From: a virus
Taxonomy: Duplodnaviria > Caudoviricetes
Virus record (IMG/VR): IMGVR_UViG_3300006162_000016
Coordinates: 1-55,624 of that record
Length of the DNA stretch: 55,624 bases
Strand: one strand, 5' to 3'
Shown: positions 1-55,624 of the stretch, in pieces
Numbering within the stretch: the stretch's first letter is position 1
Layout of the letters: every line of letters begins with the position of its first letter
Program-made: the position numbers and the translations under genes
The notes under the pieces: generated by a model
What the model saw: the letters and a program-made list of their open reading frames with translations, nothing else
Database searches by the model: none
What the model was told of the DNA's origin: nothing

Positions 1-218
1 AAAATAATAAGCAATCAATACGAATTATCAATACATTCCTCAAATAATACCACTATCGTTAGTGTCTACATACTCGCTACATTCACACCGTAAACTAGAT
101 CAAATAAAAATAGGATGACGAATGACTGTCATAGTCAAGAGTAAGACTCTATTCCTGATGTGCAATCAGCCGCGAAAAGATTTACAACCTTGTGAGTCAT
201 TATGAGTCAATCGGCCCA

Positions 219-246
219 TTGACAAATCAGGGAATCCGGCTATAAT
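219..246 (+). promoter_or_regulatory. sigma70-type early promoter P1
   Basis: TTGACA (219-224), 16 nt, TATAAT (241-246); AAGGAG RBS before ATG at 285. Confidence 0.8.
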
Positions 247-284
247 TGATTGAGGCTTGAGACGGTACGAAAGGAGATAAAAGC

Positions 285-974
285 ATGAGCTATGACCAGC
301 AGATGACGGAATGGGTCAAGATTCTAAACGGCATGGATAGAAAACCTCTGTATGACTTCGGATGGTCTTTAATCCATGTGCCGGAACCAAGAGACGAAAG
401 GAAGGTGAACCAATGACACGACAAAGAGAACGTCAGTTAGTGAAAGGGTTGTATGAATTGCGTGACCGTCTCACGATGGGTCAAGATTCTAGCGGTAACT
501 CAGAAATCAATCAGCCGGAGATTGACTTAATCAACAAACTCTTAGACCTAACGGAGGTTGTCGAATGAACGCTAAAGAAATCAGGCCGGAGATAGAGGCC
601 GGAGAGGATGAGAGATGGTTAGCAGACTTGGAGAGGATAGCAGATAGCATTTATGAGGCCTTGCAATGACTAACCAAGAATTGTGTATTAAGTATTTACG
701 CTTAGACGCTGGAAAGTATGCGGCATTGCTGTTAGAGCAGAGTTACTTAAAAGGTATAGTTACACCTAATGACTTAAAGAGAAAATGGAAAGAAACCGCT
801 AACCGTCTATTACGTAAAGCTATTGTGAAATGAGGTTTACCAATGACTGATAAAGAGTTAGCCGCCTTTACGGATTGCATGGAAGCTAACGCATGGTACA
901 ACTTGCACGGCCTTAGCATCATTGCCGAGGCTTACTTAGCCCGCACGGAAACATTGCTTAACAAGGAAAAATAG
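285..974 (+). CDS. run of five small early ORFs (285-416, 413-568, 565-669, 666-833, 843-974), hypothetical
   Basis: Read by hand; first four coupled by ATGA overlaps; SD-like GGAG/GAGG/AAGG upstream; most are below the ORF-track cutoff. Confidence 0.65.
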
Positions 975-977
975 GCC

Positions 978-1006
978 TTGCACTCTTGGAGTTTTGGGGG
1001 TATACT
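978..1006 (+). promoter_or_regulatory. sigma70-type early promoter P2
   Basis: GGCC-TTGCAC (978-983), 17 nt, TATACT (1001-1006). Confidence 0.65.
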
Positions 1007-1011
1007 GACTC

Positions 1012-1197
1012 ATGGAAAAGAGAGCCGGAGACTATAGCTTGATCCCTTATACCGCCGGAGAAATGGCGGGCATGTCTCACGAAGAGATGAGCTATCACAT
1101 ACTCAATAAGACCATAGACGCATTGGCGGCAATCGGTGACACAATGGTGATACGCTGGAAATGGTACCGCCTTGCGAGAATGGAAGGGGGAAATTAA
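1012..1197 (+). CDS. hypothetical early protein
   Basis: ORF directly after P2. Confidence 0.55.
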   Translation: MEKRAGDYSLIPYTAGEMAGMSHEEMSYHILNKTIDALAAIGDTMVIRWKWYRLARMEGGN

Positions 1198-1200
1198 ACC

Positions 1201-1383
1201 ATGGAGCATGTGAAGCTGGAATATCTGAAAGGCTCTAAAGAAAAAATGGCATGGGCCGCCGAGCACGGCATAGACGGTAGGATGTGGAATGTGTACGCGC
1301 CGGAAGGTCACGCCTTGCGGCCTTTCCATCATAGCACGCGCACGGTAGAAGGATTGAAAGAGTTAGGCGTGATCCGTGCTTAA
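1201..1383 (+). CDS. hypothetical early protein
   Basis: ORF with AGGGGG RBS. Confidence 0.6.
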   Translation: MEHVKLEYLKGSKEKMAWAAEHGIDGRMWNVYAPEGHALRPFHHSTRTVEGLKELGVIRA

Positions 1384-1477
1384 CTTTTGGGGGTTGTTAG
1401 CTATCATTGTGTGCGCCGTTGTCATACGTCACAATACTAAGGGGTGATATTATGGAGCTTGCCGAGACTGTCACAGT

Positions 1478-1861
1478 ATGGACTATGGGCGGAGTAATCG
1501 GAGTAGCGTTACTGCTATTGGCCTTGACGTTCTTAGCAGACTGAAAGGGGGAATCATGGTACACCATTGCGCCTTATGCGGGCGGATAGAGTTTAAGACC
1601 TTCAGAGAATACGAAATACACCGTACAGACTTTCACGGAATCAAGCCGCCGGAAAGACCGTTGAATGTGACGGGCCGGAGCAAAGAGCAGATAGTCAGAG
1701 AGGCCGAGGCCGGATGGTTAAAGCCGTACATTGTGCCGACGGGAAAAGAGCCTATAGCACACTTTGATGATGCGCCACATTTAGAGGCTTGCCGATGTAA
1801 TGCGTGTTTTCAACGTGCTTTAGATAGGCTTGTCGAATCGTCAGAAAAGGCCTTGCAATAA
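1478..1861 (+). CDS. hypothetical protein with C2H2-like zinc finger (start probably 1556)
   Basis: CALC...H...H and CRCNAC; AGGGGG RBS before ATG at 1556. Confidence 0.55.
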   Translation: MDYGRSNRSSVTAIGLDVLSRLKGGIMVHHCALCGRIEFKTFREYEIHRTDFHGIKPPERPLNVTGRSKEQIVREAEAGWLKPYIVPTGKEPIAHFDDAPHLEACRCNACFQRALDRLVESSEKALQ

Positions 1862-1881
1862 TCGGGAATACCTGATATAAA
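1853..1881 (+). promoter_or_regulatory. sigma70-type early promoter P3, extended -10
   Basis: GGCC-TTGCAA (1853-1858), 17 nt, TGa-TATAAA (1876-1881). Confidence 0.65.
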
Positions 1882-1886
1882 ATAGT

Positions 1887-2048
1887 ATGCCTAAAGTGAG
1901 TATCAAAGAGCTTGAGACGATGAGCACGGAAGACCGTCTAAATAGAATCCGTGAGCGCGTCATAGAGATGTACGAGGAAACAGGAGACGTTAAAGACGCG
2001 CTACTATGGATGTGGCGCGATGTGGCGGCAAAACAAAAAGGAGATTAA
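1887..2048 (+). CDS. hypothetical early protein (53 aa)
   Basis: MPKVSIKELETMS...QKGD read by hand; fills gap between P3 and 2052. Confidence 0.55.
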   Translation: MPKVSIKELETMSTEDRLNRIRERVIEMYEETGDVKDALLWMWRDVAAKQKGD

Positions 2049-2051
2049 ACA

Positions 2052-2309
2052 ATGAACCTTAGACCACTAGGCGCGAATCAAACAGAGGTTACAATCAATG
2101 ATGAGCTTGTGATATTGTTTTCATATCGCACGCCTGTAGCGTGTAGCGTAGTCTTAGACGGAAAATGGCAACATTTCAAAACAGAAAAACATTGGAGCGT
2201 TACCACAAGCCGCCATATCAATAAATGGATGCCGACGGAAACAGGTACCAAGGCTCAAGAATGGTTCGATGCCCTAGCCTCTAACCTTCAGATTGTGGGG
2301 GTGAGATAA
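2052..2309 (+). CDS. conserved-type phage hypothetical protein
   Basis: LFSYRTPVA...WSVTTSRHIN motif pattern of a common phage early family; AAGGAG RBS. Confidence 0.7.
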   Translation: MNLRPLGANQTEVTINDELVILFSYRTPVACSVVLDGKWQHFKTEKHWSVTTSRHINKWMPTETGTKAQEWFDALASNLQIVGVR

Positions 2310-2310
2310 C

Positions 2311-3957
2311 ATGCCTATTGATACCGTCATTGTGTTAAGTCCCTACCATCCGGCGAATGAGAATAGCCATAGAAACGGTAGCGGCACATATACCTATAAT
2401 CCGGCAATCCCTACGCCTATCTTTTCTTTGGGCTGGGAGTTAGAGGCTAACCATAGCGCGACAAGAGTACCCGCCGGAGTACAGACAATCAGTGACGGAA
2501 GTGTAAACGGTGACGGTACCGAGTATGTAGTATCGCCCGCCGTCACACGTTCGCCGCGCTTCGTCTTAGGTCTTTTGAAAGACTTGGTACACGCTCCAAA
2601 ATTGAATACTGATAAATCGTGTGGGTTCCATGTGCATATGAGTATTCAAAATGCAAGCCTTCCGCGCTTGCGTAACTGGGCTATTGCAACGGAAGCACTA
2701 GCCAAGGACATAGAAGACATAGCCTTTAAAGCCGTGCCGGATGCGCGGCAATCAAATAGTTATTGTAGACGGATACAAGAGATAACGGCGGGCACACGTT
2801 TTGAGGCCACAAAGTACAATAACTCAAGGCGGTATCATTGGCTAAACACCGTTGAAATCTTCCGGCCTAGTGGTATCCGCACGTTAGAGGTACGCTTGCT
2901 AGGAAATACCCATAGATGGAAGTATCTTTTATCATGGGTTACATTCTCGCTACTGTTAGGCCGTGAGGGTTGGAAGGTAGCACATAGACCCTTTGAAAGC
3001 CGCCGAGCTTCCGTTAAGATGTTGACGGAAGTATTAGAGGCCATAATTGCCGACGTAAAGCCGCTAGATAAAAGGTCTGAGCCTATACCAGCATGGGTCT
3101 ATAGTCAATTGAAAAGTTTAGGTATTGAATTCAGCGCGTTTGAAAGGCCGTTGATTGCTCTAGCCAATACAGAGGCCGAGCTTGCCGGACGGTTAAAGAA
3201 ATTCTATTCAGACAATCAAGCTACCGAGGAAAATAATAGTAGTGATGACGATGACTCTTGTCCTTGTGGATGCGGTGAGGATGGTAGGTGTCAATCACAA
3301 TGCCATGATGACGGAGACTGCGATAGTAACGATTGTACCTACTGTCATTCTGACGGTAACTGCGGGGGTTCGCCTGACTGTTACGAGTGTGTGCGAAGTA
3401 GACATGAGGATGACGAATACTGCGGGGGTGATCGTTGCCGAGTCTGTGAAAGAAGTCAGCGCGGGCCATGGGCTGTCAGTGAGGACGAAGACGAAGAGAC
3501 TACAGAGGCCGCGCCGTCCGTTGCTACCTCGTCAAACGTGACGATACACACTAGCAATGTGTTACCGTCAGACCGTGCCGGAGTTAGCGGAGTGCTTACC
3601 GCCGAGTCAATGCGGGCCGCCGTCGAGACGTTGCGGGCTCAAAGTGTAGCAGGGCCGGAAGTACAAGAGGCCATGACTACAATGATAAGGGATAGCGTGC
3701 TCTATGGTACTCACAATCCGGCTAGAGTGTGTATTGACGAAGCTAGTACCGTGCGCGTCAATGTTGAACCATTGAACATTGAAGGCCGGACATGGATAGT
3801 AGGAGAGACTAGGACGGGCCGCATAGTGACAAGCGGAATAGATGATCCGGCGAACTATGCGCCGGACATGGAGCAGTTAGCTAACGGCATGATGACGCAA
3901 GACGAGCAGATACAAAGTATGGATAGGTCAACATTCTATAATGGGGGTGATCGTTAA
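2311..3957 (+). CDS. amidoligase (COOH-NH2 ligase, Amidoligase_2-like) with Cys/His/Asp-rich C-terminal extension
   Basis: GWELE, DGSV, EYVVSP, SCGFHVHMS, RYHWLN, TLEVR motifs. Confidence 0.8.
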   Translation: MPIDTVIVLSPYHPANENSHRNGSGTYTYNPAIPTPIFSLGWELEANHSATRVPAGVQTISDGSVNGDGTEYVVSPAVTRSPRFVLGLLKDLVHAPKLNTDKSCGFHVHMSIQNASLPRLRNWAIATEALAKDIEDIAFKAVPDARQSNSYCRRIQEITAGTRFEATKYNNSRRYHWLNTVEIFRPSGIRTLEVRLLGNTHRWKYLLSWVTFSLLLGREGWKVAHRPFESRRASVKMLTEVLEAIIADVKPLDKRSEPIPAWVYSQLKSLGIEFSAFERPLIALANTEAELAGRLKKFYSDNQATEENNSSDDDDSCPCGCGEDGRCQSQCHDDGDCDSNDCTYCHSDGNCGGSPDCYECVRSRHEDDEYCGGDRCRVCERSQRGPWAVSEDEDEETTEAAPSVATSSNVTIHTSNVLPSDRAGVSGVLTAESMRAAVETLRAQSVAGPEVQEAMTTMIRDSVLYGTHNPARVCIDEASTVRVNVEPLNIEGRTWIVGETRTGRIVTSGIDDPANYAPDMEQLANGMMTQDEQIQSMDRSTFYNGGDR

Positions 3958-3958
3958 C

Positions 3959-4882
3959 ATGTGCGGATTATTCGCCGGAGTAGGTAAGCTGTCAAGTAAC
4001 AGGATGATTGCTCTAGGGTCTATGAATGAGGATAGAGGTACCGATAGCGTAGGTATTGCCTACGTCTCTAATAATGAGGTACGCATTGCCAAGGTAGCGG
4101 ATAGGCCATGTGTGGCATTGAATACCACACTACGCAAGGAAGTAACCGAGGCCGCCGTATCTGGTATGTTTATCGGTCACACGCGACAAGCTACACAAGG
4201 TGAGGTGACAAGTGCTAACGCTCATCCGTTTTTAGATGACGGTATAGCGTTCGCGCACAATGGGATAATTATAAATGATGAGGATTTCGGCAAGTATGCC
4301 GTTGACTCTCAGAGCCTTATACATGGAATCAAGGCTAAAGACTTTAGCAAGTATGAGGGATGTATTGCTCTTGTGTGGATTGAAGGCGGCAAGCTGAAGG
4401 CGTACCGTTGCGGCAATCCTCTATACAGAGGCCGTCATAACGGCGGCACATACTTAGCGAGTGAGGCCGAGCAGTTAAAAGCAATCGGCTGTACTCATGT
4501 CCGGCAATTGGCGGAAGGTATGATCTATACTTTCCATGATGCCACACGCTTAACGAATGAGCGCGTACCTAAGAATAAATCATACTCCTATACGGCGGGC
4601 TATGCGTCAACGGGTCTAGGGTCTTCCCTTGCGGATTATGATTACGGATACAAAAGGCCGGAGTATAAGCTAGACGCGCCGAGACTTACAGGCCGCACAC
4701 TGTTAGACAAGGAAGACTTTAGCACATGGAAGGATGAGCGCGACAAGGCGCACGCGACTACAGACTATTGCGACATGTGCGGGGGGAAGAGTGAGCTATC
4801 AGAGGGTTACTGCTTAGACTGTATCATGTGGATGAAAGACATGGAGACGAAAGACGTACCGCCCGCGCTTGAGGTTAGATAA
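3959..4882 (+). CDS. class II (Ntn) glutamine amidotransferase with C-terminal CxxC...CxxC
   Basis: MCGLF start at 3959 giving catalytic Cys1; RGTDSVG, GHTRQAT, NAHPF, AHNGII, DS. Confidence 0.9.
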   Translation: MCGLFAGVGKLSSNRMIALGSMNEDRGTDSVGIAYVSNNEVRIAKVADRPCVALNTTLRKEVTEAAVSGMFIGHTRQATQGEVTSANAHPFLDDGIAFAHNGIIINDEDFGKYAVDSQSLIHGIKAKDFSKYEGCIALVWIEGGKLKAYRCGNPLYRGRHNGGTYLASEAEQLKAIGCTHVRQLAEGMIYTFHDATRLTNERVPKNKSYSYTAGYASTGLGSSLADYDYGYKRPEYKLDAPRLTGRTLLDKEDFSTWKDERDKAHATTDYCDMCGGKSELSEGYCLDCIMWMKDMETKDVPPALEVR

Positions 4883-5220
4883 TGGATGAGTGTATCCGGC
4901 TGCTACACTCTATAGAATTCGTAACCGAGAAATGCGGAGAGATAACCTATAGATGCGTGTCATGTGATAAGACGTACATACAATACAATGATGCCACATG
5001 CGGGCGGTAGGGGTATCAGAGTATCAAAAATAAAAAAGACGGGCCTAGAATCGAAAGCCTCAAGGGGGAATTATGGATGATACCAAAGAAAAGCTAACAG
5101 ATAGAGAATGGCGCGAACGTCTCCGGCTTGCTACAGAATTATTTGAAGACCTGAAGCACCAAGCGTATTTGAATAAAGAAATCTAAAGCCGTCTCATAAT
5201 CTCATAGCCGTATGTGGCTT

Positions 5221-5260
5221 AGAGGCTCTAGGGTTATTCATCCTAGGGCCTTTTAGCTTT
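5221..5260 (+). terminator. intrinsic terminator
   Basis: AGAGGCTCTAGGG-TTATTCA-TCCTAGGGCCTTT stem, then TAGCTTT. Confidence 0.7.
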
Positions 5261-5283
5261 GTACGGATTGACTAGGGGGAAGT

Positions 5284-5682
5284 ATGACACAAGCCGAGAA
5301 AGAATATCAACGGGAATACATGAGACGGTACCGAGCCGACAACCGCAAGAGTATCAATGAGAGAGGACGAGAGTATAGCAAGCGTTACTATGAGGCACAT
5401 AAGAGCGCGTGCAATCGCGCAAGCCTTGACGCTAGATTTAGGCGGAAGTTTGGGCTAACGATTGCCGAGCGTGACGCATTGATACAGGCGCAAGATGGCA
5501 CATGTCCATTGTGCGGGCGGGTCTTCACTAGGTTTGATCGTGCGTGCGTAGACCATGACCATGCAACGGGCCGGATGCGGGGGATTATCTGTAGCTCATG
5601 CAACAAGGCTCTAGGACTATTCAAGGATAGTATTCCGGCCTTGACTCGTGCCATTGCCTACTTGCAAGAGGTGAGGCCGTAA
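5284..5682 (+). CDS. endonuclease VII-family HNH (homing-type)
   Basis: CPLC...CVDHDHATGRMRGIICSSCN..LG. Confidence 0.85.
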   Translation: MTQAEKEYQREYMRRYRADNRKSINERGREYSKRYYEAHKSACNRASLDARFRRKFGLTIAERDALIQAQDGTCPLCGRVFTRFDRACVDHDHATGRMRGIICSSCNKALGLFKDSIPALTRAIAYLQEVRP

Positions 5683-5944
5683 CGTCTCTTTACTTAGACG
5701 TTAAGCCGCCTAACGTCAAGCGGCCTAGACATAAGAAGAGCTTACACTACTGTTAACGTAAATTGAGGACTTGTAATGTAGACGAAAAGTCGGAGGGTAG
5801 CATTTCGCTACCCCGTCAGAACTTTACACAGAAATCGTCAGAAAGACTTCAATTCGGAATTTGAGAGCCAAATACTTTCGGGTCAAAATGGTTCCTGAAA
5901 TAGGAAATCTCGTGGGTGTCACCGTCGAGAAATGAAATTAGGCC

Positions 5945-5973
5945 TTGACAAATCAGGACTTGTCTGATATACT
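5945..5973 (+). promoter_or_regulatory. strong sigma70 promoter P4, extended -10
   Basis: GGCC-TTGACA, 17 nt, TGa-TATACT; GGAGG RBS follows; shares TTGACAAATCAGG with P1. Confidence 0.85.
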
Positions 5974-5990
5974 TAGTGGGAGGAAAAACA

Positions 5991-6170
5991 ATGATGACAA
6001 CGAATGAAGGTGTTCCGGCAGAAGTTTTGAAGGAAAGTAAACGGATGGTCAATCCCGGCTTGCCTGTTTCACGAAAGATGTGGAAGATTGCTTATGACAT
6101 TGTGAGAGATCGAGCCATTGATGAGACACGGTTGTGGAAGCGGAACAACATTACGATAGAGAGGGTATAA
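5991..6170 (+). CDS. hypothetical protein
   Basis: ATG at 5991 after GGAGG. Confidence 0.6.
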   Translation: MMTTNEGVPAEVLKESKRMVNPGLPVSRKMWKIAYDIVRDRAIDETRLWKRNNITIERV

Positions 6171-6475
6171 TGGATATCAATGCTCTGAAGTATTCGCCAG
6201 TGAATCGTACTCACGCAATCGAGATGATGCACACACTTCGGGATAGGATTCTATTGCCGGACGATACGTTGAAAGGTTCACGCTTCAATGACGATAACCA
6301 TACGATGTGGGTATTGGAAAGTCAGACGAAGGAAGAGGAGTTTATCCAAGACCCAGTATATTATGTGTGTCAAGCATTGATTGAATCAGCCAAGTCAGAT
6401 CATTGGTATGCACATGATAAGAGATGGGATGACGATGACTATGGATACGAGGAAGATATGGAGGTTGAGGAATAA
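6170..6475 (+). CDS. hypothetical acidic protein
   Basis: TAATG coupling on both sides. Confidence 0.6.
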   Translation: MDINALKYSPVNRTHAIEMMHTLRDRILLPDDTLKGSRFNDDNHTMWVLESQTKEEEFIQDPVYYVCQALIESAKSDHWYAHDKRWDDDDYGYEEDMEVEE

Positions 6476-6831
6476 TGGAACCGAATCTCTTAATAGTCCT
6501 GCTTGGTACTTGTACAATTACAAGCTACCAGCCTGTGCCCGCCCAGACAAAGCCGGAATGTCGAGATCGGTATCACTGCACGACTTCTATTGACGATGGC
6601 ATTACACAGTATGGAGCTGCAGTCAGTCAAGACTTTCTAAAGAGTGGGACTGTTCACTACGGTGATGTCCTTCAGATTGAAGGTTTGGGTATGCGAGTGG
6701 TAAATGACACGATGAACAAACGGCATAAGAAGCACGTAGACTTGATGGTGTTCAGTTACGCAGAAGAACATAAGATTGGAATTCAACATCGAAAAGTTTG
6801 GGTGATTCGCCCAGAAGGAGCACACAAATGA
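6475..6831 (+). CDS. 3D-domain / double-psi barrel cell-wall protein (putative lytic transglycosylase)
   Basis: TITSY...AAVSQD...YGDVLQIEGLG...VNDT...HVDL; hydrophobic N-terminus. Confidence 0.7.
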   Translation: MEPNLLIVLLGTCTITSYQPVPAQTKPECRDRYHCTTSIDDGITQYGAAVSQDFLKSGTVHYGDVLQIEGLGMRVVNDTMNKRHKKHVDLMVFSYAEEHKIGIQHRKVWVIRPEGAHK

Positions 6832-6969
6832 ATTATAAGCCGCAGCCAACGAAGAAGACAACTCCGAATCGTAGAGCCCGCAAAGGTGAACGCAACACAG
6901 TTTTTCAATACAACCGTTCACTCCGGGGTCGTTTGAATCGTGAACGTCGAGCAGCTAAGGAGCAAACCA

Positions 6970-7332
6970 ATGGCTAAGCGAAAAGATAAACTCGTGCTCT
7001 GGCAGAATGTCAAAGAAGTCCGGGCTAAACCCTGTGGAGAGAAGAGTCCATATTGGTCATGGATGGAGATGACGGCAGCCAAAGAGATTGATGATATTCC
7101 AGCACCGTCAGAACCAGTGTACGATGCACAACTGGATTCAGTTCTTGAAGCTTTGAATGACGGAGCAGAGGATGTGATGACGGCGAAAGAACGAAAGGCT
7201 TTTCAATTGATCGTCAGAGAAGGCAAGACGTATACGGTTGTGGCAAAGTTAATGCACTTGCCTCGTGGTGCCGTCCAGCAGTTAGTGACAAGAGCCGCAA
7301 AGAAATTGCGTATTCTAGCGTCGATTCATTAA
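6970..7332 (+). CDS. sigma70 region-4-like HTH protein
   Basis: [21 protein letters not shown]....[15 protein letters not shown]; AAGGAG RBS before ATG 6970. Confidence 0.7.
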
Positions 7333-7333
7333 G

Positions 7334-7681
7334 ATGAATGGATTTAGAAAACGACTTGCTATTCTCTTAGCGAAGCCAATTAAAGAACCACTAAGAGCAC
7401 GTAGTTCGTGGTACCAAATGATTCAGCGTTGTTACAATCCGAGAAATCAAGGTTTTAAAAATTATGGTGGACGTGGGATAAAAGTGTGTGACCAATGGCG
7501 GAATTCATTTCAAAACTTTCTCAATGACTTAGGAGAAAGGCCACAAGGTCTTACCATCGAAAGAATAAATAACGATGGAGATTATGAACCGGGAAACTGT
7601 AAATGGGCAACGTACACAGAACAGAATAATAACAGAAGACCAGTCTCTAATTTGTGGAGATTACGCATCAAAAAGAGTTAA
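7334..7681 (+). CDS. HNH homing endonuclease
   Basis: MIQRCYNP...[10 protein letters not shown]...[20 protein letters not shown]; AT-rich. Confidence 0.85.
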
Positions 7682-7728
7682 TCTGTAGACAGCAGTTTAG
7701 ACTCAAATAGGACAAGAACGATGCGAGT

Positions 7729-7747
7729 TATCCGGAAATTCCGGATA
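7729..7747. repeat. perfect 9-bp inverted repeat, operator-like
   Basis: TATCCGGAA-A-TTCCGGATA in intergenic space. Confidence 0.7.
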
Positions 7748-7786
7748 GTTCAAGGCTGATGACTGCGCGTATATATGGGGGTATCT

Positions 7787-7999
7787 ATGGACAAACTTTT
7801 AGCGATCTGGAAGAAAGCTCAAGAATTTCTCACAGTCGATGGCGGCTTATACGTTGATGCAATGTGTATCGTCATCATTGTGCGATTGGTTGCGGTATTG
7901 TTTAAAGCTCCCCCGTTAACCGCTTCAGAAGCGGGACTGTGGAGTGTCACGGTTGGTGCGTTTTCAGCGAGTAAATTTGGAGGGCCAAAACAGTCATGA
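7787..7999 (+). CDS. small two-TM membrane protein (holin-like)
   Basis: two hydrophobic segments, basic C-terminus. Confidence 0.5.
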   Translation: MDKLLAIWKKAQEFLTVDGGLYVDAMCIVIIVRLVAVLFKAPPLTASEAGLWSVTVGAFSASKFGGPKQS

Positions 8000-8514
8000 A
8001 ACTTCGATATCAGTTAGGACTACTCATCGTCGGGATACTGGGATGCACGCTGATACTTCAGCGCTGTAACAAACCTTTACCTATCCCGAAAGGACCAGCA
8101 CAAATCTCGTATCAAAATGATACGATTGTGATCAAGCAGAAAGGTAAGCCGGATATCAAAGAGTTTCAACCTGATCCTAAGAGCACAGTCATCACGACTG
8201 ATGATAAAGGGCAAGTAACTGTCAAAGTTCGACAGTTTGGTGTTGGGACTGACTTAGGAGTGGGTATCGGGCTCTCAGACCGCGCTAGAGTGGCGCTGGA
8301 TGACCGCTTTGCCTACTTTAAGCGCTTCGGCGCCAATGCCGGCCTTGGGTTCAGTCTGGATAAGAATGACTACAAGAAGGGCCATTTGCTTGACATTGTG
8401 GACCCTTACGTGGGTGCCAGCGTCGTCCCGTTCGTTGGGATGCCAAATACGTCAATAGTTACAGCGTACACTGTAAGTAAACATGCGTTCATCTTTGTGA
8501 GGGTTCGATTCTAA
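7996..8514 (+). CDS. envelope protein, N-terminal TM/signal plus beta-rich C-terminus ending in Phe
   Basis: MKLRYQLGLLIVGILGCTLIL...; amphipathic strands; FIFVRVRF end. Confidence 0.5.
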   Translation: MKLRYQLGLLIVGILGCTLILQRCNKPLPIPKGPAQISYQNDTIVIKQKGKPDIKEFQPDPKSTVITTDDKGQVTVKVRQFGVGTDLGVGIGLSDRARVALDDRFAYFKRFGANAGLGFSLDKNDYKKGHLLDIVDPYVGASVVPFVGMPNTSIVTAYTVSKHAFIFVRVRF

Positions 8515-9692
8515 TGCCTATTCAAACCGTTGTCGAAACGCCACACGTCCCAGTGAAGGTCTGGTCACAGGATGTGGAAGCTGAGGCTTTAAAACAGCTT
8601 GAGAACACCGCCCGTTTACCGTTCGTCTTTAAACATGTAGCGGCAATGCCGGATGTTCATGTAGGACGAGGCGCGACAATTGGCTCAGTCATTGCTACCA
8701 AAGGTGCAGTGATTCCAGCGGCAGTGGGTGTTGATATCGGATGTGGTATGATGGCTGTGAAGACAAACTTAATCGCCGCACAAGTTGCGGAGAAGATTGC
8801 GGAGATTAGGCATAGCATCGAGAGGTCTATCCCAGTAGGCTTCAATGCCAATAAATCACTCAGTCAAGAAGTCCAGAATTGGACTGGATGGGTTGATGGA
8901 TGGATTGTTGAAGCTCATCCGGTGGCTGTCATTCAAAAGAGTGCAGCTCAGCTCGGTTCACTTGGTGGCGGGAATCATTTCATTGAAATCTGTTTGGACA
9001 AAGAAAATAATGTGTGGATCATGTTGCACTCAGGCTCACGCAACATTGGTAAGGTGTTGGCGGAGAAACACATTGATAAAGCCAAAGGTCTGATGAAGCA
9101 GATGTTTATCGGCTTGCCTGATCGCGACTTGGCGTACTTTGCACAAGGAACGCCTGAATTCAACGCATATACGTCCGATGTGCGTTGGGCTCAGTCGTAT
9201 GCCATGTTCAACCGTCAAGAGATGATGAGACGGATTCTTAAAGACCTTGGCTTCATGTTCAATGGCGGGATGCCAATAGAACCAGTATTCTCAGTAAACT
9301 GTCATCACAATTACTTGGAGTGGGAGCATCATTATGGAGAGAACGTTATTGTCACGCGCAAAGGAGCAGTACGCGCTAGAGAAGGAGACATGGGAATTAT
9401 TCCGGGCTCTATGGGCACACGGTCCTACATCGTGCGAGGCCGAGGTAATCCTGAGTCATTCAATTCCTGTTCACATGGGGCAGGTCGTCGTATGTCGAGG
9501 ACGAAGGCAAGGGCTACATTCACTGTGGAGGATTTGGCAAAACAAACAGAAGGGGTCGAATGTCGCAAAGATATTGGGATTGTGGATGAGATTCCGGGCG
9601 CGTATAAAGACATTGATGTGGTGATGGCAAATCAAACAGACTTGGTTGAAATCGTAGCTGAGCTCAAGCAAATTTGTTGCATCAAAGGATAG
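8514..9692 (+). CDS. rtcB: RtcB RNA 2',3'-cyclic phosphate/3'-phosphate ligase
   Basis: MPDVH.G.G, VGVDIGCGM, GGGNHF, HSGSR, HHNY, PGSMG, SHGAGR. Confidence 0.97.
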   Translation: MPIQTVVETPHVPVKVWSQDVEAEALKQLENTARLPFVFKHVAAMPDVHVGRGATIGSVIATKGAVIPAAVGVDIGCGMMAVKTNLIAAQVAEKIAEIRHSIERSIPVGFNANKSLSQEVQNWTGWVDGWIVEAHPVAVIQKSAAQLGSLGGGNHFIEICLDKENNVWIMLHSGSRNIGKVLAEKHIDKAKGLMKQMFIGLPDRDLAYFAQGTPEFNAYTSDVRWAQSYAMFNRQEMMRRILKDLGFMFNGGMPIEPVFSVNCHHNYLEWEHHYGENVIVTRKGAVRAREGDMGIIPGSMGTRSYIVRGRGNPESFNSCSHGAGRRMSRTKARATFTVEDLAKQTEGVECRKDIGIVDEIPGAYKDIDVVMANQTDLVEIVAELKQICCIKG

Positions 9693-9693
9693 A

Positions 9694-9783
9694 TGATGAA
9701 CTATGAGGCAGTAGTTCGTGTAGCCGTTGAGTGTGCAGGGATCACCGTCGTGGTTGTGATGTTGCTCGTTTCATTATTGTAGA
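9694..9783 (+). CDS. 29-aa hydrophobic peptide
   Basis: MMNYEAVVRVAVECAGITVVVVMLLVSLL, immediately after rtcB stop. Confidence 0.4.
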
Positions 9784-9785
9784 AT

Positions 9786-9887
9786 TTGTCGTAACTCAAA
9801 GAATCGAGAGCCGAAGACAATAAGGGCCGCGAACACGAGGTATTGCCTCAGTAGCGGAAAGCTGGTGTAAGTCCAGCACGACAGTCA
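9786..9887 (+). ncRNA. aberrant tRNA-like RNA
   Basis: TGTCGT/ACGACA closing stem, D-like arm, T-like arm GCTGG-TGTAAGT-CCAGC, oversized middle arms. Confidence 0.55.
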
Positions 9888-9893
9888 ATTAAG

Positions 9894-10003
9894 GCTCACA
9901 CCTAGCAAATCACATAAGAGCTAGGGAGTGTATGGGCAGGCTACCTCAGTTGAGCTTCGTAGCCACACCGGGCTTTGGAGTGGGGATTCCCGCTCGGCCC
10001 GGT
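9894..10003 (+). ncRNA. three consecutive hairpins, candidate structured RNA or leader
   Basis: CTAGC/GCTAG, GGCTAC/GTAGCC, ACCGGGC..GAGTGGG/CCCGCTC..GCCCGGT. Confidence 0.45.
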
Positions 10004-10037
10004 CTATTTGAAGGACTATTAAACTAGGAGGACGTAA

Positions 10038-10517
10038 ATGGCTAATAAGCCCACAGTCGTAGAAAACATTCAGGTGCTTCAAGTTGGTAAGTATGGTGTT
10101 CGCGTCGATGAAAAAACTTGGTTCGGAGTCAATGAGCCACTTACGCCCTCTCACTTTGTGCCGAATGAAGGTTACAAAGTTTCTGTGGTCGTGAGCAAGA
10201 CAGGTAAGAAGTATATCAATGAAATCCTTGGTACCGAAGTTGCACAGGAAGCCGCGCCTGCCAAAGCAGCAACGCCAGCTCCTGCCCCGACTCCGGCACC
10301 TGCCCCTAAAGCTGCAGCGCCAGCCGCTGATGCTACGCGTGCTGAGCACTACACTCCGAAGCTCGATGAGAAGAGCATTCAGATTCAGCGACAGGGATTG
10401 TATCAAGCCGCGCTTCAAAGTCCGGCCATTGCTCAATGGGCTGTGAACATTGACGAATATCTGGCTTTGGTTCGTAAAGTGGCTGATGCGGGTATCAAAT
10501 ATGTCGCAGAGCGCTAA
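10038..10517 (+). CDS. putative ssDNA-binding/recombination accessory protein
   Basis: beta-rich N-domain, Ala/Pro linker, helical C-domain; AGGAGG RBS; precedes exonuclease. Confidence 0.4.
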   Translation: MANKPTVVENIQVLQVGKYGVRVDEKTWFGVNEPLTPSHFVPNEGYKVSVVVSKTGKKYINEILGTEVAQEAAPAKAATPAPAPTPAPAPKAAAPAADATRAEHYTPKLDEKSIQIQRQGLYQAALQSPAIAQWAVNIDEYLALVRKVADAGIKYVAER

Positions 10518-10722
10518 TCCAGTCGAGCAGCAATGCAACGCTGTGTTGGCGCAGCCCTGCCCATACAAGGCTCCCCCGCTCATGTTTATGGGCGGTCATA
10601 GTTTCTGTCCTTGTGTGTGCAGGGCCATTCGGACGGCCTACATTGGTGGGTATCGAGATGGGAAAGCCGGTACCCCGCCGGAAGTTGGCATTGAATACAT
10701 TGATGGGAAGGAGCAAGACTAA
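10501..10722 (+). CDS. small Cys-rich hypothetical protein
   Basis: ORF track, internal Met (MSQSANP); coupled to next gene. Confidence 0.5.
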   Translation: MSQSANPVEQQCNAVLAQPCPYKAPPLMFMGGHSFCPCVCRAIRTAYIGGYRDGKAGTPPEVGIEYIDGKEQD

Positions 10723-11381
10723 TGCCCCATAAGACAGTCGTTAAAGGTGGAGTTAACATACCGTCAGTCACACAGATCATCGGTTGTCTTGACAAACCGG
10801 GACTGTATAACTGGTATGGAAAATATGGAACCGAGGAGTGCAATCGGATCAAAACCGAGAGTGCTTTATTCGGGACGGCTGTCCATGATATGATCGAGCA
10901 GTATATCACAAAGATTCAGAAGCCTATTGAATTTCCTGAATCTGTGGATCAAGAAAAAGCTAGAGAGTGTGCAAAGAACTTCGCTGAATGGTATGACAAA
11001 TCTGGATTGGAGGTTATCAATGCTGAACCAGAAGATGCAGTGTATAGCAAACGATATAATTTCCAAGGCACTTGGGACTTCATCGGGCGCAAAAACGGAA
11101 TCATGCTTGCCGCAGACTGGAAAACGTCGAACCAGCTCTATGAGACGGTTGGTTTACAGCTCTCGGCTTACGCACACTTATTTGGAGAATCACAAGGGTG
11201 GGATGATGAAGAAATCTTTAAGAAAATACCTAACGGACTTGCCGTAAGAATTGATAAAAAGTCTGCCAAGGTCTACACGAAAGAGTACACAGGACTGAAG
11301 CATTACTTCGATGTCTTCAAGCACTTGATTCACGCGTATGAATTCCATACGCAGACAGGAGCATGGGACCATCGTGAATAA
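10722..11381 (+). CDS. PD-(D/E)xK exonuclease (RecB/Cas4-like)
   Basis: PSVTQII, GTAVHDMIE, GTWD, ADWKTS, LQLSAYA. Confidence 0.85.
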   Translation: MPHKTVVKGGVNIPSVTQIIGCLDKPGLYNWYGKYGTEECNRIKTESALFGTAVHDMIEQYITKIQKPIEFPESVDQEKARECAKNFAEWYDKSGLEVINAEPEDAVYSKRYNFQGTWDFIGRKNGIMLAADWKTSNQLYETVGLQLSAYAHLFGESQGWDDEEIFKKIPNGLAVRIDKKSAKVYTKEYTGLKHYFDVFKHLIHAYEFHTQTGAWDHRE

Positions 11382-11925
11382 TATTCCGTACAACGCTGTA
11401 ATGGTGGACTTGGAAACAATGAGCACGGATAGCAATGCGTCTATCATCTCGATAGGTGCAGTGAAATTCTGGCTCAATGTGAAACAGACGGAGTTCACAC
11501 AGGACCAATTGTTCTACACAGCAGTGAGTCTTGATAGCAGTCAACAAGCCGGACTTCATATCAAAGCGGATACAGTCATGTGGTGGCTCTCGCAAGAGCC
11601 GGAAGCCCGGAATGCTTTTAAGAATCCTGTTTCATTGGCAAGTGCACTCGGAGCTTTCAGCCGATTCATTCCAAACAAAGAGACATACATCTTTGGGAAC
11701 GGTGCGGCTTATGATAACGTGGTGCTTCACAATGCGTACAAAGCTATCAATCAGAAATATCCAGTCAGCTACAAATATGATGTTTGCTATCGGACCATGT
11801 GCAAGTTGTCCAATACACCTGTGCCGGCCTTTGAAGGAACGAAGCATAATGCCTTGGATGACGCGAAAGCACAGACACGTCATTTGATGCAGATTCTAGA
11901 AACGATTCCGTGGGTGAAATTTTAG
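11374..11925 (+). CDS. DEDDh 3'-5' exo(ribo)nuclease, Rv2179c/exoVIII N-domain-like
   Basis: MVDLET, IISIGAV, TVMWW, GNGAAYD, HNALDDA; start uncertain (11374 or 11401). Confidence 0.85.
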   Translation: MNNIPYNAVMVDLETMSTDSNASIISIGAVKFWLNVKQTEFTQDQLFYTAVSLDSSQQAGLHIKADTVMWWLSQEPEARNAFKNPVSLASALGAFSRFIPNKETYIFGNGAAYDNVVLHNAYKAINQKYPVSYKYDVCYRTMCKLSNTPVPAFEGTKHNALDDAKAQTRHLMQILETIPWVKF

Positions 11926-11928
11926 ACC

Positions 11929-11957
11929 TTGACAAAGTAGTATTATTCTGTTATACT
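11929..11957 (+). promoter_or_regulatory. strong sigma70 promoter P5, extended -10
   Basis: TTGACA, 17 nt, TGt-TATACT, before primase-helicase. Confidence 0.85.
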
Positions 11958-11972
11958 TAAAAGGAACAATAA

Positions 11973-13790
11973 ATGGAGTCAATTTTGGAACCACAAATTC
12001 GTAACTTATATCGTATCCTCGGACATGCCGAAGGAGACGGTTTCAGTGACGTGCGTTGTATATTAGCAGATGGGCCGCTTCTGGAAGAGGCTATTGAGAA
12101 ATTCAAGACTTCTCACGGTGGGCGTGCCCCAGACGATGAAGAAACGAAGCGGATCAAAGTTGTAAACCGCTCGATCATCAAAGGAGAGCAAAATGTCGTC
12201 GAATGGGCCAAAAAATATAATGGGCGTGGAAATTGTTATATTGGACGGTCGGCCCGGAAGTCCGATGGTACCTTGCTCGAATTTAGAACGATCACTGCAG
12301 ATATTGACCCTAATCGAGAAAGAGGTACGGCGGCCACAGCCGAATTGTCTGCCAGAGCTATACAAGCGGCTAGGAGAGTACTGCAGCATTATCCGGGGGG
12401 CTACCTTGCCGCCAGTGGCAACGGTGCCCTTATTGTATACCGATTGCCGAGTCCTATTACGACAGATTTTAAAGCCTTTGAACAACGCTTTCGCGCTTTT
12501 GAAGAAGAAATGCGTAAAGTTCATGGGGAAGGAGTAACCCTTGACGCTACGTTTGACACTGCACGAATGGTTAAGCTTTTGGGCACAATTTCAACCAAAG
12601 GTGATAGAGCTCAATGGCGTCACGCCAGATTCCTTGACTTTCCTGTTGTGCCCTACGCTAAGAATGACATTTTGGAGCGAATTAATTCTTGTGGGCCAGT
12701 GGCTAAGGCAGGAGAATCCAAATCCTTTAAAAATACAGTCTACGCGTCTCGGTCTGAATCAGATTTCGCGCTGGCAGTTCACTATAAGAAAGCGGGACTT
12801 AGCAAAGAAGATGCCCTTGCCGCTCTTAAGACACATGCGCTCGGCAGAAATGACAGAGTGGACGACCACATCAGGATCGTTGAAAAAGTCTTTGACCAAG
12901 GCCAAGAAACTCTTAGCCCTACAAATCAAACAGAGCTCGAATATTCCGTACCGGGAGATAAACTCGATGAACATAAAAAACGATTGCTTGAAAGGAAAAA
13001 CTTCACCAAACCAGAAATGTCCATCGGCTTGTCCGTCATTGATAGGCACACATGGGGTTTGCGCCGGGGAGAAATCTTCACAGTTGCCGCTCGACCGGGA
13101 ATTGGAAAAACTTCGATTGCTGTCTCAATCGCTGCAAGAATGGCAAGAGAAGGCAAGAGAGTATTATTCTTCACTTCCGAAATGTCTGTTGACTCAACCT
13201 ACGATAGACTCTTACAAGTTCTATCAGGGATATCAGGTGATAAGTTCACAACTGGCCATTTTACGGATGAGGACCGAATCCGACTTGACGACGCTTACCG
13301 GGAACTTAAGGGATTTGGAGAACGACTTGCTCTCTGTGATGCGTGCAGTCCCGACATCGTACAAGTCAAACGTGTTGCCACAAAAGTAGCACCGGACTTA
13401 TTGATCTATGACCACATCCAGCACATTGGAGGAGAATCAGATGGAGCCAAAGCGAATGTTTCTAAATTCGTCAGAGGACTTAAGGACATTGCAAGAGAGC
13501 TCAATTGTGCTATTCTTGCGCTTAGTCAGATTAGGCGCCTTTTTAAAGACACAAAGACTGGGAAAGAAATCCGCCCAACGCTCAGCGATCTTAAAGAGAG
13601 TGGAACGATTGAAGAAGAGAGTGGAGCAGTGCTTCTCCTCAGCATATTGTCAGAGGAACCCGACAGTCCTATTAGATGTCTTTATTCTGAGCTTGCCAAA
13701 AACAGGTACGGCCCTATTACAGTCGTAGGCGTGGAATTCGATAAGTTCACTGCACACTTCAAGGATTTGGAGGCAGCAGACCTTGTATGA
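11973..13790 (+). CDS. primase-helicase (AEP-like N-domain plus DnaB/SF4 helicase)
   Basis: DID and SGNG primase-like motifs; AARPGIGKT, TSEM, IYDHIQ, LSQ, DLKESG, AKNRYG. Confidence 0.9.
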   Translation: MESILEPQIRNLYRILGHAEGDGFSDVRCILADGPLLEEAIEKFKTSHGGRAPDDEETKRIKVVNRSIIKGEQNVVEWAKKYNGRGNCYIGRSARKSDGTLLEFRTITADIDPNRERGTAATAELSARAIQAARRVLQHYPGGYLAASGNGALIVYRLPSPITTDFKAFEQRFRAFEEEMRKVHGEGVTLDATFDTARMVKLLGTISTKGDRAQWRHARFLDFPVVPYAKNDILERINSCGPVAKAGESKSFKNTVYASRSESDFALAVHYKKAGLSKEDALAALKTHALGRNDRVDDHIRIVEKVFDQGQETLSPTNQTELEYSVPGDKLDEHKKRLLERKNFTKPEMSIGLSVIDRHTWGLRRGEIFTVAARPGIGKTSIAVSIAARMAREGKRVLFFTSEMSVDSTYDRLLQVLSGISGDKFTTGHFTDEDRIRLDDAYRELKGFGERLALCDACSPDIVQVKRVATKVAPDLLIYDHIQHIGGESDGAKANVSKFVRGLKDIARELNCAILALSQIRRLFKDTKTGKEIRPTLSDLKESGTIEEESGAVLLLSILSEEPDSPIRCLYSELAKNRYGPITVVGVEFDKFTAHFKDLEAADLV

Positions 13791-14056
13791 TAAAATATAT
13801 TCACATTGACTATCGGAAGCCTCGGACAAAAGAAGAAAAGAGTGTGTATGCGATTTCTCATGTGGAAACGAATACAGCTAATATGTTCATCAATGTGGAT
13901 ATGCACAGAAAGAGTAAAAACTTGTCAGACACCTTCTTTCACGAAATGGCTCATGTGTTCTTAGCCTTTCATGGCAAAGATGGACAAATGACAGACGCCA
14001 AAGAGGAGAAATTGGCGAAAGAAGTAGAGCGCATCTGCGCGGAGGCTTTAAAATGA
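13787..14056 (+). CDS. small HExxH zinc metallopeptidase-like protein
   Basis: DTFFHEMAHVF...EE. Confidence 0.65.
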   Translation: MIKYIHIDYRKPRTKEEKSVYAISHVETNTANMFINVDMHRKSKNLSDTFFHEMAHVFLAFHGKDGQMTDAKEEKLAKEVERICAEALK

Positions 14057-14583
14057 TTTCAATTTATACGTGTCAACGGATGACAGGCCGCTTCATGGAT
14101 GAAATGGTCAATGAAGCCAAAGTGCTTGTGAGAATGGGGGAATTACGAGGATTTAAGATTCTAAATCCCGTCTTGGAAGAAAAGGTGCCGTCCATCCATG
14201 AAATTCTTCCCCTCACCATTCAGCACACTTTAGAAGAGTATTGGCGCCGGGATAAGGAGATGATTCGAGAGGATGACGTGACTCTCGACTATCACACTCA
14301 GAATATGTCTGACGGCTCTGTAAATGAGGTCGGATACTCTCGATGGTGCCTGTGGAAGCCTACCGTTCGTGTATGGTCTGGTAAAGGTGGACTGATTAGC
14401 CGAGTTGAGGACGATCTAGTGGTGGGCTCTCTTGAGATGGCCTTTGACATCATTCAAGAGCGCTGGGGCACTTATGAGAAGCTGGCCAAGTGGCGCACAG
14501 AGATGCTTGAGAAGAGTTATCCCAAATGGTTGGAATATCAGCGCAGTCTGCAGAAGCGTTATGGGATGAAGGAGATCATCTAA
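14053..14583 (+). CDS. nucleoside 2-deoxyribosyltransferase-like / nucleotide N-glycosidase
   Basis: IY...MTG, ILNP, RDKEMI..D, S.GS..EVGY, KP. Confidence 0.65.
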   Translation: MISIYTCQRMTGRFMDEMVNEAKVLVRMGELRGFKILNPVLEEKVPSIHEILPLTIQHTLEEYWRRDKEMIREDDVTLDYHTQNMSDGSVNEVGYSRWCLWKPTVRVWSGKGGLISRVEDDLVVGSLEMAFDIIQERWGTYEKLAKWRTEMLEKSYPKWLEYQRSLQKRYGMKEII

Positions 14584-14858
14584 TGCCATTCGTGACGCAA
14601 GACCATCGTGCAGCACCGGATGAGTCAATTCCGGGTGATCTCTGCTACATCTACTATAAATATCTCACAGACGAATGGAAGAAAGAGCCTCGCTGGACGA
14701 CGGCTCATAATCTGTTCAAGAAAATGGTGTTTGAGGACTTCTCAAAGCCATTAAGTCAGGATCATATTTGTGCGATGCAGTTGGCATGGCAAGTTTTCAT
14801 GGCCAAATATGTCATGAAATATGAAGATATCAAGGAGGCTGAAAATGGCACTATATGA
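14583..14858 (+). CDS. conserved phage hypothetical protein
   Basis: PGDLCY...YEDIKEAENG pattern; TAATG coupling at 14583. Confidence 0.6.
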   Translation: MPFVTQDHRAAPDESIPGDLCYIYYKYLTDEWKKEPRWTTAHNLFKKMVFEDFSKPLSQDHICAMQLAWQVFMAKYVMKYEDIKEAENGTI

Positions 14859-15039
14859 CCGATTGAATGACCAATGTGGAGCACTTCCGCCACCGAATCC
14901 TGAAGTATTTCGTGTTATCGACGATGGAGACTGTGTTCTAACGACTTTGGACCCTTATAAAGCTCTCAAGGCAATACAAGAGGTCATGGAGAAGCACGAT
15001 ATCACTGCGTGTTGGGTTGACTTCGAGACATTGCGATGA
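14845..15039 (+). CDS. hypothetical protein
   Basis: AAGGAGG before ATG at 14845. Confidence 0.55.
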   Translation: MALYDRLNDQCGALPPPNPEVFRVIDDGDCVLTTLDPYKALKAIQEVMEKHDITACWVDFETLR

Positions 15040-15135
15040 AAGCAGAGGATTTAAAGGCTATGGACCCATTTCACTGTAATCTTCTCCTTATTTTAGATAG
15101 GATTGCACGATCACTCGAAAAACTGGTGGAGCTCG

Positions 15136-15624
15136 ATGAAGAACGTTAATTGGCATTCGCTGTATTACGACAATGTGCCGGGATTTTTGACGCGATACTC
15201 ACCTCCCGGCGGAAGTTACAATTACGCTTATTATCTGATCCATCCATGGCGCTATGGGATTGATCTATTCGATAATGCCAAATGGTTCATTCAGCGAGGA
15301 CATAGAGGGTATGCAGATTGCGATGTGTGGAGCATAGACTGGCATTTGACGGAATACATGCCCAAAGCACTTCGAGATTTGAGAGATCAGGTCCATGGGA
15401 CGCCATTGATTGACACTGGCCGGCCTTGTGACTTCGAGAATCCCGATACATTGACTATGGACGAGTGGAAAGCAACAATTGAACGACTGGCACAGACTTT
15501 TGAAGAAGCCCGGAAGCTTCAAGAGATGGAATATGACACTTTGGTGGACATCAAGGCGGCTCAGGAACGTGTTCGGAAGGGTTTAGACATGTTCAACGAG
15601 TATTTCTTTAATCTCTGGGACTAA
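15136..15624 (+). CDS. conserved phage hypothetical protein
   Basis: WFIQRG.RGY.D.DVWS.D...FNEYFFNLWD pattern. Confidence 0.65.
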   Translation: MKNVNWHSLYYDNVPGFLTRYSPPGGSYNYAYYLIHPWRYGIDLFDNAKWFIQRGHRGYADCDVWSIDWHLTEYMPKALRDLRDQVHGTPLIDTGRPCDFENPDTLTMDEWKATIERLAQTFEEARKLQEMEYDTLVDIKAAQERVRKGLDMFNEYFFNLWD

Positions 15625-15726
15625 GGAGAAATTATGAGCACAGAAGTGTGTGAAATCATTAAATTGATCATCGTGTGCATCACTGGCTACTGTGTGATGA
15701 GATTATTTGTGAGGCGGGAGAACTAA

Positions 15727-15927
15727 ATGCTTAGAGTTTTCCGATATGACGGAAAAGAGATGTTTATCAACCCTGATAATATCCTTTTTGTTGAGCTGAT
15801 GGACAAATATACGAGTGTGACGATGGTGGATGGAAAATCACATTCGTTTTCAGAGACTTCATATGAGATTTTGACGGGAAGAAATACGCAGCGTGGACCG
15901 GGTAGAGCTGGATTTGACGTAATATGA
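15727..15927 (+). CDS. small hypothetical protein (FlbD-like pattern)
   Basis: DGKEMFINPDNILFVE...T..T...G; GGGAG RBS. Confidence 0.5.
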   Translation: MLRVFRYDGKEMFINPDNILFVELMDKYTSVTMVDGKSHSFSETSYEILTGRNTQRGPGRAGFDVI

Positions 15928-16331
15928 ATGAATTGGAGGGAATTGCAATTATGCCAACGTTCGTAAGCACTGATGACACGAATCCGAAAGACAAAATAGG
16001 GGCCAAGAAACCCCGGCTATCTCTTGTGCCGCCGTCAGGCCTCGTTTATGCAGCTCTGGCTATGGCAAATGGCGCCGATAAGTATGGACCGTACAACTGG
16101 CGTGAAAAGAAGGTTCAGGCTATGATTTATCTGGAAGCTTGTCAACGACATCTGCTATCATGGCAGGATGGTGAAGAGAATGCCTCAGATAGTGGTGTGT
16201 CACACTTAGGTCATGCGATTGCATGTCTTTTGATTCTCATTGATGCAAAAGAGACTGGACAACTTATCGACAATCGACCGAAGGCTGGCGCTATGGCCTC
16301 GCTAATTGAACGCTTCACGAAAAAGGGATAA
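15924..16331 (+). CDS. DUF5664 / dATP-dGTP diphosphohydrolase-like protein
   Basis: KPRLSLVP, GADKYGPYNW, RHL..W..GE...DSG..HL.HA. Confidence 0.8.
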   Translation: MNELEGIAIMPTFVSTDDTNPKDKIGAKKPRLSLVPPSGLVYAALAMANGADKYGPYNWREKKVQAMIYLEACQRHLLSWQDGEENASDSGVSHLGHAIACLLILIDAKETGQLIDNRPKAGAMASLIERFTKKG

Positions 16332-16332
16332 A

Positions 16333-18144
16333 ATGGTTGAAACACTCGTAACACCCGCGCAGTTTGACTTTGGACCTTCAAAATTCGGGGTTGAACTGCG
16401 CGTCAACCCAGAAGGAGTCCCAAATGGCACAACCGCAGTCGTGGATGTCGAAACTGATGAAGATGGTAATTTCGTTGGTATCGGGATTATGTGCGATTCC
16501 GTTTCTGTTAGCTACTATTCTGAGTTGCGTCCTGACGTTTGTACTTTTCTTTCTAACGCTAACCTTATTGGCCATAACCTTAAGTTTGATGCGCGTCAAT
16601 TACACAGTTGGGGTGTGACAATCCATCCATCTCATCTGGTGCATGATACGATGCTCAAATCCTATGTGCGGAATAGCACAAAAGAGAGTCATGGTCTTAA
16701 AGAGCTGGCAAAAGAGTATTTAGGGATGGAATGGCCATCCTACAAAGATATGGTTGGAGAAGGCCGCGCTAAGATCACTCTCGATAAACAAGAAATTGAG
16801 AAAGTGGCCGCATACTGTGGAGATGACTGTGTAGCCACATTCCGATTGAACCAGTATTTTGACAAAACGATGAACACGGCGCACAAAGGCTACTACAACA
16901 TGATTGAGTTGCCGACGATGCAACTCCTTTTTGCAATGGAGCTCCGGGGCGTTACCGTCGATGTTGAATATCTCAAAGAGTTAAAAGGAGAAATGAGTGA
17001 TGAGGCTGCGACTTTATTGTTGGACCTTCGTGCTCTTGTGGCGGATAGAAACTATGTTATCAAGTGTAAGAAAAGCTGTCCTAAAAAAGCTCATACACAC
17101 GAGTTTAATCCCGCAAGTCCTGTTCAGGTAAAAGAAGCTTTGAATGCGTTTGGCTATCAACTGCAGAACGCTGATAAAGCAGCTTTGGAGCCATATCGTA
17201 GTGATGAGTTTGTGAATCTGCTTCTAGAGTACCGCAAGATCAATAAAGTGGTTGGTACGTTCCTTGAGGCATGGCTGGCATTGCCTACGATGCCCAAGAT
17301 TCATACAACCTTCAGTCAAGTGTCTCTGGATGAGCAGTCAGGTGAATGGAAGGGGATTCGGACGGGCCGGCTCTCGTCAAAGGAGCCGAATCTGCAGCAG
17401 ATCAGTAAAGCCGGAGATGCGGAAGAGGAAACGACAGGCAAAGCGCTACGCTCAGGCTTCATTGCCAGTGAAGGTAAGGATTTAGTCGTATTCGACTTCG
17501 ATCAGATGCAATATCGTATTTTGGCGCATTACACAAAGGAACCTGTGCTCCTGAATGCCTTCAGAAATGGTAAGGATGTCCATGAAGAGACGGCTAAGCT
17601 GATTCTTGGCAGAGACACAATTACGAAGAATGAAAGAAGCCTCGGAAAAGGCTTAAACTTCGCCGCTGTGTTCGGTTCGATGCCTGAGAAGATTGCCTCT
17701 ATCGCTAAATGCAGCTTGGAAGACGCTGAAAAGTTCTACAAGCTCTATTGGCAGAGGTTGCCGGGCGTGACTCGGTGGATTTTTCGCACAAAGAATCTCG
17801 CGCATGTCCACAAGAGTGTGAAAACGATACTTGGACGCATTATCCCGTTGCCGGATATTGACAGTCGGAATATCTATGACCGGATGCACGCAGAACGGAC
17901 AGCTGTGAATTATATCATTCAAGGAAGTGAAGCTGATATCATCAAACTTGGGATGTTGAACGTGACGGCAAAAGGGTATATGCCAATTCTTCAGGTGCAC
18001 GATGAATTGCACTTTGAGGTTGAACCCGCCAAAGTTCCCGCTGCAATGGCGGAATTGAAAAGCATCTTGGAGAACATTGTGAAATTAGACGTACCACTGA
18101 CGGCGAATGGCGGTACAGGCCACTCGTGGTTCGAGGCTAAATAA
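16333..18144 (+). CDS. polA: family A DNA polymerase with 3'-5' exonuclease
   Basis: DVET, HNLKFD, DTM, TGRLSSKEPNLQ, motif A DFDQMQYR, motif B K.LNF...FG, QGSEADIIK, QVHDEL. Confidence 0.95.
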   Translation: MVETLVTPAQFDFGPSKFGVELRVNPEGVPNGTTAVVDVETDEDGNFVGIGIMCDSVSVSYYSELRPDVCTFLSNANLIGHNLKFDARQLHSWGVTIHPSHLVHDTMLKSYVRNSTKESHGLKELAKEYLGMEWPSYKDMVGEGRAKITLDKQEIEKVAAYCGDDCVATFRLNQYFDKTMNTAHKGYYNMIELPTMQLLFAMELRGVTVDVEYLKELKGEMSDEAATLLLDLRALVADRNYVIKCKKSCPKKAHTHEFNPASPVQVKEALNAFGYQLQNADKAALEPYRSDEFVNLLLEYRKINKVVGTFLEAWLALPTMPKIHTTFSQVSLDEQSGEWKGIRTGRLSSKEPNLQQISKAGDAEEETTGKALRSGFIASEGKDLVVFDFDQMQYRILAHYTKEPVLLNAFRNGKDVHEETAKLILGRDTITKNERSLGKGLNFAAVFGSMPEKIASIAKCSLEDAEKFYKLYWQRLPGVTRWIFRTKNLAHVHKSVKTILGRIIPLPDIDSRNIYDRMHAERTAVNYIIQGSEADIIKLGMLNVTAKGYMPILQVHDELHFEVEPAKVPAAMAELKSILENIVKLDVPLTANGGTGHSWFEAK

Positions 18145-18608
18145 TGATGAAATCAACGCAGAAGGGAAATCAGTACGAGAAGGAAGTTAAGACCATTCTC
18201 GAATCTCAAGGATGGATGGTAGAAGGCCAACATCGTAAGGTGATGTGGATCAGAGACTTCAAAACAGGCCAGATGAAGATGATCATGGCAGGCCGGGATA
18301 TCTTTGGCGTCGATTTAATTGCCAAGAAGAAGGGTGAACGCACTCGATGGATTCAGGTCAGTACCTTGACCCAGAAATCCGCTAAACAAAAACAGGTTAT
18401 GGTATTTCCGTGGACTTTGGAGCATGAGTCTGTGGAATTGTGGCTCCGCTTGGACGGCAAACGGAGTTTCCGAGTCTTTATCCTCAATGCGGCTGGCACA
18501 TTCGCTGAGGCAGAACAACAAGATTTAAAAAGGAGCAAAAACGATGAAGAAGACACCGAAGGGCCTGAAGGACTTAAAGGACAAGTGGCATCAGAGTACC
18601 CTGAATGA
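18144..18608 (+). CDS. PD-(D/E)xK endonuclease, Holliday-junction-resolvase-like
   Basis: KG..YE...L...GW.V...DIFGVDLIA...IQV. Confidence 0.7.
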   Translation: MMKSTQKGNQYEKEVKTILESQGWMVEGQHRKVMWIRDFKTGQMKMIMAGRDIFGVDLIAKKKGERTRWIQVSTLTQKSAKQKQVMVFPWTLEHESVELWLRLDGKRSFRVFILNAAGTFAEAEQQDLKRSKNDEEDTEGPEGLKGQVASEYPE

Positions 18609-18828
18609 CATTAAGCGTTTAAAGCTCCCAGAGCCGGATCACGACTATGGGTTTTCGACATCGTTGCTTGAACAGAGTTTACCGCCGTCAGAATTTGAAA
18701 AGTTTGGTGAATGGATGAACGGACAAACTTGTATGCTTGATGATAAGCTTGGAGTTATCAACTACACGCATGATGTGATCCGTGGGATTGACTTCATTCG
18801 GAATGGCAAGGGCACCTATTGGGACTAA
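18544..18828 (+). CDS. hypothetical protein
   Basis: AAGGAG RBS; F.EWM.GQT motif. Confidence 0.55.
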   Translation: MKKTPKGLKDLKDKWHQSTLNDIKRLKLPEPDHDYGFSTSLLEQSLPPSEFEKFGEWMNGQTCMLDDKLGVINYTHDVIRGIDFIRNGKGTYWD

Positions 18829-18839
18829 AGGGAGACTAT

Positions 18840-19637
18840 ATGGATAATAACGAGCAACTGAAAATACTTACGCTCGACATTGAGAACTTCCCTTGCGAGG
18901 TTTACTCATGGACACTTGGTGAAGTGCACATTCCGTTAGAGTTTTTGAAGAGAGATTGGTCAGTATGCGCTTGGGCCGCACATTGGTATGGAAAGCCGGC
19001 CAATGAAATCATTTATAAAGACAATCGTGGCAAAAGAGATGTGTATGATGACAAGGAGCTCATCAAAGGGCTGGCTGATTTGATGAATCAAGCCGATGTC
19101 ATTGTGGGACAGAATGTAAAAGCTTTTGATATCAAGAAATTAGCTGCCAGAGCAGTCATTCATGGGTTGCCACCGTTCAAACCTGTGAAGGTGACTGATA
19201 TTTTGACTGAAGAACGCCGAGTCTTTGCGTTCACATCGCACAAGTTGGCCTATAAGACAGAAATTGTCGAGGGCAAGTACAAGAAGCTCAAGCATGAGAA
19301 GTATCCGGGCTTTGACTTGTGGAAAGCGTGCATGGCTAACAAGTTGGATGCGTGGAAAGAGATGGAAACGTATTGCAAGCATGACGTTTTATCGACGGAA
19401 GAGCATTATCATCAAGTCCGGGGCTGGATCAGGACCCAGAATATCTCACCGATTGGTAATAGTGGGAAGATGCAATGCCGCTGCGGTAGTAGCCGCCTCA
19501 TTAAGAAGGGGTATGCTCACACAGAGGTGGGCAAGTATCAAGTCTATCGGTGTCTGGACTGTGGCAAGTGGCCACGGAGTCCAATTAATCTACTCACGAA
19601 AGACCTTCGTGTGAATCGTCTTAGGGAGGCTCAATAA
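18840..19637 (+). CDS. RNase H-fold 3'-5' exonuclease (RNase_H_2/YprB-like) with C-terminal zinc ribbon
   Basis: LDIE, GQN..FD, YCKHDV, CRCGS...CLDCG. Confidence 0.8.
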   Translation: MDNNEQLKILTLDIENFPCEVYSWTLGEVHIPLEFLKRDWSVCAWAAHWYGKPANEIIYKDNRGKRDVYDDKELIKGLADLMNQADVIVGQNVKAFDIKKLAARAVIHGLPPFKPVKVTDILTEERRVFAFTSHKLAYKTEIVEGKYKKLKHEKYPGFDLWKACMANKLDAWKEMETYCKHDVLSTEEHYHQVRGWIRTQNISPIGNSGKMQCRCGSSRLIKKGYAHTEVGKYQVYRCLDCGKWPRSPINLLTKDLRVNRLREAQ

Positions 19638-20551
19638 TGAAGTTGCCCAGTTACGTATCAATCTACAACTTTGGTCACCGTGCAGTGGCCAATCTTTTGG
19701 TGGGGCCAGTCTATGTCCAAGAAAAAGTGGATGGGTCACAATTTTCCTTTGGTGTGGGGGAAGATGGTACTGTTATGACCCGTTCCAAAGGTTCTGAGGT
19801 CTTTTTGGAGACTGCAGATAAGCTGTTCAAAGGAGCCGTGGAATATGTCCATTCGATCAAAGATAAACTCACTCCGGGATACGTATATCGTGGAGAAGTT
19901 CTGTGTCGTCCTAAGCATAATACTTTGGCTTATGATCGGGTACCGCGTCATAATGTCGTGCTCTTTGACATCAATACCGGAGAAGAGTGTTACATGGCTT
20001 ATTCCGATATTCTGAATGAAGCAGCCAAGCTCGATCTGGAAGTGGTCCCGTTGATATATCACGGAATCGTGGAATCCGCTGATCAACTCAAAGCCTTCTT
20101 GGAGACGCAAAGCTTCTTAGGAGGGCAGAAAGTTGAAGGTGTGGTTGTGAAACCCGTCAACTATGATCAGTTCGGTACAGATCACAAAGCGCTCATGGGC
20201 AAATATGTTTCGGAAGCGTTCAAAGAGATTCATGGTGGAGAATGGCGAAAGAACAATCCCACACAGAATGGTGTGATTGACGCCATTGCCCTGCAGTACA
20301 AGACGCCGGCCCGTTGGGAGAAGAGCATTCAGCATCTTCGTGATGCCGGAGAGCTCACAGACTCCCCACAAGACATTGGCAAGCTGATGAAAGCTGTGAA
20401 TGTCGATGTGCTCAAGGAATGTGAAGATGAGATCAGAGCCGAGCTCTTTAAACAGGCGTGGCCAAAGATTGCACGCATCATCACAGCAGGGTTGCCGGAA
20501 TACTATAAGAAGATGCTTCTTGAGAAGCAATTCGTGACGGAGGTCAAATAA
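19637..20551 (+). CDS. ATP-dependent RNA ligase (Rnl2-like nucleotidyltransferase)
   Basis: motif I QEKVDGS, GE, LFDI, VP, EGVVVK, KYVS..FKE. Confidence 0.85.
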   Translation: MKLPSYVSIYNFGHRAVANLLVGPVYVQEKVDGSQFSFGVGEDGTVMTRSKGSEVFLETADKLFKGAVEYVHSIKDKLTPGYVYRGEVLCRPKHNTLAYDRVPRHNVVLFDINTGEECYMAYSDILNEAAKLDLEVVPLIYHGIVESADQLKAFLETQSFLGGQKVEGVVVKPVNYDQFGTDHKALMGKYVSEAFKEIHGGEWRKNNPTQNGVIDAIALQYKTPARWEKSIQHLRDAGELTDSPQDIGKLMKAVNVDVLKECEDEIRAELFKQAWPKIARIITAGLPEYYKKMLLEKQFVTEVK

Positions 20552-20552
20552 G

Positions 20553-21038
20553 ATGAAAGTGATATTCTTAGATTTCGATGGAGTGATCAACTCCGAGGCT
20601 AGTTTCCGCTATGAAGTTCGGCGGAAGACACAAAGTGTTGGAGATACGCTTTCTCCTATTGCGTGTTCCAATCTGCAGTACATCCTTGATCAAGATGCGG
20701 ATATCAAACTTGTCATCTCATCGACATGGCGTAAGCTCCATTCTCTTGAGGAATTGAAACACATCCTTCAGGCCTACGGAGTCAATGGAAACAAGGTCTT
20801 GAGCAAGACACCTTGCGTATTCAGTGGTGATCGGGGCCATGAGATTCGTCTGTGGCTTGATGAGAATCCGAATGTGACAAAATACGTCATCTTGGATGAC
20901 GATAGCACAGCTATGAGTGCCTTGCAGACTGAAGCGGGTGAAGACAAACGAGGTCACTTCTTCCAAACGACATGGGAAGATGGACTCCTGAACAAACAGG
21001 CGAAAGCAATTGCAAAACTTTTCCGAGGAGAAAAATAA
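20553..21038 (+). CDS. HAD phosphatase, Swiss-Army-Knife RNA-repair type
   Basis: FLDFDGV, VISSTWR, RG.EI..WL, YVILDD. Confidence 0.85.
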   Translation: MKVIFLDFDGVINSEASFRYEVRRKTQSVGDTLSPIACSNLQYILDQDADIKLVISSTWRKLHSLEELKHILQAYGVNGNKVLSKTPCVFSGDRGHEIRLWLDENPNVTKYVILDDDSTAMSALQTEAGEDKRGHFFQTTWEDGLLNKQAKAIAKLFRGEK

Positions 21039-21277
21039 TGGAACTTAACTTCGTCGAAATGGTGAAATTATCCCTTGACAAAGACCTATGTGATCTGTTA
21101 GACTCTAAGAGAGTGCATGTCTCTGAAGTCATGGCCTTGCAGATGCTTCGATTGCAGCGGGGTAAGGCTTTCGTTATAACGAGCGCTGGAACGAGTGTGG
21201 AAGGCTGGACGCCGGACGGGGTGAAATGGTATCCCAGTGAACCGGGAACCTTTACGACAGGTGGAGAAACCAAATGA
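21038..21277 (+). CDS. hypothetical protein
   Basis: AGGAG RBS and TAATG coupling at 21038. Confidence 0.55.
   Translation: MELNFVEMVKLSLDKDLCDLLDSKRVHVSEVMALQMLRLQRGKAFVITSAGTSVEGWTPDGVKWYPSEPGTFTTGGETK
21075..21104 (+). promoter_or_regulatory. possible intragenic sigma70 promoter P6
   Basis: CC-TTGACA, 18 nt, TGt-TAGACT, resembling P5. Confidence 0.45.
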
Positions 21278-22026
21278 ATAAACGACTGGTAGAATATGCC
21301 ACTTTGGGTCTGATCAATATAGTCTGTTTTTTCGGCCTGAAAAGCTATAATGACAATCACCAAGTGCGCCTTGTGAGTGCGCTTTTACCCAAAGTCGTGA
21401 AAGTGCAGCCAGTCGGACCATTGTACAAATATGAGCCCTACGCTATCAGCTTCTTTGAGATCGGTTTTAAGAAGCATAAGGTGGGTTTTGGGGTCATGGG
21501 CCATGGAAGTGGAGTCTATCTCGATTCAGATGGCCTTATTGTCACCTGTGCCCATGTGGTAGAGGGTACATCCTTGGCTGAGATATCCGTGGAAGCGGAT
21601 AAGCCTACTTTATACCCGAAACGGTATAAAACGGCTGGAAAGGTCTTGGCATACGTTGTAGGACGCGATAGGGAGCACGATGTGGCCCTTTTAAGGCTGG
21701 TAAACCCTCCGTGGTACGTTGGGTCCGTTTCCATAGCAAAGTCTGTCAGAAAGGGGATGCCTGTGCTTACAATAGGCTTTCCGGGGCCGTTTCACAAGTA
21801 TGTGACTGCCGGCATTATCTCTGGGTCCATGGGTGGGGATATCTACTCAGATTTGACCATCGCCCCCGGTAACTCAGGTGGCGGGGTGTTTAATGTCAAT
21901 GGGGAGCTTGTTGGCTTGGCCAGATTCATGACCGGGCCTGTAGACGTTCCAATTTCACAAGGATTCAGTGGATTAACGTCCTTGAGAGTCATTCGCGCAT
22001 TAGTGGAGAAGTATCGAGGGTTCTAG
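21274..22026 (+). CDS. membrane-anchored trypsin-like serine protease (HtrA-type domain, no PDZ)
   Basis: N-terminal TM; TCAHV, DVALL, PGNSGG triad motifs. Confidence 0.9.
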   Translation: MNKRLVEYATLGLINIVCFFGLKSYNDNHQVRLVSALLPKVVKVQPVGPLYKYEPYAISFFEIGFKKHKVGFGVMGHGSGVYLDSDGLIVTCAHVVEGTSLAEISVEADKPTLYPKRYKTAGKVLAYVVGRDREHDVALLRLVNPPWYVGSVSIAKSVRKGMPVLTIGFPGPFHKYVTAGIISGSMGGDIYSDLTIAPGNSGGGVFNVNGELVGLARFMTGPVDVPISQGFSGLTSLRVIRALVEKYRGF

Positions 22027-22034
22027 GAGGATGT

Positions 22035-22220
22035 ATGAACTGGGACAGACTCATTGCTATTTGTTCAATGCTTCTCGATGCTGGAATTCTTTGGATACTG
22101 ATCGAGGAGTTTAACTTCGACAAGATTGCTTACGAGAAGGAGCAGTATAAGAAGATGAGTCGTAGGAAGAAAGAGTTTAAGTTGCCAGAGTCAACATTGA
22201 CTGAGGGAGAAGGTAAATGA
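22035..22220 (+). CDS. small single-TM protein
   Basis: AGGAGG RBS; hydrophobic N-half. Confidence 0.55.
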   Translation: MNWDRLIAICSMLLDAGILWILIEEFNFDKIAYEKEQYKKMSRRKKEFKLPESTLTEGEGK

Positions 22221-22305
22221 GCACAAGGAAAGCATTCTTAGCCGGAGTGATCTACACTCTCGGAACCATTATTGGTTTTGGGCTCACTCAAGGATGGTGG
22301 AGTAA

Positions 22306-22587
22306 ATGATTCGATGGATAGGACTGATATGTGCTACAGGGTCCGTTCTTTTTGACCTAGCCTCATATTGGAAGCAGATTAGTAAGACTCTGCGTACAAA
22401 ACGGAGTGCTCAGGTATCATCGAGCGCGTATCTGATGAAGTTGTCGCATTACACTTGTTCTATCATTGCCTTGGCTGTCTTTGCGAACTGGACAGGATTC
22501 ACAATGGAGATGTTTGCGTTCGGCGCCTGCCTGATCTGTTTCGGGCTGGTCATTAAGTTTAAACCTAAGAATTGGAGGCTTTTCTGA
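22306..22587 (+). CDS. PQ-loop/SemiSWEET-like three-TM protein
   Basis: IG..A...(WK)QI.K..RTK....VS pattern with three TM helices. Confidence 0.6.
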   Translation: MIRWIGLICATGSVLFDLASYWKQISKTLRTKRSAQVSSSAYLMKLSHYTCSIIALAVFANWTGFTMEMFAFGACLICFGLVIKFKPKNWRLF

Positions 22588-22991
22588 TGCGTGGTTGCAT
22601 GTCATGTGATAACGAACAAGAGACGGCTTATCTCATGGGAATGAAAGATGTCAGTCAGATTCAATGTCCTGTGTGCCGACTTGAGACTGTAGAGAAGCGT
22701 ACCATTCAGTCATTGGTGAAAGAAGCTCATGAGACGGCAGTAGAAAAAGGCTGGTGGCGGGATGAACGGTCCCTGCTTGATTGCATTGCACTTATCCATT
22801 GTGAACTGAGTGAAGCCGTGGAAGCCTATCGCAAAGGAGATGAGGCCCATGTCGTTGAAGAGTTGGCTGATGTGCTTATTCGTGTGTTTGACTTATGTGG
22901 TCGTCGGGGCTGGAATCTTGAGAAGTCTGTCCTTGATAAGATGGCCTTCAATAAGACTCGATCTTATAGACATGGAGGGAAGATAGCGTGA
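22587..22991 (+). CDS. MazG-like NTP pyrophosphohydrolase
   Basis: LIHCELSEAVEA, EELADVLIR..DL, KM.FN..R...HG. Confidence 0.9.
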   Translation: MRGCMSCDNEQETAYLMGMKDVSQIQCPVCRLETVEKRTIQSLVKEAHETAVEKGWWRDERSLLDCIALIHCELSEAVEAYRKGDEAHVVEELADVLIRVFDLCGRRGWNLEKSVLDKMAFNKTRSYRHGGKIA

Positions 22992-23164
22992 TTGACTTTC
23001 TTAAAGAGCTCTGGTTTCTTCTTCATTATTTTCCGCTTGGTTGCACAGTCATCTATCTATGGGGGATGTATGTTGGATATATACTGCAAAATAGACTTGG
23101 ACGATAAATTTGAGCCCGTTATCGACGAGCCTGAAGAGATTTCGATTGAGGAGGATGAAGAATA

Positions 23165-23407
23165 ATGGATAAGCGTGCAAGAGCTGGATACATGTTGACT
23201 CTGGATGATGCCATTAAATTCTGGACTCGTTGCCAAGAAGCTGAGAAGGCTTTGGGTGAGAAGTTGACCCGCGAAGAGCGCGAGAAGCTTCTTCAATCCA
23301 TGCAGATCGGTAAAGAGATGACTGTGGAAGACCTGCGTGAACTGATGCAGAACAAAAAGACTTTGATCATCAAAGATAAAAATAATACTCAGGATGAGGA
23401 CAAGTAA
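23165..23407 (+). CDS. hypothetical protein
   Basis: ORF track, tight packing. Confidence 0.55.
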   Translation: MDKRARAGYMLTLDDAIKFWTRCQEAEKALGEKLTREEREKLLQSMQIGKEMTVEDLRELMQNKKTLIIKDKNNTQDEDK

Positions 23408-23689
23408 ATGGGTGTCACGGTCTACAAACTCGACGAGAATCTTATATGCCGATGTGGGCATAAATGGGAGGAGCATCATCACGGATGCGTAATGAACAAT
23501 GCATATGCTACTTATCCACTTAACATTAATGGCCTCATTGCACAGGAATGTGAACACAATCAAGTCAATGGAGAATATTTTCTTAATCGCGGCGAAAAGA
23601 AGTATTGCAAGTGTAACGGCTTCAAACCACGAGCACTCAATGTCCAGAAGCTTGTTAATGAATGGATAAAAACACATGACCCTAGATGA
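23408..23689 (+). CDS. Cys/His-rich hypothetical protein
   Basis: CRCGH...H...C...C...CKC..F. Confidence 0.55.
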   Translation: MGVTVYKLDENLICRCGHKWEEHHHGCVMNNAYATYPLNINGLIAQECEHNQVNGEYFLNRGEKKYCKCNGFKPRALNVQKLVNEWIKTHDPR

Positions 23690-24005
23690 CATTTTACCAG
23701 ACCAGCCAGATCAAGACAATCCGGGCGTAATCGAACCTACGCTTCAAGCAGCGGCCAATGCTGCGGAGAATTTGATTGGCCAGATTCAGATGGTGGCTGT
23801 GAATTCCAGTGACATTGCTTCATGGGGGTATAAGCCTCTCACAGCTCAGTTACAGATTCAATTCACAAACAATCGTGTCTATATGTACGAGAACATTTCA
23901 CCGATAGAGTTTGAGCAGTTGATGCTGGCACCGTCCAAAGGTAAGGCATTCTGGGCACTGATCCGAAGGAATCCGATCGGACATCCCTTTACGAGGATAC
24001 AATAA
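23676..24005 (+). CDS. KTSC domain protein
   Basis: VNSSDIASWGY...LQIQF...VYMY..I...F..L..APSKG.AF...IR. Confidence 0.85.
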   Translation: MTLDDILPDQPDQDNPGVIEPTLQAAANAAENLIGQIQMVAVNSSDIASWGYKPLTAQLQIQFTNNRVYMYENISPIEFEQLMLAPSKGKAFWALIRRNPIGHPFTRIQ

Positions 24006-24709
24006 TGGCTGAAGATATTGAAAAGACGCTAGAAGCGTCAGACGAAGATGTTTTGAGTCTCAAGAAGGACGGCGTAGCTCTCACTGGGGGAAGCACCCGG
24101 ATGAAGGCACCTGTGCCTGATTCTCCGACGGGACTCAATCAAGAGCTTTTAAACATGCTCACGCTTGGGAAGAAGTCCTATCAGTTTCAAGGAATTGATC
24201 GGTGTATCCGAGTCCTTGAGAAAGGGACTCCGAATCAGAGACACTGTATGGCGATGATGATCAATAACTTGACCACTAACCAGCGGCTCTGTTCAAGCTG
24301 TGACCGGATTAAAGACCCAAATGCCAATCCCAAGGTCATCAATAGTTCGATGATCCGTCTTTCACAAAAGGAATTGGAAGAGTGTGGATTGCAGTCTGAT
24401 CCATTGCTCAATGCCAAAGCAGCTCCTGAGCCGGTGAAGCCTAAACGGACACGGAGAACGAAAGAGGAGATGGCCACCTCAGAACCAAGGAGATCGAAAG
24501 TGAAGACACCAAATAGTGTGAAAATCGAAATGACGATGGAGGACTTGAAAAAGAATCCTAATGTGCTCTCTGTCATGCTCCAAAAGACATTGGATGCTAT
24601 TTATGAACTTCCCGTCTCGAATTTCCGTGAAGCTGAGGAAATCCGTGTTGTGAAGGAACGTGTTGAAGAATTTTTAAGCTATCAAGCCGAACCCTCTAAA
24701 GGAGAATAA
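24005..24709 (+). CDS. hypothetical protein
   Basis: ORF track, coupled. Confidence 0.6.
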   Translation: MAEDIEKTLEASDEDVLSLKKDGVALTGGSTRMKAPVPDSPTGLNQELLNMLTLGKKSYQFQGIDRCIRVLEKGTPNQRHCMAMMINNLTTNQRLCSSCDRIKDPNANPKVINSSMIRLSQKELEECGLQSDPLLNAKAAPEPVKPKRTRRTKEEMATSEPRRSKVKTPNSVKIEMTMEDLKKNPNVLSVMLQKTLDAIYELPVSNFREAEEIRVVKERVEEFLSYQAEPSKGE

Positions 24710-24711
24710 CA

Positions 24712-25101
24712 ATGGGACAGTCATTTTACCAGCAAGTAACAAACATCCTTCAGGCTACGCAGGCCAAGATGGAAGCTATGGACAATCAGATCATGTCTTT
24801 GACTCATGTCCTCAAAGAAGTGGTGGGAAAAGAGCTGATGCGCGGCCAAGCTCTGCACAAGGTGCTTATGGATAAAGGCCATGTCACGGATGAAGAGCTG
24901 AAGAAGGCCCTTGAAGACATGATTGCTGAAGCCAAAGCTGATCTGCAGAAGGAAGCTGAGAAGGTTCAAGAAGCCAAGCAGAAGGCGGTTGAGATTCTTG
25001 TGCCGGACTCTGTGAAAGCCAATAGCAACACTGATCCGACTCCGACGCCGGCAGTCGTCCCTGTCACAGATACCATCGTGCCTACTGAGGAGAAAAAATA
25101 A
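24712..25101 (+). CDS. coiled-coil hypothetical protein
   Basis: AAGGAG RBS; heptad-rich. Confidence 0.6.
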   Translation: MGQSFYQQVTNILQATQAKMEAMDNQIMSLTHVLKEVVGKELMRGQALHKVLMDKGHVTDEELKKALEDMIAEAKADLQKEAEKVQEAKQKAVEILVPDSVKANSNTDPTPTPAVVPVTDTIVPTEEKK

Positions 25102-25586
25102 TGTCTTGCCCACTCTGTACAGAAAAGCTTACGCGGGAGAGTGCCCGGCTACTCAACAAAGCTTGTGGTCCCTGTCAGCGCCAAGTGAAACAGCTTATGG
25201 CTGGATTCCGGGGTGTCATTATGGAATCAAGAGCCCCTAAGCATACTTGGGACAATACGAAGGGCTACATGGAGTGGGTTGGCCAATTGGAACAGACGGA
25301 TGCTGATACCGTCCCGTTCAAGAAAAATGCAGAGTATGTAGAACAGCGCTGTGACATTCGAGACATGAAACGCATTGTAGGCCTACCGGAATTCCTTCCT
25401 TTGGAATCCCAAGTCTATACTGCGTGGATTGGGGAGGGAGTGAAGGATGAGAAGATTCAAGAAGTCCTTGGATTGACTTATTCGCAGCTCTTTCATATCA
25501 AGAGTGTCATTCGCAATCGACTGCAGAGAAAGATGGCCGAGTACCATCAGGTGAAGAAGCTGGACAAGGAGACGACAAATGGCTGA
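25101..25586 (+). CDS. zinc-finger plus sigma-4-like HTH protein, possible late regulator
   Basis: CPLC...CGPC; L.PLE..VY......K...I...LG.T......I...I..RL. Confidence 0.45.
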   Translation: MSCPLCTEKLTRESARLLNKACGPCQRQVKQLMAGFRGVIMESRAPKHTWDNTKGYMEWVGQLEQTDADTVPFKKNAEYVEQRCDIRDMKRIVGLPEFLPLESQVYTAWIGEGVKDEKIQEVLGLTYSQLFHIKSVIRNRLQRKMAEYHQVKKLDKETTNG

Positions 25587-25911
25587 TCATGAATTTAGTC
25601 TGAATGTGAATAAGATTGGTAGCGAAGTGAAAGTAGTCACAGAACAGGTACGCACAGATGATGCGGATATCTATGACCTTCGACGGCAGATTGAGGCGTA
25701 TCAAGTTGTCAAGGATTACTTGCGTACTGAAATCCTTCGACTGCAGAAGCTTATGGAACAGATGACACACAATATCATCAACTTGGATATGAAGCTTCGT
25801 GATCGGAAGCCTGCCGGAGAGCCTAAGAACATTCGTAGACTCTATGCTCCGGGGTCAACCTATGAGCTCAAAGACGGAGAAGGGAATTCTGTGGAGGGAG
25901 AAATCGTATAA
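25579..25911 (+). CDS. coiled-coil hypothetical protein
   Basis: AAGGAG RBS. Confidence 0.55.
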   Translation: MADHEFSLNVNKIGSEVKVVTEQVRTDDADIYDLRRQIEAYQVVKDYLRTEILRLQKLMEQMTHNIINLDMKLRDRKPAGEPKNIRRLYAPGSTYELKDGEGNSVEGEIV

Positions 25912-27098
25912 TGAAAAAGTTCTATATGTTATTCGTGAACTATCTGAAGGTGGGAGCAATCTGGATCACAGATATAGTGAATAAGCTATATGATCCTTTT
26001 GAGCTTCCGCCGACACATGATCCTGTGAGTTATCCTCCGACATTAGAATCCTTGTTCTATGCCGACTTGGAAGCACGCTTCATGCAACCGTCTGGGGAGT
26101 TCTGGTATCAAATCCCTAGACCGGCTGATGCAGGTGACACAGCTCTCTTTCAAGGACTGGCCACTGGCATGAAAATTCTGAAGAACGCTGATGTGTCAAA
26201 GCAGATTGACTTCATCAACACTCTTTTCATTAACGGGACTCTCATTCGTGGATACGATAACACAGGAAAGCCAAATGACACAACTTCTAACGACTCAGCC
26301 ACTGGACTACTCTTTTTCTTCTACTGCGCGTTGCGTTGGGGCACAGATGATGTTCGAGCGAAAGCAGGTGCCCTCTTACGAACGTGGGCCAATAGCCTAC
26401 GAGCGCACAATTGGGCCTTGGTGGACCTTCAAGGTAACCCGACTGCCTACGGAGCTCTAGAAGACGGAGTGTTGACTGATCCCCTCAGAATGACTCTTCT
26501 ATTAGGCATTCTTGCCGTGGCAAGGGCTTATGACCAGTCTTTTGGGCAGGATTATGCAGACCTGTATAATACGTACCGTCCTATCCTTGCATACCCGAAA
26601 GTGAAGTTATTGTGGTGGGACACTGTGTATGATACGCATCGTGCGGCCATTCATACGCATATTCTGTACTGGATGACCAAAGATGAGGTCTACAAGAGAG
26701 CTCTGCAGAGAATATGGCGCATCACAGAGAAAGAGCAGAACGCATGGACTTATACGCTCTGTTCGATTGCCTTAGACAACCCGGATGGCTCATTGGTACG
26801 GCGCATCCTCAGTACCTTTGACTTCAATCGGCGCCAACTAGGGAATGTGGAGAGTATCAACAATGGCGTCCTGACTGTGAACTGGCCACCAGCCTTACCT
26901 TTTAACCTGACAACGCCAATTGAGCGCTGCCGTTATGCGCTACCTTTCTATCGTCGTGGCAGTCAGGAGTTTTTCTGGCAACGTAATCTGTTCAGTTTGG
27001 ATGAATGGGTTGGAAATAAAACGGCTGATACCTATCATAGTGGGTTAGACTTCCTCATTTGTGGTTGGTTAGCTAATAGACTGGGGTTACTTTCATGA
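25911..27098 (+). CDS. large helical aromatic-rich protein, possible alpha/alpha-toroid enzyme
   Basis: 395 aa ORF; GDTALFQG, TSNDSATG, SGLDFL; fold is a guess. Confidence 0.45.
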   Translation: MKKFYMLFVNYLKVGAIWITDIVNKLYDPFELPPTHDPVSYPPTLESLFYADLEARFMQPSGEFWYQIPRPADAGDTALFQGLATGMKILKNADVSKQIDFINTLFINGTLIRGYDNTGKPNDTTSNDSATGLLFFFYCALRWGTDDVRAKAGALLRTWANSLRAHNWALVDLQGNPTAYGALEDGVLTDPLRMTLLLGILAVARAYDQSFGQDYADLYNTYRPILAYPKVKLLWWDTVYDTHRAAIHTHILYWMTKDEVYKRALQRIWRITEKEQNAWTYTLCSIALDNPDGSLVRRILSTFDFNRRQLGNVESINNGVLTVNWPPALPFNLTTPIERCRYALPFYRRGSQEFFWQRNLFSLDEWVGNKTADTYHSGLDFLICGWLANRLGLLS

Positions 27099-27430
27099 AG
27101 AAAATGAGAACGTGTCCTGAGTGTGGTGGCCGTGGCTACTATGCCTTCGATCATTATGGTCATTTAGTGACCGATGTTCTATGTGCTTGCTTGATGTGTG
27201 GAGGGTATGGGAACGTTGAGGTGGATGAATGAAATTTGAATACGTCCTCATATCGCTAGTCTTGGGCTGGTTCATCTTGATTGGAATCTGTATGTGGTTG
27301 GTGATCCGATGAAAAAAGAAGATATCAAAGCACATCTAATAGGACCGATAGACATGGATGCCTTTCGCTACATGGGGTGGCATTGTAAGAAATGTCAAAT
27401 ATCTGTCTTTAATCTATTGAGTGAACTTTT

Positions 27431-27778
27431 ATGAGAACCATCATTGCTGGAAGTCGAAACATGCAGATGGCCGTGCACAAGGTATTCAAGGCCATAAAGG
27501 ACTGCGGTTGGCCAGTCACAGAGATCGTGAGTGGTGGAGGTGGGAATGTTGACCATGCAGCCGAGTACGTGGCCAGTGTCCTTAAGCTACCTTTCACCTG
27601 CTATCCTGCAGACTGGAAGCAAGGACGTAAGGCCGGCCCTCTGAGAAATAGACAGATGGCTGAGAATGCAGACGCATTGATTGCCATATGGGATGGTAAG
27701 AGCTGTGGAACATTTAACATGATCAAGGAAGCGTCCAAGAGACAGCTTTCTGTGTTCGTGACTGGGGAGAGTTTATAA
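27431..27778 (+). CDS. SLOG-family protein (YspA/DUF2493-like)
   Basis: IIAGSR, EIVSGG, PADW, AGPLRN.QMA, AIWDGKS.GT..MI. Confidence 0.85.
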   Translation: MRTIIAGSRNMQMAVHKVFKAIKDCGWPVTEIVSGGGGNVDHAAEYVASVLKLPFTCYPADWKQGRKAGPLRNRQMAENADALIAIWDGKSCGTFNMIKEASKRQLSVFVTGESL

Positions 27779-28238
27779 TGGGAAACTTCTTAGGAATTCT
27801 GGCAGGTGCTTCTCTGAGTGCAGCCTTCGTATTTCCAAAACCTTGGTGCTATGTAGCCGCCATTGTTTGCTCTGTGGCTGTCATATGGCTTAGGAGTCTG
27901 TAATGGCTACGGAAGAGCTGGAACCAAATATGCCAGTCTGTACTTGGTGTAGAATGGGATTACACAAGAAGTGCGAGAAGTTTCCATGCACTTGCGATTG
28001 CGAGAGGGGGTTCTAATGCTTTGGCCTATCTGGGGTGTGGTTGTGGCGGCTATCTTATTGTTCGGTGGGAAGTCATGAAGAAGTGCTGCATGTGTCATCA
28101 GGAGTTTGAGGAGAAAGACTTAGACTTCTTAGAGAGATGTATTGGATGCTTCAGGAAGTACGTCAATATGGCGTCATGGGAGAAACCGAATCTTGGAGTC
28201 CCATTCACTCCCGGCTACAATTATACTTGGAAGAAAGG

Positions 28239-28658
28239 TTAAGGTACTGGAACATCATGAATCACGAGTGTTACCGTCTCGCCGTTATTGATGGCTGCTT
28301 GGAGTTTTACGAAGAAAGCGTTGAACGCGTCATGGGACCCGGAGATAAAATCATCATTCTCGATCTTCTCTCCCAAGAGGATACACCCCTCAGTGTCAGC
28401 ATCGGTATTGCCACTATGGATACGTATGCCCTCAAATCCGGGTACATCAAGTACGTGGGGCATGTCCCTCTTAAACCGAGTTGAGGCGTCGATTATAACA
28501 TTGTACGTACCGGCAGGGATAGCCGTCTGACCATCCACCTTCACTCCATCAGGACGCCTGACATCCTCTAAGGTAAAACACTCCGTAGCACCATTGACAA
28601 ACAACCTACCCAGAGTACTCTTCTCCGTTCCCTTAAACCGATTCAATAGCAAGTCCAT
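28239..28658 (-). CDS. DUF5675-type putative endolysin
   Basis: STLG.L, CFTLED, TAIPAGTY, VPGFEGIRIHSGN...DTEGCILLG; AAGGAG RBS before ATG at 28658. Confidence 0.75.
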   Translation of the reverse strand: MDLLLNRFKGTEKSTLGRLFVNGATECFTLEDVRRPDGVKVDGQTAIPAGTYNVIIDASTRFKRDMPHVLDVPGFEGIRIHSGNTDADTEGCILLGEKIENDDFISGSHDAFNAFFVKLQAAINNGETVTLVIHDVPVP

Positions 28659-28734
28659 AACTCTCTCCTTTCGATTCACCTACACCAATGTTACCAAATC
28701 CCTCACTTTTGTATATGTTGATAGAAAAGCTTAA

Positions 28735-28819
28735 GGCCGTGAGCACTTGGCCCACGGCCCGGACTCACTTCCAAGGGGAGGAGGCCTTGGGAGTCCTAAT
28801 TGCCGGACGCGCATCCGGC
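28735..28819 (-). ncRNA. three-hairpin element with CCTCCTCC loop
   Basis: GCCGGA/TCCGGC; GGACTC-CCAAGG-CCTCCTCC-CCTTGG-aagt-GAGTCC; GGCCGTGGGC/GCTCACGGCC. Confidence 0.5.
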
Positions 28820-28832
28820 TTTAAAGCTGTGG

Positions 28833-29036
28833 CTAATATTTCTGTGGTGTATCCGGCCAAGGATATTTATCCATCTCTTCACTCGGAGAGAGGACCTTAC
28901 CTTTGTACTCTTCTAAATCGTAGTTGTATCCACATCGTGCACAGATCGTGATGAGCCAATTCTTCTTCGTCTTTGGATCAGTTTCTATTTTCTCTGAGGT
29001 TTTAGCCGATGCATTACACTTCGGGCAGACTTTCAT
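28833..29036 (-). CDS. zinc-ribbon protein
   Basis: CPKC...CARC; GGGAG RBS before MKVCPKC. Confidence 0.6.
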   Translation of the reverse strand: MKVCPKCNASAKTSEKIETDPKTKKNWLITICARCGYNYDLEEYKGKVLSPSEEMDKYPWPDTPQKY

Positions 29037-29191
29037 TTTTCTTCTCCCCAGTAAATTGTTATCCAACCATCACATATCAAACAAATGTACATCCTGCCTA
29101 AAGTTTCTTCCCAAACCAATCGAACGGGTGATACTCTTTTACACCAACAATTGTGGTAGACCATTTCATTGGCCACCTCCAAAAGAACAGC

Positions 29192-29362
29192 TTAGTGAGA
29201 AAGAAAAGCCTCTACCAAAGCGCCGATGCAAGCCACCCCCACCACGCTGTAAATCCCAATCATACCACGCTTCAGCCACCGCATATCTGTGTGCATCTCA
29301 ATAACGGTGTCATGTAGGTCAGAAACTGCTTTGATCAAGCTATCAACTGTTTTGCTAGGCAT
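29192..29362 (-). CDS. small coiled-coil plus C-terminal TM protein (holin/XhlA-like)
   Basis: Read by hand: MPSKTVDSL...DMRWLKRGMIGIYSVVGVACIGALVEAFLSH; near endolysin. Confidence 0.5.
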   Translation of the reverse strand: MPSKTVDSLIKAVSDLHDTVIEMHTDMRWLKRGMIGIYSVVGVACIGALVEAFLSH

Positions 29363-29363
29363 G

Positions 29364-29579
29364 TTAATATCCCAGTCCTTTGACCACTGCAGAGTGGTGC
29401 TTTAACGATGGATACTTTCGGTGCACTGCAGCTCTGACTTTAGCGGCTTCAGGCTTCCCTGAGCTCCGTGCAAGTGCGTTACGTGCATGGGCCATATCTT
29501 CAATGGGATATGAACGGTCTTTTGGGAAGACAAAAGACGATTTCTTAAGGTTTTTACGCGCTTCATACGATAACTTCAT
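29364..29579 (-). CDS. small basic conserved phage protein
   Basis: F.FP..R.YPI.D..HARNALAR; AAGGAG RBS. Confidence 0.7.
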   Translation of the reverse strand: MKLSYEARKNLKKSSFVFPKDRSYPIEDMAHARNALARSSGKPEAAKVRAAVHRKYPSLKHHSAVVKGLGY

Positions 29580-29664
29580 GGTCTAGCTCCTTTTTAAGGC
29601 TTTATGCCCCTAGAATCGAAAGATTAACGACTTGAGTCCTACTCTAGGAGTGTTTCTCCTGTCG

Positions 29665-31113
29665 TTACTGGGTCAGGCCTTGGTATACAGCGTTCCCTGC
29701 AGCAGGAATGCTCTGAATTCCTCCTGAAACTGCGTTTGAGGCTAAATCTCCGGCTCCCGGCACCAAACCGGCCAAAATACCAGCCAATCGGGGGCGGAAA
29801 CCCCCTCCCAGTGCCGCTTTAGCTGCCGCTTGCTTGGCAATGTCCAGATAATTAGGTACTCCGGGCACCTGAGCGAACTGTCCAAGCATCTTTTTCGTAG
29901 CGATGGCCGAATCAGGGTTCAATAATCCCTTCAGTTTGGCCACAGACACGTTCTCTGGTTCAAATTTACCAGCCAAGCCTGCCTCTTTAGACACACCCAT
30001 AGCGCTGGAGAGGTCATTTTTGAGGTTCACAGCATTGGAGAAGTTCTCCGTTGCTTCAGCATAGGCTGGATTCTGAGCTTTCAGTGCGTCATTCACGGTG
30101 CTTTGCACATGTGTGAGCGCTTCATTGAGTTCGGAGCCCAGTGGATCGTTCCAATTGATCTTGCCCTGCACGGATTTGACCCATTTGGCCACTTCCGGCT
30201 CGGTCATCGTCCCTTTATTTTTGATCTTGTCAAGCATCCCTTCCAGAACTGTTTCAGTATTCTCCATGGCCGGGGTAGAAACATCAGCCATTTTGAGAGC
30301 CTTCAGCTCTGCTTCGATGGCGTCAGTCATGGTGCCCACAGGCATTGTTTTGCTGGCATCTAATGCCCCACTCGCTGCCGTTTCCAGATTCCCAATATGC
30401 TCGGTCAGCTTGTTCATGGACCCTGCAACATCTTCCGCTACTTGAGGGAAGGTCTTGGCTGCATTCACAGCTTCGGGATTGCTCATCACAGTTTCGAGTT
30501 CAGGAGTCCCAACGCCACTCAAAGTAGAAAGAACGTTGCCTGCAGCTTTTGCTGCACCCGGCAGAGCTTCTTCACTAGCCGGCGCTAAGAATTCCCCCAC
30601 CTTGTTGACCACTGATCCCAACCCTTTCACGATAGGAGCAGCAGCCGCTTCACCTGTGGCTTGCAACGCAATCTGATTAGGCGTGAAGAATGACCCCACA
30701 AACTTACCAGCTTTTCCAGCTGCTGTCTCAGGAGCAAGTCCCGCCAACACGTTATTGACATCTGTCCCGGCTTGCTGCACAGCAGGCAAGAAGGGCTCTG
30801 TTTTCATGTTGACACCGGGAATGAGGTTAGCCGCACGCGGTAGGAGATTGGCATCAATGTCACCAATACCAGCACCTCCGGCTTCTACCATCGTTCCCAG
30901 TTTCTTGCTGGCGTTGATCGGCGCCATTAAAGTATCTTTTGAGGGCAGTAAACTCTTGGCAGCAGCACCAATAGCACCCATGACTCCTTGAGGTGCAGGC
31001 GTGAAACTGGACGTGTCATATCCAGCATCAGTGAGCTGCTTTAATACAGCAGCTTCATCGAGATTACTGGTATCATATCCCGCTTGATCGAGTTGATCTT
31101 TTAAGCTTGCCAT
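29665..31113 (-). CDS. putative DNA ejection/internal virion protein
   Basis: Ala/Gly-rich helical; last of three such genes after nozzle. Confidence 0.6.
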   Translation of the reverse strand: MASLKDQLDQAGYDTSNLDEAAVLKQLTDAGYDTSSFTPAPQGVMGAIGAAAKSLLPSKDTLMAPINASKKLGTMVEAGGAGIGDIDANLLPRAANLIPGVNMKTEPFLPAVQQAGTDVNNVLAGLAPETAAGKAGKFVGSFFTPNQIALQATGEAAAAPIVKGLGSVVNKVGEFLAPASEEALPGAAKAAGNVLSTLSGVGTPELETVMSNPEAVNAAKTFPQVAEDVAGSMNKLTEHIGNLETAASGALDASKTMPVGTMTDAIEAELKALKMADVSTPAMENTETVLEGMLDKIKNKGTMTEPEVAKWVKSVQGKINWNDPLGSELNEALTHVQSTVNDALKAQNPAYAEATENFSNAVNLKNDLSSAMGVSKEAGLAGKFEPENVSVAKLKGLLNPDSAIATKKMLGQFAQVPGVPNYLDIAKQAAAKAALGGGFRPRLAGILAGLVPGAGDLASNAVSGGIQSIPAAGNAVYQGLTQ

Positions 31114-31114
31114 G

Positions 31115-32392
31115 TTATTGAACCTTCTTTTTCAGTCCTAGTGCTTGAGCTAAAGCATTGATGTCAGGTCCACCATTCGTTGCCGCAGCAGGAGCAGGCG
31201 TAGCGGCAGGGGCCGCTGCCGGAGCAGCTGCAGGAGTGGCCGGAGGATTCACAAGATTGTTGGCTTCTTTGTTCAAGCCGGAATCAATCACCGCTTTATA
31301 GGAATCGAGCATCCGATGCCACCGATCAGGGTCAGCTTGAATAATATCTTCATAACCTTCCGCATCAGCAGCGATCATGGTTTCAATTGTGTTAGTGATT
31401 CCTTGGCGCATGTCGAGCAGGGTCTGCTGCAGTTGATCACGCACATAGGACTTATCACCAGCCGTGACAGAATTCCATTTCAGAGTGCCGAATGTTCCTG
31501 TGTACTGTCCGATCAGGTTATTGATCTTCTGAACGGCAGTGGAATAGTCAGCGTTCTTCATTTCCTCTTCAGTAGGTACGCCACCTTGGAAGATACCCAC
31601 AATGTCCTGCTGAATGTACATGAGGCCTTGACGGTCCAGATTCGTATGGCTGGCCAGATAATTGAGAGCACGATTGGCACGCATGAGTGACTGAGTAAGC
31701 GCAGTACCACGACCCACTTTCACATCATCATGGAGTGTCTTACCAAGCTGAGCCCATTTGGTTGCCATTTGTGAAGCAGAGATGGCAGGCTTCTCAGCCG
31801 GGGTTTCTCCTAGAGGAACAAAGCTTACAGGCTGGCCGGATTGAGGATCAATTGTGACTTGATATTCACCATCAGCAGGAACGTGACCGATGCTGGGATT
31901 TTTATCGTCAGCATAGAGTCCCATGTCTTTGGCATTCATTCCCGCCGGAATCAGAATGTCTTGATCCGTTGTGAACTTCTTTCCTGCCACAGTCGTTTTC
32001 ACAGAGAGTTCTTTCTTACGGATAACGGTATCCACAGCAGCCTGACTGACCATCTGCTGATCACCAAGAGAATCTTGGAAGGCTTGAATCTGATCATCAC
32101 TGATACCAGCAGCTTTTAACTGAGCCACTGCTTCATCAACTGATAGATATCCTTTGAGTTCGGGATTAACTCCGAGATCAGAAGCAGCTTGTTTCTGGCC
32201 AGTGGCAAGTTTGGTTTGCTTCGTCCGTTCAATCGCCTGCTGAACCAGTTGGGCCTGATTCTGTTGATTCAAGGCATTATTGGCGATGGTGTTAGCAAAG
32301 TCCACATAAGTCATTGCTGGATTGTTATTATCCAGACCACCTGCTTCATTGGCTTGCTGTTGAGTCGTATTGATGTTAAAGTTATCAGCCAT
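31115..32392 (-). CDS. putative DNA ejection/internal virion protein
   Basis: Gln/Ala-rich helical; synteny. Confidence 0.6.
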   Translation of the reverse strand: MADNFNINTTQQQANEAGGLDNNNPAMTYVDFANTIANNALNQQNQAQLVQQAIERTKQTKLATGQKQAASDLGVNPELKGYLSVDEAVAQLKAAGISDDQIQAFQDSLGDQQMVSQAAVDTVIRKKELSVKTTVAGKKFTTDQDILIPAGMNAKDMGLYADDKNPSIGHVPADGEYQVTIDPQSGQPVSFVPLGETPAEKPAISASQMATKWAQLGKTLHDDVKVGRGTALTQSLMRANRALNYLASHTNLDRQGLMYIQQDIVGIFQGGVPTEEEMKNADYSTAVQKINNLIGQYTGTFGTLKWNSVTAGDKSYVRDQLQQTLLDMRQGITNTIETMIAADAEGYEDIIQADPDRWHRMLDSYKAVIDSGLNKEANNLVNPPATPAAAPAAAPAATPAPAAATNGGPDINALAQALGLKKKVQ

Positions 32393-32403
32393 ATTATCCT
32401 CTC

Positions 32404-33321
32404 TTAGTACAGGTTCAACCCACTACCTGATCCATATCCGGGCACATTGGATGCTGGATTTGGCAGTGGTACAGTCATATCAGTAGAACCTTGAGGGAAA
32501 GCAGCTCCACCCCCACTTGCGCCGGCACCACCGCTAAATAATGATTGTCCTGCATCTGCGCCGAGATTCACTAATCCATTCACAATCGCACCTTGCTGAG
32601 CGTTGCGCGTAACGCCATTCTGGTACGCATTGTTGACAGCCACTCCTTCTGCACCAAGAGTCTGTTGAGTCGCTGTGTTGTTATTGTTGATGAGATCAGC
32701 CAACTGAGTCTGTAGGTCCTGACGCCCACTCTGCAGAATCTGTGTAGCCTGCTGAGTCGTCATACCAAAGATTTGCTGAGCAGTCGTATCATCCATGCTG
32801 GCAATCTTATTAAGAGCCGCCTGCACATTCTGCTGCTGTTGCTGAAGCTGTTGACCTTGCACAGTAGCTGCTTGGCCAGAATACGCGGAAGCCGGAGCTA
32901 GAACTGCACTCGTGATAGCTCTTGCCGCTCCACCATTCGCTAAACCGCCTGAGCCGGCCAATTGAGACTTCAAAGCATTGACTGTTCCGGGGAGAGTAGA
33001 ATAGTCCTGTTGCTTTAAGGCCGCAAGTGTGGCTTGAACTGCGGGGCTGTTAGGATCATAATTGGCTTTGGTCTGGTCTAAAAGATTCTGACCAATTTGA
33101 TTTACATTGGTCTGTAAGGTATTGCCACCCTGATTCTGCTGAGCTTGATAGGCAGCAATCAGTTTCTGCATTTCTGCAGGCATACCATTGACCAATGCAT
33201 TATTGGTTGATTGATTATTATTGATAGTGTTTAGCAGGCTGGAAATATCAACCGTGGGCAAACGCCGTCCATTATTGATAAGTCCACCAACTACAGATGC
33301 AGCATCACCAAACATACTCAT
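32404..33321 (-). CDS. putative DNA pilot/ejection protein
   Basis: Q/N/A/G-rich, glycine-zipper-like ends; synteny. Confidence 0.6.
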   Translation of the reverse strand: MSMFGDAASVVGGLINNGRRLPTVDISSLLNTINNNQSTNNALVNGMPAEMQKLIAAYQAQQNQGGNTLQTNVNQIGQNLLDQTKANYDPNSPAVQATLAALKQQDYSTLPGTVNALKSQLAGSGGLANGGAARAITSAVLAPASAYSGQAATVQGQQLQQQQQNVQAALNKIASMDDTTAQQIFGMTTQQATQILQSGRQDLQTQLADLINNNNTATQQTLGAEGVAVNNAYQNGVTRNAQQGAIVNGLVNLGADAGQSLFSGGAGASGGGAAFPQGSTDMTVPLPNPASNVPGYGSGSGLNLY

Positions 33322-33333
33322 AGTATTTCTCCC

Positions 33334-33594
33334 TTAAATTGCCGTAAACGCAGGTGACTTGAACCACCCTCGTTTAGTCTTCACTATCAAATAAACGCTT
33401 GTACCTGTGTCTACGATTGAAACGGTCTGAATCGAACCATCATTGACGCCCGGATTAGCGGATAGCACAAGATGGTCATGCGCTGCTTGGAACACTTGAT
33501 CAAAAGAATTCTGAATCGAGGCTGAATAGTCAGTGAGTGCTTCCCGGTCTTGAGGCCCCGGAGGATTGACTTGGTTACGTTGTGATTTAGCCAT
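33334..33594 (-). CDS. small virion protein
   Basis: start MAKSQ overlapping nozzle gene end. Confidence 0.55.
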   Translation of the reverse strand: MAKSQRNQVNPPGPQDREALTDYSASIQNSFDQVFQAAHDHLVLSANPGVNDGSIQTVSIVDTGTSVYLIVKTKRGWFKSPAFTAI

Positions 33595-36500
33595 TGCTGA
33601 GATACCGCCCTCTACGTGTGTAGAATGAAGGCTGATAATTGATAATCGAGCAAGGAAACACATCAGAGGACATAAGACGATACATCAGTGTCCGGCCTGA
33701 GATCAGCGTATCCGCATTTGGCACAAAGAGTACTACAAATTCTGACATGTCTGTAGTAGTCGTAAAGCCAGTAGCGCCTGCTTCATTCAACATCTCAATC
33801 CATGTATTACCACGGTCATAGGAGTAGTACGCATGGATAGTGGTCCCGGTATTTAATCCAGTGACTTTAATTCCTCGCGGAACTTTTAAGAACATATCAC
33901 TGGTCGAGCTCCATGCTTTTGTTCTCACGTCCATCGTGATAGCTGTTCCATTATCTGTAGCCGCAATGAATCCATTGTAGATGTTGCCATTGCCACCATC
34001 AGTAAAGTAGAGAGAATTGAAGTAGAGTAGGAATGTTCCCACGCTTGTATCCTTCTGAATTCTCCATTTCCCAAACTGATCAAGTTGGATGATCGTGTTA
34101 TTCGTGGTGGCGCCAATCGTGGCCACAGAGAGATAATAGGTTTTGTTGTAGAAGATGCTGGAACAACGAATACCAGTGTTTCCAGTCCCTGTATACCAAT
34201 TCACAGTGACATCAGTAATGACAGGAGTCGCGTCAGCTGTAGAAGTCAGGACTGCTTTCCATTGCACATACTGCAGAGCTGAGAGTGTCGGGAAAGTTCC
34301 ATTTGTGACAGCCACAAAAGACGCTGATGGAATTCCACCAGACGTAGAAGCTGTACGGACATAGAAGGTAACAGTTCCCACACTGATATTAGTTTCACTC
34401 CATTGGAATACACCAAAACCGGCAGGTGTGGTTCCAGTGTCGATAATGCTGCTTGTGATGGTCCCAGTCACTGCCCATGTCAGAGTCACGCTCGACACAG
34501 AAGGACTTGTATCATCACCAGAAGTAGCTGTGAGTATTAAACGAACTTTAGCCCATCGAGTCGTAGCAGCTCCACTGATCGGACCAAATGAGGAGTAGGT
34601 GATATTGTCATTTGACGTAGCGATAACAAGACCAACAGAAGTTCCTGATGGAACGTTACCAGTATACGTTAGTGTCTGCCAACCCGTATTGTCTGTTGTA
34701 GCGTCAATCGGTTGAGACACCCAGATTCCAGTCGTATTGAAGTAAAGTGTCGGAGCACCAACAGTCGGCACAGTTCTGCTATCAGACGTAGCAAGATCGG
34801 ATTCCATCTTCCAATAACGGTAGCCGGAAAGAGATAAAGAATAATTACCATTCGGACTAGAGAACGATTGAGTCACAGCACTGGACATATCTGCGTTCGG
34901 TGATCCATAGACCGTGAGCGTCGAACTGGTTCCACCCGGATAAGAACCGGATTGTGTCACAGATGCACTGATCCCATCAACAGCTCCACAATCGTAGACA
35001 GGGGAAATCCAAGAGCCTGATTCAGGAATCCCTGACTGACTGAAACTATAGGCCATATCCAAGCTGAGAATATTTAAAGTTCCCGACCAGCCGCCAGTCG
35101 TACTATGTGACCACTGAGCTTGAATCGTGTTACCAAACACATAGCTAGTACTACCTATAAAGTTAAATCCGTTCATGCTCCCAGTGTAGCCGAGAATGAA
35201 ATAAACTGTTTGACCTGCAGCCACAGGGATACTACAAGTAGCTGTTTGGCGGCCACCGGGCGTATTATAAGCAGGACCATAGAGAGGACCAGTAAACAAG
35301 ACTCCACCGCTCAATGAACTTTGAATAGACATCTGATAATACAGATTTGTATACGCTGTATAACCAACGTCCATATTGAAAGAGGTAATCGTTCCAGCCA
35401 CAGGAAAGGTGACAGGTTGAGCCATATAGCCGGGTTGATACGGAACCCAAGTAATATTTGTGGAAGAAGCACTTGCACCACTGTTATCAACTCCGGTGAA
35501 GTTACCACCAACTGGCAGAGTAATATTTGATCCACTGACAACTGCACTACCACCTACCGTCCCTGAAGAAGCAGCCGGAGCATCAAGTGTAGGAACTTCA
35601 GCAAAGTTGGAATCAGTGGTCTTGATATTCGTGACAACAGAACCACCTGTCCAATCTGCAGTCTGATTGTACGTCTTCACAGGATCAATAGTCGTGACAG
35701 CACCCGGCTGAGAATTGATATCAATGCTTGGTGTATAGGTGTCACCCGCAAAGTCAGTGAAGCTGGTTTGGGTATTCTTATTGGTCGTGTAGTTCACCTG
35801 AGCAATCTGAAGATTGATCAAGTCCTGAATGAAGTCAGACCCATATTCCACAGTGTATCCATTGGAGTAGTAGAGTCCTTTGTCACTGAGCCACCAGAGG
35901 GTCGGAACTGATACAAGAGAACGTACTTGAATCGACCTATTATCAACGCAACCAATTTTGTTGTTCAGGTTGTGATAATAAAAGGTGTCAGGAGTCGTTC
36001 CCTCAATCGTTCCAACTGAATGGAGGCCAAAAACGTAGAGCTTGCCATTGTACACAGAGAGAGCGCTAACCACATCGTCACTCTGACAAGTAATGAAATT
36101 GGCAGGGTCAAAGATGTCAGGAGAACCACTATTGCTATAGCGAACAAGGTTCGTCTCTCCACTAGGAGCAATGAAGATGCTATCCAACCACAATGCACAC
36201 TTCCCAAAGGTCGGGGGAATGTTATTGAACTGAGGAATCGGAGTAGGAGTTGATCCCTGAGCAATATTGTCATTGAACGAGGTCGTGGTATTATCACTGA
36301 TCGTGGTCACAAGAAGAAAGTTGTTATCCCCATTATTGTCACGATAGATGTTGCGGGCAGTCACACCATAACCACCAATCGGAATATTGGTTAAAGGAAT
36401 GGTCTGGAATCCAGAGGTCGTTGTCTCCGTAGCGGAGATCGGTGAACCATTACTCTCTTCAGAGTCATAGTACATGAACGTGACCTGATAGCGATGTGTT

Positions 36501-37030
36501 CCCACAGGAACTGAACCGCCGGCAGTCGGAGTAGCTACAGTAGGGGTTGTGACTGGCGCCTGAGCACCCATATTCTTGGTCTTAGCTGTGGTGAAGGAAT
36601 AGCTCACTCCACCATAGTTGGTGGCAATATCATAGACCTGCGGAGGATTGATTCCATTGCAGCCATACGTCCTATTCTGGTAGGTCACCCATTCAAAGTT
36701 ACCGAGAGTCGAATAACCAGAAGTAATGACATCAAAGAGTCCAGTACCTGTCGAAGCAGAGAGAATCCCACCACCCACACGAAGGAAGTGACGAGCACCA
36801 CTCTCAAAGATGGCTTCATATGTGTCAGCCGCAGCCTGACCAAAAGAAGTACGATTCCATTGGACGCCACCCTGACGTTTATCAATCATCCCTGTCTGGT
36901 CAGTCACAAAGTTCTTGGAGTTGGCCGTGAACATATTATCCAGAACTTTGGAAGAATCAGGTTGGTACTTGCTGATATAGGAACCCCATTCCCCATCGGC
37001 TCCGGGCAAGGTGACCGTACTTTTATTCAT
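33587..37030 (-). CDS. tail nozzle/stabilisation protein (P22 gp10 / T7 gp12-like) with inserted beta-rich domains
   Basis: N...D..G...KR.G start, YS....P..F, IGCV...SI, WLSDKGLY propeller motifs; 1147 aa. Confidence 0.65.
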   Translation of the reverse strand: MNKSTVTLPGADGEWGSYISKYQPDSSKVLDNMFTANSKNFVTDQTGMIDKRQGGVQWNRTSFGQAAADTYEAIFESGARHFLRVGGGILSASTGTGLFDVITSGYSTLGNFEWVTYQNRTYGCNGINPPQVYDIATNYGGVSYSFTTAKTKNMGAQAPVTTPTVATPTAGGSVPVGTHRYQVTFMYYDSEESNGSPISATETTTSGFQTIPLTNIPIGGYGVTARNIYRDNNGDNNFLLVTTISDNTTTSFNDNIAQGSTPTPIPQFNNIPPTFGKCALWLDSIFIAPSGETNLVRYSNSGSPDIFDPANFITCQSDDVVSALSVYNGKLYVFGLHSVGTIEGTTPDTFYYHNLNNKIGCVDNRSIQVRSLVSVPTLWWLSDKGLYYSNGYTVEYGSDFIQDLINLQIAQVNYTTNKNTQTSFTDFAGDTYTPSIDINSQPGAVTTIDPVKTYNQTADWTGGSVVTNIKTTDSNFAEVPTLDAPAASSGTVGGSAVVSGSNITLPVGGNFTGVDNSGASASSTNITWVPYQPGYMAQPVTFPVAGTITSFNMDVGYTAYTNLYYQMSIQSSLSGGVLFTGPLYGPAYNTPGGRQTATCSIPVAAGQTVYFILGYTGSMNGFNFIGSTSYVFGNTIQAQWSHSTTGGWSGTLNILSLDMAYSFSQSGIPESGSWISPVYDCGAVDGISASVTQSGSYPGGTSSTLTVYGSPNADMSSAVTQSFSSPNGNYSLSLSGYRYWKMESDLATSDSRTVPTVGAPTLYFNTTGIWVSQPIDATTDNTGWQTLTYTGNVPSGTSVGLVIATSNDNITYSSFGPISGAATTRWAKVRLILTATSGDDTSPSVSSVTLTWAVTGTITSSIIDTGTTPAGFGVFQWSETNISVGTVTFYVRTASTSGGIPSASFVAVTNGTFPTLSALQYVQWKAVLTSTADATPVITDVTVNWYTGTGNTGIRCSSIFYNKTYYLSVATIGATTNNTIIQLDQFGKWRIQKDTSVGTFLLYFNSLYFTDGGNGNIYNGFIAATDNGTAITMDVRTKAWSSTSDMFLKVPRGIKVTGLNTGTTIHAYYSYDRGNTWIEMLNEAGATGFTTTTDMSEFVVLFVPNADTLISGRTLMYRLMSSDVFPCSIINYQPSFYTRRGRYLSNG

Positions 37031-38058
37031 TAGTTCATATCCTCAAGTTGATTGTAGCTCTTCCATCCATTGATGCTAGGAGTCGTGGGTTTAACAGAAA
37101 CCCACATTGTTCCACTTAATCCTGAATAAAGCTTTTGTCCAAACAATACACGGCCATAGAGCGTAATATAAGGCGTAGGAGTTGCAATAGCCACAGTCCA
37201 TTGCTGAGGCTTCTCAAGCCGGATACTGATCCAGTCTTGCACAAGTAAGATATCAGTCAGCGCCTTCACCATGCTGATCTGCACGATATTGTCAAGGACG
37301 CTTAGGAAGTCTGATAAAATCTTTGAGACATTGAAAGCTTTGACATCTGTCAGAGTCGTAGAATCAGCCAAAGCTTTTGTAAGTGTTAAGGACATCGTAT
37401 CACTGAGTGCCATGACTTCTGCTTCACTCAGGCGTGCTGTCTTGGCTAACGAATCGGCCAGCGTAACTGTCTCCGCGAAACTTCGGCCAAAAGCAATTTG
37501 AAATACTTCAGCCAATGTCAGAGTTTCTGACAAACGCTTCGTTGTATTAATGAAACGAAGTTCAGAAAACGAGAGTGAATCTGCTAAAGCTTTTGTAAAG
37601 TGAATCACTGCAGAATCCGCAGGAGTGAACGCATCCGACAAAGGTTTCGTTACGGATAGGGCCTTTGAATCCGTTGAAGTCACAGAATCTGAAAGAGCCT
37701 TTGAAATTGTGATAGTCTGAGAATCTAAAGATGTCAAGGAGTCCAAAAACGTTTTCGTCACACGAAGAGCTTCGGCATCAGTCGATGACAAGGAATCTGT
37801 CAATGGCTTGGTAACGGTCAAAGCCTTTACATCAGCCAATGTCATAGTATCTGTCTTCACAAGCTGCATCGTTGTTATATACGCATCCAGCAAAGTCAAT
37901 GACTCGGCTAAAGGCTTACGAAGTGAATCACCGATAACGTCAGTCGAAGCAATACTTTCACTGAAGCTTAGATTAAAAGTTTGCCCGTCTTGGTTCGCAC
38001 TATAGGTTGCGCGTCCAAACAGGCGATTGCCATAAAGGACGGGCGTTAGAGCAGACAT
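37030..38058 (-). CDS. repetitive structural protein (~18-aa repeats)
   Basis: K.L(S/T/A)DS....D repeated about 13 times; LYG..LFG...YS motif at both ends. Confidence 0.65.
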   Translation of the reverse strand: MSALTPVLYGNRLFGRATYSANQDGQTFNLSFSESIASTDVIGDSLRKPLAESLTLLDAYITTMQLVKTDTMTLADVKALTVTKPLTDSLSSTDAEALRVTKTFLDSLTSLDSQTITISKALSDSVTSTDSKALSVTKPLSDAFTPADSAVIHFTKALADSLSFSELRFINTTKRLSETLTLAEVFQIAFGRSFAETVTLADSLAKTARLSEAEVMALSDTMSLTLTKALADSTTLTDVKAFNVSKILSDFLSVLDNIVQISMVKALTDILLVQDWISIRLEKPQQWTVAIATPTPYITLYGRVLFGQKLYSGLSGTMWVSVKPTTPSINGWKSYNQLEDMN

Positions 38059-38210
38059 TAATGCAGATTAGGTTGATTGGCAGCAAGATAAGCTTGATAT
38101 GTAGTTTCATCCACAAAAGTGGTAGACTTTCCAAGCTCAGTGCGAAGCCGCGTAATTGTAGCAGAATCCATCCCTTCATAACTACATCCATCATCAGTAT
38201 AAAGTTTCAT
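38058..38210 (-). CDS. 50-aa protein, possible fibre chaperone
   Basis: Read by hand: MKLYTDDGCSYEG...QPNLH; TAATG coupling both sides. Confidence 0.6.
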   Translation of the reverse strand: MKLYTDDGCSYEGMDSATITRLRTELGKSTTFVDETTYQAYLAANQPNLH

Positions 38211-38689
38211 TATCTTATTCTCCTTGCTGAGATTCTTCCAGTAAATTGCGGTGTTCCCGCTGATGTAACTGCCCTAATTTTTGCATACACTGTAGTAGTT
38301 GAGGCGAGAGAAAACCGACGATTAAAAATTCCACCGCCCACGCTATTACTCGCGGTAGACCACGCTAAGAATTGAACGTCACTTCCATTATTACTCGGAG
38401 AAGTATTTCCTGATGTGGTACTGACTCCCACTTCCACATTTCCTGAGAGAGTGGCGCCACTCAGCAATAAAACTGCTTGATGACTCACATCCCAGTCACC
38501 AGCGGTCAAAGAAATGCTAGTAGCATCTCCAAATGCACCTGCAGCGGGTGCGTTTGTGGCTGAATAAACTACTTCCACATATTCGCCAATCCCCCCAGTC
38601 GGAGCATTATCGTTGGTCGTGGTTCCTTGGACCTTTGAAGTGGGAATGTCACTTGCCAGAAGCGAAGCGTCAATTTGTGTACGAGACAT
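38210..38689 (-). CDS. short fibre / receptor-binding module
   Basis: paralogue of C-terminus of 38689-40395. Confidence 0.65.
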   Translation of the reverse strand: MSRTQIDASLLASDIPTSKVQGTTTNDNAPTGGIGEYVEVVYSATNAPAAGAFGDATSISLTAGDWDVSHQAVLLLSGATLSGNVEVGVSTTSGNTSPSNNGSDVQFLAWSTASNSVGGGIFNRRFSLASTTTVYAKIRAVTSAGTPQFTGRISARRIR

Positions 38690-40395
38690 TAGCGAACCCT
38701 CCGGGCTGAAATGCGTCCATAAAGCTGAACAGTACCACCACTAAATGTAGCATTTCCTTTTAAATAAATAGTCGTTGTACTGGCCAAAGAAACACGCCAT
38801 GCAGCAATTGTCACAGGAACATCTTGGGTGCTAACTTCGAGCGAATGTAATTCATTATCTCCTACGATATGGTCCGTTGTCGTATTTCCGCTAAAAGCCG
38901 AAACTGCGCCACTAAACCGTCCCAGCCCTGTTCCGCTATTCGCAGAATAAATTGGCTGCCCAGTAACATCCCAGTCACCTGCAGGTAGAGAGATGGAAGT
39001 AATATTTACAAAAGTTAGGTTCGTTGCGCTAATAGCCGCACCCAAAGCAACCGTACTAGATATATACTGTCCAACCACCCCAGCAGCCGCATTGTCATTC
39101 GTATTGGTCCCAGTCACAATTCCATTGGGTCCGTTTGACCCTACAACGAACGCCGAAGTCGGCGAGACCTGAGTCGTGCTCGTCGGATAATAGGCGACTT
39201 GATTAGCGGTTCCAGTATTAACCGTTCCGCCCGACGATGTAGGAGTCTGAAATAAGAAACTCACTTTCTGACCAGTCACCAGAGCATTGTTAAACGTAAC
39301 TGTAGAAGTGTTCGTTTCTTGATAGTCAATTGTTGATCCAAGAGTTTGCACATCACCATCAACAGTCACAATCAATGTATGGTTACCAGTCGTATAAGTG
39401 TTGACCAAATTAAAAACGGTCGTTGAACCAGTATAGTTATTTAGCGCTGTTCCAACTACATAATCTTCACGATACGCTGTACTTCCGCCAGCGCCAGAAG
39501 ATGTACTGACATCCCACGTACCGTTTGCACTGCCAATATTTGTGCACGTAAATGTCGTTTGAGTGCTTGGCGCCATTGACTGTTGAAGACTGCCACCATT
39601 ATTATTAACAGTCACAATCCCGGTACTACGATTTAAAATCGTAATCTGATAGCCAACTGCTAGGGTTGTCGCATCAGGAAGTGTTACCGTTTGCGTAGTC
39701 GTTCCGGTGAATTGCTGAATGGGCGCAGTCGAAACAGTTAGCACCGTGGTTACAGCAGCAGTAGCCGTCGTTGTAAAGTTTTCAATAAGCGTATTGACTT
39801 TCACATTGGCATTACTATCACGAAGCATTGCTGTATTGGCTGTAGCAAGAACGGAGGAGGGATAATTCACCCAGTTCGTTCCGTTGAACTGAAGTAAATC
39901 ATTTGTGGTGGGGGAAGTGAGAACAACATTGGAGAGCTGACCAAGGTTGAAAGTTCCAATATCAACCGTTGCTCCCGACCCGATGACGGCGCCTGTACCG
40001 CCGGTCACAGAGATTTTTGAAGAGCCTGCAGTGAGGTTTCCTTTGGCAAACGACGCACCAAGAGCTGTTTCAATAGCAATGATCTCGTCTTTAAGCAGGT
40101 TGTGGTGAGCAGCGACAATGGTAGCGCCAACGGTCACACCTGTGTTATGAGCGAGAGCAGTTGTACCATCTGCTCCTCTTGTGCATCCAGTTAAATTAGC
40201 TCCACTGATTCCTGTGTAGCTGACAACTTCGTTATTCTCAATCGTCACCAATCCGGTCGTAGGGAACCCGGTTGTGGACGTAAGAGCAATCGTTGTGTCA
40301 GTTGAAAGGATATTGGAAGCAAGCGTAGTCTGTAGTCCATTAACCGCGATGTACAGGTTCGCGTTTGTGGAGACAGAACTTGGGAAATTTGCCAT
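38689..40395 (-). CDS. tail fibre protein
   Basis: T/S/G/N-rich; LT.CTRG..GT, L..LSNV...P, LP.A motifs. Confidence 0.75.
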   Translation of the reverse strand: MANFPSSVSTNANLYIAVNGLQTTLASNILSTDTTIALTSTTGFPTTGLVTIENNEVVSYTGISGANLTGCTRGADGTTALAHNTGVTVGATIVAAHHNLLKDEIIAIETALGASFAKGNLTAGSSKISVTGGTGAVIGSGATVDIGTFNLGQLSNVVLTSPTTNDLLQFNGTNWVNYPSSVLATANTAMLRDSNANVKVNTLIENFTTTATAAVTTVLTVSTAPIQQFTGTTTQTVTLPDATTLAVGYQITILNRSTGIVTVNNNGGSLQQSMAPSTQTTFTCTNIGSANGTWDVSTSSGAGGSTAYREDYVVGTALNNYTGSTTVFNLVNTYTTGNHTLIVTVDGDVQTLGSTIDYQETNTSTVTFNNALVTGQKVSFLFQTPTSSGGTVNTGTANQVAYYPTSTTQVSPTSAFVVGSNGPNGIVTGTNTNDNAAAGVVGQYISSTVALGAAISATNLTFVNITSISLPAGDWDVTGQPIYSANSGTGLGRFSGAVSAFSGNTTTDHIVGDNELHSLEVSTQDVPVTIAAWRVSLASTTTIYLKGNATFSGGTVQLYGRISARRVR

Positions 40396-40407
40396 ATTAG
40401 AATCCTC

Positions 40408-40845
40408 TTATGAGTTCGTTACTGCTTGGAGGTACTTTTGTGCTGCCATAAGTCGTTCGTGGGTATCTCCAAGTAAACCAATTCCACGATTACATTCAGT
40501 GCACAACAAACCACGAATTTGTTTGGTGTCATGGTCATGATCAACACATAAAGCTCGTTTTAATTCCGACTGATGCCTTTTACAAATTCCACACTTTCCG
40601 TATTGTTTTACAAACAGGAGATTGTAATCCTCTAAGGTCATGTTGAATTCACGCTTCAGCCGGTACTTCCGTGCGCGCATGTCCGGTCCATAATGGCCAT
40701 CTAATGCTCTGACTTTTCGGCAATCATTGGAGCAAAACTTTCTATCACTCCATTCGTCACGCGACACGGTTAGCGGTTTAGAAAAAACCGATTTACAAGC
40801 TTCGCACATTTTCGTCATAAACCTTAGCTTAGAGTCACAGACCAA
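40408..40845 (-). CDS. endonuclease VII-family HNH with N-terminal zinc finger
   Basis: CEAC...FCSNDC; CGIC...LCVDHDHDT.QIRGLLCTECN.GIG. Confidence 0.85.
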   Translation of the reverse strand: MVCDSKLRFMTKMCEACKSVFSKPLTVSRDEWSDRKFCSNDCRKVRALDGHYGPDMRARKYRLKREFNMTLEDYNLLFVKQYGKCGICKRHQSELKRALCVDHDHDTKQIRGLLCTECNRGIGLLGDTHERLMAAQKYLQAVTNS

Positions 40846-41288
40846 ACAATGATCATCGTATCCGCAGCGCCTTTATTGTAGACGTTGAAGGTCTGATGAG
40901 CGAACATCGTCCCAGAGGTCGAAGCCGAGAATAAGCCTGCTTCTTTAATGGCATCAGTTCCGTTACCCGGAGCAAAGGTGGCCGTATTCGTCCACACGTT
41001 AGAAGCGCTAGAGAGCGTTCCAGATACGCGAGAATATCCACCAACCACAGATTCAGCGCCAAGCGCCGTGTCACCCGAAGAAGGGCCAGTCTGTAGTGTT
41101 CCAAGGGCCACATAGGGCATAAACGTCCCAGACTGCGGGGCCGCTGCCAGCCATGTAGCTAAATAGCTTTTACCAACAGTCACAACGAGGTTGTGATCTG
41201 TATGTTCCTGCTTTACGATTCCATCCGGCCCTATCAACTTGACATTGACGCTCCCGGTAAGTTTTAAGGTGTCTTTCATTTCATCCAT
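40824..41288 (-). CDS. fibre-attachment/structural protein
   Basis: HNLVV..GK, YVALGT, DTAL..E, IKEAGLF..S.SG.MF pattern. Confidence 0.65.
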   Translation of the reverse strand: MDEMKDTLKLTGSVNVKLIGPDGIVKQEHTDHNLVVTVGKSYLATWLAAAPQSGTFMPYVALGTLQTGPSSGDTALGAESVVGGYSRVSGTLSSASNVWTNTATFAPGNGTDAIKEAGLFSASTSGTMFAHQTFNVYNKGAADTMIIVWSVTLS

Positions 41289-41307
41289 TGTTTTAGCTCC
41301 TGTTATT

Positions 41308-42033
41308 TTAGCTCAAGTCGAGCGGGTTCATTGAACCATTCGCAGAGAAATTGTTCCCCGCATTGGTAAACGGCTGGTACGACTCGATATCAATCTTACG
41401 TTTTAAGTCTAAAATTCTTTGATTACGCCATTTGATTCCATCACCAAGTTCTTCTTTGAAGAGCTGATGCTGTTCTTCGGCCAAAGAGTCTTCCTGATCC
41501 TGTTTCCACATTTTCCACAAGATGTAGGCGCGAAGGCCGGGAGTCAGAGAATCATCAATGGTAAGTGGATCAGATAAAGCTTGGAGGGGGATTTCTCTAG
41601 ACTGATAATACATGAAGATATCATTTGATCCAGAGACTTCTGGTTTAGGGTAGATATAGAGATTGGTTCCGATGATGAAATACTTATTAGGCTTCCCAAG
41701 CATCGTGCTATCTGTAGACAAGAAGTTAGGACTCTCTTGGGCCATCTTTTCTAAGGTTGTAGGACGAAGCCGGCGCCAGATCGGTTGACCACCAGAATTA
41801 TCCTGCCAGAAGATGCACTCACTTCCTAACCAGTCAGAAGGCATCGGATAGATTCCAATACCTTGCACAGTAGAAGTCCAAGCAAAATTCTGAAGGCAGC
41901 GGGTCTTGCGAACGTACTCTTTCTGCGCCAAATTGATTAACGCCAGCATACGAGTGCTGGAAAAGAATGCAGGAGACGGTTCAAGCACTTCTGCTCGAAC
42001 ATCGTTCACAAGGTCATTGCCAGTAGTAGCCAT
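41308..42033 (-). CDS. head-tail adaptor (tail tubular protein A-like)
   Basis: L...VR.......F.....L..IN.AQ, Y..PSD, G.P..Y, IYPKP. Confidence 0.7.
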   Translation of the reverse strand: MATTGNDLVNDVRAEVLEPSPAFFSSTRMLALINLAQKEYVRKTRCLQNFAWTSTVQGIGIYPMPSDWLGSECIFWQDNSGGQPIWRRLRPTTLEKMAQESPNFLSTDSTMLGKPNKYFIIGTNLYIYPKPEVSGSNDIFMYYQSREIPLQALSDPLTIDDSLTPGLRAYILWKMWKQDQEDSLAEEQHQLFKEELGDGIKWRNQRILDLKRKIDIESYQPFTNAGNNFSANGSMNPLDLS

Positions 42034-42042
42034 AATTTTTCC

Positions 42043-42216
42043 TTACACCTCGTAGTAATAGACTATAACGAATGTGTTTAACGTAATTGTTCCAAGTGTA
42101 GCATCAGTCACTTGAATCCAAGATGAGGGAGCTGATGCTGCTTGAGCTGCTTGAAAATCTGCTGCACTCATATTTAACTGTAATGAAGCGCCGTTTGCTT
42201 GAACCACCATTAACAT
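42043..42216 (-). CDS. 57-aa hypothetical protein
   Basis: Read by hand: MLMVVQANGASL...VYYYEV; AGGAG RBS. Confidence 0.55.
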   Translation of the reverse strand: MLMVVQANGASLQLNMSAADFQAAQAASAPSSWIQVTDATLGTITLNTFVIVYYYEV

Positions 42217-42220
42217 TTGA

Positions 42221-43456
42221 TTACGCTCCTGTATAATAAGAAACGTTCACACGCCAAATGATTCCAGTAGTCGCTGGACAAACAATTGTTGTGGCAGTAT
42301 TCACAACGGATGAATTCAAAAATGAAGGAAACGTATAACTCTTTGTATCAGTCGTTCCAATCGCCGCAGCTGTTGCAAAAGTCCATGCTGGACTTCCGGG
42401 TAAATTTGTTGAAGTCACAATAATTGGCGTAGCACCGCCAGTTCGAGCTGCTGTTGAATAAGCCTCAATTTCAATTGTATTCATGTGATGAAAAGCAGCT
42501 GCTACTGCAGGTAATGTTAACGTAACAGCAGAACCTGTCGTTCCAGTTGCAGTTACCCACAAATTACTATCAGGTGCTTTAGCAAGCCAAGGAGTTGTAT
42601 TCGGAGTATTCCCCGGATTTACCGTCCAGCTGCCAAGTTGTGAAGAAAATATTGTCTGTTGCGCGAGAGAAGCATCAAGAGCTACGCTGACTGTTCCAGA
42701 TGTATAAGCAGAAGCACGAATACGCACCTGATAATAGCCACCACCAGTGATTAAAAATGCTCCATTCGCTGTGGTACTAAAAGTACTGACGTAAGGTATA
42801 GTAGTTGGACTGATAATATACATGGGAAGAATAATCCATGTACTATCAGCCAATTGACCTTCTGCAACTAAAGTTCCAACCCATGTTCCAGTAATATTTG
42901 CTGAAACAGTATAGTCACCTTGAGCATTAACAGGGACTGAACCATTTAATGCAGTAATGGTTCCTGAAAAAATTGTGTCAGTACTTTGGGCTCCGGTATT
43001 GGTATTAATCGCCTGTAGTTGACTTAGAAAAGGAGTTAAAGACTCAAACGGTCCCACTCCATAAGCAACATTGACTGTACCAGATGTAAAAGCAGTCGCT
43101 AAGATACGAACTTGTAATAATCCAGCACAAGGTACGATCAGAGTATTATTACTTGAGATAGGTGTAATCGTACTACCATTCATCCCAAGACCGTTAACAG
43201 TAAACCAGTTTGTTCCATCCACAGTTCCTTGAGTAGTTAAACTAGCTACCCAAGTGCCGGTAATATTGAAGACGACTGTCGCAAAGCCAGAAGTAGCAAC
43301 AGCTACATTGCCATTGACAGCTGTGATTGTTCCCGTGTTCGTAGTGGTGGGGAGTTTGGCATTAAGTGAACCATCACTGTTAATGGTTAATTTTGTACCG
43401 CCATCAGCACCTTCAACGGTAACAGCTGCGACTTCAACTAAGCTTAAATCAGCCAT
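42221..43456 (-). CDS. beta-rich virion appendage protein with two tandem domains
   Basis: GTITA.NG...NITGTWV..L...G...QVRI.A.A.TSGTV.V twice; AT-rich. Confidence 0.65.
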   Translation of the reverse strand: MADLSLVEVAAVTVEGADGGTKLTINSDGSLNAKLPTTTNTGTITAVNGNVAVATSGFATVVFNITGTWVASLTTQGTVDGTNWFTVNGLGMNGSTITPISSNNTLIVPCAGLLQVRILATAFTSGTVNVAYGVGPFESLTPFLSQLQAINTNTGAQSTDTIFSGTITALNGSVPVNAQGDYTVSANITGTWVGTLVAEGQLADSTWIILPMYIISPTTIPYVSTFSTTANGAFLITGGGYYQVRIRASAYTSGTVSVALDASLAQQTIFSSQLGSWTVNPGNTPNTTPWLAKAPDSNLWVTATGTTGSAVTLTLPAVAAAFHHMNTIEIEAYSTAARTGGATPIIVTSTNLPGSPAWTFATAAAIGTTDTKSYTFPSFLNSSVVNTATTIVCPATTGIIWRVNVSYYTGA

Positions 43457-43457
43457 A

Positions 43458-43625
43458 TTACTTCTTCTCTTCAAGCAGCTTCACAATATAACCAAGCCGC
43501 CCATAGATTTGAGATAAGAAGTGCACTGTGAGAATATCTGCATTCTCGTGAGTCACTTCAACTTTGTTCTGGTTCGCTTTAACTTCAGCGGGATTGTTCG
43601 ATTTTTCAATCGGTAAGTCAGACAT
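43458..43625 (-). CDS. 55-aa hypothetical protein
   Basis: Read by hand: MSDLPIEK...LLEEKK; AAGGAG RBS. Confidence 0.6.
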   Translation of the reverse strand: MSDLPIEKSNNPAEVKANQNKVEVTHENADILTVHFLSQIYGRLGYIVKLLEEKK

Positions 43626-43719
43626 TTGCTATCTCCTTTTCTTTATTGGGGTTTTCGCTTACGATGCGCTACGCACATCATGGGCAGGGCCTTCACCCCG
43701 AACCTTCAGTTAAACTAGC

Positions 43720-44565
43720 TTACGCGTCAACTCCAACGATGGTCGAATACAAGTCCTGCGCTGTATTCTCACGATTCGTCATAACGAGGCGAACTGTTCC
43801 AGTCGAAGTCGTAGGAACCACGATAGGCGGATTGAAAGTAATCTTCACTTCTCCACCCATCTTCGGGACAAAAGCAACCCACTTAGAAACGAGGGATGCC
43901 ACAGGTCCAACTTTGAGCTCCACTTTGCCGGCGCCTGAAGAAGCAAAGCTAACTTCAGACACTTTCATATTCGTCACAACCGTATAGTCGTGATTCGATG
44001 TAGAGCCACCAGCCACAGCTGACGCCGTTACATAATCGCACACAGCGCCTGTTTGAGCAGCAATACCCGAAGATACCGTGATAGCAGATTGATCAGAAGC
44101 CAATACCACAGGAACTGACGCTGCCATTGTTTTCTGACCTAGAGAGATGGCAGAACCACCAACCTGAGACAAGTTCTCAACCCACGGTGAAGTGGACTGA
44201 GTAACAGCAACCGTACCAGTTACAGCAGTCGTGCTACCTGAATCCGTGATGACGTGACCAATGACGTTCGTTCCAGCGGGAATCGAAGGAAGAGTATCAA
44301 CCACAACATGCAGATTCGTACCAGTCGGCTGCACAACCGTAACGTTACCACTGACGGCAGTCGTTGAACCGCTATCCGTGATCACATGACCGATTACTGC
44401 AGAACCAGCATCGACTACGACGTGAAGATTGGAACCAGTCGCTTGCGTGACCGTGAAGGTCGTAAGCGGATTCGTTCCATCCGTTAATTCTACCCAGATC
44501 GGGTCAGTTTGAGCATTTGCATTAGCATCTTTCGATACCAATGTAGGGAAAAAACCATCAGACAT
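43720..44565 (-). CDS. fibre-like virion protein with internal repeats
   Basis: TG.NLHVVVD and VIGHVITDSGSTTAV.G each twice; GQ.TMAAS.PVV.ASDQ. Confidence 0.65.
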   Translation of the reverse strand: MSDGFFPTLVSKDANANAQTDPIWVELTDGTNPLTTFTVTQATGSNLHVVVDAGSAVIGHVITDSGSTTAVSGNVTVVQPTGTNLHVVVDTLPSIPAGTNVIGHVITDSGSTTAVTGTVAVTQSTSPWVENLSQVGGSAISLGQKTMAASVPVVLASDQSAITVSSGIAAQTGAVCDYVTASAVAGGSTSNHDYTVVTNMKVSEVSFASSGAGKVELKVGPVASLVSKWVAFVPKMGGEVKITFNPPIVVPTTSTGTVRLVMTNRENTAQDLYSTIVGVDA

Positions 44566-44585
44566 TGTATTATCTCCTTGTGAGT

Positions 44586-44843
44586 TTAAATGACTTCGCC
44601 CTCAACAGAAGCGATTATCATCTTTTCAGTGTCCTCCAAATTAGCAAGTTCTTGCTCGGATTGGAGTATCTGACGTTCTAGTTCAGGAATACGCCCCTTC
44701 ACTAGGTCCTCAATTGCCTGTTTTAAATGGACAATTTTGGAGATTCGTTCTTGCTTGGCACTCTGTAGCCACTTTAACTTCATCGTCTTTGTCTCTACAG
44801 ACTGTCTAACAGGAACAGGTAAATTTTGACCTATGTCGGACAT
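44586..44843 (-). CDS. coiled-coil hypothetical protein
   Basis: GGAGG before MSDIGQ. Confidence 0.55.
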   Translation of the reverse strand: MSDIGQNLPVPVRQSVETKTMKLKWLQSAKQERISKIVHLKQAIEDLVKGRIPELERQILQSEQELANLEDTEKMIIASVEGEVI

Positions 44844-44844
44844 A

Positions 44845-45225
44845 TTAACCTCCGTACACAGTGCTATCAAAGTCAGCCGTTTGGCCAACGTTGTAGTGCG
44901 TTACTTTGACATCAAGAATATCGCCATTCACCATCTTAAGTGGATGATCGAAAGTAAATGTCAAGGTTCGATCAGGTCCACCACGGCGTGTCTCAATGAG
45001 CACAGTATTGAAAAATAATTGGAACTTAGCATACAAGGTGCCACTCACCGTAACTGAGGCAATCAGCGTCTTAGGAGCAGACGCTGTAAAAGTCACAATC
45101 GTTGTGAGGACATTATCAACGACATTGGTAACTGCATTCCCTGCAAGAGGGCGTACTTCAAGAGCAGCTGCATCGCTGCTTCCACCGCCCCCTCCTGTAC
45201 CAATGCCCGGATTGTAGCTAGACAT
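44845..45225 (-). CDS. beta-rich virion protein
   Basis: ORF track; coupled. Confidence 0.55.
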   Translation of the reverse strand: MSSYNPGIGTGGGGGSSDAAALEVRPLAGNAVTNVVDNVLTTIVTFTASAPKTLIASVTVSGTLYAKFQLFFNTVLIETRRGGPDRTLTFTFDHPLKMVNGDILDVKVTHYNVGQTADFDSTVYGG

Positions 45226-45821
45226 TAGAACGCTTTCGCCATCAAGCGATATGCCGGCGCACCGTTCATATCTTTCAGGAAAATAACGTTCGCATTCACA
45301 GTATCAATCATCATCGACTGACCGGGACCAAGGATACCGTGATTATTGATTCCATCCCAACTGAACACTAATTTATTAGACCCGCTCGTATCGTCATTAA
45401 CGATCATGCAATAACGGGCTGAGAATTGGAAAAAGAGAGTCTGGAAAGAACTTGTCAGAGGTGTGCCGTTCTGATCCATGTAATAGCCAAGGACGTTAGG
45501 CGCCACAGCTCCCGTCATCGCAGACGAAGTAGCCGGAGCAGTGACAAACGCACCGGGCGTGGTATTGACCATACTGACCAAATCACCAGCGCTATTCTTA
45601 TCTACTGAAGGAGACGTAGCTTGAATGGCAGCAACCACCATATCAGTCGTGCTGACACCTGATTGAATCTGCACATAGATATTATGGCTGGCATCAACAG
45701 TTACAACTTCAAACCCAGCAGTTCCGCCTGCTGTAAAATTGATGAGAGGGAATTTCCCCCACTGTGTTGCAGTAAATGTGATTCCTTGAAATGTAACTGA
45801 CGGGTAGATATAAGCAGGCAT
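45225..45821 (-). CDS. beta-rich virion protein
   Basis: AGGAG RBS before MPAYIYP. Confidence 0.55.
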   Translation of the reverse strand: MPAYIYPSVTFQGITFTATQWGKFPLINFTAGGTAGFEVVTVDASHNIYVQIQSGVSTTDMVVAAIQATSPSVDKNSAGDLVSMVNTTPGAFVTAPATSSAMTGAVAPNVLGYYMDQNGTPLTSSFQTLFFQFSARYCMIVNDDTSGSNKLVFSWDGINNHGILGPGQSMMIDTVNANVIFLKDMNGAPAYRLMAKAF

Positions 45822-45832
45822 TGTGATAGCTC

Positions 45833-46159
45833 CTATTTTAGATAATCTGCTGCCCTTGCACACAAATTGGTATCGTCATTAAAGAGTCCAATACCTTTGT
45901 TGCAAGCCTGACAAAGTAAACCACGCACCAAATTTGTTTTATGGTCATGGTCAACACAAAGTGCTGTTTTTAACTCACTTTGGTGTCTACGACAAATATT
46001 ACAACATCCCTGTTGATTTTGATAAAGAATATCAAAATGCTTGAATTTAAAATCTTCACCAGTTGAAGTTTTTATTCCAGCGTACTTCCAACAAGCTTCT
46101 TGATTTGCTTTCTTGTTGTTCTGATAATAGACTTTATTATAAAGCTTTTGGGAGTTCAT
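45833..46159 (-). CDS. endonuclease VII-family HNH
   Basis: CNIC...LCVDHDHKT.LVRGLLCQACN.GIG; AT-rich. Confidence 0.85.
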   Translation of the reverse strand: MNSQKLYNKVYYQNNKKANQEACWKYAGIKTSTGEDFKFKHFDILYQNQQGCCNICRRHQSELKTALCVDHDHKTNLVRGLLCQACNKGIGLFNDDTNLCARAADYLK

Positions 46160-46695
46160 AGATAAATTTTTTGATCAACATCAAGAGCTTTCTTCAGCTC
46201 CCATTTGTGCCGATCATCTTGGTCCTTCTTTTCATCTGTGTCTTTCTTGTGGACATCTTCAGCAACTTCAAGAATCTGATCTGCTGTCATTCCCTGCGTA
46301 CCACGTTTGTCTTCTTCTTCAAAAACAAACTTTCCAATCTTCTTCAAGATCGGGTCCACATTTTGAAACTCAGCTTTTGGAATTCGTGACAAGAAGAAGT
46401 TTGGCCAAACCCTTCTCACCTTGTCCGGTGTGGTATACTTCTGTGCTAGAAGGATTCGCACTACTCGAACCCAACCGCTTTTAAGAATATGACCTACTTC
46501 ATCAACTGTGGTGGCAACGGGCACATAACCCTTATCTACTCCACAGATTGAAATCCAACCTTCTCTCGGATCAATGTAGTATAGACCAGCAGCATTTTTG
46601 CTGCCTTCTAAACTACAGATTCGCAGTTTTGGATTCAACTGCTTGATACACTTCTGAAAATCCCCCGTCTGCAGTCCAGTGAGTGCGCGGCTCAT
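46156..46695 (-). CDS. hypothetical protein
   Basis: AAGGAG RBS; ORF track. Confidence 0.6.
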   Translation of the reverse strand: MSRALTGLQTGDFQKCIKQLNPKLRICSLEGSKNAAGLYYIDPREGWISICGVDKGYVPVATTVDEVGHILKSGWVRVVRILLAQKYTTPDKVRRVWPNFFLSRIPKAEFQNVDPILKKIGKFVFEEEDKRGTQGMTADQILEVAEDVHKKDTDEKKDQDDRHKWELKKALDVDQKIYL

Positions 46696-46698
46696 GGA

Positions 46699-47016
46699 TT
46701 ACTCCTTTTCTTCTTTCTCTTCCATCTCTTCTGCTTTTGGCAGTTTCTCTTTCAGCTTATCCATATGCATGGTAGCCGCATTCTCTTTCTTCACAGCATC
46801 GTGTTGATGAATGCTATGGACATCAACTTCAGCTTCCCCATCACTAAATTTGTCTTTCGCTCGATTGGAATGCACATGGCCTTCCACAACAAGCTTTACT
46901 CGGTCACCCGGAGCAGCTTCTTCAATGCCCGGCAGATCAGCGTGTTTGATGCGGATAGTGGTCGGCATCTTATTTTCAGTAGGACCCATCGTGGGCTCTT
47001 CAGCGTAGTCTTTCAT
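46699..47016 (-). CDS. small protein with C-terminal NAATMxMDxLK motif
   Basis: ORF track; motif shared with neighbours. Confidence 0.6.
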   Translation of the reverse strand: MKDYAEEPTMGPTENKMPTTIRIKHADLPGIEEAAPGDRVKLVVEGHVHSNRAKDKFSDGEAEVDVHSIHQHDAVKKENAATMHMDKLKEKLPKAEEMEEKEEKE

Positions 47017-47399
47017 TATTGATTATCTCCTTGCTCTTGGGTCTTCTGGAAAAGATACGAACGAAGTTCATCCATAGGTCCCATCGTGATAGCTTTATCT
47101 ATAGCATCTGGCTTTGGCGCTCCCGGCATTGCAGGAGCAGGTGCTACGGCATTTTGAACCGCATCAGGAACGATTGTAGCCATTCCAGATACCGAATCAA
47201 TGCCTGTTACTGTCAAACTGATACGTTGGCCGGGCTGAACACCCGCCGGCAGTATGGAAAGAGGGATTCTAGCAGTTCCCGCATCGGCGGAAGGAGCATT
47301 TCCAGCTCCTTTTAGCATAGACGCCAGCCCAGACAGGGTTCCAAGTCCTTGGCTGTCCATAGCGCCTGTGTAGGCTTTATGAAGGCTATCGAGGTCCAT
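47016..47399 (-). CDS. small protein with C-terminal TMGPMDELR motif
   Basis: ORF track. Confidence 0.6.
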   Translation of the reverse strand: MDLDSLHKAYTGAMDSQGLGTLSGLASMLKGAGNAPSADAGTARIPLSILPAGVQPGQRISLTVTGIDSVSGMATIVPDAVQNAVAPAPAMPGAPKPDAIDKAITMGPMDELRSYLFQKTQEQGDNQ

Positions 47400-47403
47400 G
47401 GCT

Positions 47404-47610
47404 TTAGTAAGAATTCAGATTCGGAGGAGTAATGTTGGATTTTAACTGATCCATGGGCATCGTTGCGGCATTCGCCTTCGGAAAACTCGATTTCTTGCCC
47501 AAACTAGAGTGTTCAGAGTCAGATTCACCCTTCGTCTCAACGGAGAGTAGTTCTCCACAAGAGGGGCACTTAAACGTAGGGTCTTTCTTTCCATCCATCG
47601 GATTATTCAT
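47404..47610 (-). CDS. small CPxCG protein with C-terminal NAATMPMDQLK motif
   Basis: AAGGAG RBS before MNNPMDG. Confidence 0.6.
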   Translation of the reverse strand: MNNPMDGKKDPTFKCPSCGELLSVETKGESDSEHSSLGKKSSFPKANAATMPMDQLKSNITPPNLNSY

Positions 47611-47637
47611 TTTAGCTCCTTGAATCATTCACGTCAA

Positions 47638-47670
47638 ATTGTGCATGGGATGCTTTCGCAGAGCCCATGG
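47638..47670 (-). terminator. hairpin after capsid gene, possible terminator/processing site
   Basis: CATGGG-ctc-TGC-GAAA-GCA-t-CCCATG then CACAATTT. Confidence 0.45.
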
Positions 47671-47688
47671 CTAACTTAAATCTACTGC

Positions 47689-48633
47689 TTAGGCCGCACT
47701 CGTACCAATAACTTCGATGGCACGCTGCGAATCCAGAACAGGATACACCGCATAAGCTTTCCAGCCGATGCTGCCGTTCAGGTTCAACGGATCAGCCACG
47801 CCTGAATCACCCGGTTGGTGCACGATCTTCTGAATCCCTTGGTTGGCCACATCGACCGCACCGAAGGACTCTTTCCCGAACACCCAGCTATGATACGTGA
47901 CGGCAGACGACGCGCCAGTACCAGTCAGGATATTCTGCGATTCTTGGAAACGAATGTTGTACAACTTTCCAAGTTCGCCAGCCAAGGCCATATTATGCAC
48001 CTTGTCGATGCTGATATACTTATTCAGCTCGATCCAGCCACTCGCAGCGCTATCGCTCTGCAGGTCGAAGCTGGTGTTGGGGTGAACCAAACCGTGATAC
48101 GTTCCATCTTCAAACGGCATAACCGCGAGAGCACGGAGATGCGCCGAAGCCCGGCGGAAGTCAACGCCAGCAGCAACGACCGACACAGTGGCTTCAGAGA
48201 CAGCCGACCCAGTGTACTGAATGGTCATGTTACCGGACAGAGAGTTCCGACAGATGGTGTCCAACGACAACCCGGCCTGATATCCAAGAACGTCATGGAT
48301 AGCTTCCGTGATATTGTCATACGCTTCCAACATGAGTCTGTCAGAATACGAAACGAACGCTCCATACTGCAGAGGCGTCGCAAGGATTTTTGTGGACTGC
48401 CAAACCAATCCGTTCGGGTTTGCACCTTCGCCTAGCGGCGTGGTGACTGCAGCCTGATTGACAGGGCGCAGGAACTGAATTTGCGTACCGGAAGCTTTCG
48501 GAAGGGTGCGCTTTTCCGCGTTCTCTTGGAAGAACAAAGAGAACATCAAGCGGGTTAACAGTTTGCGGTCATAGAAAATGGCCGACGCGTCATTAAGCCC
48601 ACTCGTTGAGGTGATATTTACATTGAGAGACAT
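47689..48633 (-). CDS. major capsid protein (N4 gp56-like, HK97 fold)
   Basis: FYD..LL, LP...G..I.F, L.EG..P, QYG, GELG...IRF.ES, DPL....GWK. Confidence 0.9.
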   Translation of the reverse strand: MSLNVNITSTSGLNDASAIFYDRKLLTRLMFSLFFQENAEKRTLPKASGTQIQFLRPVNQAAVTTPLGEGANPNGLVWQSTKILATPLQYGAFVSYSDRLMLEAYDNITEAIHDVLGYQAGLSLDTICRNSLSGNMTIQYTGSAVSEATVSVVAAGVDFRRASAHLRALAVMPFEDGTYHGLVHPNTSFDLQSDSAASGWIELNKYISIDKVHNMALAGELGKLYNIRFQESQNILTGTGASSAVTYHSWVFGKESFGAVDVANQGIQKIVHQPGDSGVADPLNLNGSIGWKAYAVYPVLDSQRAIEVIGTSAA

Positions 48634-48639
48634 AGTAAT

Positions 48640-48860
48640 TACCTTTGAGAGTTTGATATGTGTGAGCGCGATATCTCATGCACAATTGTACAAGTGCCAA
48701 GGTTAGTGACCGTTTAGCCGTCACCGCATCCGTTCGTTCTGGGGCGTCCACACTGCACGCTTGTCCGTTACTACTGGACACATGCCTTATCTCGTACTAA
48801 CGAGGGGCCTGCTGGTTACCAATCAGATTGTCCTAAACACCGGGTCTGTTTGGTAACTAA
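48640..48860 (-). ncRNA. multi-hairpin leader/ncRNA upstream of capsid gene
   Basis: GTTACCAA/TTGGTAAC, CTCGT/ACGAG, TGTCC/GGACA, GTGAC/GTCAC, TGAG/CTCA stems. Confidence 0.5.
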
Positions 48861-48864
48861 AAAT

Positions 48865-48939
48865 TGGTTGCAGAGGACGGAATCGAACCGTCTACCTTCG
48901 GCTTATGAGGCCGACGAGCTACCAATGCTCCACTCCGCG
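48865..48939 (-). tRNA. tRNA-fMet (CAT), CCA encoded
   Basis: CGCGGAG TG GAGC ATTGGTA GCTC G TCGGC CTCATAA GCCGA AGGTA GACGG TTCGATT CCGTC CTCTGCA A CCA; C1:A72 mismatch. Confidence 0.95.
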
Positions 48940-48941
48940 AA

Positions 48942-49012
48942 AGCTGCTGCTCTACCCACTGAGCTACTCCCCCGATGGAGGAGGTGAGAATCGAACTCAC
49001 GACCTAGCTGCT
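48942..49012 (-). ncRNA. circularly permuted tRNA-Ala-like element
   Basis: AGCAGCT AGGTC GTGAG TTCGATT CTCAC CTCCTCC ATC GGGGGAG TA GCTC AGTGGGTA GAGC AGCAGCT: T arm precedes D arm. Confidence 0.85.
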
Positions 49013-49054
49013 AAAATTGTGCCGGGGATTTTAACCCCCGGTCTTCGTTATTAC

Positions 49055-50032
49055 TTAGCTGTTCTGCTGCTGAGCAATGAGCCACTCACGCTGTTCATTC
49101 AAAGACATTTTCTTAAATGCCGCTAAATGATCAGAGGGGATTCTGCCGGCGCCTTTACCTGCACTGGCCACCGTTCCACCTTTGGCTTCTTCAGAGAGCG
49201 CGGCTTGCGCTTCTTTGATTGCTTCTTCTCTTGCAGCTTTGGCAATGGCGTCTTTTTCTTTCGCCAACATGTCTGCCAACATACTTTTCATTTCTGATTC
49301 TTTATAGACTTTCTCAGCCGAAACTACCGGAGCAGCTTGTGCGGCAGAAGCTGGATTCTCTTGCAAAGCCAGTTCATACAACGCATCGAGCACTTCAGCA
49401 GCAGGCTTCGTAAAGTCAATTCGAGGATCACCCTGCCCAGTGGGTCCCATTGCTATCTTCACAATACTAGGATACAGTCTCTTCCACTCAGGATAATTCT
49501 CAGTGTCTTGCTCACGCCGCATTCGTTCAAGCGCGGTATCTTTAGCTTTCGCTTCGGACGCCAGCGCATCTAAACGTTCTTGGAGCTCGGCAGTCGCAGA
49601 CTCTTTTTCATTCTCAATGATCTGTGCCAACTCTTCGGGACTCTTCTTGGACAACTCTTTGTAGTCCATTGGAGTCTTGGACATCTTGGCCAACAACTTA
49701 TAAGTCTTTTCCTGTTCAGCTCGGATAGCTGCCATCTCATCCCGCAGCTTCTTATTTTCCTGACTGACTCTCGTATTCCACTTGCGGAGCTCGGCTGGAT
49801 CATTCGGCTCTTTCTTTTCAGGTTTGACTTCTGGCTTCTTGTCATCAGCCTTCTGTTCAGGAGCTTTCTGTTCTGGCGCCTTCTCTTCTTTCTTCTCTGG
49901 TGTCTCAGGAGCCTTCTCTTCAGACTTCTGTTCCGGGGCCTTGGCCGCCGCTTCCTTCTCCGCTGTTTCTAAAGCTTCTGCTCTTTGCGCGATTGATGCT
50001 GGGCTTACAACACTCATTCCTTGCTTATCCAT
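49055..50032 (-). CDS. capsid scaffolding protein
   Basis: E/K/P-rich N-terminus, coiled coil, C-terminal KMSLNEQREWL helix; between portal and capsid. Confidence 0.75.
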   Translation of the reverse strand: MDKQGMSVVSPASIAQRAEALETAEKEAAAKAPEQKSEEKAPETPEKKEEKAPEQKAPEQKADDKKPEVKPEKKEPNDPAELRKWNTRVSQENKKLRDEMAAIRAEQEKTYKLLAKMSKTPMDYKELSKKSPEELAQIIENEKESATAELQERLDALASEAKAKDTALERMRREQDTENYPEWKRLYPSIVKIAMGPTGQGDPRIDFTKPAAEVLDALYELALQENPASAAQAAPVVSAEKVYKESEMKSMLADMLAKEKDAIAKAAREEAIKEAQAALSEEAKGGTVASAGKGAGRIPSDHLAAFKKMSLNEQREWLIAQQQNS

Positions 50033-50100
50033 TTACTTCTCCCTGTGCTTGTCGATTGTCCACTTTCGTGGGTCGGGCGTAGGCTACGAAGTTCCCCCTA

Positions 50101-50460
50101 CTACTCGATTCCTAAACTGCGTCTATCATCTTCCACAGCTTTGAAATGTTCTTGGATTGCTTTAGAAGCAATCTGTCCGGCTAAACTTTGTGCATGAATC
50201 CAATTGCGAAGCTTGACCATTCCTTGAATCTGAAAAATGACCTTACGATGATCACCATCAGCATCATTGAAAATGGTGCGCTGCGATTCTTCAATTGCAT
50301 TCTTCATATACTCTTCAATCTTCTGCCACGCTGGATGCCGGCGCAGGTCTTCAAATAGCGCCCCAGTATGAGCTTGTTTCTCAAGACTGTCAAGTTGCTG
50401 CAAAATCTTTGCCTCGTCTGGAAGATTGTAAGGGTCTTTCGCCATCTCTGCAAAGTCCAT
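50101..50460 (-). CDS. conserved head-module protein
   Basis: L..HPAW..I helical protein between portal and scaffold. Confidence 0.6.
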   Translation of the reverse strand: MDFAEMAKDPYNLPDEAKILQQLDSLEKQAHTGALFEDLRRHPAWQKIEEYMKNAIEESQRTIFNDADGDHRKVIFQIQGMVKLRNWIHAQSLAGQIASKAIQEHFKAVEDDRRSLGIE

Positions 50461-50633
50461 TATAGCGCCCCTCTCTTTGTCAATTCATCTTTCAGAATTG
50501 CATAATCACGATCTACGAGTTCAGTAGCATTAGGAACATTGCCGAATGCAGCAATCAGTCCTTCTCGTATTCGTTTCAGTTCTTCCGTCTTCTCTGCGCG
50601 AATAATCTTCTCCGCTAATGACATGTCAGCCAT
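50460..50633 (-). CDS. 57-aa hypothetical protein
   Basis: Read by hand: MADMSLAEK...KRGAL; TAATG coupling both sides. Confidence 0.6.
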   Translation of the reverse strand: MADMSLAEKIIRAEKTEELKRIREGLIAAFGNVPNATELVDRDYAILKDELTKRGAL

Positions 50634-50815
50634 TAGTATCCCCCTTTCGATAAACCTCTCATGAAACCAGTGTGCGCTGATTTCTTCATATCTTGCTTCT
50701 TGCTTTTATGATATGGCAACTTCTTTCCTTTCGGAGTAGCAGCTTCAAATTCTTTGGCCAATTCTGGATGCTTGGCATACATGTAGCCCTTCTGGGCTTG
50801 GCTAACGAATGGCAT
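50633..50815 (-). CDS. small basic conserved phage protein
   Basis: MPF.S.AQ..YMYA.HPE.AKEF...TP...KLP. Confidence 0.7.
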   Translation of the reverse strand: MPFVSQAQKGYMYAKHPELAKEFEAATPKGKKLPYHKSKKQDMKKSAHTGFMRGLSKGGY

Positions 50816-52893
50816 TATTTTAACCCTATTGGCATTGAGGGTGCACCGGGCAGATTCACATGCCCGACACCGCTATTCATCTGCGGCACAATACTATTCG
50901 CTGCTGGTGCCGGAGGTGTAGCGCCACCGCCAGCTGCCGCTAAAATTGCTTTCCCTTGCGCGGCTGATCCACCACCCGCAGGAGGGGGAGGAGCATTAGG
51001 GTTCGTCAGACCGGGAATTGTTGCACCACCACCAGCCGGGGCTGTGGCGGGTTGAGGATTCAAAGCCGCTGCGCGAATGTCCTTGGAATCAAATCCCATC
51101 AGTTCCCATATTTGTTTCAAGATGATGTCAATGGATTCTGGCGCCAATTGCTGTTGCGCCAAAGTGAAGAACGTAGACATCTGATTGACTTTCTGATCCC
51201 GATTGACCATCTCTGAAAGCACAGTCATTTTGAAATTGACACCAGCTGCCGTGCGAATCATGGCCGGAGTTACAATGGCCGGCTGCGGGAAGAGATGACC
51301 ATAGAATGCACGAATGACTTCAGAATTCGTGAGGTATTGCAAATCAAGCATGTAGAAAAGACGAAGAACGTGTTTGATACCTTTTGTCTCAATCGCTTTG
51401 GCAGCAGTAGCAAATTTCTCCATAGCTTGAGAAACAGCCACCTTCGCCACACCAAGACCAACGCCTTTGTTGTTACCTTGCATGTCGTCAATATTCCCTG
51501 TGAGGGAAGCTGGGACGGTTGCATTAAACATATCCTGCTGAATGGCCTGTGCGTCCTGATATGCATTTGTGGTAACGTCTGTGCGCGGAATTGGCTGTAG
51601 GTTCTCCATGGCATCCACAAGGATGACGCCGGACGGACTGGAAGCCACCTTGTCCACGTCGATACTCGTATCCGTGGAAAGCACTTTGTACATCTGGTTG
51701 ATCAAAATATTTACGTTGTCGAGGCGCTGCCGACGAACCAAGTTCGTTTCGTTTTGTAGACTCAAAACTGGTTCGATCAATCCGATACCATACCACTCGA
51801 AAGGTACCTTGCAGAAGTTGACTTTGACAAGCGGAATCTCTTGGTGATCAAACGGATTTGGTACTGCACGCACAACGATTTGACGATTGGCGATAACGAT
51901 CTGGCAGGGTTCATCCTTGCCGTCTCCATCCAAGTCATAATAGCCCCAGACTTCGATGAGTTCAATATCCTTCGGAGAAACTGTAGTGATTTCACCACGA
52001 GCGGTCTTTCTCCACTGTCGGGTTTCTTGAAATTTCACAGACGCGCCGGTAGCCATGGCCGCGTCTTTATTCCCGAAGTACGGTTGAGGAGAATCACAAA
52101 TCCGTGCGAATTCATCACGATTTATGAACTTCCGAATCATGACGGAAGGCTGGCCATCAACCTCGGCGTGGTCCTGAGACGGGAACACATCAAGTACGTC
52201 CAGAACAGTGAGCTTAGGTTTTCGACCTACAATCTCGTATCGTTTCTTCGTTTCATAGGTCGTCTTTTCTTGGTTGATTCCGTTGTCATCAACAAAGCGA
52301 TTCACCTTCGGAACGCGGTTGACTTTCCATTGCCATTCCACTTCCCAGTCAACCCAGAAGTAACTGGTGCCGTACATCAGCAATTGTTTCAAAAACGTTT
52401 CATATTTATCGTCAAAATCGTTCTTATCAAACTGGTCCGAAAGTAGCCGTTTGATATTCTTGGCTACGTCGGCCTCATTGATATCGTTGGCCACAACGTC
52501 AAAAAGAGATTCATTTCCAGATGTGAAACTGATAAGTTTGGGTGTAGCAATTTCGATGATTTGGAAAATTAAGGGGATGAAAACCTTGCTGCGCGTCGGC
52601 GTCCGGGTAGCGATATTTCCGCTCATGTACTGGACGTAAATCTGCCACCAAAGGATTTCATATGCCCGGCGCCAATTCTCACGTTCGATCAAATCAGCAA
52701 TATATTTGGCAACGATTTCTTTCTGGGTGGCTAACGAATAAGCATCATCTGATTCATTATCGGTGGCCGCTTCATAGTCATCAGGGACCTGAATCTGAAT
52801 AGGGCTATCGCCTGTCATTTGATCGAGTTCTTCTTTACCTTCCTCGTTCTCGATCTCCTGAAGTTGATCGTCCTTTTCTTCGTAATCGGCCAT
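50815..52893 (-). CDS. portal protein
   Basis: RSKVFIP, YGT, EVWG, NPF, P...YG.G; 692 aa after terminase. Confidence 0.85.
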   Translation of the reverse strand: MADYEEKDDQLQEIENEEGKEELDQMTGDSPIQIQVPDDYEAATDNESDDAYSLATQKEIVAKYIADLIERENWRRAYEILWWQIYVQYMSGNIATRTPTRSKVFIPLIFQIIEIATPKLISFTSGNESLFDVVANDINEADVAKNIKRLLSDQFDKNDFDDKYETFLKQLLMYGTSYFWVDWEVEWQWKVNRVPKVNRFVDDNGINQEKTTYETKKRYEIVGRKPKLTVLDVLDVFPSQDHAEVDGQPSVMIRKFINRDEFARICDSPQPYFGNKDAAMATGASVKFQETRQWRKTARGEITTVSPKDIELIEVWGYYDLDGDGKDEPCQIVIANRQIVVRAVPNPFDHQEIPLVKVNFCKVPFEWYGIGLIEPVLSLQNETNLVRRQRLDNVNILINQMYKVLSTDTSIDVDKVASSPSGVILVDAMENLQPIPRTDVTTNAYQDAQAIQQDMFNATVPASLTGNIDDMQGNNKGVGLGVAKVAVSQAMEKFATAAKAIETKGIKHVLRLFYMLDLQYLTNSEVIRAFYGHLFPQPAIVTPAMIRTAAGVNFKMTVLSEMVNRDQKVNQMSTFFTLAQQQLAPESIDIILKQIWELMGFDSKDIRAAALNPQPATAPAGGGATIPGLTNPNAPPPPAGGGSAAQGKAILAAAGGGATPPAPAANSIVPQMNSGVGHVNLPGAPSMPIGLK

Positions 52894-52895
52894 TT

Positions 52896-53237
52896 TTAGA
52901 TTTCCTCTTGATTTCGTTTTAAATAATCAATTCCACACTGAAGAATATGCTGAGAATCTTTAGCGAAACCAATCATTTTATTACAGGGACTACAAATTAA
53001 ACCACGCACTCGACCTGTTTTGTGGTCATGATCTACACAAGGCGTTTTTATAAATTCAGTACTACAAATAGCACACTTATTATTTTGAACGCTTAAAAGA
53101 ATTTTTTCTTGCGTAAGAGTTAAACCATACTTCTTAAGTGATGTTTCTCTAACGGAATTTGGATTTCGCTTTCGCCATTCCCTCATGTAATGCTGCTGAT
53201 AACCGGGATGTTTTTCGCGCCATTCTCTATTTGCCAT
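52896..53237 (-). CDS. endonuclease VII-family HNH
   Basis: CAIC...CVDHDHKTGRVRGLICSPCN.MIG; AT-rich. Confidence 0.85.
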   Translation of the reverse strand: MANREWREKHPGYQQHYMREWRKRNPNSVRETSLKKYGLTLTQEKILLSVQNNKCAICSTEFIKTPCVDHDHKTGRVRGLICSPCNKMIGFAKDSQHILQCGIDYLKRNQEEI

Positions 53238-54596
53238 TTATATCTCATCAACTGTCAGGTCTGTGAAACTCTTATAAGGCATTGGTTCGTTTGTTTCTCT
53301 TTCAGCTTTACTTAACGTAGGTTTTTTGTAAAGGTCTAACGGGTCAAATCCTGTGTTTCTTTTTCCTTTGCGTGATACACCACCCACACGCACAAGGTCG
53401 TAGACTCCGGCAAGATTCTTAGAGAAACCGTACCGTAGACCGTCAGGGCTATGGCTGCAGTCATGAGCAGGTTTAGAAGAGCCATTCTTATCATAACAAT
53501 ACCCTTCCATTTCACGTATCAAATTCTCACAGCAATCGAATATTTTGATCCGATTTTCTTTGAGCAGTTTCGTGATTCGTTGAATTCCCACATCCACAGA
53601 GTTATCTGCCGGCTCCATTCGGAGCTTACAGACGGTCCTGACTTCGTTCATGACGGCCACTGCCGCCGGGTCATAAATCGTGTAGGTGAACTTTTCGTCT
53701 TTGAGGAATCCGCCTATCTTTTCAGCCAATTGGCGATTTTTGTAAAATTCCTTGTAGACATAAAACTCTTTGCCTTCTGGATCAAAAGTGATTGCCAGAA
53801 TCGCTGTCGGGTCCGACCAACCATAGTCGAGTCCAGACCATCGTGGCCAGTGTGCAGGAATTTCAAAAGGCTCAATAATGTGATCTATCCGGTTAAATTC
53901 TGGATAAATCAGACCTTCAATCTTAACAAATCGACCTTCAAAATCACGCTGAAATACGCTTTCATTCATCGTGGCCTTCGCCCGATCATACACTGAGCGG
54001 TCGATATACGGATTGTCGGCCATCGAGAAGTTCACATAGAGAAGCCAAGGTAGTTGATTTCTCAACTGGATTAAGCGTAAATTCATCCATGATGACGGGC
54101 TGCCGTATGGAGTCGTCGTCATCAAGAGCCGGCCTTTGGGCTCACCAGCTTTCTGAACCAAGCGTTGACAAACCTTGTCATACGTGGTTTCATTACAGAG
54201 CGCAGCTTCATCCATCCAACATCTTCGGGCAGTCAAACCTTCGACTGCATCCGGCTTGTCTGCAGAACGAATCCAAACAACACCGCCATTATTCAACTGG
54301 ATTATGCTATCTTGTTTCTTGTAGGTACCCAGACCCTTTGGCCAGTAGGTGAACAGGGTACGTAGTGTAGACTGATTCAAAACCCGGTACGTCGGGCCTA
54401 GAACCAAATAGTCAGCTTTGACGCCATTTTTAATATCGTTTGCAATTTCGCGGATCAACCAAATGGCGCCTACCGTGGTCTTACCACCTCGGTGGCCGGC
54501 AACAACTAGAATCTGTTCGTGCAGGGAATCCAACACCTGCTGCTGATGTCTATGTGGCGTGAAGACGATTTGCTTCTGGTTTTCGTTATCGGCCAT
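53238..54596 (-). CDS. terL: terminase large subunit
   Basis: PHRHQ, Walker A AGHRGGKT, Walker B WMDEA, TTTP, nuclease GLDYGWSDP, DPA, H..DGLRY. Confidence 0.93.
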   Translation of the reverse strand: MADNENQKQIVFTPHRHQQQVLDSLHEQILVVAGHRGGKTTVGAIWLIREIANDIKNGVKADYLVLGPTYRVLNQSTLRTLFTYWPKGLGTYKKQDSIIQLNNGGVVWIRSADKPDAVEGLTARRCWMDEAALCNETTYDKVCQRLVQKAGEPKGRLLMTTTPYGSPSSWMNLRLIQLRNQLPWLLYVNFSMADNPYIDRSVYDRAKATMNESVFQRDFEGRFVKIEGLIYPEFNRIDHIIEPFEIPAHWPRWSGLDYGWSDPTAILAITFDPEGKEFYVYKEFYKNRQLAEKIGGFLKDEKFTYTIYDPAAVAVMNEVRTVCKLRMEPADNSVDVGIQRITKLLKENRIKIFDCCENLIREMEGYCYDKNGSSKPAHDCSHSPDGLRYGFSKNLAGVYDLVRVGGVSRKGKRNTGFDPLDLYKKPTLSKAERETNEPMPYKSFTDLTVDEI

Positions 54597-54933
54597 TGTG
54601 TTTCCCTACGTATTCAATAGCTGATTTTAAAATTTTTGGATTTTCTTTGAACTGGCCTAATCCATGGTTGCAGTTCTCGCAAAGCAGCCCTCTCACTTTT
54701 CCAGTGAGATGGTTATGATCGACATGACACGATCTGCTTTGTTCAACAATCTCAATACCACAAATCGCACATAATCCATGCTGATTTTGAAAAATCTGAT
54801 GAACCTCTTCGGGGGTTGTATTATACCGTAACCGAAGAATCCGCGTGTAGACCGCCAATTTCAAACGATCTTTATGTTTTTGGTAGTATCGTTGATAACA
54901 GGCTTTCGCTTTTGCTTTATCTGCGTAAGCCAT
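54586..54933 (-). CDS. endonuclease VII-family HNH
   Basis: CAIC...HVDHNHLTGKVRGLLCENCN.GLG. Confidence 0.85.
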   Translation of the reverse strand: MAYADKAKAKACYQRYYQKHKDRLKLAVYTRILRLRYNTTPEEVHQIFQNQHGLCAICGIEIVEQSRSCHVDHNHLTGKVRGLLCENCNHGLGQFKENPKILKSAIEYVGKHNGR

Positions 54934-54934
54934 C

Positions 54935-55183
54935 TTAGTTGGGCTCCTGTCCTCCGTTTAAGAGGTCCTTTGGGGGCCGCAAAGTCATGGCGGCTAAATT
55001 GTGCATGTTCTTGTCGAGCATGACGGTATTGTGATCGACCCTATCCAACTGCATCTTTATGCCTTTGCACAGTTCGATAATGGCTTCTTCAAGACCTACG
55101 ATTCGCATCTCTAATTCGTAGACTTTGACATCCAAGCTAGTGAGGGCCGGAGGCCCCGCCGGTTTCTTACCGAATCCGAACAT
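54935..55183 (-). CDS. coiled-coil hypothetical protein
   Basis: start MFGFGKK coupled to upstream stop. Confidence 0.55.
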   Translation of the reverse strand: MFGFGKKPAGPPALTSLDVKVYELEMRIVGLEEAIIELCKGIKMQLDRVDHNTVMLDKNMHNLAAMTLRPPKDLLNGGQEPN

Positions 55184-55422
55184 TAGCAGGTAACCACTCC
55201 CGGTAAACCACCTGTCGTGGTGCCACACCAGACGGGTCCGTAATTAGGCCAGAAAGTAGGTTGATTCTTTCTTCCACATGCAGGGCAATATCCACATGAG
55301 GGACATGGCGCCGTTCCGACTGAGGGGAAAAAGCCAGCGTCTATCATTCCGGCTTTATCTTCAGCTTGAGGGAAATCAATGCTTAAATTTTGGTTGATTT
55401 GACTATCGTTGATATTGTCCAT
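55183..55422 (-). CDS. small Cys-rich protein, first gene of late arm in this window
   Basis: CPSCGYCPACG; AGGAG RBS. Confidence 0.55.
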   Translation of the reverse strand: MDNINDSQINQNLSIDFPQAEDKAGMIDAGFFPSVGTAPCPSCGYCPACGRKNQPTFWPNYGPVWCGTTTGGLPGVVTC

Positions 55423-55624
55423 GATCTTGCTCTCCTAATGTTGAGGTATATTCGCATTTCACTGCGAGAAATCAACCTATTTATAAAAGGTCAATTTGGT
55501 GATTTTTAGCTATAGGCTTGTTCACGTACAGTACAAGCACCTTATACGAAGGGGCTCCCTACCCTCCATCTGTACATTCTCCGTCGAGAACCTGTTAAGT
55601 TAACTTGATTTACTCTCTGAGATT

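Follow-up and report, generated by a model that had tools for sequence, protein, structure and literature searches.

As a general rule, phage DNA that is used before the host has been disarmed avoids restriction sites. In T5-like phages such sites matter only in the region that is injected first (PMC10644984), and the same limitation to first-injected DNA is described for Murciavirus and a type I motif (PMC12455610). The stretch analyzed here (the window: all 55,624 nucleotides of virus record IMGVR_UViG_3300006162_000016) begins with a tract, positions 1–5818, that site counts, change points and shuffles define as purged of sites and compositionally distinct. With the first-step-transfer DNA of T5, BF23 and other Tequintavirus (PMC10644984), the tract shares small ORFs of the host-takeover kind, host promoters and a non-coding border after the segment; T5, however, is long-tailed, carries this segment within a terminal repeat of ~10 kb and enters in two steps, as experiments have shown, whereas no long direct repeat was found in the window. 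With the T7-type leading region (T7 with its Ocr, and Murciavirus) the present phage appears to share a short tail, an early operon at the left end, host-type promoters and a concentration of selection on the first-injected DNA (PMC12455610). Unlike the T7-type phages it has no gene of the size of a phage RNA polymerase and no match to the Ocr family, and it avoids many type II-like words where Murciavirus avoids one type I motif; in T7 itself, which together with phage tf is the nearest cultured model, early and late DNA do not differ (6.6 six-bp palindromes per kb in each, TA 0.88 versus 0.89).

A further likeness is to Pseudomonas phage tf and the LUZ24/PaP3-like podoviruses, which have two convergent gene arms and predicted host-type promoters pointing outwards from the ends. 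One arm proceeds from small early ORFs through an amidoligase and a glutamine amidotransferase to a primase-helicase and DNA polymerase, and the other carries portal and terminase at its far end; the same arrangement of arms was found in the present phage, and its portal matches that of tf distantly (22.7% identity over 40% of the query). Nevertheless, the left end of tf is neither set off by its composition nor clearly purged beyond the remainder of that genome, and we know of no phage with such an architecture for which staged entry has been shown. Leading regions of conjugative plasmids are likewise the first DNA to enter and are rich in anti-defence genes, but their entry is single-stranded, and a survey of 1751 plasmids reports that palindromes of 4–8 bp are not consistently depleted there (PMC13478746).

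The purged tract is a single predicted transcription unit that runs from promoter P1 to the non-coding gap before promoter P2. A non-coding leader 5' of the early promoter (1–218) continues to the left into ~570 non-coding bases absent from the window (contig L003, 4991–5562); composition of the early type begins at about 4803–5000 of L003. P1 (219–246, plus strand) is a perfect predicted sigma-70-type promoter, TTGACA and TATAAT separated by 16 nt (12 of 12 matches). Three promoters had been claimed when the tract was read by eye; P1 is the one perfect match upstream, and the remaining promoter-like matches are weak. All genes of the unit are on the plus strand. Ten small early ORFs of 34–127 aa (285–2309) come first, nine of them without any family and one (2052–2309) matching phrog_5643, of unknown function, in PHROGs. 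They are followed by an amidoligase (Amidoligase_2, 2311–3957; PF12224, E 3e-7, above cut-off; phrog_2443) whose middle part is rich in Cys and Asp, and by a class-II glutamine amidotransferase (3941–4882; PF13230, E 2.9e-8; phrog_4736, E 8.8e-23), both of which had been called from the letters alone and are recognized by Pfam. Two or three tiny family-less ORFs (4882–5186) are followed by the final gene of the purged operon, an endonuclease VII-type nuclease (5284–5682; PF02945, E 6.2e-24). The non-coding border beyond it (5683–5944, plus strand) has hairpins and contains the compositional change point at ~5818, which was set by a composition model trained elsewhere. No canonical intrinsic terminator was found in 5683–5944, one weak terminator-like site is present at 5673–5688, and a terminator at the border was rejected as a candidate, its fold being no better than that of shuffles (z -1.39, not significant). 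P2 (5945–5973, plus strand; TTGACA, 17 nt, TATACT, with TG) is also a predicted sigma-70-type promoter and has in common with P1 the 13-mer TTGACAAATCAGG, which has no further exact copy in the window. Restriction-type words return right after P2, at 6054 and 6616. The boundary that the sequence-only reading had placed near 5.8 kb is sharp, lies at 5.8–6.0 kb and matches the end of the first operon.

Exact counting in 1–5760 gives no GGWCC, no CCSGG and a single GCWGC, at 4899 within the tiny ORFs; the first sites downstream are at 8092 for GGWCC, 6054 for CCSGG and 6616 for GCWGC, and the whole window holds 58, 92 and 137 copies, respectively, so that the counts, first positions and later abundance noted by eye are all reproduced. 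Expected numbers for the same span, in that order of words, are 6.7, 10.6 and 15.7 at the rate of the rest of the window, 7.0, 7.1 and 12.9 under a first-order Markov model, 2.1, 6.8 and 2.8 under a maximal-order model (which over-corrects, because it is fitted on sub-words that are themselves depleted), and 5.3, 6.2 and 7.4 in 2000 synonymous-codon shuffles that preserve the proteins and codon usage of the tract. With the three words pooled, one site is observed against 18.9 in the shuffles (sd 3.9, minimum 6), and none of the 2000 shuffles has one or fewer. The depletion is therefore significant once composition and codon usage are corrected for by the Markov models and the synonymous shuffles, although the earlier estimate of roughly ten of each word was somewhat high for two of the three. 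When the record is circularized, each of the three words has its longest stretch without a site across the record start (GGWCC, 55235 to 8092; CCSGG, 55199 to 6054; GCWGC, 54684 to 4899), and the change point of the pooled words is at 6053. The reported use of GCC or GCG as the first codon of Ala-Ala pairs was also borne out, in 8 of 8 pairs of the early genes versus 17 of 28 in 20 middle genes. When 512 strand-symmetric 5-mers are screened without preselection, GCAGC/GCTGC ranks third and CCCGG/CCGGG ninth, both Bonferroni-significant, whereas GGWCC by itself (p about 0.001) fails the correction; the most depleted 5-mer is the non-palindromic CTGCA/TGCAG (0 versus 16.5 expected).

The avoidance extends to many other symmetric words. 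Purged in the tract are GGWCC, CCSGG/CCNGG, GCWGC, CCWGG, RCCGGY, WCCGGW, YGGCCR (0 in the tract, 72 in the remainder), RGCGCY (0 and 59), GATC and TCGA, and roughly every second 6-bp palindrome is also among its avoided words. Of 207 eligible symmetric patterns, 15 are missing altogether from the tract, compared with 1–6 in eight late windows; for low-count symmetric patterns one late window (31108–36925) has 16, near the tract's 18. For 6-bp palindromes, the tract has 0.49 of the shuffled number, the following 5.8 kb 0.59 and the six remaining windows 0.77–0.87. Of the hexamers built around a 4-bp palindromic core of G and C only, 3.3% in the tract are exact palindromes versus 19.4% elsewhere, and 61.5% versus 28.3% have non-symmetric M..K/K..M flanks. 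Some non-palindromic words are depleted to the same degree or more (besides CTGCA/TGCAG, CCAC/GTGG, 19 versus 42.4; GAAC/GTTC, 15 versus 33.7), and 4-mer and 5-mer palindromes overall are no more depleted than non-palindromes relative to shuffles (p 0.5 and 0.41). A word and its reverse complement shift together, as with CAG and CTG (0.64 and 0.66 of expectation); since such pairs are depleted or enriched alike, the avoidance is shown to act at the level of double-stranded DNA.

Composition of the tract departs from the remainder in other respects. TA and CTAG are not suppressed within it: TA has a rho of 1.07 versus 0.67 in the rest, and CTAG occurs 24 times against 22.8 expected, whereas elsewhere it is avoided (52 against 130). 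ATA supplies 37% of Ile codons in the tract versus 9%, and CTA 19% of Leu codons versus 6%, and the dinucleotide signature distance to the remainder is 111, compared with 24–81 for 16 other windows. Every CCGG of the tract (30 of 30) is embedded in GCCGGA/TCCGGC, as are 15 of 16 in relative L004, 14 of 16 in L007 and 9 of 9 in both L009 and L010. This hexamer is the most over-represented relative to shuffles in three lineages (30 versus 8.8, z 11.5, in the present phage; 16 versus 4.2, z 7.2, in L004; 14 versus 3.3, z 6.4, in L007), and the over-representation of hexamers in late windows peaks at z 4.2–5.6. Because many non-palindromic words are depleted and GCCGGA is strongly enriched, a reading in terms of site avoidance is too narrow: the tract deviates in its entire oligonucleotide usage.

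Both features can be followed in related genomes. The early region of L004 contains none of the three words against 15.8 in shuffles, and that of L007 one against 23.1. In L004 the three words are absent from 7280 to 14189, a zone flanked by the equivalents of P1 (7458) and P2 (14210), and CCWGG is absent from 5620 to 14741 and present in 21 copies elsewhere in L004 and L001. By comparison, L005 does not have the three-word purge (15 observed, 11.6 shuffled). L005 and L006, both without that purge, nevertheless carry the general early signature of raised TA and CTAG and lowered GATC, the TA and CTAG shift occurs in all seven relatives whose early region was examined (L004–L010), and log ratios of early to late k-mer use correlate over six genomes, two without the purge, at r 0.44–0.92. 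The tract is only about 75% identical between the present phage and L004, and the lineages that keep the purge are 58–75% identical. In simulations, random substitution at 10% of positions yields 10.7 sites and at 26% yields 20.5, with one or fewer in 0 of 500 runs; random divergence would thus refill the tract, so that selection must still be acting, and the tract is unlikely to be of recent foreign origin. At seven columns, identical peptides are encoded by site-free codons in the purged lineages and by site-bearing ones in others. These results support the conclusion that the purge is upheld by selection in at least three diverged lineages.

Near-identity searches of the phage collection with the DNA and protein of the tract and amidoligase gave no match, and a large-terminase scan of genome contigs, aimed at the host, found no relative. 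For the portal, matches are distant only (cyanophages, phage tf and others, 19.5–27.9% identity); together with enzyme names they prompt no more than a tentative idea of a cyanobacterial host.

Position 1 of the record, an incomplete metagenome contig, is an assembly break, as an identical contig has 991 extra bases that join the window's end to its start; the record is linear and 96% complete, less the 991 bases at the break. A 128-aa ORF of these bases was considered as small terminase and rejected, having no family in PHROGs or Pfam. We infer a genome end near the tract from synteny with phage tf: between its terminase and early arms, terminal repeats of 186 bp are annotated in its record. 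Contig depth in run X2 is equal on either side of the junction (144.6 and 144.6), which is weak evidence against a long terminal repeat of the T5 kind; a collapsed repeat is conceivable. Four metagenome runs were covered by their assembled contigs, in which no molecule ends are visible, with the adapter-like loose ends of run X2 left out.

As for protection, no DNA methyltransferase was found with the three families searched, and family searches found no homologue of Ocr, ArdA or ArdB/Antirestrict. An acidic 101-aa protein (6170–6475) with nine relatives was tried as an Ocr-like mimic and set aside, its AlphaFold model (mean pLDDT 58.7) being too poor for a fold search.

The reading we consider best, at a probability of about 0.55, is staged exposure of the first-used DNA, with an order of entry that we infer. 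The tract is the first operon of an uncultured, freshwater, short-tailed phage of tf/LUZ24 type, driven by a predicted host-type promoter and adjoining the expected site of the genome end, and selection against short symmetric type II-like words is far stronger here than in the remaining genome, and continuing. Its DNA would have to work in the cell while unprotected, either as the first to enter or as DNA used before protection is made, and the remaining genome, with hundreds of the same sites, would be exposed only later. A presumed protective (anti-restriction) function would belong to an unknown family. Since P1 and P2 belong to one promoter type, the next operon need not be later in time. 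The staged-entry idea as first proposed is thus partly supported: its depletion and boundary stand, and conservation in relatives adds to them. The proposal was too narrow, and for the anti-restriction gene that it suggested no known family was found.

Some of the same evidence would fit another constraint on double-stranded DNA, of which palindrome loss would be one facet: a phage or host factor that reads GCCGGA-like words, or some physical property that ejection or translocation requires. The rank of GCCGGA/TCCGGC in three lineages, the near-confinement of CCGG to it, the correlated k-mer ratios even in two genomes without the purge, the TA shift and the many depleted non-palindromic words all point this way. 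The enriched hexamers are, however, precisely those whose flanks symmetric recognition would leave alone, L005 has no copy of GCCGGA, and a single transition separates CTAG, CCTA/TAGG and GCTA/TAGC from purged sites, which could make their enrichment a by-product. We know of no reader of GCCGGA-like words, and regard such a constraint as a doubtful alternative. Its specific form, in which GCCGGA, together with AGGCCG and GCCCGC, is positively selected and read by a phage or host factor on the first-acting DNA, is similarly tentative; if true, this factor could serve as a protective or 'self' mark, weaken end-dependent nucleases in a Chi-like manner or pace the entry of DNA.

A mosaic module acquired from a phage of another host, with sites and composition as relics, was the alternative offered by the sequence-only reading. 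Although it would account for the atypical dinucleotides, codon usage and unavoided CTAG, and for a lower identity to a relative in the amidoligase (64%) than in the DNA polymerase (82%), it is disfavoured by purge and signature being kept in relatives: the same tract with the same TA/CTAG shift recurs in all seven examined, and the purge persists at 58–75% identity even though 10% random change refills the tract. Moreover, the same sites are abundant elsewhere in the genome, so that a relic purge would be useless and not maintained, and we consider this origin improbable. Selection on RNA or translation (codon choice, mRNA stability, or avoidance of tRNAs cut by host anticodon nucleases before RNA repair) finds some encouragement in the unusual codon usage and in the RtcB, RNA ligase and repair-type HAD phosphatase encoded in the middle region, but is very improbable given that words do not differ from their reverse complements on the coding strand, that the 20 plus-strand copies of GCCGGA are spread over the three reading frames (8, 3 and 9) and that depletion targets symmetric words.

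The tract and the early operons of its relatives are a clean new example of the avoidance rule. Under staged exposure, the influence of restriction enzymes on a phage genome would reach down to one operon, and beyond the models T5 and T7, and in uncultured phages a sharp conserved purge would mark the first-acting genes from sequence alone; it would also indicate the probable location of the genome end. The purge would point to new anti-restriction proteins, for which the 13 tract ORFs without a family are therefore candidates. The exclusive GCCGGA context of CCGG would offer a simple built-in control for screening other genomes, in which symmetric flanks are set against non-symmetric ones, and the list of purged words, varying between relatives, would be an indirect read-out of the restriction enzymes of the unknown hosts.

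Recounting of the leading 5760 bases gives exactly what the sequence-only reading had reported, namely no GGWCC, no CCSGG and a single GCWGC (at 4899), and the words reappear where it had placed them, at 6054, 6616 and 8092. From the rate elsewhere in the genome 6.7, 10.6 and 15.7 copies of GGWCC, CCSGG and GCWGC would be expected in 1-5760, and from a first-order Markov model 7.0, 7.1 and 12.9. The fairest null, in which synonymous codons are permuted so that neither the proteins nor the codon usage of the region changes, gives 5.3, 6.2 and 7.4, or 18.9 pooled (SD 3.9), versus the one pooled site observed and a minimum of 6 among 2000 shuffles. The codon choice claimed for Ala-Ala pairs also holds: all 8 pairs in early genes avoid GCA or GCT as first codon, whereas middle genes use these in 11 of 28. 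Around the circularized window, each word has its longest stretch without a site across the record start. This confirms the observation, which proves both stronger and wider in scope than was claimed. Additional to this early-only layer is a genome-wide avoidance: CCWGG has no copy in all 55.6 kb (~80 expected), and at least a dozen 6-bp palindromes (including AGATCT, TTCGAA, GCATGC, ATCGAT, TGCGCA, GGATCC, CTCGAG, CACGTG, GACGTC, GTCGAC and ACTAGT) are missing from the whole window.

A boundary near 5.8 kb, as proposed earlier, is borne out by the pooled change point of the three words, which falls at 6053. In a third-order composition model trained outside the tested zone, composition switches on the right at 5818 and on the left at about 4803-5000 of L003, a contig identical to the window, in DNA missing from the window. 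The change points and composition switches therefore define a tract that starts in the non-coding DNA before a perfect sigma-70 promoter, P1 (219-246), spans 15 ORFs and ends in a non-coding gap at 5683-5944. Directly downstream of the gap lies a twin promoter, P2 (5945-5973), which has in common with P1 the 13-mer TTGACAAATCAGG; the window holds no exact copy of this 13-mer besides these two. The gap contains hairpins, yet folds no better than shuffles.

L003 matches the window at 100% identity over 4571 + 3710 bases, and its positions 4572-5562 are 991 extra bases joining window position 55624 to position 1; they comprise a 128-aa minus-strand ORF without a family and ~570 non-coding bases. 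One or both joints are bridged by contigs of three further runs, and a 56,756-base contig encodes an identical protein. With L003 included, the nearest of the three words to the left of the tract is a GCWGC at L003 4647, which gives a single-site zone of ~6.97 kb. In one metagenome run (X2) the main population departs from L003 over roughly 4650-5400, where only a minor-variant contig fits; this points to a hypervariable spot that is the probable cause of the assembly break at position 1. From synteny with Pseudomonas phage tf, the true genome end may lie just left of P1, the runs being kept as contigs, which show no molecule ends.

The IMG/VR record, all of which the window spans, has 55,624 bases and is classed as linear and 96% complete; window DNA is present in four freshwater metagenome runs, each from a different study, and two of these runs are possible sources of the record. 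The left arm, on the plus strand, begins with small ORFs, followed by an amidoligase (2311-3957), a class-II glutamine amidotransferase (3941-4882) and, as last gene of the early operon, an endonuclease VII-type nuclease (5284-5682). The operon after P2 includes a 130-aa protein (6940-7332) whose sole match is sigma-70 region 4 and which may regulate host RNA polymerase; an HNH nuclease (7334-7681) and then RtcB, primase-helicase, DNA polymerase and further RNA-repair genes follow in that order. Tail and head genes occupy the right arm on the minus strand, with the portal (50815-52893) and large terminase (53238-54596) at its far end. Phage tf has the same layout, including an early arm of small ORFs followed by amidoligase and glutamine amidotransferase, and its record annotates 186-bp terminal repeats and outward-facing sigma-70 promoters; the portal matches that of tf distantly (22.7% identity across 40% of the query).

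Several other genes may be recorded here. A second endonuclease VII-type gene (54586-54933, minus) adjoins the large terminase, a single tRNA-Met gene (48865-48939, minus) lies amid structural genes, and a trypsin-like peptidase gene (21274-22026) lies in the middle region. The RNA-repair set, which suggests defence against host tRNA/RNA nucleases, consists of an RtcB ligase (8514-9692), an RNA ligase (19637-20551), a HAD phosphatase (20553-21038) of the type found in 'Swiss Army Knife' repair proteins and an Rv2179c-like 3'-5' exoribonuclease (11338-11925). The second gene after P2 encodes an acidic 101-aa protein (6170-6475; in a longer reading 113 aa, net charge -18) with nine relatives and a conserved acidic C-terminal tail ending in EVEE or MVEE; its structure model was too poor for use.

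The whole word usage of the tract is unlike that of the rest of the window. Relative abundances of TA, CG and CA/TG are 1.07, 1.09 and 0.98 in the tract versus 0.67, 0.86 and 1.18 in the rest; CTAG is at expectation (24 vs 22.8) and is strongly avoided outside (52 vs 130 expected); ATA, CTA, TTA and AGC are common codons; and the signature distance from tract to rest is 111, versus 24-81 for other windows (n = 16). Non-palindromic words are depleted as much as palindromic ones or more, as seen for CTGCA (0 vs 16.5 expected), CAGC/GCTG (16 vs 53 expected) and CCAC/GTGG (19 vs 42.4 in shuffles). Compared class by class with other words, palindromes of 4 bp (p = 0.5) and 5 bp (p = 0.41) show no extra depletion, and those of 6 bp do (p = 0.0003). 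The observed/shuffled ratio of 6-bp palindromes is 0.49 for the tract and 0.59 for the 5.8 kb that follow; the six other windows, the opposite end included, give 0.77-0.87.

The 4-bp palindromes that do occur in the tract stand in very narrow contexts: all 30 CCGG lie inside GCCGGA/TCCGGC, and YGGCCR and RGCGCY are absent (72 and 59 copies in the rest). As a symmetry control, hexamers on GC-only palindromic cores were classed by their flanks; M..K and K..M flanks, which fall outside any symmetric recognition, make up 61.5% in the tract and 28.3% elsewhere, and exact palindromes 3.3% and 19.4%. Among 320 symmetric patterns scanned, 207 had a shuffled mean of at least 4, of which 15 have zero copies in the tract (1-6 in eight late windows) and 18 are at or below one fifth of expectation (1-16 in late windows). 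One late window, 31108-36925, has 16 patterns at or below one fifth, near the tract's 18, with 6 at zero.

GCCGGA/TCCGGC is the most over-represented hexamer of the tract relative to shuffles (30 vs 8.8, z = 11.5), AGGCCG/CGGCCT (20 vs 6.7) and GCCCGC/GCGGGC (12 vs 2.4) also being enriched. It is found in all three reading frames, and a search for a longer repeat unit found none. Ten IMG/VR loci were collected as relatives; GCCGGA likewise ranks first among hexamers in L004 (z = 7.2) and in L007 (z = 6.4), and does not rank first in L005 or L006. In early regions (window 1-5950, L004 6200-14000, L007 5900-15500, and those of L009 and L010 among others) CCGG lies within GCCGGA in 15/16 cases in L004, 9/9 in both L009 and L010, 14/16 in L007, 8/14 in L006, 7/11 in L008 and 0/9 in L005. 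The copies lean to the plus strand (20:10, 13:2 and 11:3), and 7 of the 12 copies of L004 and 4 of the 6 copies of L007 fall in alignment columns shared with the window; part of the pattern is thus inherited.

The nearest other genome is a single 58.8-kb contig (L001 and L004), with 82% identity to the window in DNA polymerase and 64% in amidoligase. None of the three words occurs in L004 7280-14189, and this zone is flanked by the same promoter pair, at 7458 and 14210; CCWGG is absent from L004 5620-14741 and has 21 copies elsewhere in that genome. Measured against shuffles, L004 has 0 sites (shuffled mean 15.8), L007 has 1 (23.1), L006 has 18 (30.0; CCSGG 0 vs 8.0), and L005, with 15 (11.6), shows no purge. 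TA near 1 and raised CTAG characterize the early region of 7/7 relatives for which that region was available, and the early/late contrast in 3- and 4-mer usage, taken as log ratios, is correlated across six genomes (r = 0.44-0.92), with GATC and TCGA at the depleted extreme and CTAG together with further TAG/CTA words at the enriched one.

Acquisition of the tract from a foreign source would fit its composition; it is at odds, however, with this conservation in relatives and with a refill test, in which random substitution at 10% or 26% brings the tract to 10.7 or 20.5 sites and 0 of 500 runs end at one site or fewer, and is accordingly considered improbable. Since window and L004 are ~75% identical in the tract, a relic would have decayed; several lineages are thus keeping up the purge. 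Across the amidoligase alignment, identical peptides are coded with a site in unpurged lineages and without one in purged lineages (7 columns, anecdotal). A CCTGG in this alignment is matched by CCTAG in the window, an anecdotal hint that some of the TAG words in excess are what is left of destroyed sites. An effect at the level of RNA or translation is contradicted by the frame independence and by strand symmetry, and is highly improbable: on the coding strand, words and their reverse complements behave alike, so that the force acts on double-stranded DNA. A separate constraint on double-stranded DNA, read by some other factor, would explain GCCGGA, the depleted non-palindromic words and the signature common to L005 and L006; we consider it rather unlikely.

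[quoted passage not shown] The earlier interpretation, that this end is exposed before a protective function acts and that an anti-restriction gene may lie among its ORFs, is thus supported in part only: searches for Ocr, ArdA and ArdB/Antirestrict gave no match, none of the C5, N4/N6 or Dam-type methyltransferases sought was found in the genome, and no PHROG matches 9 of the 10 small ORFs that precede the amidoligase or the two tiny ORFs scanned after the amidotransferase.

The principle is already in print. T5-like phages are open to restriction by type I and II systems only through sites in the first-step-transfer region, which is followed by a repeat-rich non-coding border (PMC10644984), and in Murciavirus a type I motif matters solely in the early-injected region, the authors arguing that selection is concentrated on leading DNA (PMC12455610). 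A survey of plasmid leading regions describes short palindromes as not consistently depleted (PMC13478746). As computed here, no such contrast is seen in T7 (early region up to terminator TE vs the rest) or in tf (early vs late). In a literature search not aimed at the clade or at GCCGGA, the purge had not been noted for this type of phage, in which the tract is a clean, clade-conserved and operon-bounded example of the known principle.

Follow-up and report, generated by a model that had tools for sequence, protein, structure and literature searches.

A 71-nt RNA element on the minus strand of an uncultured freshwater phage (positions 49012-48942 of the window, by which we mean the whole 55,624-base phage record that was analysed, estimated to be 96% complete) is, on the evidence of its covariance-model match, homologous to the tRNA-like domain of the bacterial Y RNA YrlA. 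The explanation that we favour, tentatively and at a little short of an even chance, is that the element is a stand-alone version of this 'effector-binding' domain that serves in trans as a tRNA-shaped ligand incapable of being charged. Such an element would either have lost YrlA's Ro60-binding helix and V arm or never have possessed them. The topology, in which the 3' half of a tRNA precedes the 5' half, is already known from YrlA; the unusual part is the missing modules. Searches of the literature on YrlA and Y RNAs in phages, permuted tRNAs, RNA repair and tRNA decoys found no description of a minimal phage YrlA module without Ro60. Comparison of the capsid and DNA polymerase with named phages by tblastn gave identities of at most 34%.

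The late structural genes of the phage are read from the minus strand and include the portal gene (50815-52893), with small ORFs next. The element lies among them in a non-coding stretch of 421 bases between a scaffold-like ORF of 325 aa (49055-50032) and the major head protein gene (47689-48633; phrog_1357, E = 5.6e-47). In minus-strand order, beyond the stop codon of the scaffold-like ORF, this stretch holds a GC-rich hairpin, the sequence CACAATTTT, the 71-nt element, TT, a tRNA-Met(CAU) and a leader of ∼230 nt. The hairpin (49022-49041) is outside the RNA element and its stem is also listed on the plus strand; a hairpin of varying sequence occupies the same place in 6/6 relatives. Right after it, CACAATTTT (49013-49021) is invariant in 7/7 sequences, and its last four U form the element's 5' flank. 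An equal hairpin followed by CACAATTT is found downstream of the capsid gene (47643-47636), and in relatives that lack the element the CACAATTTT punctuation abuts the tRNA directly. Judging from this recurrence, the hairpin and CACAATTTT together look like an operon punctuation signal of a terminator- or processing-like kind. The element's fixed site right after this signal is also compatible with a role in cis.

On its 3' side the element is flanked by TT (UU in the RNA; 48940-48941, alignment columns 83-84), which is invariant in 7/7 sequences even though the sequence beyond it differs among relatives. The tRNA-Met(CAU) (minus strand, 48865-48939) was called by ARAGORN, scores 61.2 bits against the Rfam tRNA model and is initiator-like, with an encoded CCA and a first base, C, that stands opposite A72 as in bacterial initiator tRNAs. 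It starts 2 nt after the end of the element, exactly where the original prediction had placed a tRNA-fMet. No sigma-70-like promoter site was found in a scan of positions 48500-50200, and RNAalifold found no structure in the capsid leader alignment. Contigs of X1 and X2, which are possibly the source samples, span 48700-49200 with 0 differences, those of X3 cover 48935-49200, and coverage by X4, an independent run, is limited to 48700-48944; no joints were flagged. Misassembly of the element is very unlikely, since it is present in six contigs from other samples.

The element comprises four helices. Its two ends, each AGCAGCU (49006-49012 and 48942-48948), pair as a closing stem at the place of the tRNA anticodon stem. 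Between them lie, in order, a variable loop AGGUC (49001-49005), invariant in 7/7 sequences, with a C48 that can pair with G15 and with no V-arm hairpin; a T arm, GUGAG-UUCGAUU-CUCAC (48984-49000), whose T-loop UUCGANU is conserved and which matches YrlA model positions; a closed acceptor stem-loop of 7 bp, CUCCUCC-AUC-GGGGGAG (48967-48983), in which G3:U70 is present in this phage; U8-A9 (48966-48965), between the acceptor 5' strand and the D arm; and a D arm, GCTC-AGTGGGTA-GAGC (48964-48949; GCUC-AGUGGGUA-GAGC as RNA), with G18 and G19 present. The acceptor stem-loop can be read on the minus strand as the 3' strand CTCCTCC (48983-48977), A73 (48976), the loop bases TC (48975-48974) and the 5' strand GGGGGAG (48973-48967), so that the acceptor end is capped by a 3-nt loop; an anticodon loop is absent. 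Every base listed in the original prediction is present at its place on the minus strand, and the order that it described, 3' half before 5' half, was borne out in both sequence and fold. RNAfold returns the proposed four-helix fold of the 71 nt as both the minimum-energy and the centroid structure, at -25.4 kcal/mol. Taken by itself this fold energy is unremarkable (z = -1.47; 19/200 shuffles were at least as stable), and in an unprocessed context of 191 nt the closing stem falls outside the minimum-energy fold. It is thus the Rfam YrlA match and covariation, not fold energy, that place the element above chance.

A capsid-protein search of IMG/VR gave 19 related loci, each of which was subjected to a whole-locus pattern search for the element. 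It was found in six, namely L001-L005 (95-98% capsid identity) and L012 (85%), and was not found by this search in the other 13, which retain the hairpin, the tRNA and the capsid leader. Other sequence stands between the element and the tRNA in L001, L004 and L012, and L001 and L012 have no tRNA behind the element that could set its 3' end. The resulting covariation alignment holds 7 sequences, 6 of them distinct, and 22 pairs, or 132 cells. All 132 cells are paired (100%), all 22 pairs being kept in every sequence, and eight of the 22 have changed on both sides: two in the closing stem, three in the T stem and three in the acceptor stem. None of 500 shuffles matched these pairing values, and sliding the partners by 1-3 columns left only 0-1 double-sided changes. 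Taking the helices singly, the closing stem has six pairs, two with compensatory changes, and a central A.A (A.C in two members) that is never a standard pair; the T stem has five pairs, three of them changed on both sides; the acceptor stem has seven pairs in 7/7 members, with two one-sided changes in addition to the three double-sided ones, and in L005 is entirely different (CUGACUC/GAGUCAG); and the D stem is invariant (4/4 pairs). The loop that caps the acceptor end is AUC, CUU or UUC across the family. The tertiary nucleotides U8, A14, G15, G18, G19, C48, T54, Psi55-C56 and A58 occur unchanged in every sequence.

Our conclusion from this alignment, in which pairing is kept in all sequences through eight double-sided changes, is that the element is a selected structure and not two tRNA fragments. 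The check for covariation in related phages, put forward with the original prediction, therefore came out against two independently decaying fragments, the acceptor stem included. The identity of the two AGCAGCT copies had also been remarked upon. They do pair around a central mismatch, with no anticodon loop, but the repeat itself is not conserved, the closing stem being AGCAACU/AGUCGCU in L005 and AGCAGAU/AUCCGCU in L012. Pairing is thus conserved rather than the repeat, and a target-site duplication, which we had considered as the source of the two copies, is excluded. Similarly, the G3:U70 pair and A73 on which the name 'tRNA-Ala-like' had been based are present in the window, but G3:U70 is found in just four of the six distinct sequences, A, U and C all occur at position 73, L002 and L003 carry a bulged A, and the L005 acceptor stem bears no resemblance to the others. 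The label cannot be kept, and we reject alanine mimicry. A canonical tRNA-Ala was rejected as well, tRNA-Met being the only tRNA detected in native order in the window.

The comparison with YrlA, which had been drawn from the arrangement of the arms, proved right. The Rfam YrlA model (RF02553) matches positions 49006-48947 with 37.7 bits under permissive thresholds (E = 1e-6 on 601 bases); in a comparison of the whole window with all 4227 families the match has E = 9.5e-5, and the window holds no second element of this kind. The match spans model positions 25-83 of 114, that is, the tRNA-like core, and model positions 1-24 and 84-114 have no counterpart in the element. A score of 37.7 bits is below the gathering threshold of 69 bits, so that this is not a strong ordinary YrlA match. 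It is important to note that the missed threshold is a weak criterion, given that canonical YrlAs of other phyla also score 35-43 bits: the YrlA-type RNAs in Streptomyces, Paenibacillus and Bacteroides contigs reach 40-43 bits and those of TROVE-bearing phages 35-42 bits, and a scan of 13 phage loci brought up no YrlA that reached the gathering score. Among seven comparison YrlA matches, L138, L184, L032 and L065 span positions 1-114, and L157, L037 and L036 roughly 23-87; L138, L184 and L157 are the canonical YrlAs of the three bacterial contigs, L157 aligning over 24-84. A two-piece tmRNA, which shares with the element a T arm followed by the acceptor strands in permuted order, was considered and rejected: the tmRNA_permuted and beta_tmRNA models give only 20.9 bits (gathering 47) and 19.7 bits (gathering 84), there is no tag frame and there are no pseudoknots, and ARAGORN finds no tmRNA.

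Chen et al. 2014 define YrlA by three features: a module that binds Ro60 (GNCGAAN0-1G), a domain resembling a tRNA and a gene position less than 4 kb from rsr. YrlA RNAs are further characterised by binding to Rsr and by modification by TruB and DusA. The survey described there covered TROVE-containing genomes only, and its Supplemental Tables S1/S2 list YrlA loci including those of 22 phages. The tRNA-like domain, with its T arm, closed acceptor-like stem-loop, D arm and tertiary bases, is present in the element. The Ro60(Rsr)-binding helix with its GNCGAAN0-1G or CGAA motif is absent, the closing stem being only 7 bp long with non-pairing U flanks. The V arm, described in the same source as a stem-loop beginning YUAY before the T arm, is also absent, its place being taken by a plain 5-nt AGGUC. 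Nor is there a Ro60/TROVE gene within about 4 kb on the same strand, the distance and orientation being those of the published definition. No CGAA motif in the flanks is conserved among relatives. A candidate Ro60 motif, AACGAAG, upstream of the hairpin was rejected; besides the window it is present in L001 alone, L003 and L005 being without it. With these three defining features looked for and not found, the element falls outside YrlA as defined.

The likenesses to YrlA, known from Salmonella Typhimurium and many other bacteria, are otherwise extensive. In both RNAs the T arm comes first, the closed acceptor-like stem-loop second and the D arm third, both carry the near-invariant D-arm sequence (consensus GUAGCUCA..GGUAGAGC) together with the T loop and the tRNA tertiary bases, and both are without a CCA end and without an anticodon loop. 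Each also has an irregular stem at the position of the anticodon stem, a central mismatch in the element and, in the crystal structure, a kink in YrlA. In contrast to YrlA, the element is without the Ro60-binding helix and GNCGAA motif and without the V arm, and its genome is without rsr/TROVE; canonical YrlA 5' strands are of the GTTACTTCG type, whereas the element has a closing stem of no more than 7 bp between U flanks. It sits in a phage late operon by a tRNA-fMet, whereas YrlA is described in an rsr-yrlBA-rtcBA operon. The YrlA of Mycobacterium smegmatis has a 7-bp acceptor stem in common with the phage element but is reported to be bound by Rsr and encoded beside rsr. The 7-bp acceptor stem was reported to make this YrlA an RNase P substrate (PMC4201824), and the sealed phage end may open in vivo. 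Y RNAs near a phage Ro60 (those of mycobacteriophages in Chen 2014, and Yrl1/Yrl2 of the Thermus phage phiLo) are likewise phage-encoded, but they carry a stem-bulge-stem and a CGAA motif near the Ro60 gene, neither of which is found in the element's lineage.

The minimal form was seen in one lineage only. A scan of IMG/VR with the core pattern (29 stretches) found it solely in the six family contigs. The same pattern in 185,579 species genomes gave 57 stretches, 14 of them with a 7/7 closed acceptor stem. None of the genome-contig stretches inspected has a short closing stem; they carry a long GTTACTTCG-like 5' strand and a V-arm hairpin before AGGTC. The family's 5'-junction pattern in metagenome contigs gave one stretch, apparently L012's own contig. 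The core and junction scans used exact patterns, by which divergent members are missed; an earlier and looser viral scan had given at least 117 stretches.

A search for TROVE/Ro60 (PF05731) gave no match in the 55.6-kb genome (G000, 96% complete), the control genomes having responded, and none in the two complete sister genomes that carry the element (G001 and G002, both 100%), so that TROVE is found in 0/3 complete genomes of the lineage. Thus the observation that both the long Ro60 stem and a Ro60 gene are missing, made at the outset for this phage, extends to two sister genomes. For comparison we used 16 other phage records with longer-stemmed closed-acceptor YrlA-like elements, picked by inspection, of which eight encode TROVE. 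Restricting these to records that are at least 90% complete, TROVE was found in five of eight (G006, G008, G010, G012 and, weakly, G022) and not in G007, G019 or G021. In the element's lineage, then, loss of the Ro60 handle accompanies the lack of Ro60; however, phages with Y-like RNAs and no Ro60 occur outside that lineage too.

We propose the following account of how the element would act. Lying between the scaffold gene and the capsid gene, it would be transcribed as part of the late structural operon, co-transcription being presumed on the ground that no sigma-70-like promoter was found. Host tRNA-processing enzymes would then excise it, the RNase P cut at the 5' end of tRNA-fMet setting its 3' end and cleavage within the AU-rich CACAAUUUU that follows the hairpin setting its 5' end. 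The excised RNA is predicted to fold into an L-shaped tRNA body that, with an acceptor end sealed by 3 nt and no anticodon loop, should be incapable of charging and of decoding and should offer no site to anticodon nucleases. In trans it might then serve as a stable ligand that occupies a protein which reads the tRNA body or the YrlA effector domain, candidate targets being the YrlA effector, PNPase and a tRNA-directed host nuclease. An unchargeable tRNA mimic or decoy, one of the two functions offered in the original prediction, is thus the function that we prefer, as one that would fit the anatomy. Most likely the element, to go by its sequence, works like the YrlA tRNA-like domain by itself, and an accessory, trans-acting character is suggested by its patchy distribution (6/19 loci) and by its having no need of direct adjacency to a tRNA. 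Published suggestions point the same way: a factor has been proposed to read the conserved D and T stems of YrlA, Hughes et al. 2020 (PMC7790460) propose the YrlA domain as a possible competitive inhibitor of an anticodon nuclease, and Y-like RNAs of phage phiLo bind host PNPase in gel shifts (PMC12135203). A bolder version, which we consider rather improbable, is that this is the first natural Y RNA to consist of the effector domain only, and that it competes with the partners supplied by the host for the protein that recognises YrlA or the tRNA body, thereby either uncoupling the host's Ro60-YrlA-PNPase RNA-degradation machine or blocking a tRNA-directed immune nuclease.

The phage also encodes, on the plus strand, an RtcB RNA ligase (8514-9692; PF01139, E = 1e-128), an Rnl-type RNA ligase (19637-20551; PF09414, E = 2.7e-15; phrog_548 RNA ligase) and a HAD phosphatase domain of 'Swiss Army Knife' RNA repair proteins (20553-21038; PF18143, E = 5.5e-26). 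Together with the spare initiator tRNA, RtcB and the Rnl-type ligase with its HAD phosphatase indicate that tRNA damage matters to this phage, although the link to the element is weak. The Rnl-type ligase is present in 3/3 family genomes. RtcB is present in two of the three complete family genomes, G001 having the element and no RtcB, and was found in none of five family fragments and none of five other complete element-bearing phages. We therefore rejected co-occurrence with RNA repair as a general clue to function.

The main rival to action as a sealed ligand is that RNase P opens the element. Cleavage of the capped 7-bp acceptor stem on the 5' side of G1, trimming of the 2-nt tail and addition of CCA would give a nicked, two-piece molecule held together by 14 bp, which may be aminoacylated (by AlaRS where G3:U70 and A73 are present) and act on the translation apparatus, or may be protected from exonucleases. 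Chen et al. 2014 (PMC4201824) report that M1 RNA cleaves the M. smegmatis YrlA at the predicted site, with CCA addition following, and ascribe this to its 7-bp stem; the element's acceptor stem is likewise 7 bp long in all seven members, stacking on a T stem of 5 bp, and the window has both G3:U70 and A73. What makes us sceptical is that the identity elements are not conserved in the family (G3:U70 in 4/6, N73 being A, U or C, the bulged A in L002 and L003), that CCA is not encoded in the element, that the acceptor-loop sequence varies freely, and that the '5' leader' presented to the enzyme is tightly constrained by a loop of just 3 nt. We regard this rival, both the opening and the activities that would follow from it, as unlikely.

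Next comes a role in cis, in which the element would serve the late operon in processing or stability, recruiting RNase P or RNase E to split the scaffold and capsid messages and shielding the new ends. Its position always directly after the hairpin and CACAATTTT, upstream of the tRNA and capsid leader, is what such a role would predict, as is the probable co-transcription suggested by the promoter scan of 48500-50200, and nuclease protection is among the possible roles of the tRNA fold named by Chen et al. 2014. However, 13 of the 19 related loci manage without the element while retaining hairpin, tRNA and leader, the tRNA alone already gives an RNase P site, and the homologous modules of other phages sit in tRNA gene clusters, not before capsid genes. 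The chance that this is what the element does seems to us small, comparable with that of opening by RNase P.

It is very unlikely that the element is an ordinary Y RNA that uses a host-supplied Ro60 through an unrecognised site. Its core scores as YrlA-like as that of bona fide YrlAs, and three other complete phages (G007, G019 and G021) have longer YrlA-like RNAs and no TROVE; against these points, the outer parts of the YrlA model (1-24 and 84-114) are unmatched, the 7-bp stem ends in non-pairing U flanks, no GNCGAA or CGAA motif is conserved, and the flank is common to relatives that lack the element altogether. More improbable still is a functionless remnant, decaying from a Y RNA or from two tRNA fragments. 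Decay would account for the patchy occurrence (6/19 loci) and for the restriction to one lineage in the exact-pattern scans; it does not account for the retention of 100% of pairs through eight double-sided changes in three helices, for an L005 acceptor stem that has been fully replaced, or for the invariance of every tertiary-contact base.

Circularly permuted tRNA genes are known from red and green algae and one archaeon. Such genes specify a whole tRNA with its anticodon loop, which matures via a circular intermediate; they resemble the element in having the 3' half first and differ from it in the anticodon loop, which the element is missing. A working tRNA made in this way, with RtcB or the Rnl-type ligase joining the ends into a circle and RNase P reopening the acceptor (the precursor route of the original prediction), is highly improbable and did not survive: the order of the halves, the short linker across the acceptor ends, the two phage ligases and ARAGORN's calling the re-permuted molecule a tRNA in 7/7 members and 0/200 shuffles all suit it, but there is no anticodon loop, the joined invariant flanks (UUUU and UU) giving merely six U, with no purine 37 and a loop of non-canonical length, ARAGORN still calls a tRNA, with another anticodon, when the U flanks are omitted, the identity elements are not conserved, G001 is without RtcB, and no tRNA follows the element in L001 and L012 to set its 3' end. 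The ARAGORN call on the re-permuted molecule is a measure of tRNA-likeness, not of decoding capacity. Its label 'tRNA-Lys(UUU)' was rejected as an artefact, the anticodon depending on what is joined; since ARAGORN calls a tRNA whatever fills the loop, the label is arbitrary.

The purpose of the tRNA-like domain in bacterial Y RNAs has been a question since 2014, the authors who raised it favouring an unknown interactor. A trimmed natural version consisting of that domain alone, in phages without Ro60, argues for an activity that is independent of Ro60, and provides both a natural test of action without Ro60 and a 71-nt bait for finding the domain's partner. Should the element prove to be a processing signal and no more, it would be a tidy case of tRNA mimicry as operon punctuation. 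If the effector-domain-only reading is true, the YrlA tRNA-like domain works alone, independently of Ro60; and if its partner is a nuclease or PNPase, an RNA-based, tRNA-shaped inhibitor would join the known counter-defences of phages.

In the late operon, a GC-rich hairpin followed by CACAATTT is found on the minus strand both after the scaffold-like gene (49013-49041) and after the capsid gene (47636-47680). CACAATTT occurs seven times in the window, against an expectation of 3.3, and in relatives the hairpin with CACAATTT sits before each tRNA-like gene. Our conclusion is that this combination is a lineage-specific punctuation signal, acting either as a terminator or as a processing site.

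The tRNA is separated from the start codon of the capsid gene by a leader of ∼230 nt (48634-48864, minus strand), which is kept among relatives as distant as 66% capsid identity. Alignment of 16 loci (A2) reveals invariant C-runs and GGAYAAG(G) units in approximately three repeats, of which ACCC..AGGACAA, GCCCC..GAGATAAGG and GGACAAGCG..GCCCC are examples. The leader has no match in Rfam, and RNAalifold found no structure in what is a rough alignment of these loci.

In three capsid-region relatives (L010, L011 and L018), an endonuclease VII/HNH-type ORF separates the tRNA from the capsid gene, and we therefore regard the tRNA–capsid region as a frequent insertion site. The window itself carries three endonuclease VII/HNH-type homing-endonuclease-like genes, at 5284-5682, 7334-7681 and 45833-46159. 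At the same hot spot upstream of the capsid gene, the related loci L005 (3593-3760), L004 and L007 also have unusual initiator-like tRNAs whose T loop is GTGCGACTC; one of these tRNAs was not called by ARAGORN. L005 has in addition a tRNA-Ala(UGC) bearing G3:U70, and L004 and L007 have Ala-like genes in which the T arm is odd.

Six other phage loci (L131, L085, L081, L125, L203 and L215) carry YrlA-like RNAs of a second kind. In these an outer stem comes first, and next to it an (A/U)ACAGCAA motif stands where a GTTACTTCG-type strand would otherwise be placed; a hairpin, the T arm, the closed acceptor stem and the D arm then follow. Some of these RNAs lie within tRNA clusters, and that of L131 is followed by tRNA-Met, the same arrangement as that of the 71-nt element in the window. 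A gene for TROVE, the Ro60 domain, is absent from two complete genomes carrying the second-kind RNA (G007, 354 kb; G019, 179 kb). In a further phage contig fragment (L046, 4738-5051), a tmRNA scoring 111.7 bits shares a single cluster with several tRNAs and with a tRNA-like element of the closed-acceptor type.

Elsewhere in the window (2311-4882, 15924-16331 and 22572-22991) are genes for amidoligase and class-II glutamine amidotransferase, the N-terminal domain of a dATP/dGTP diphosphohydrolase, and a MazG-like gene, which together suggest that this phage modifies its DNA bases.
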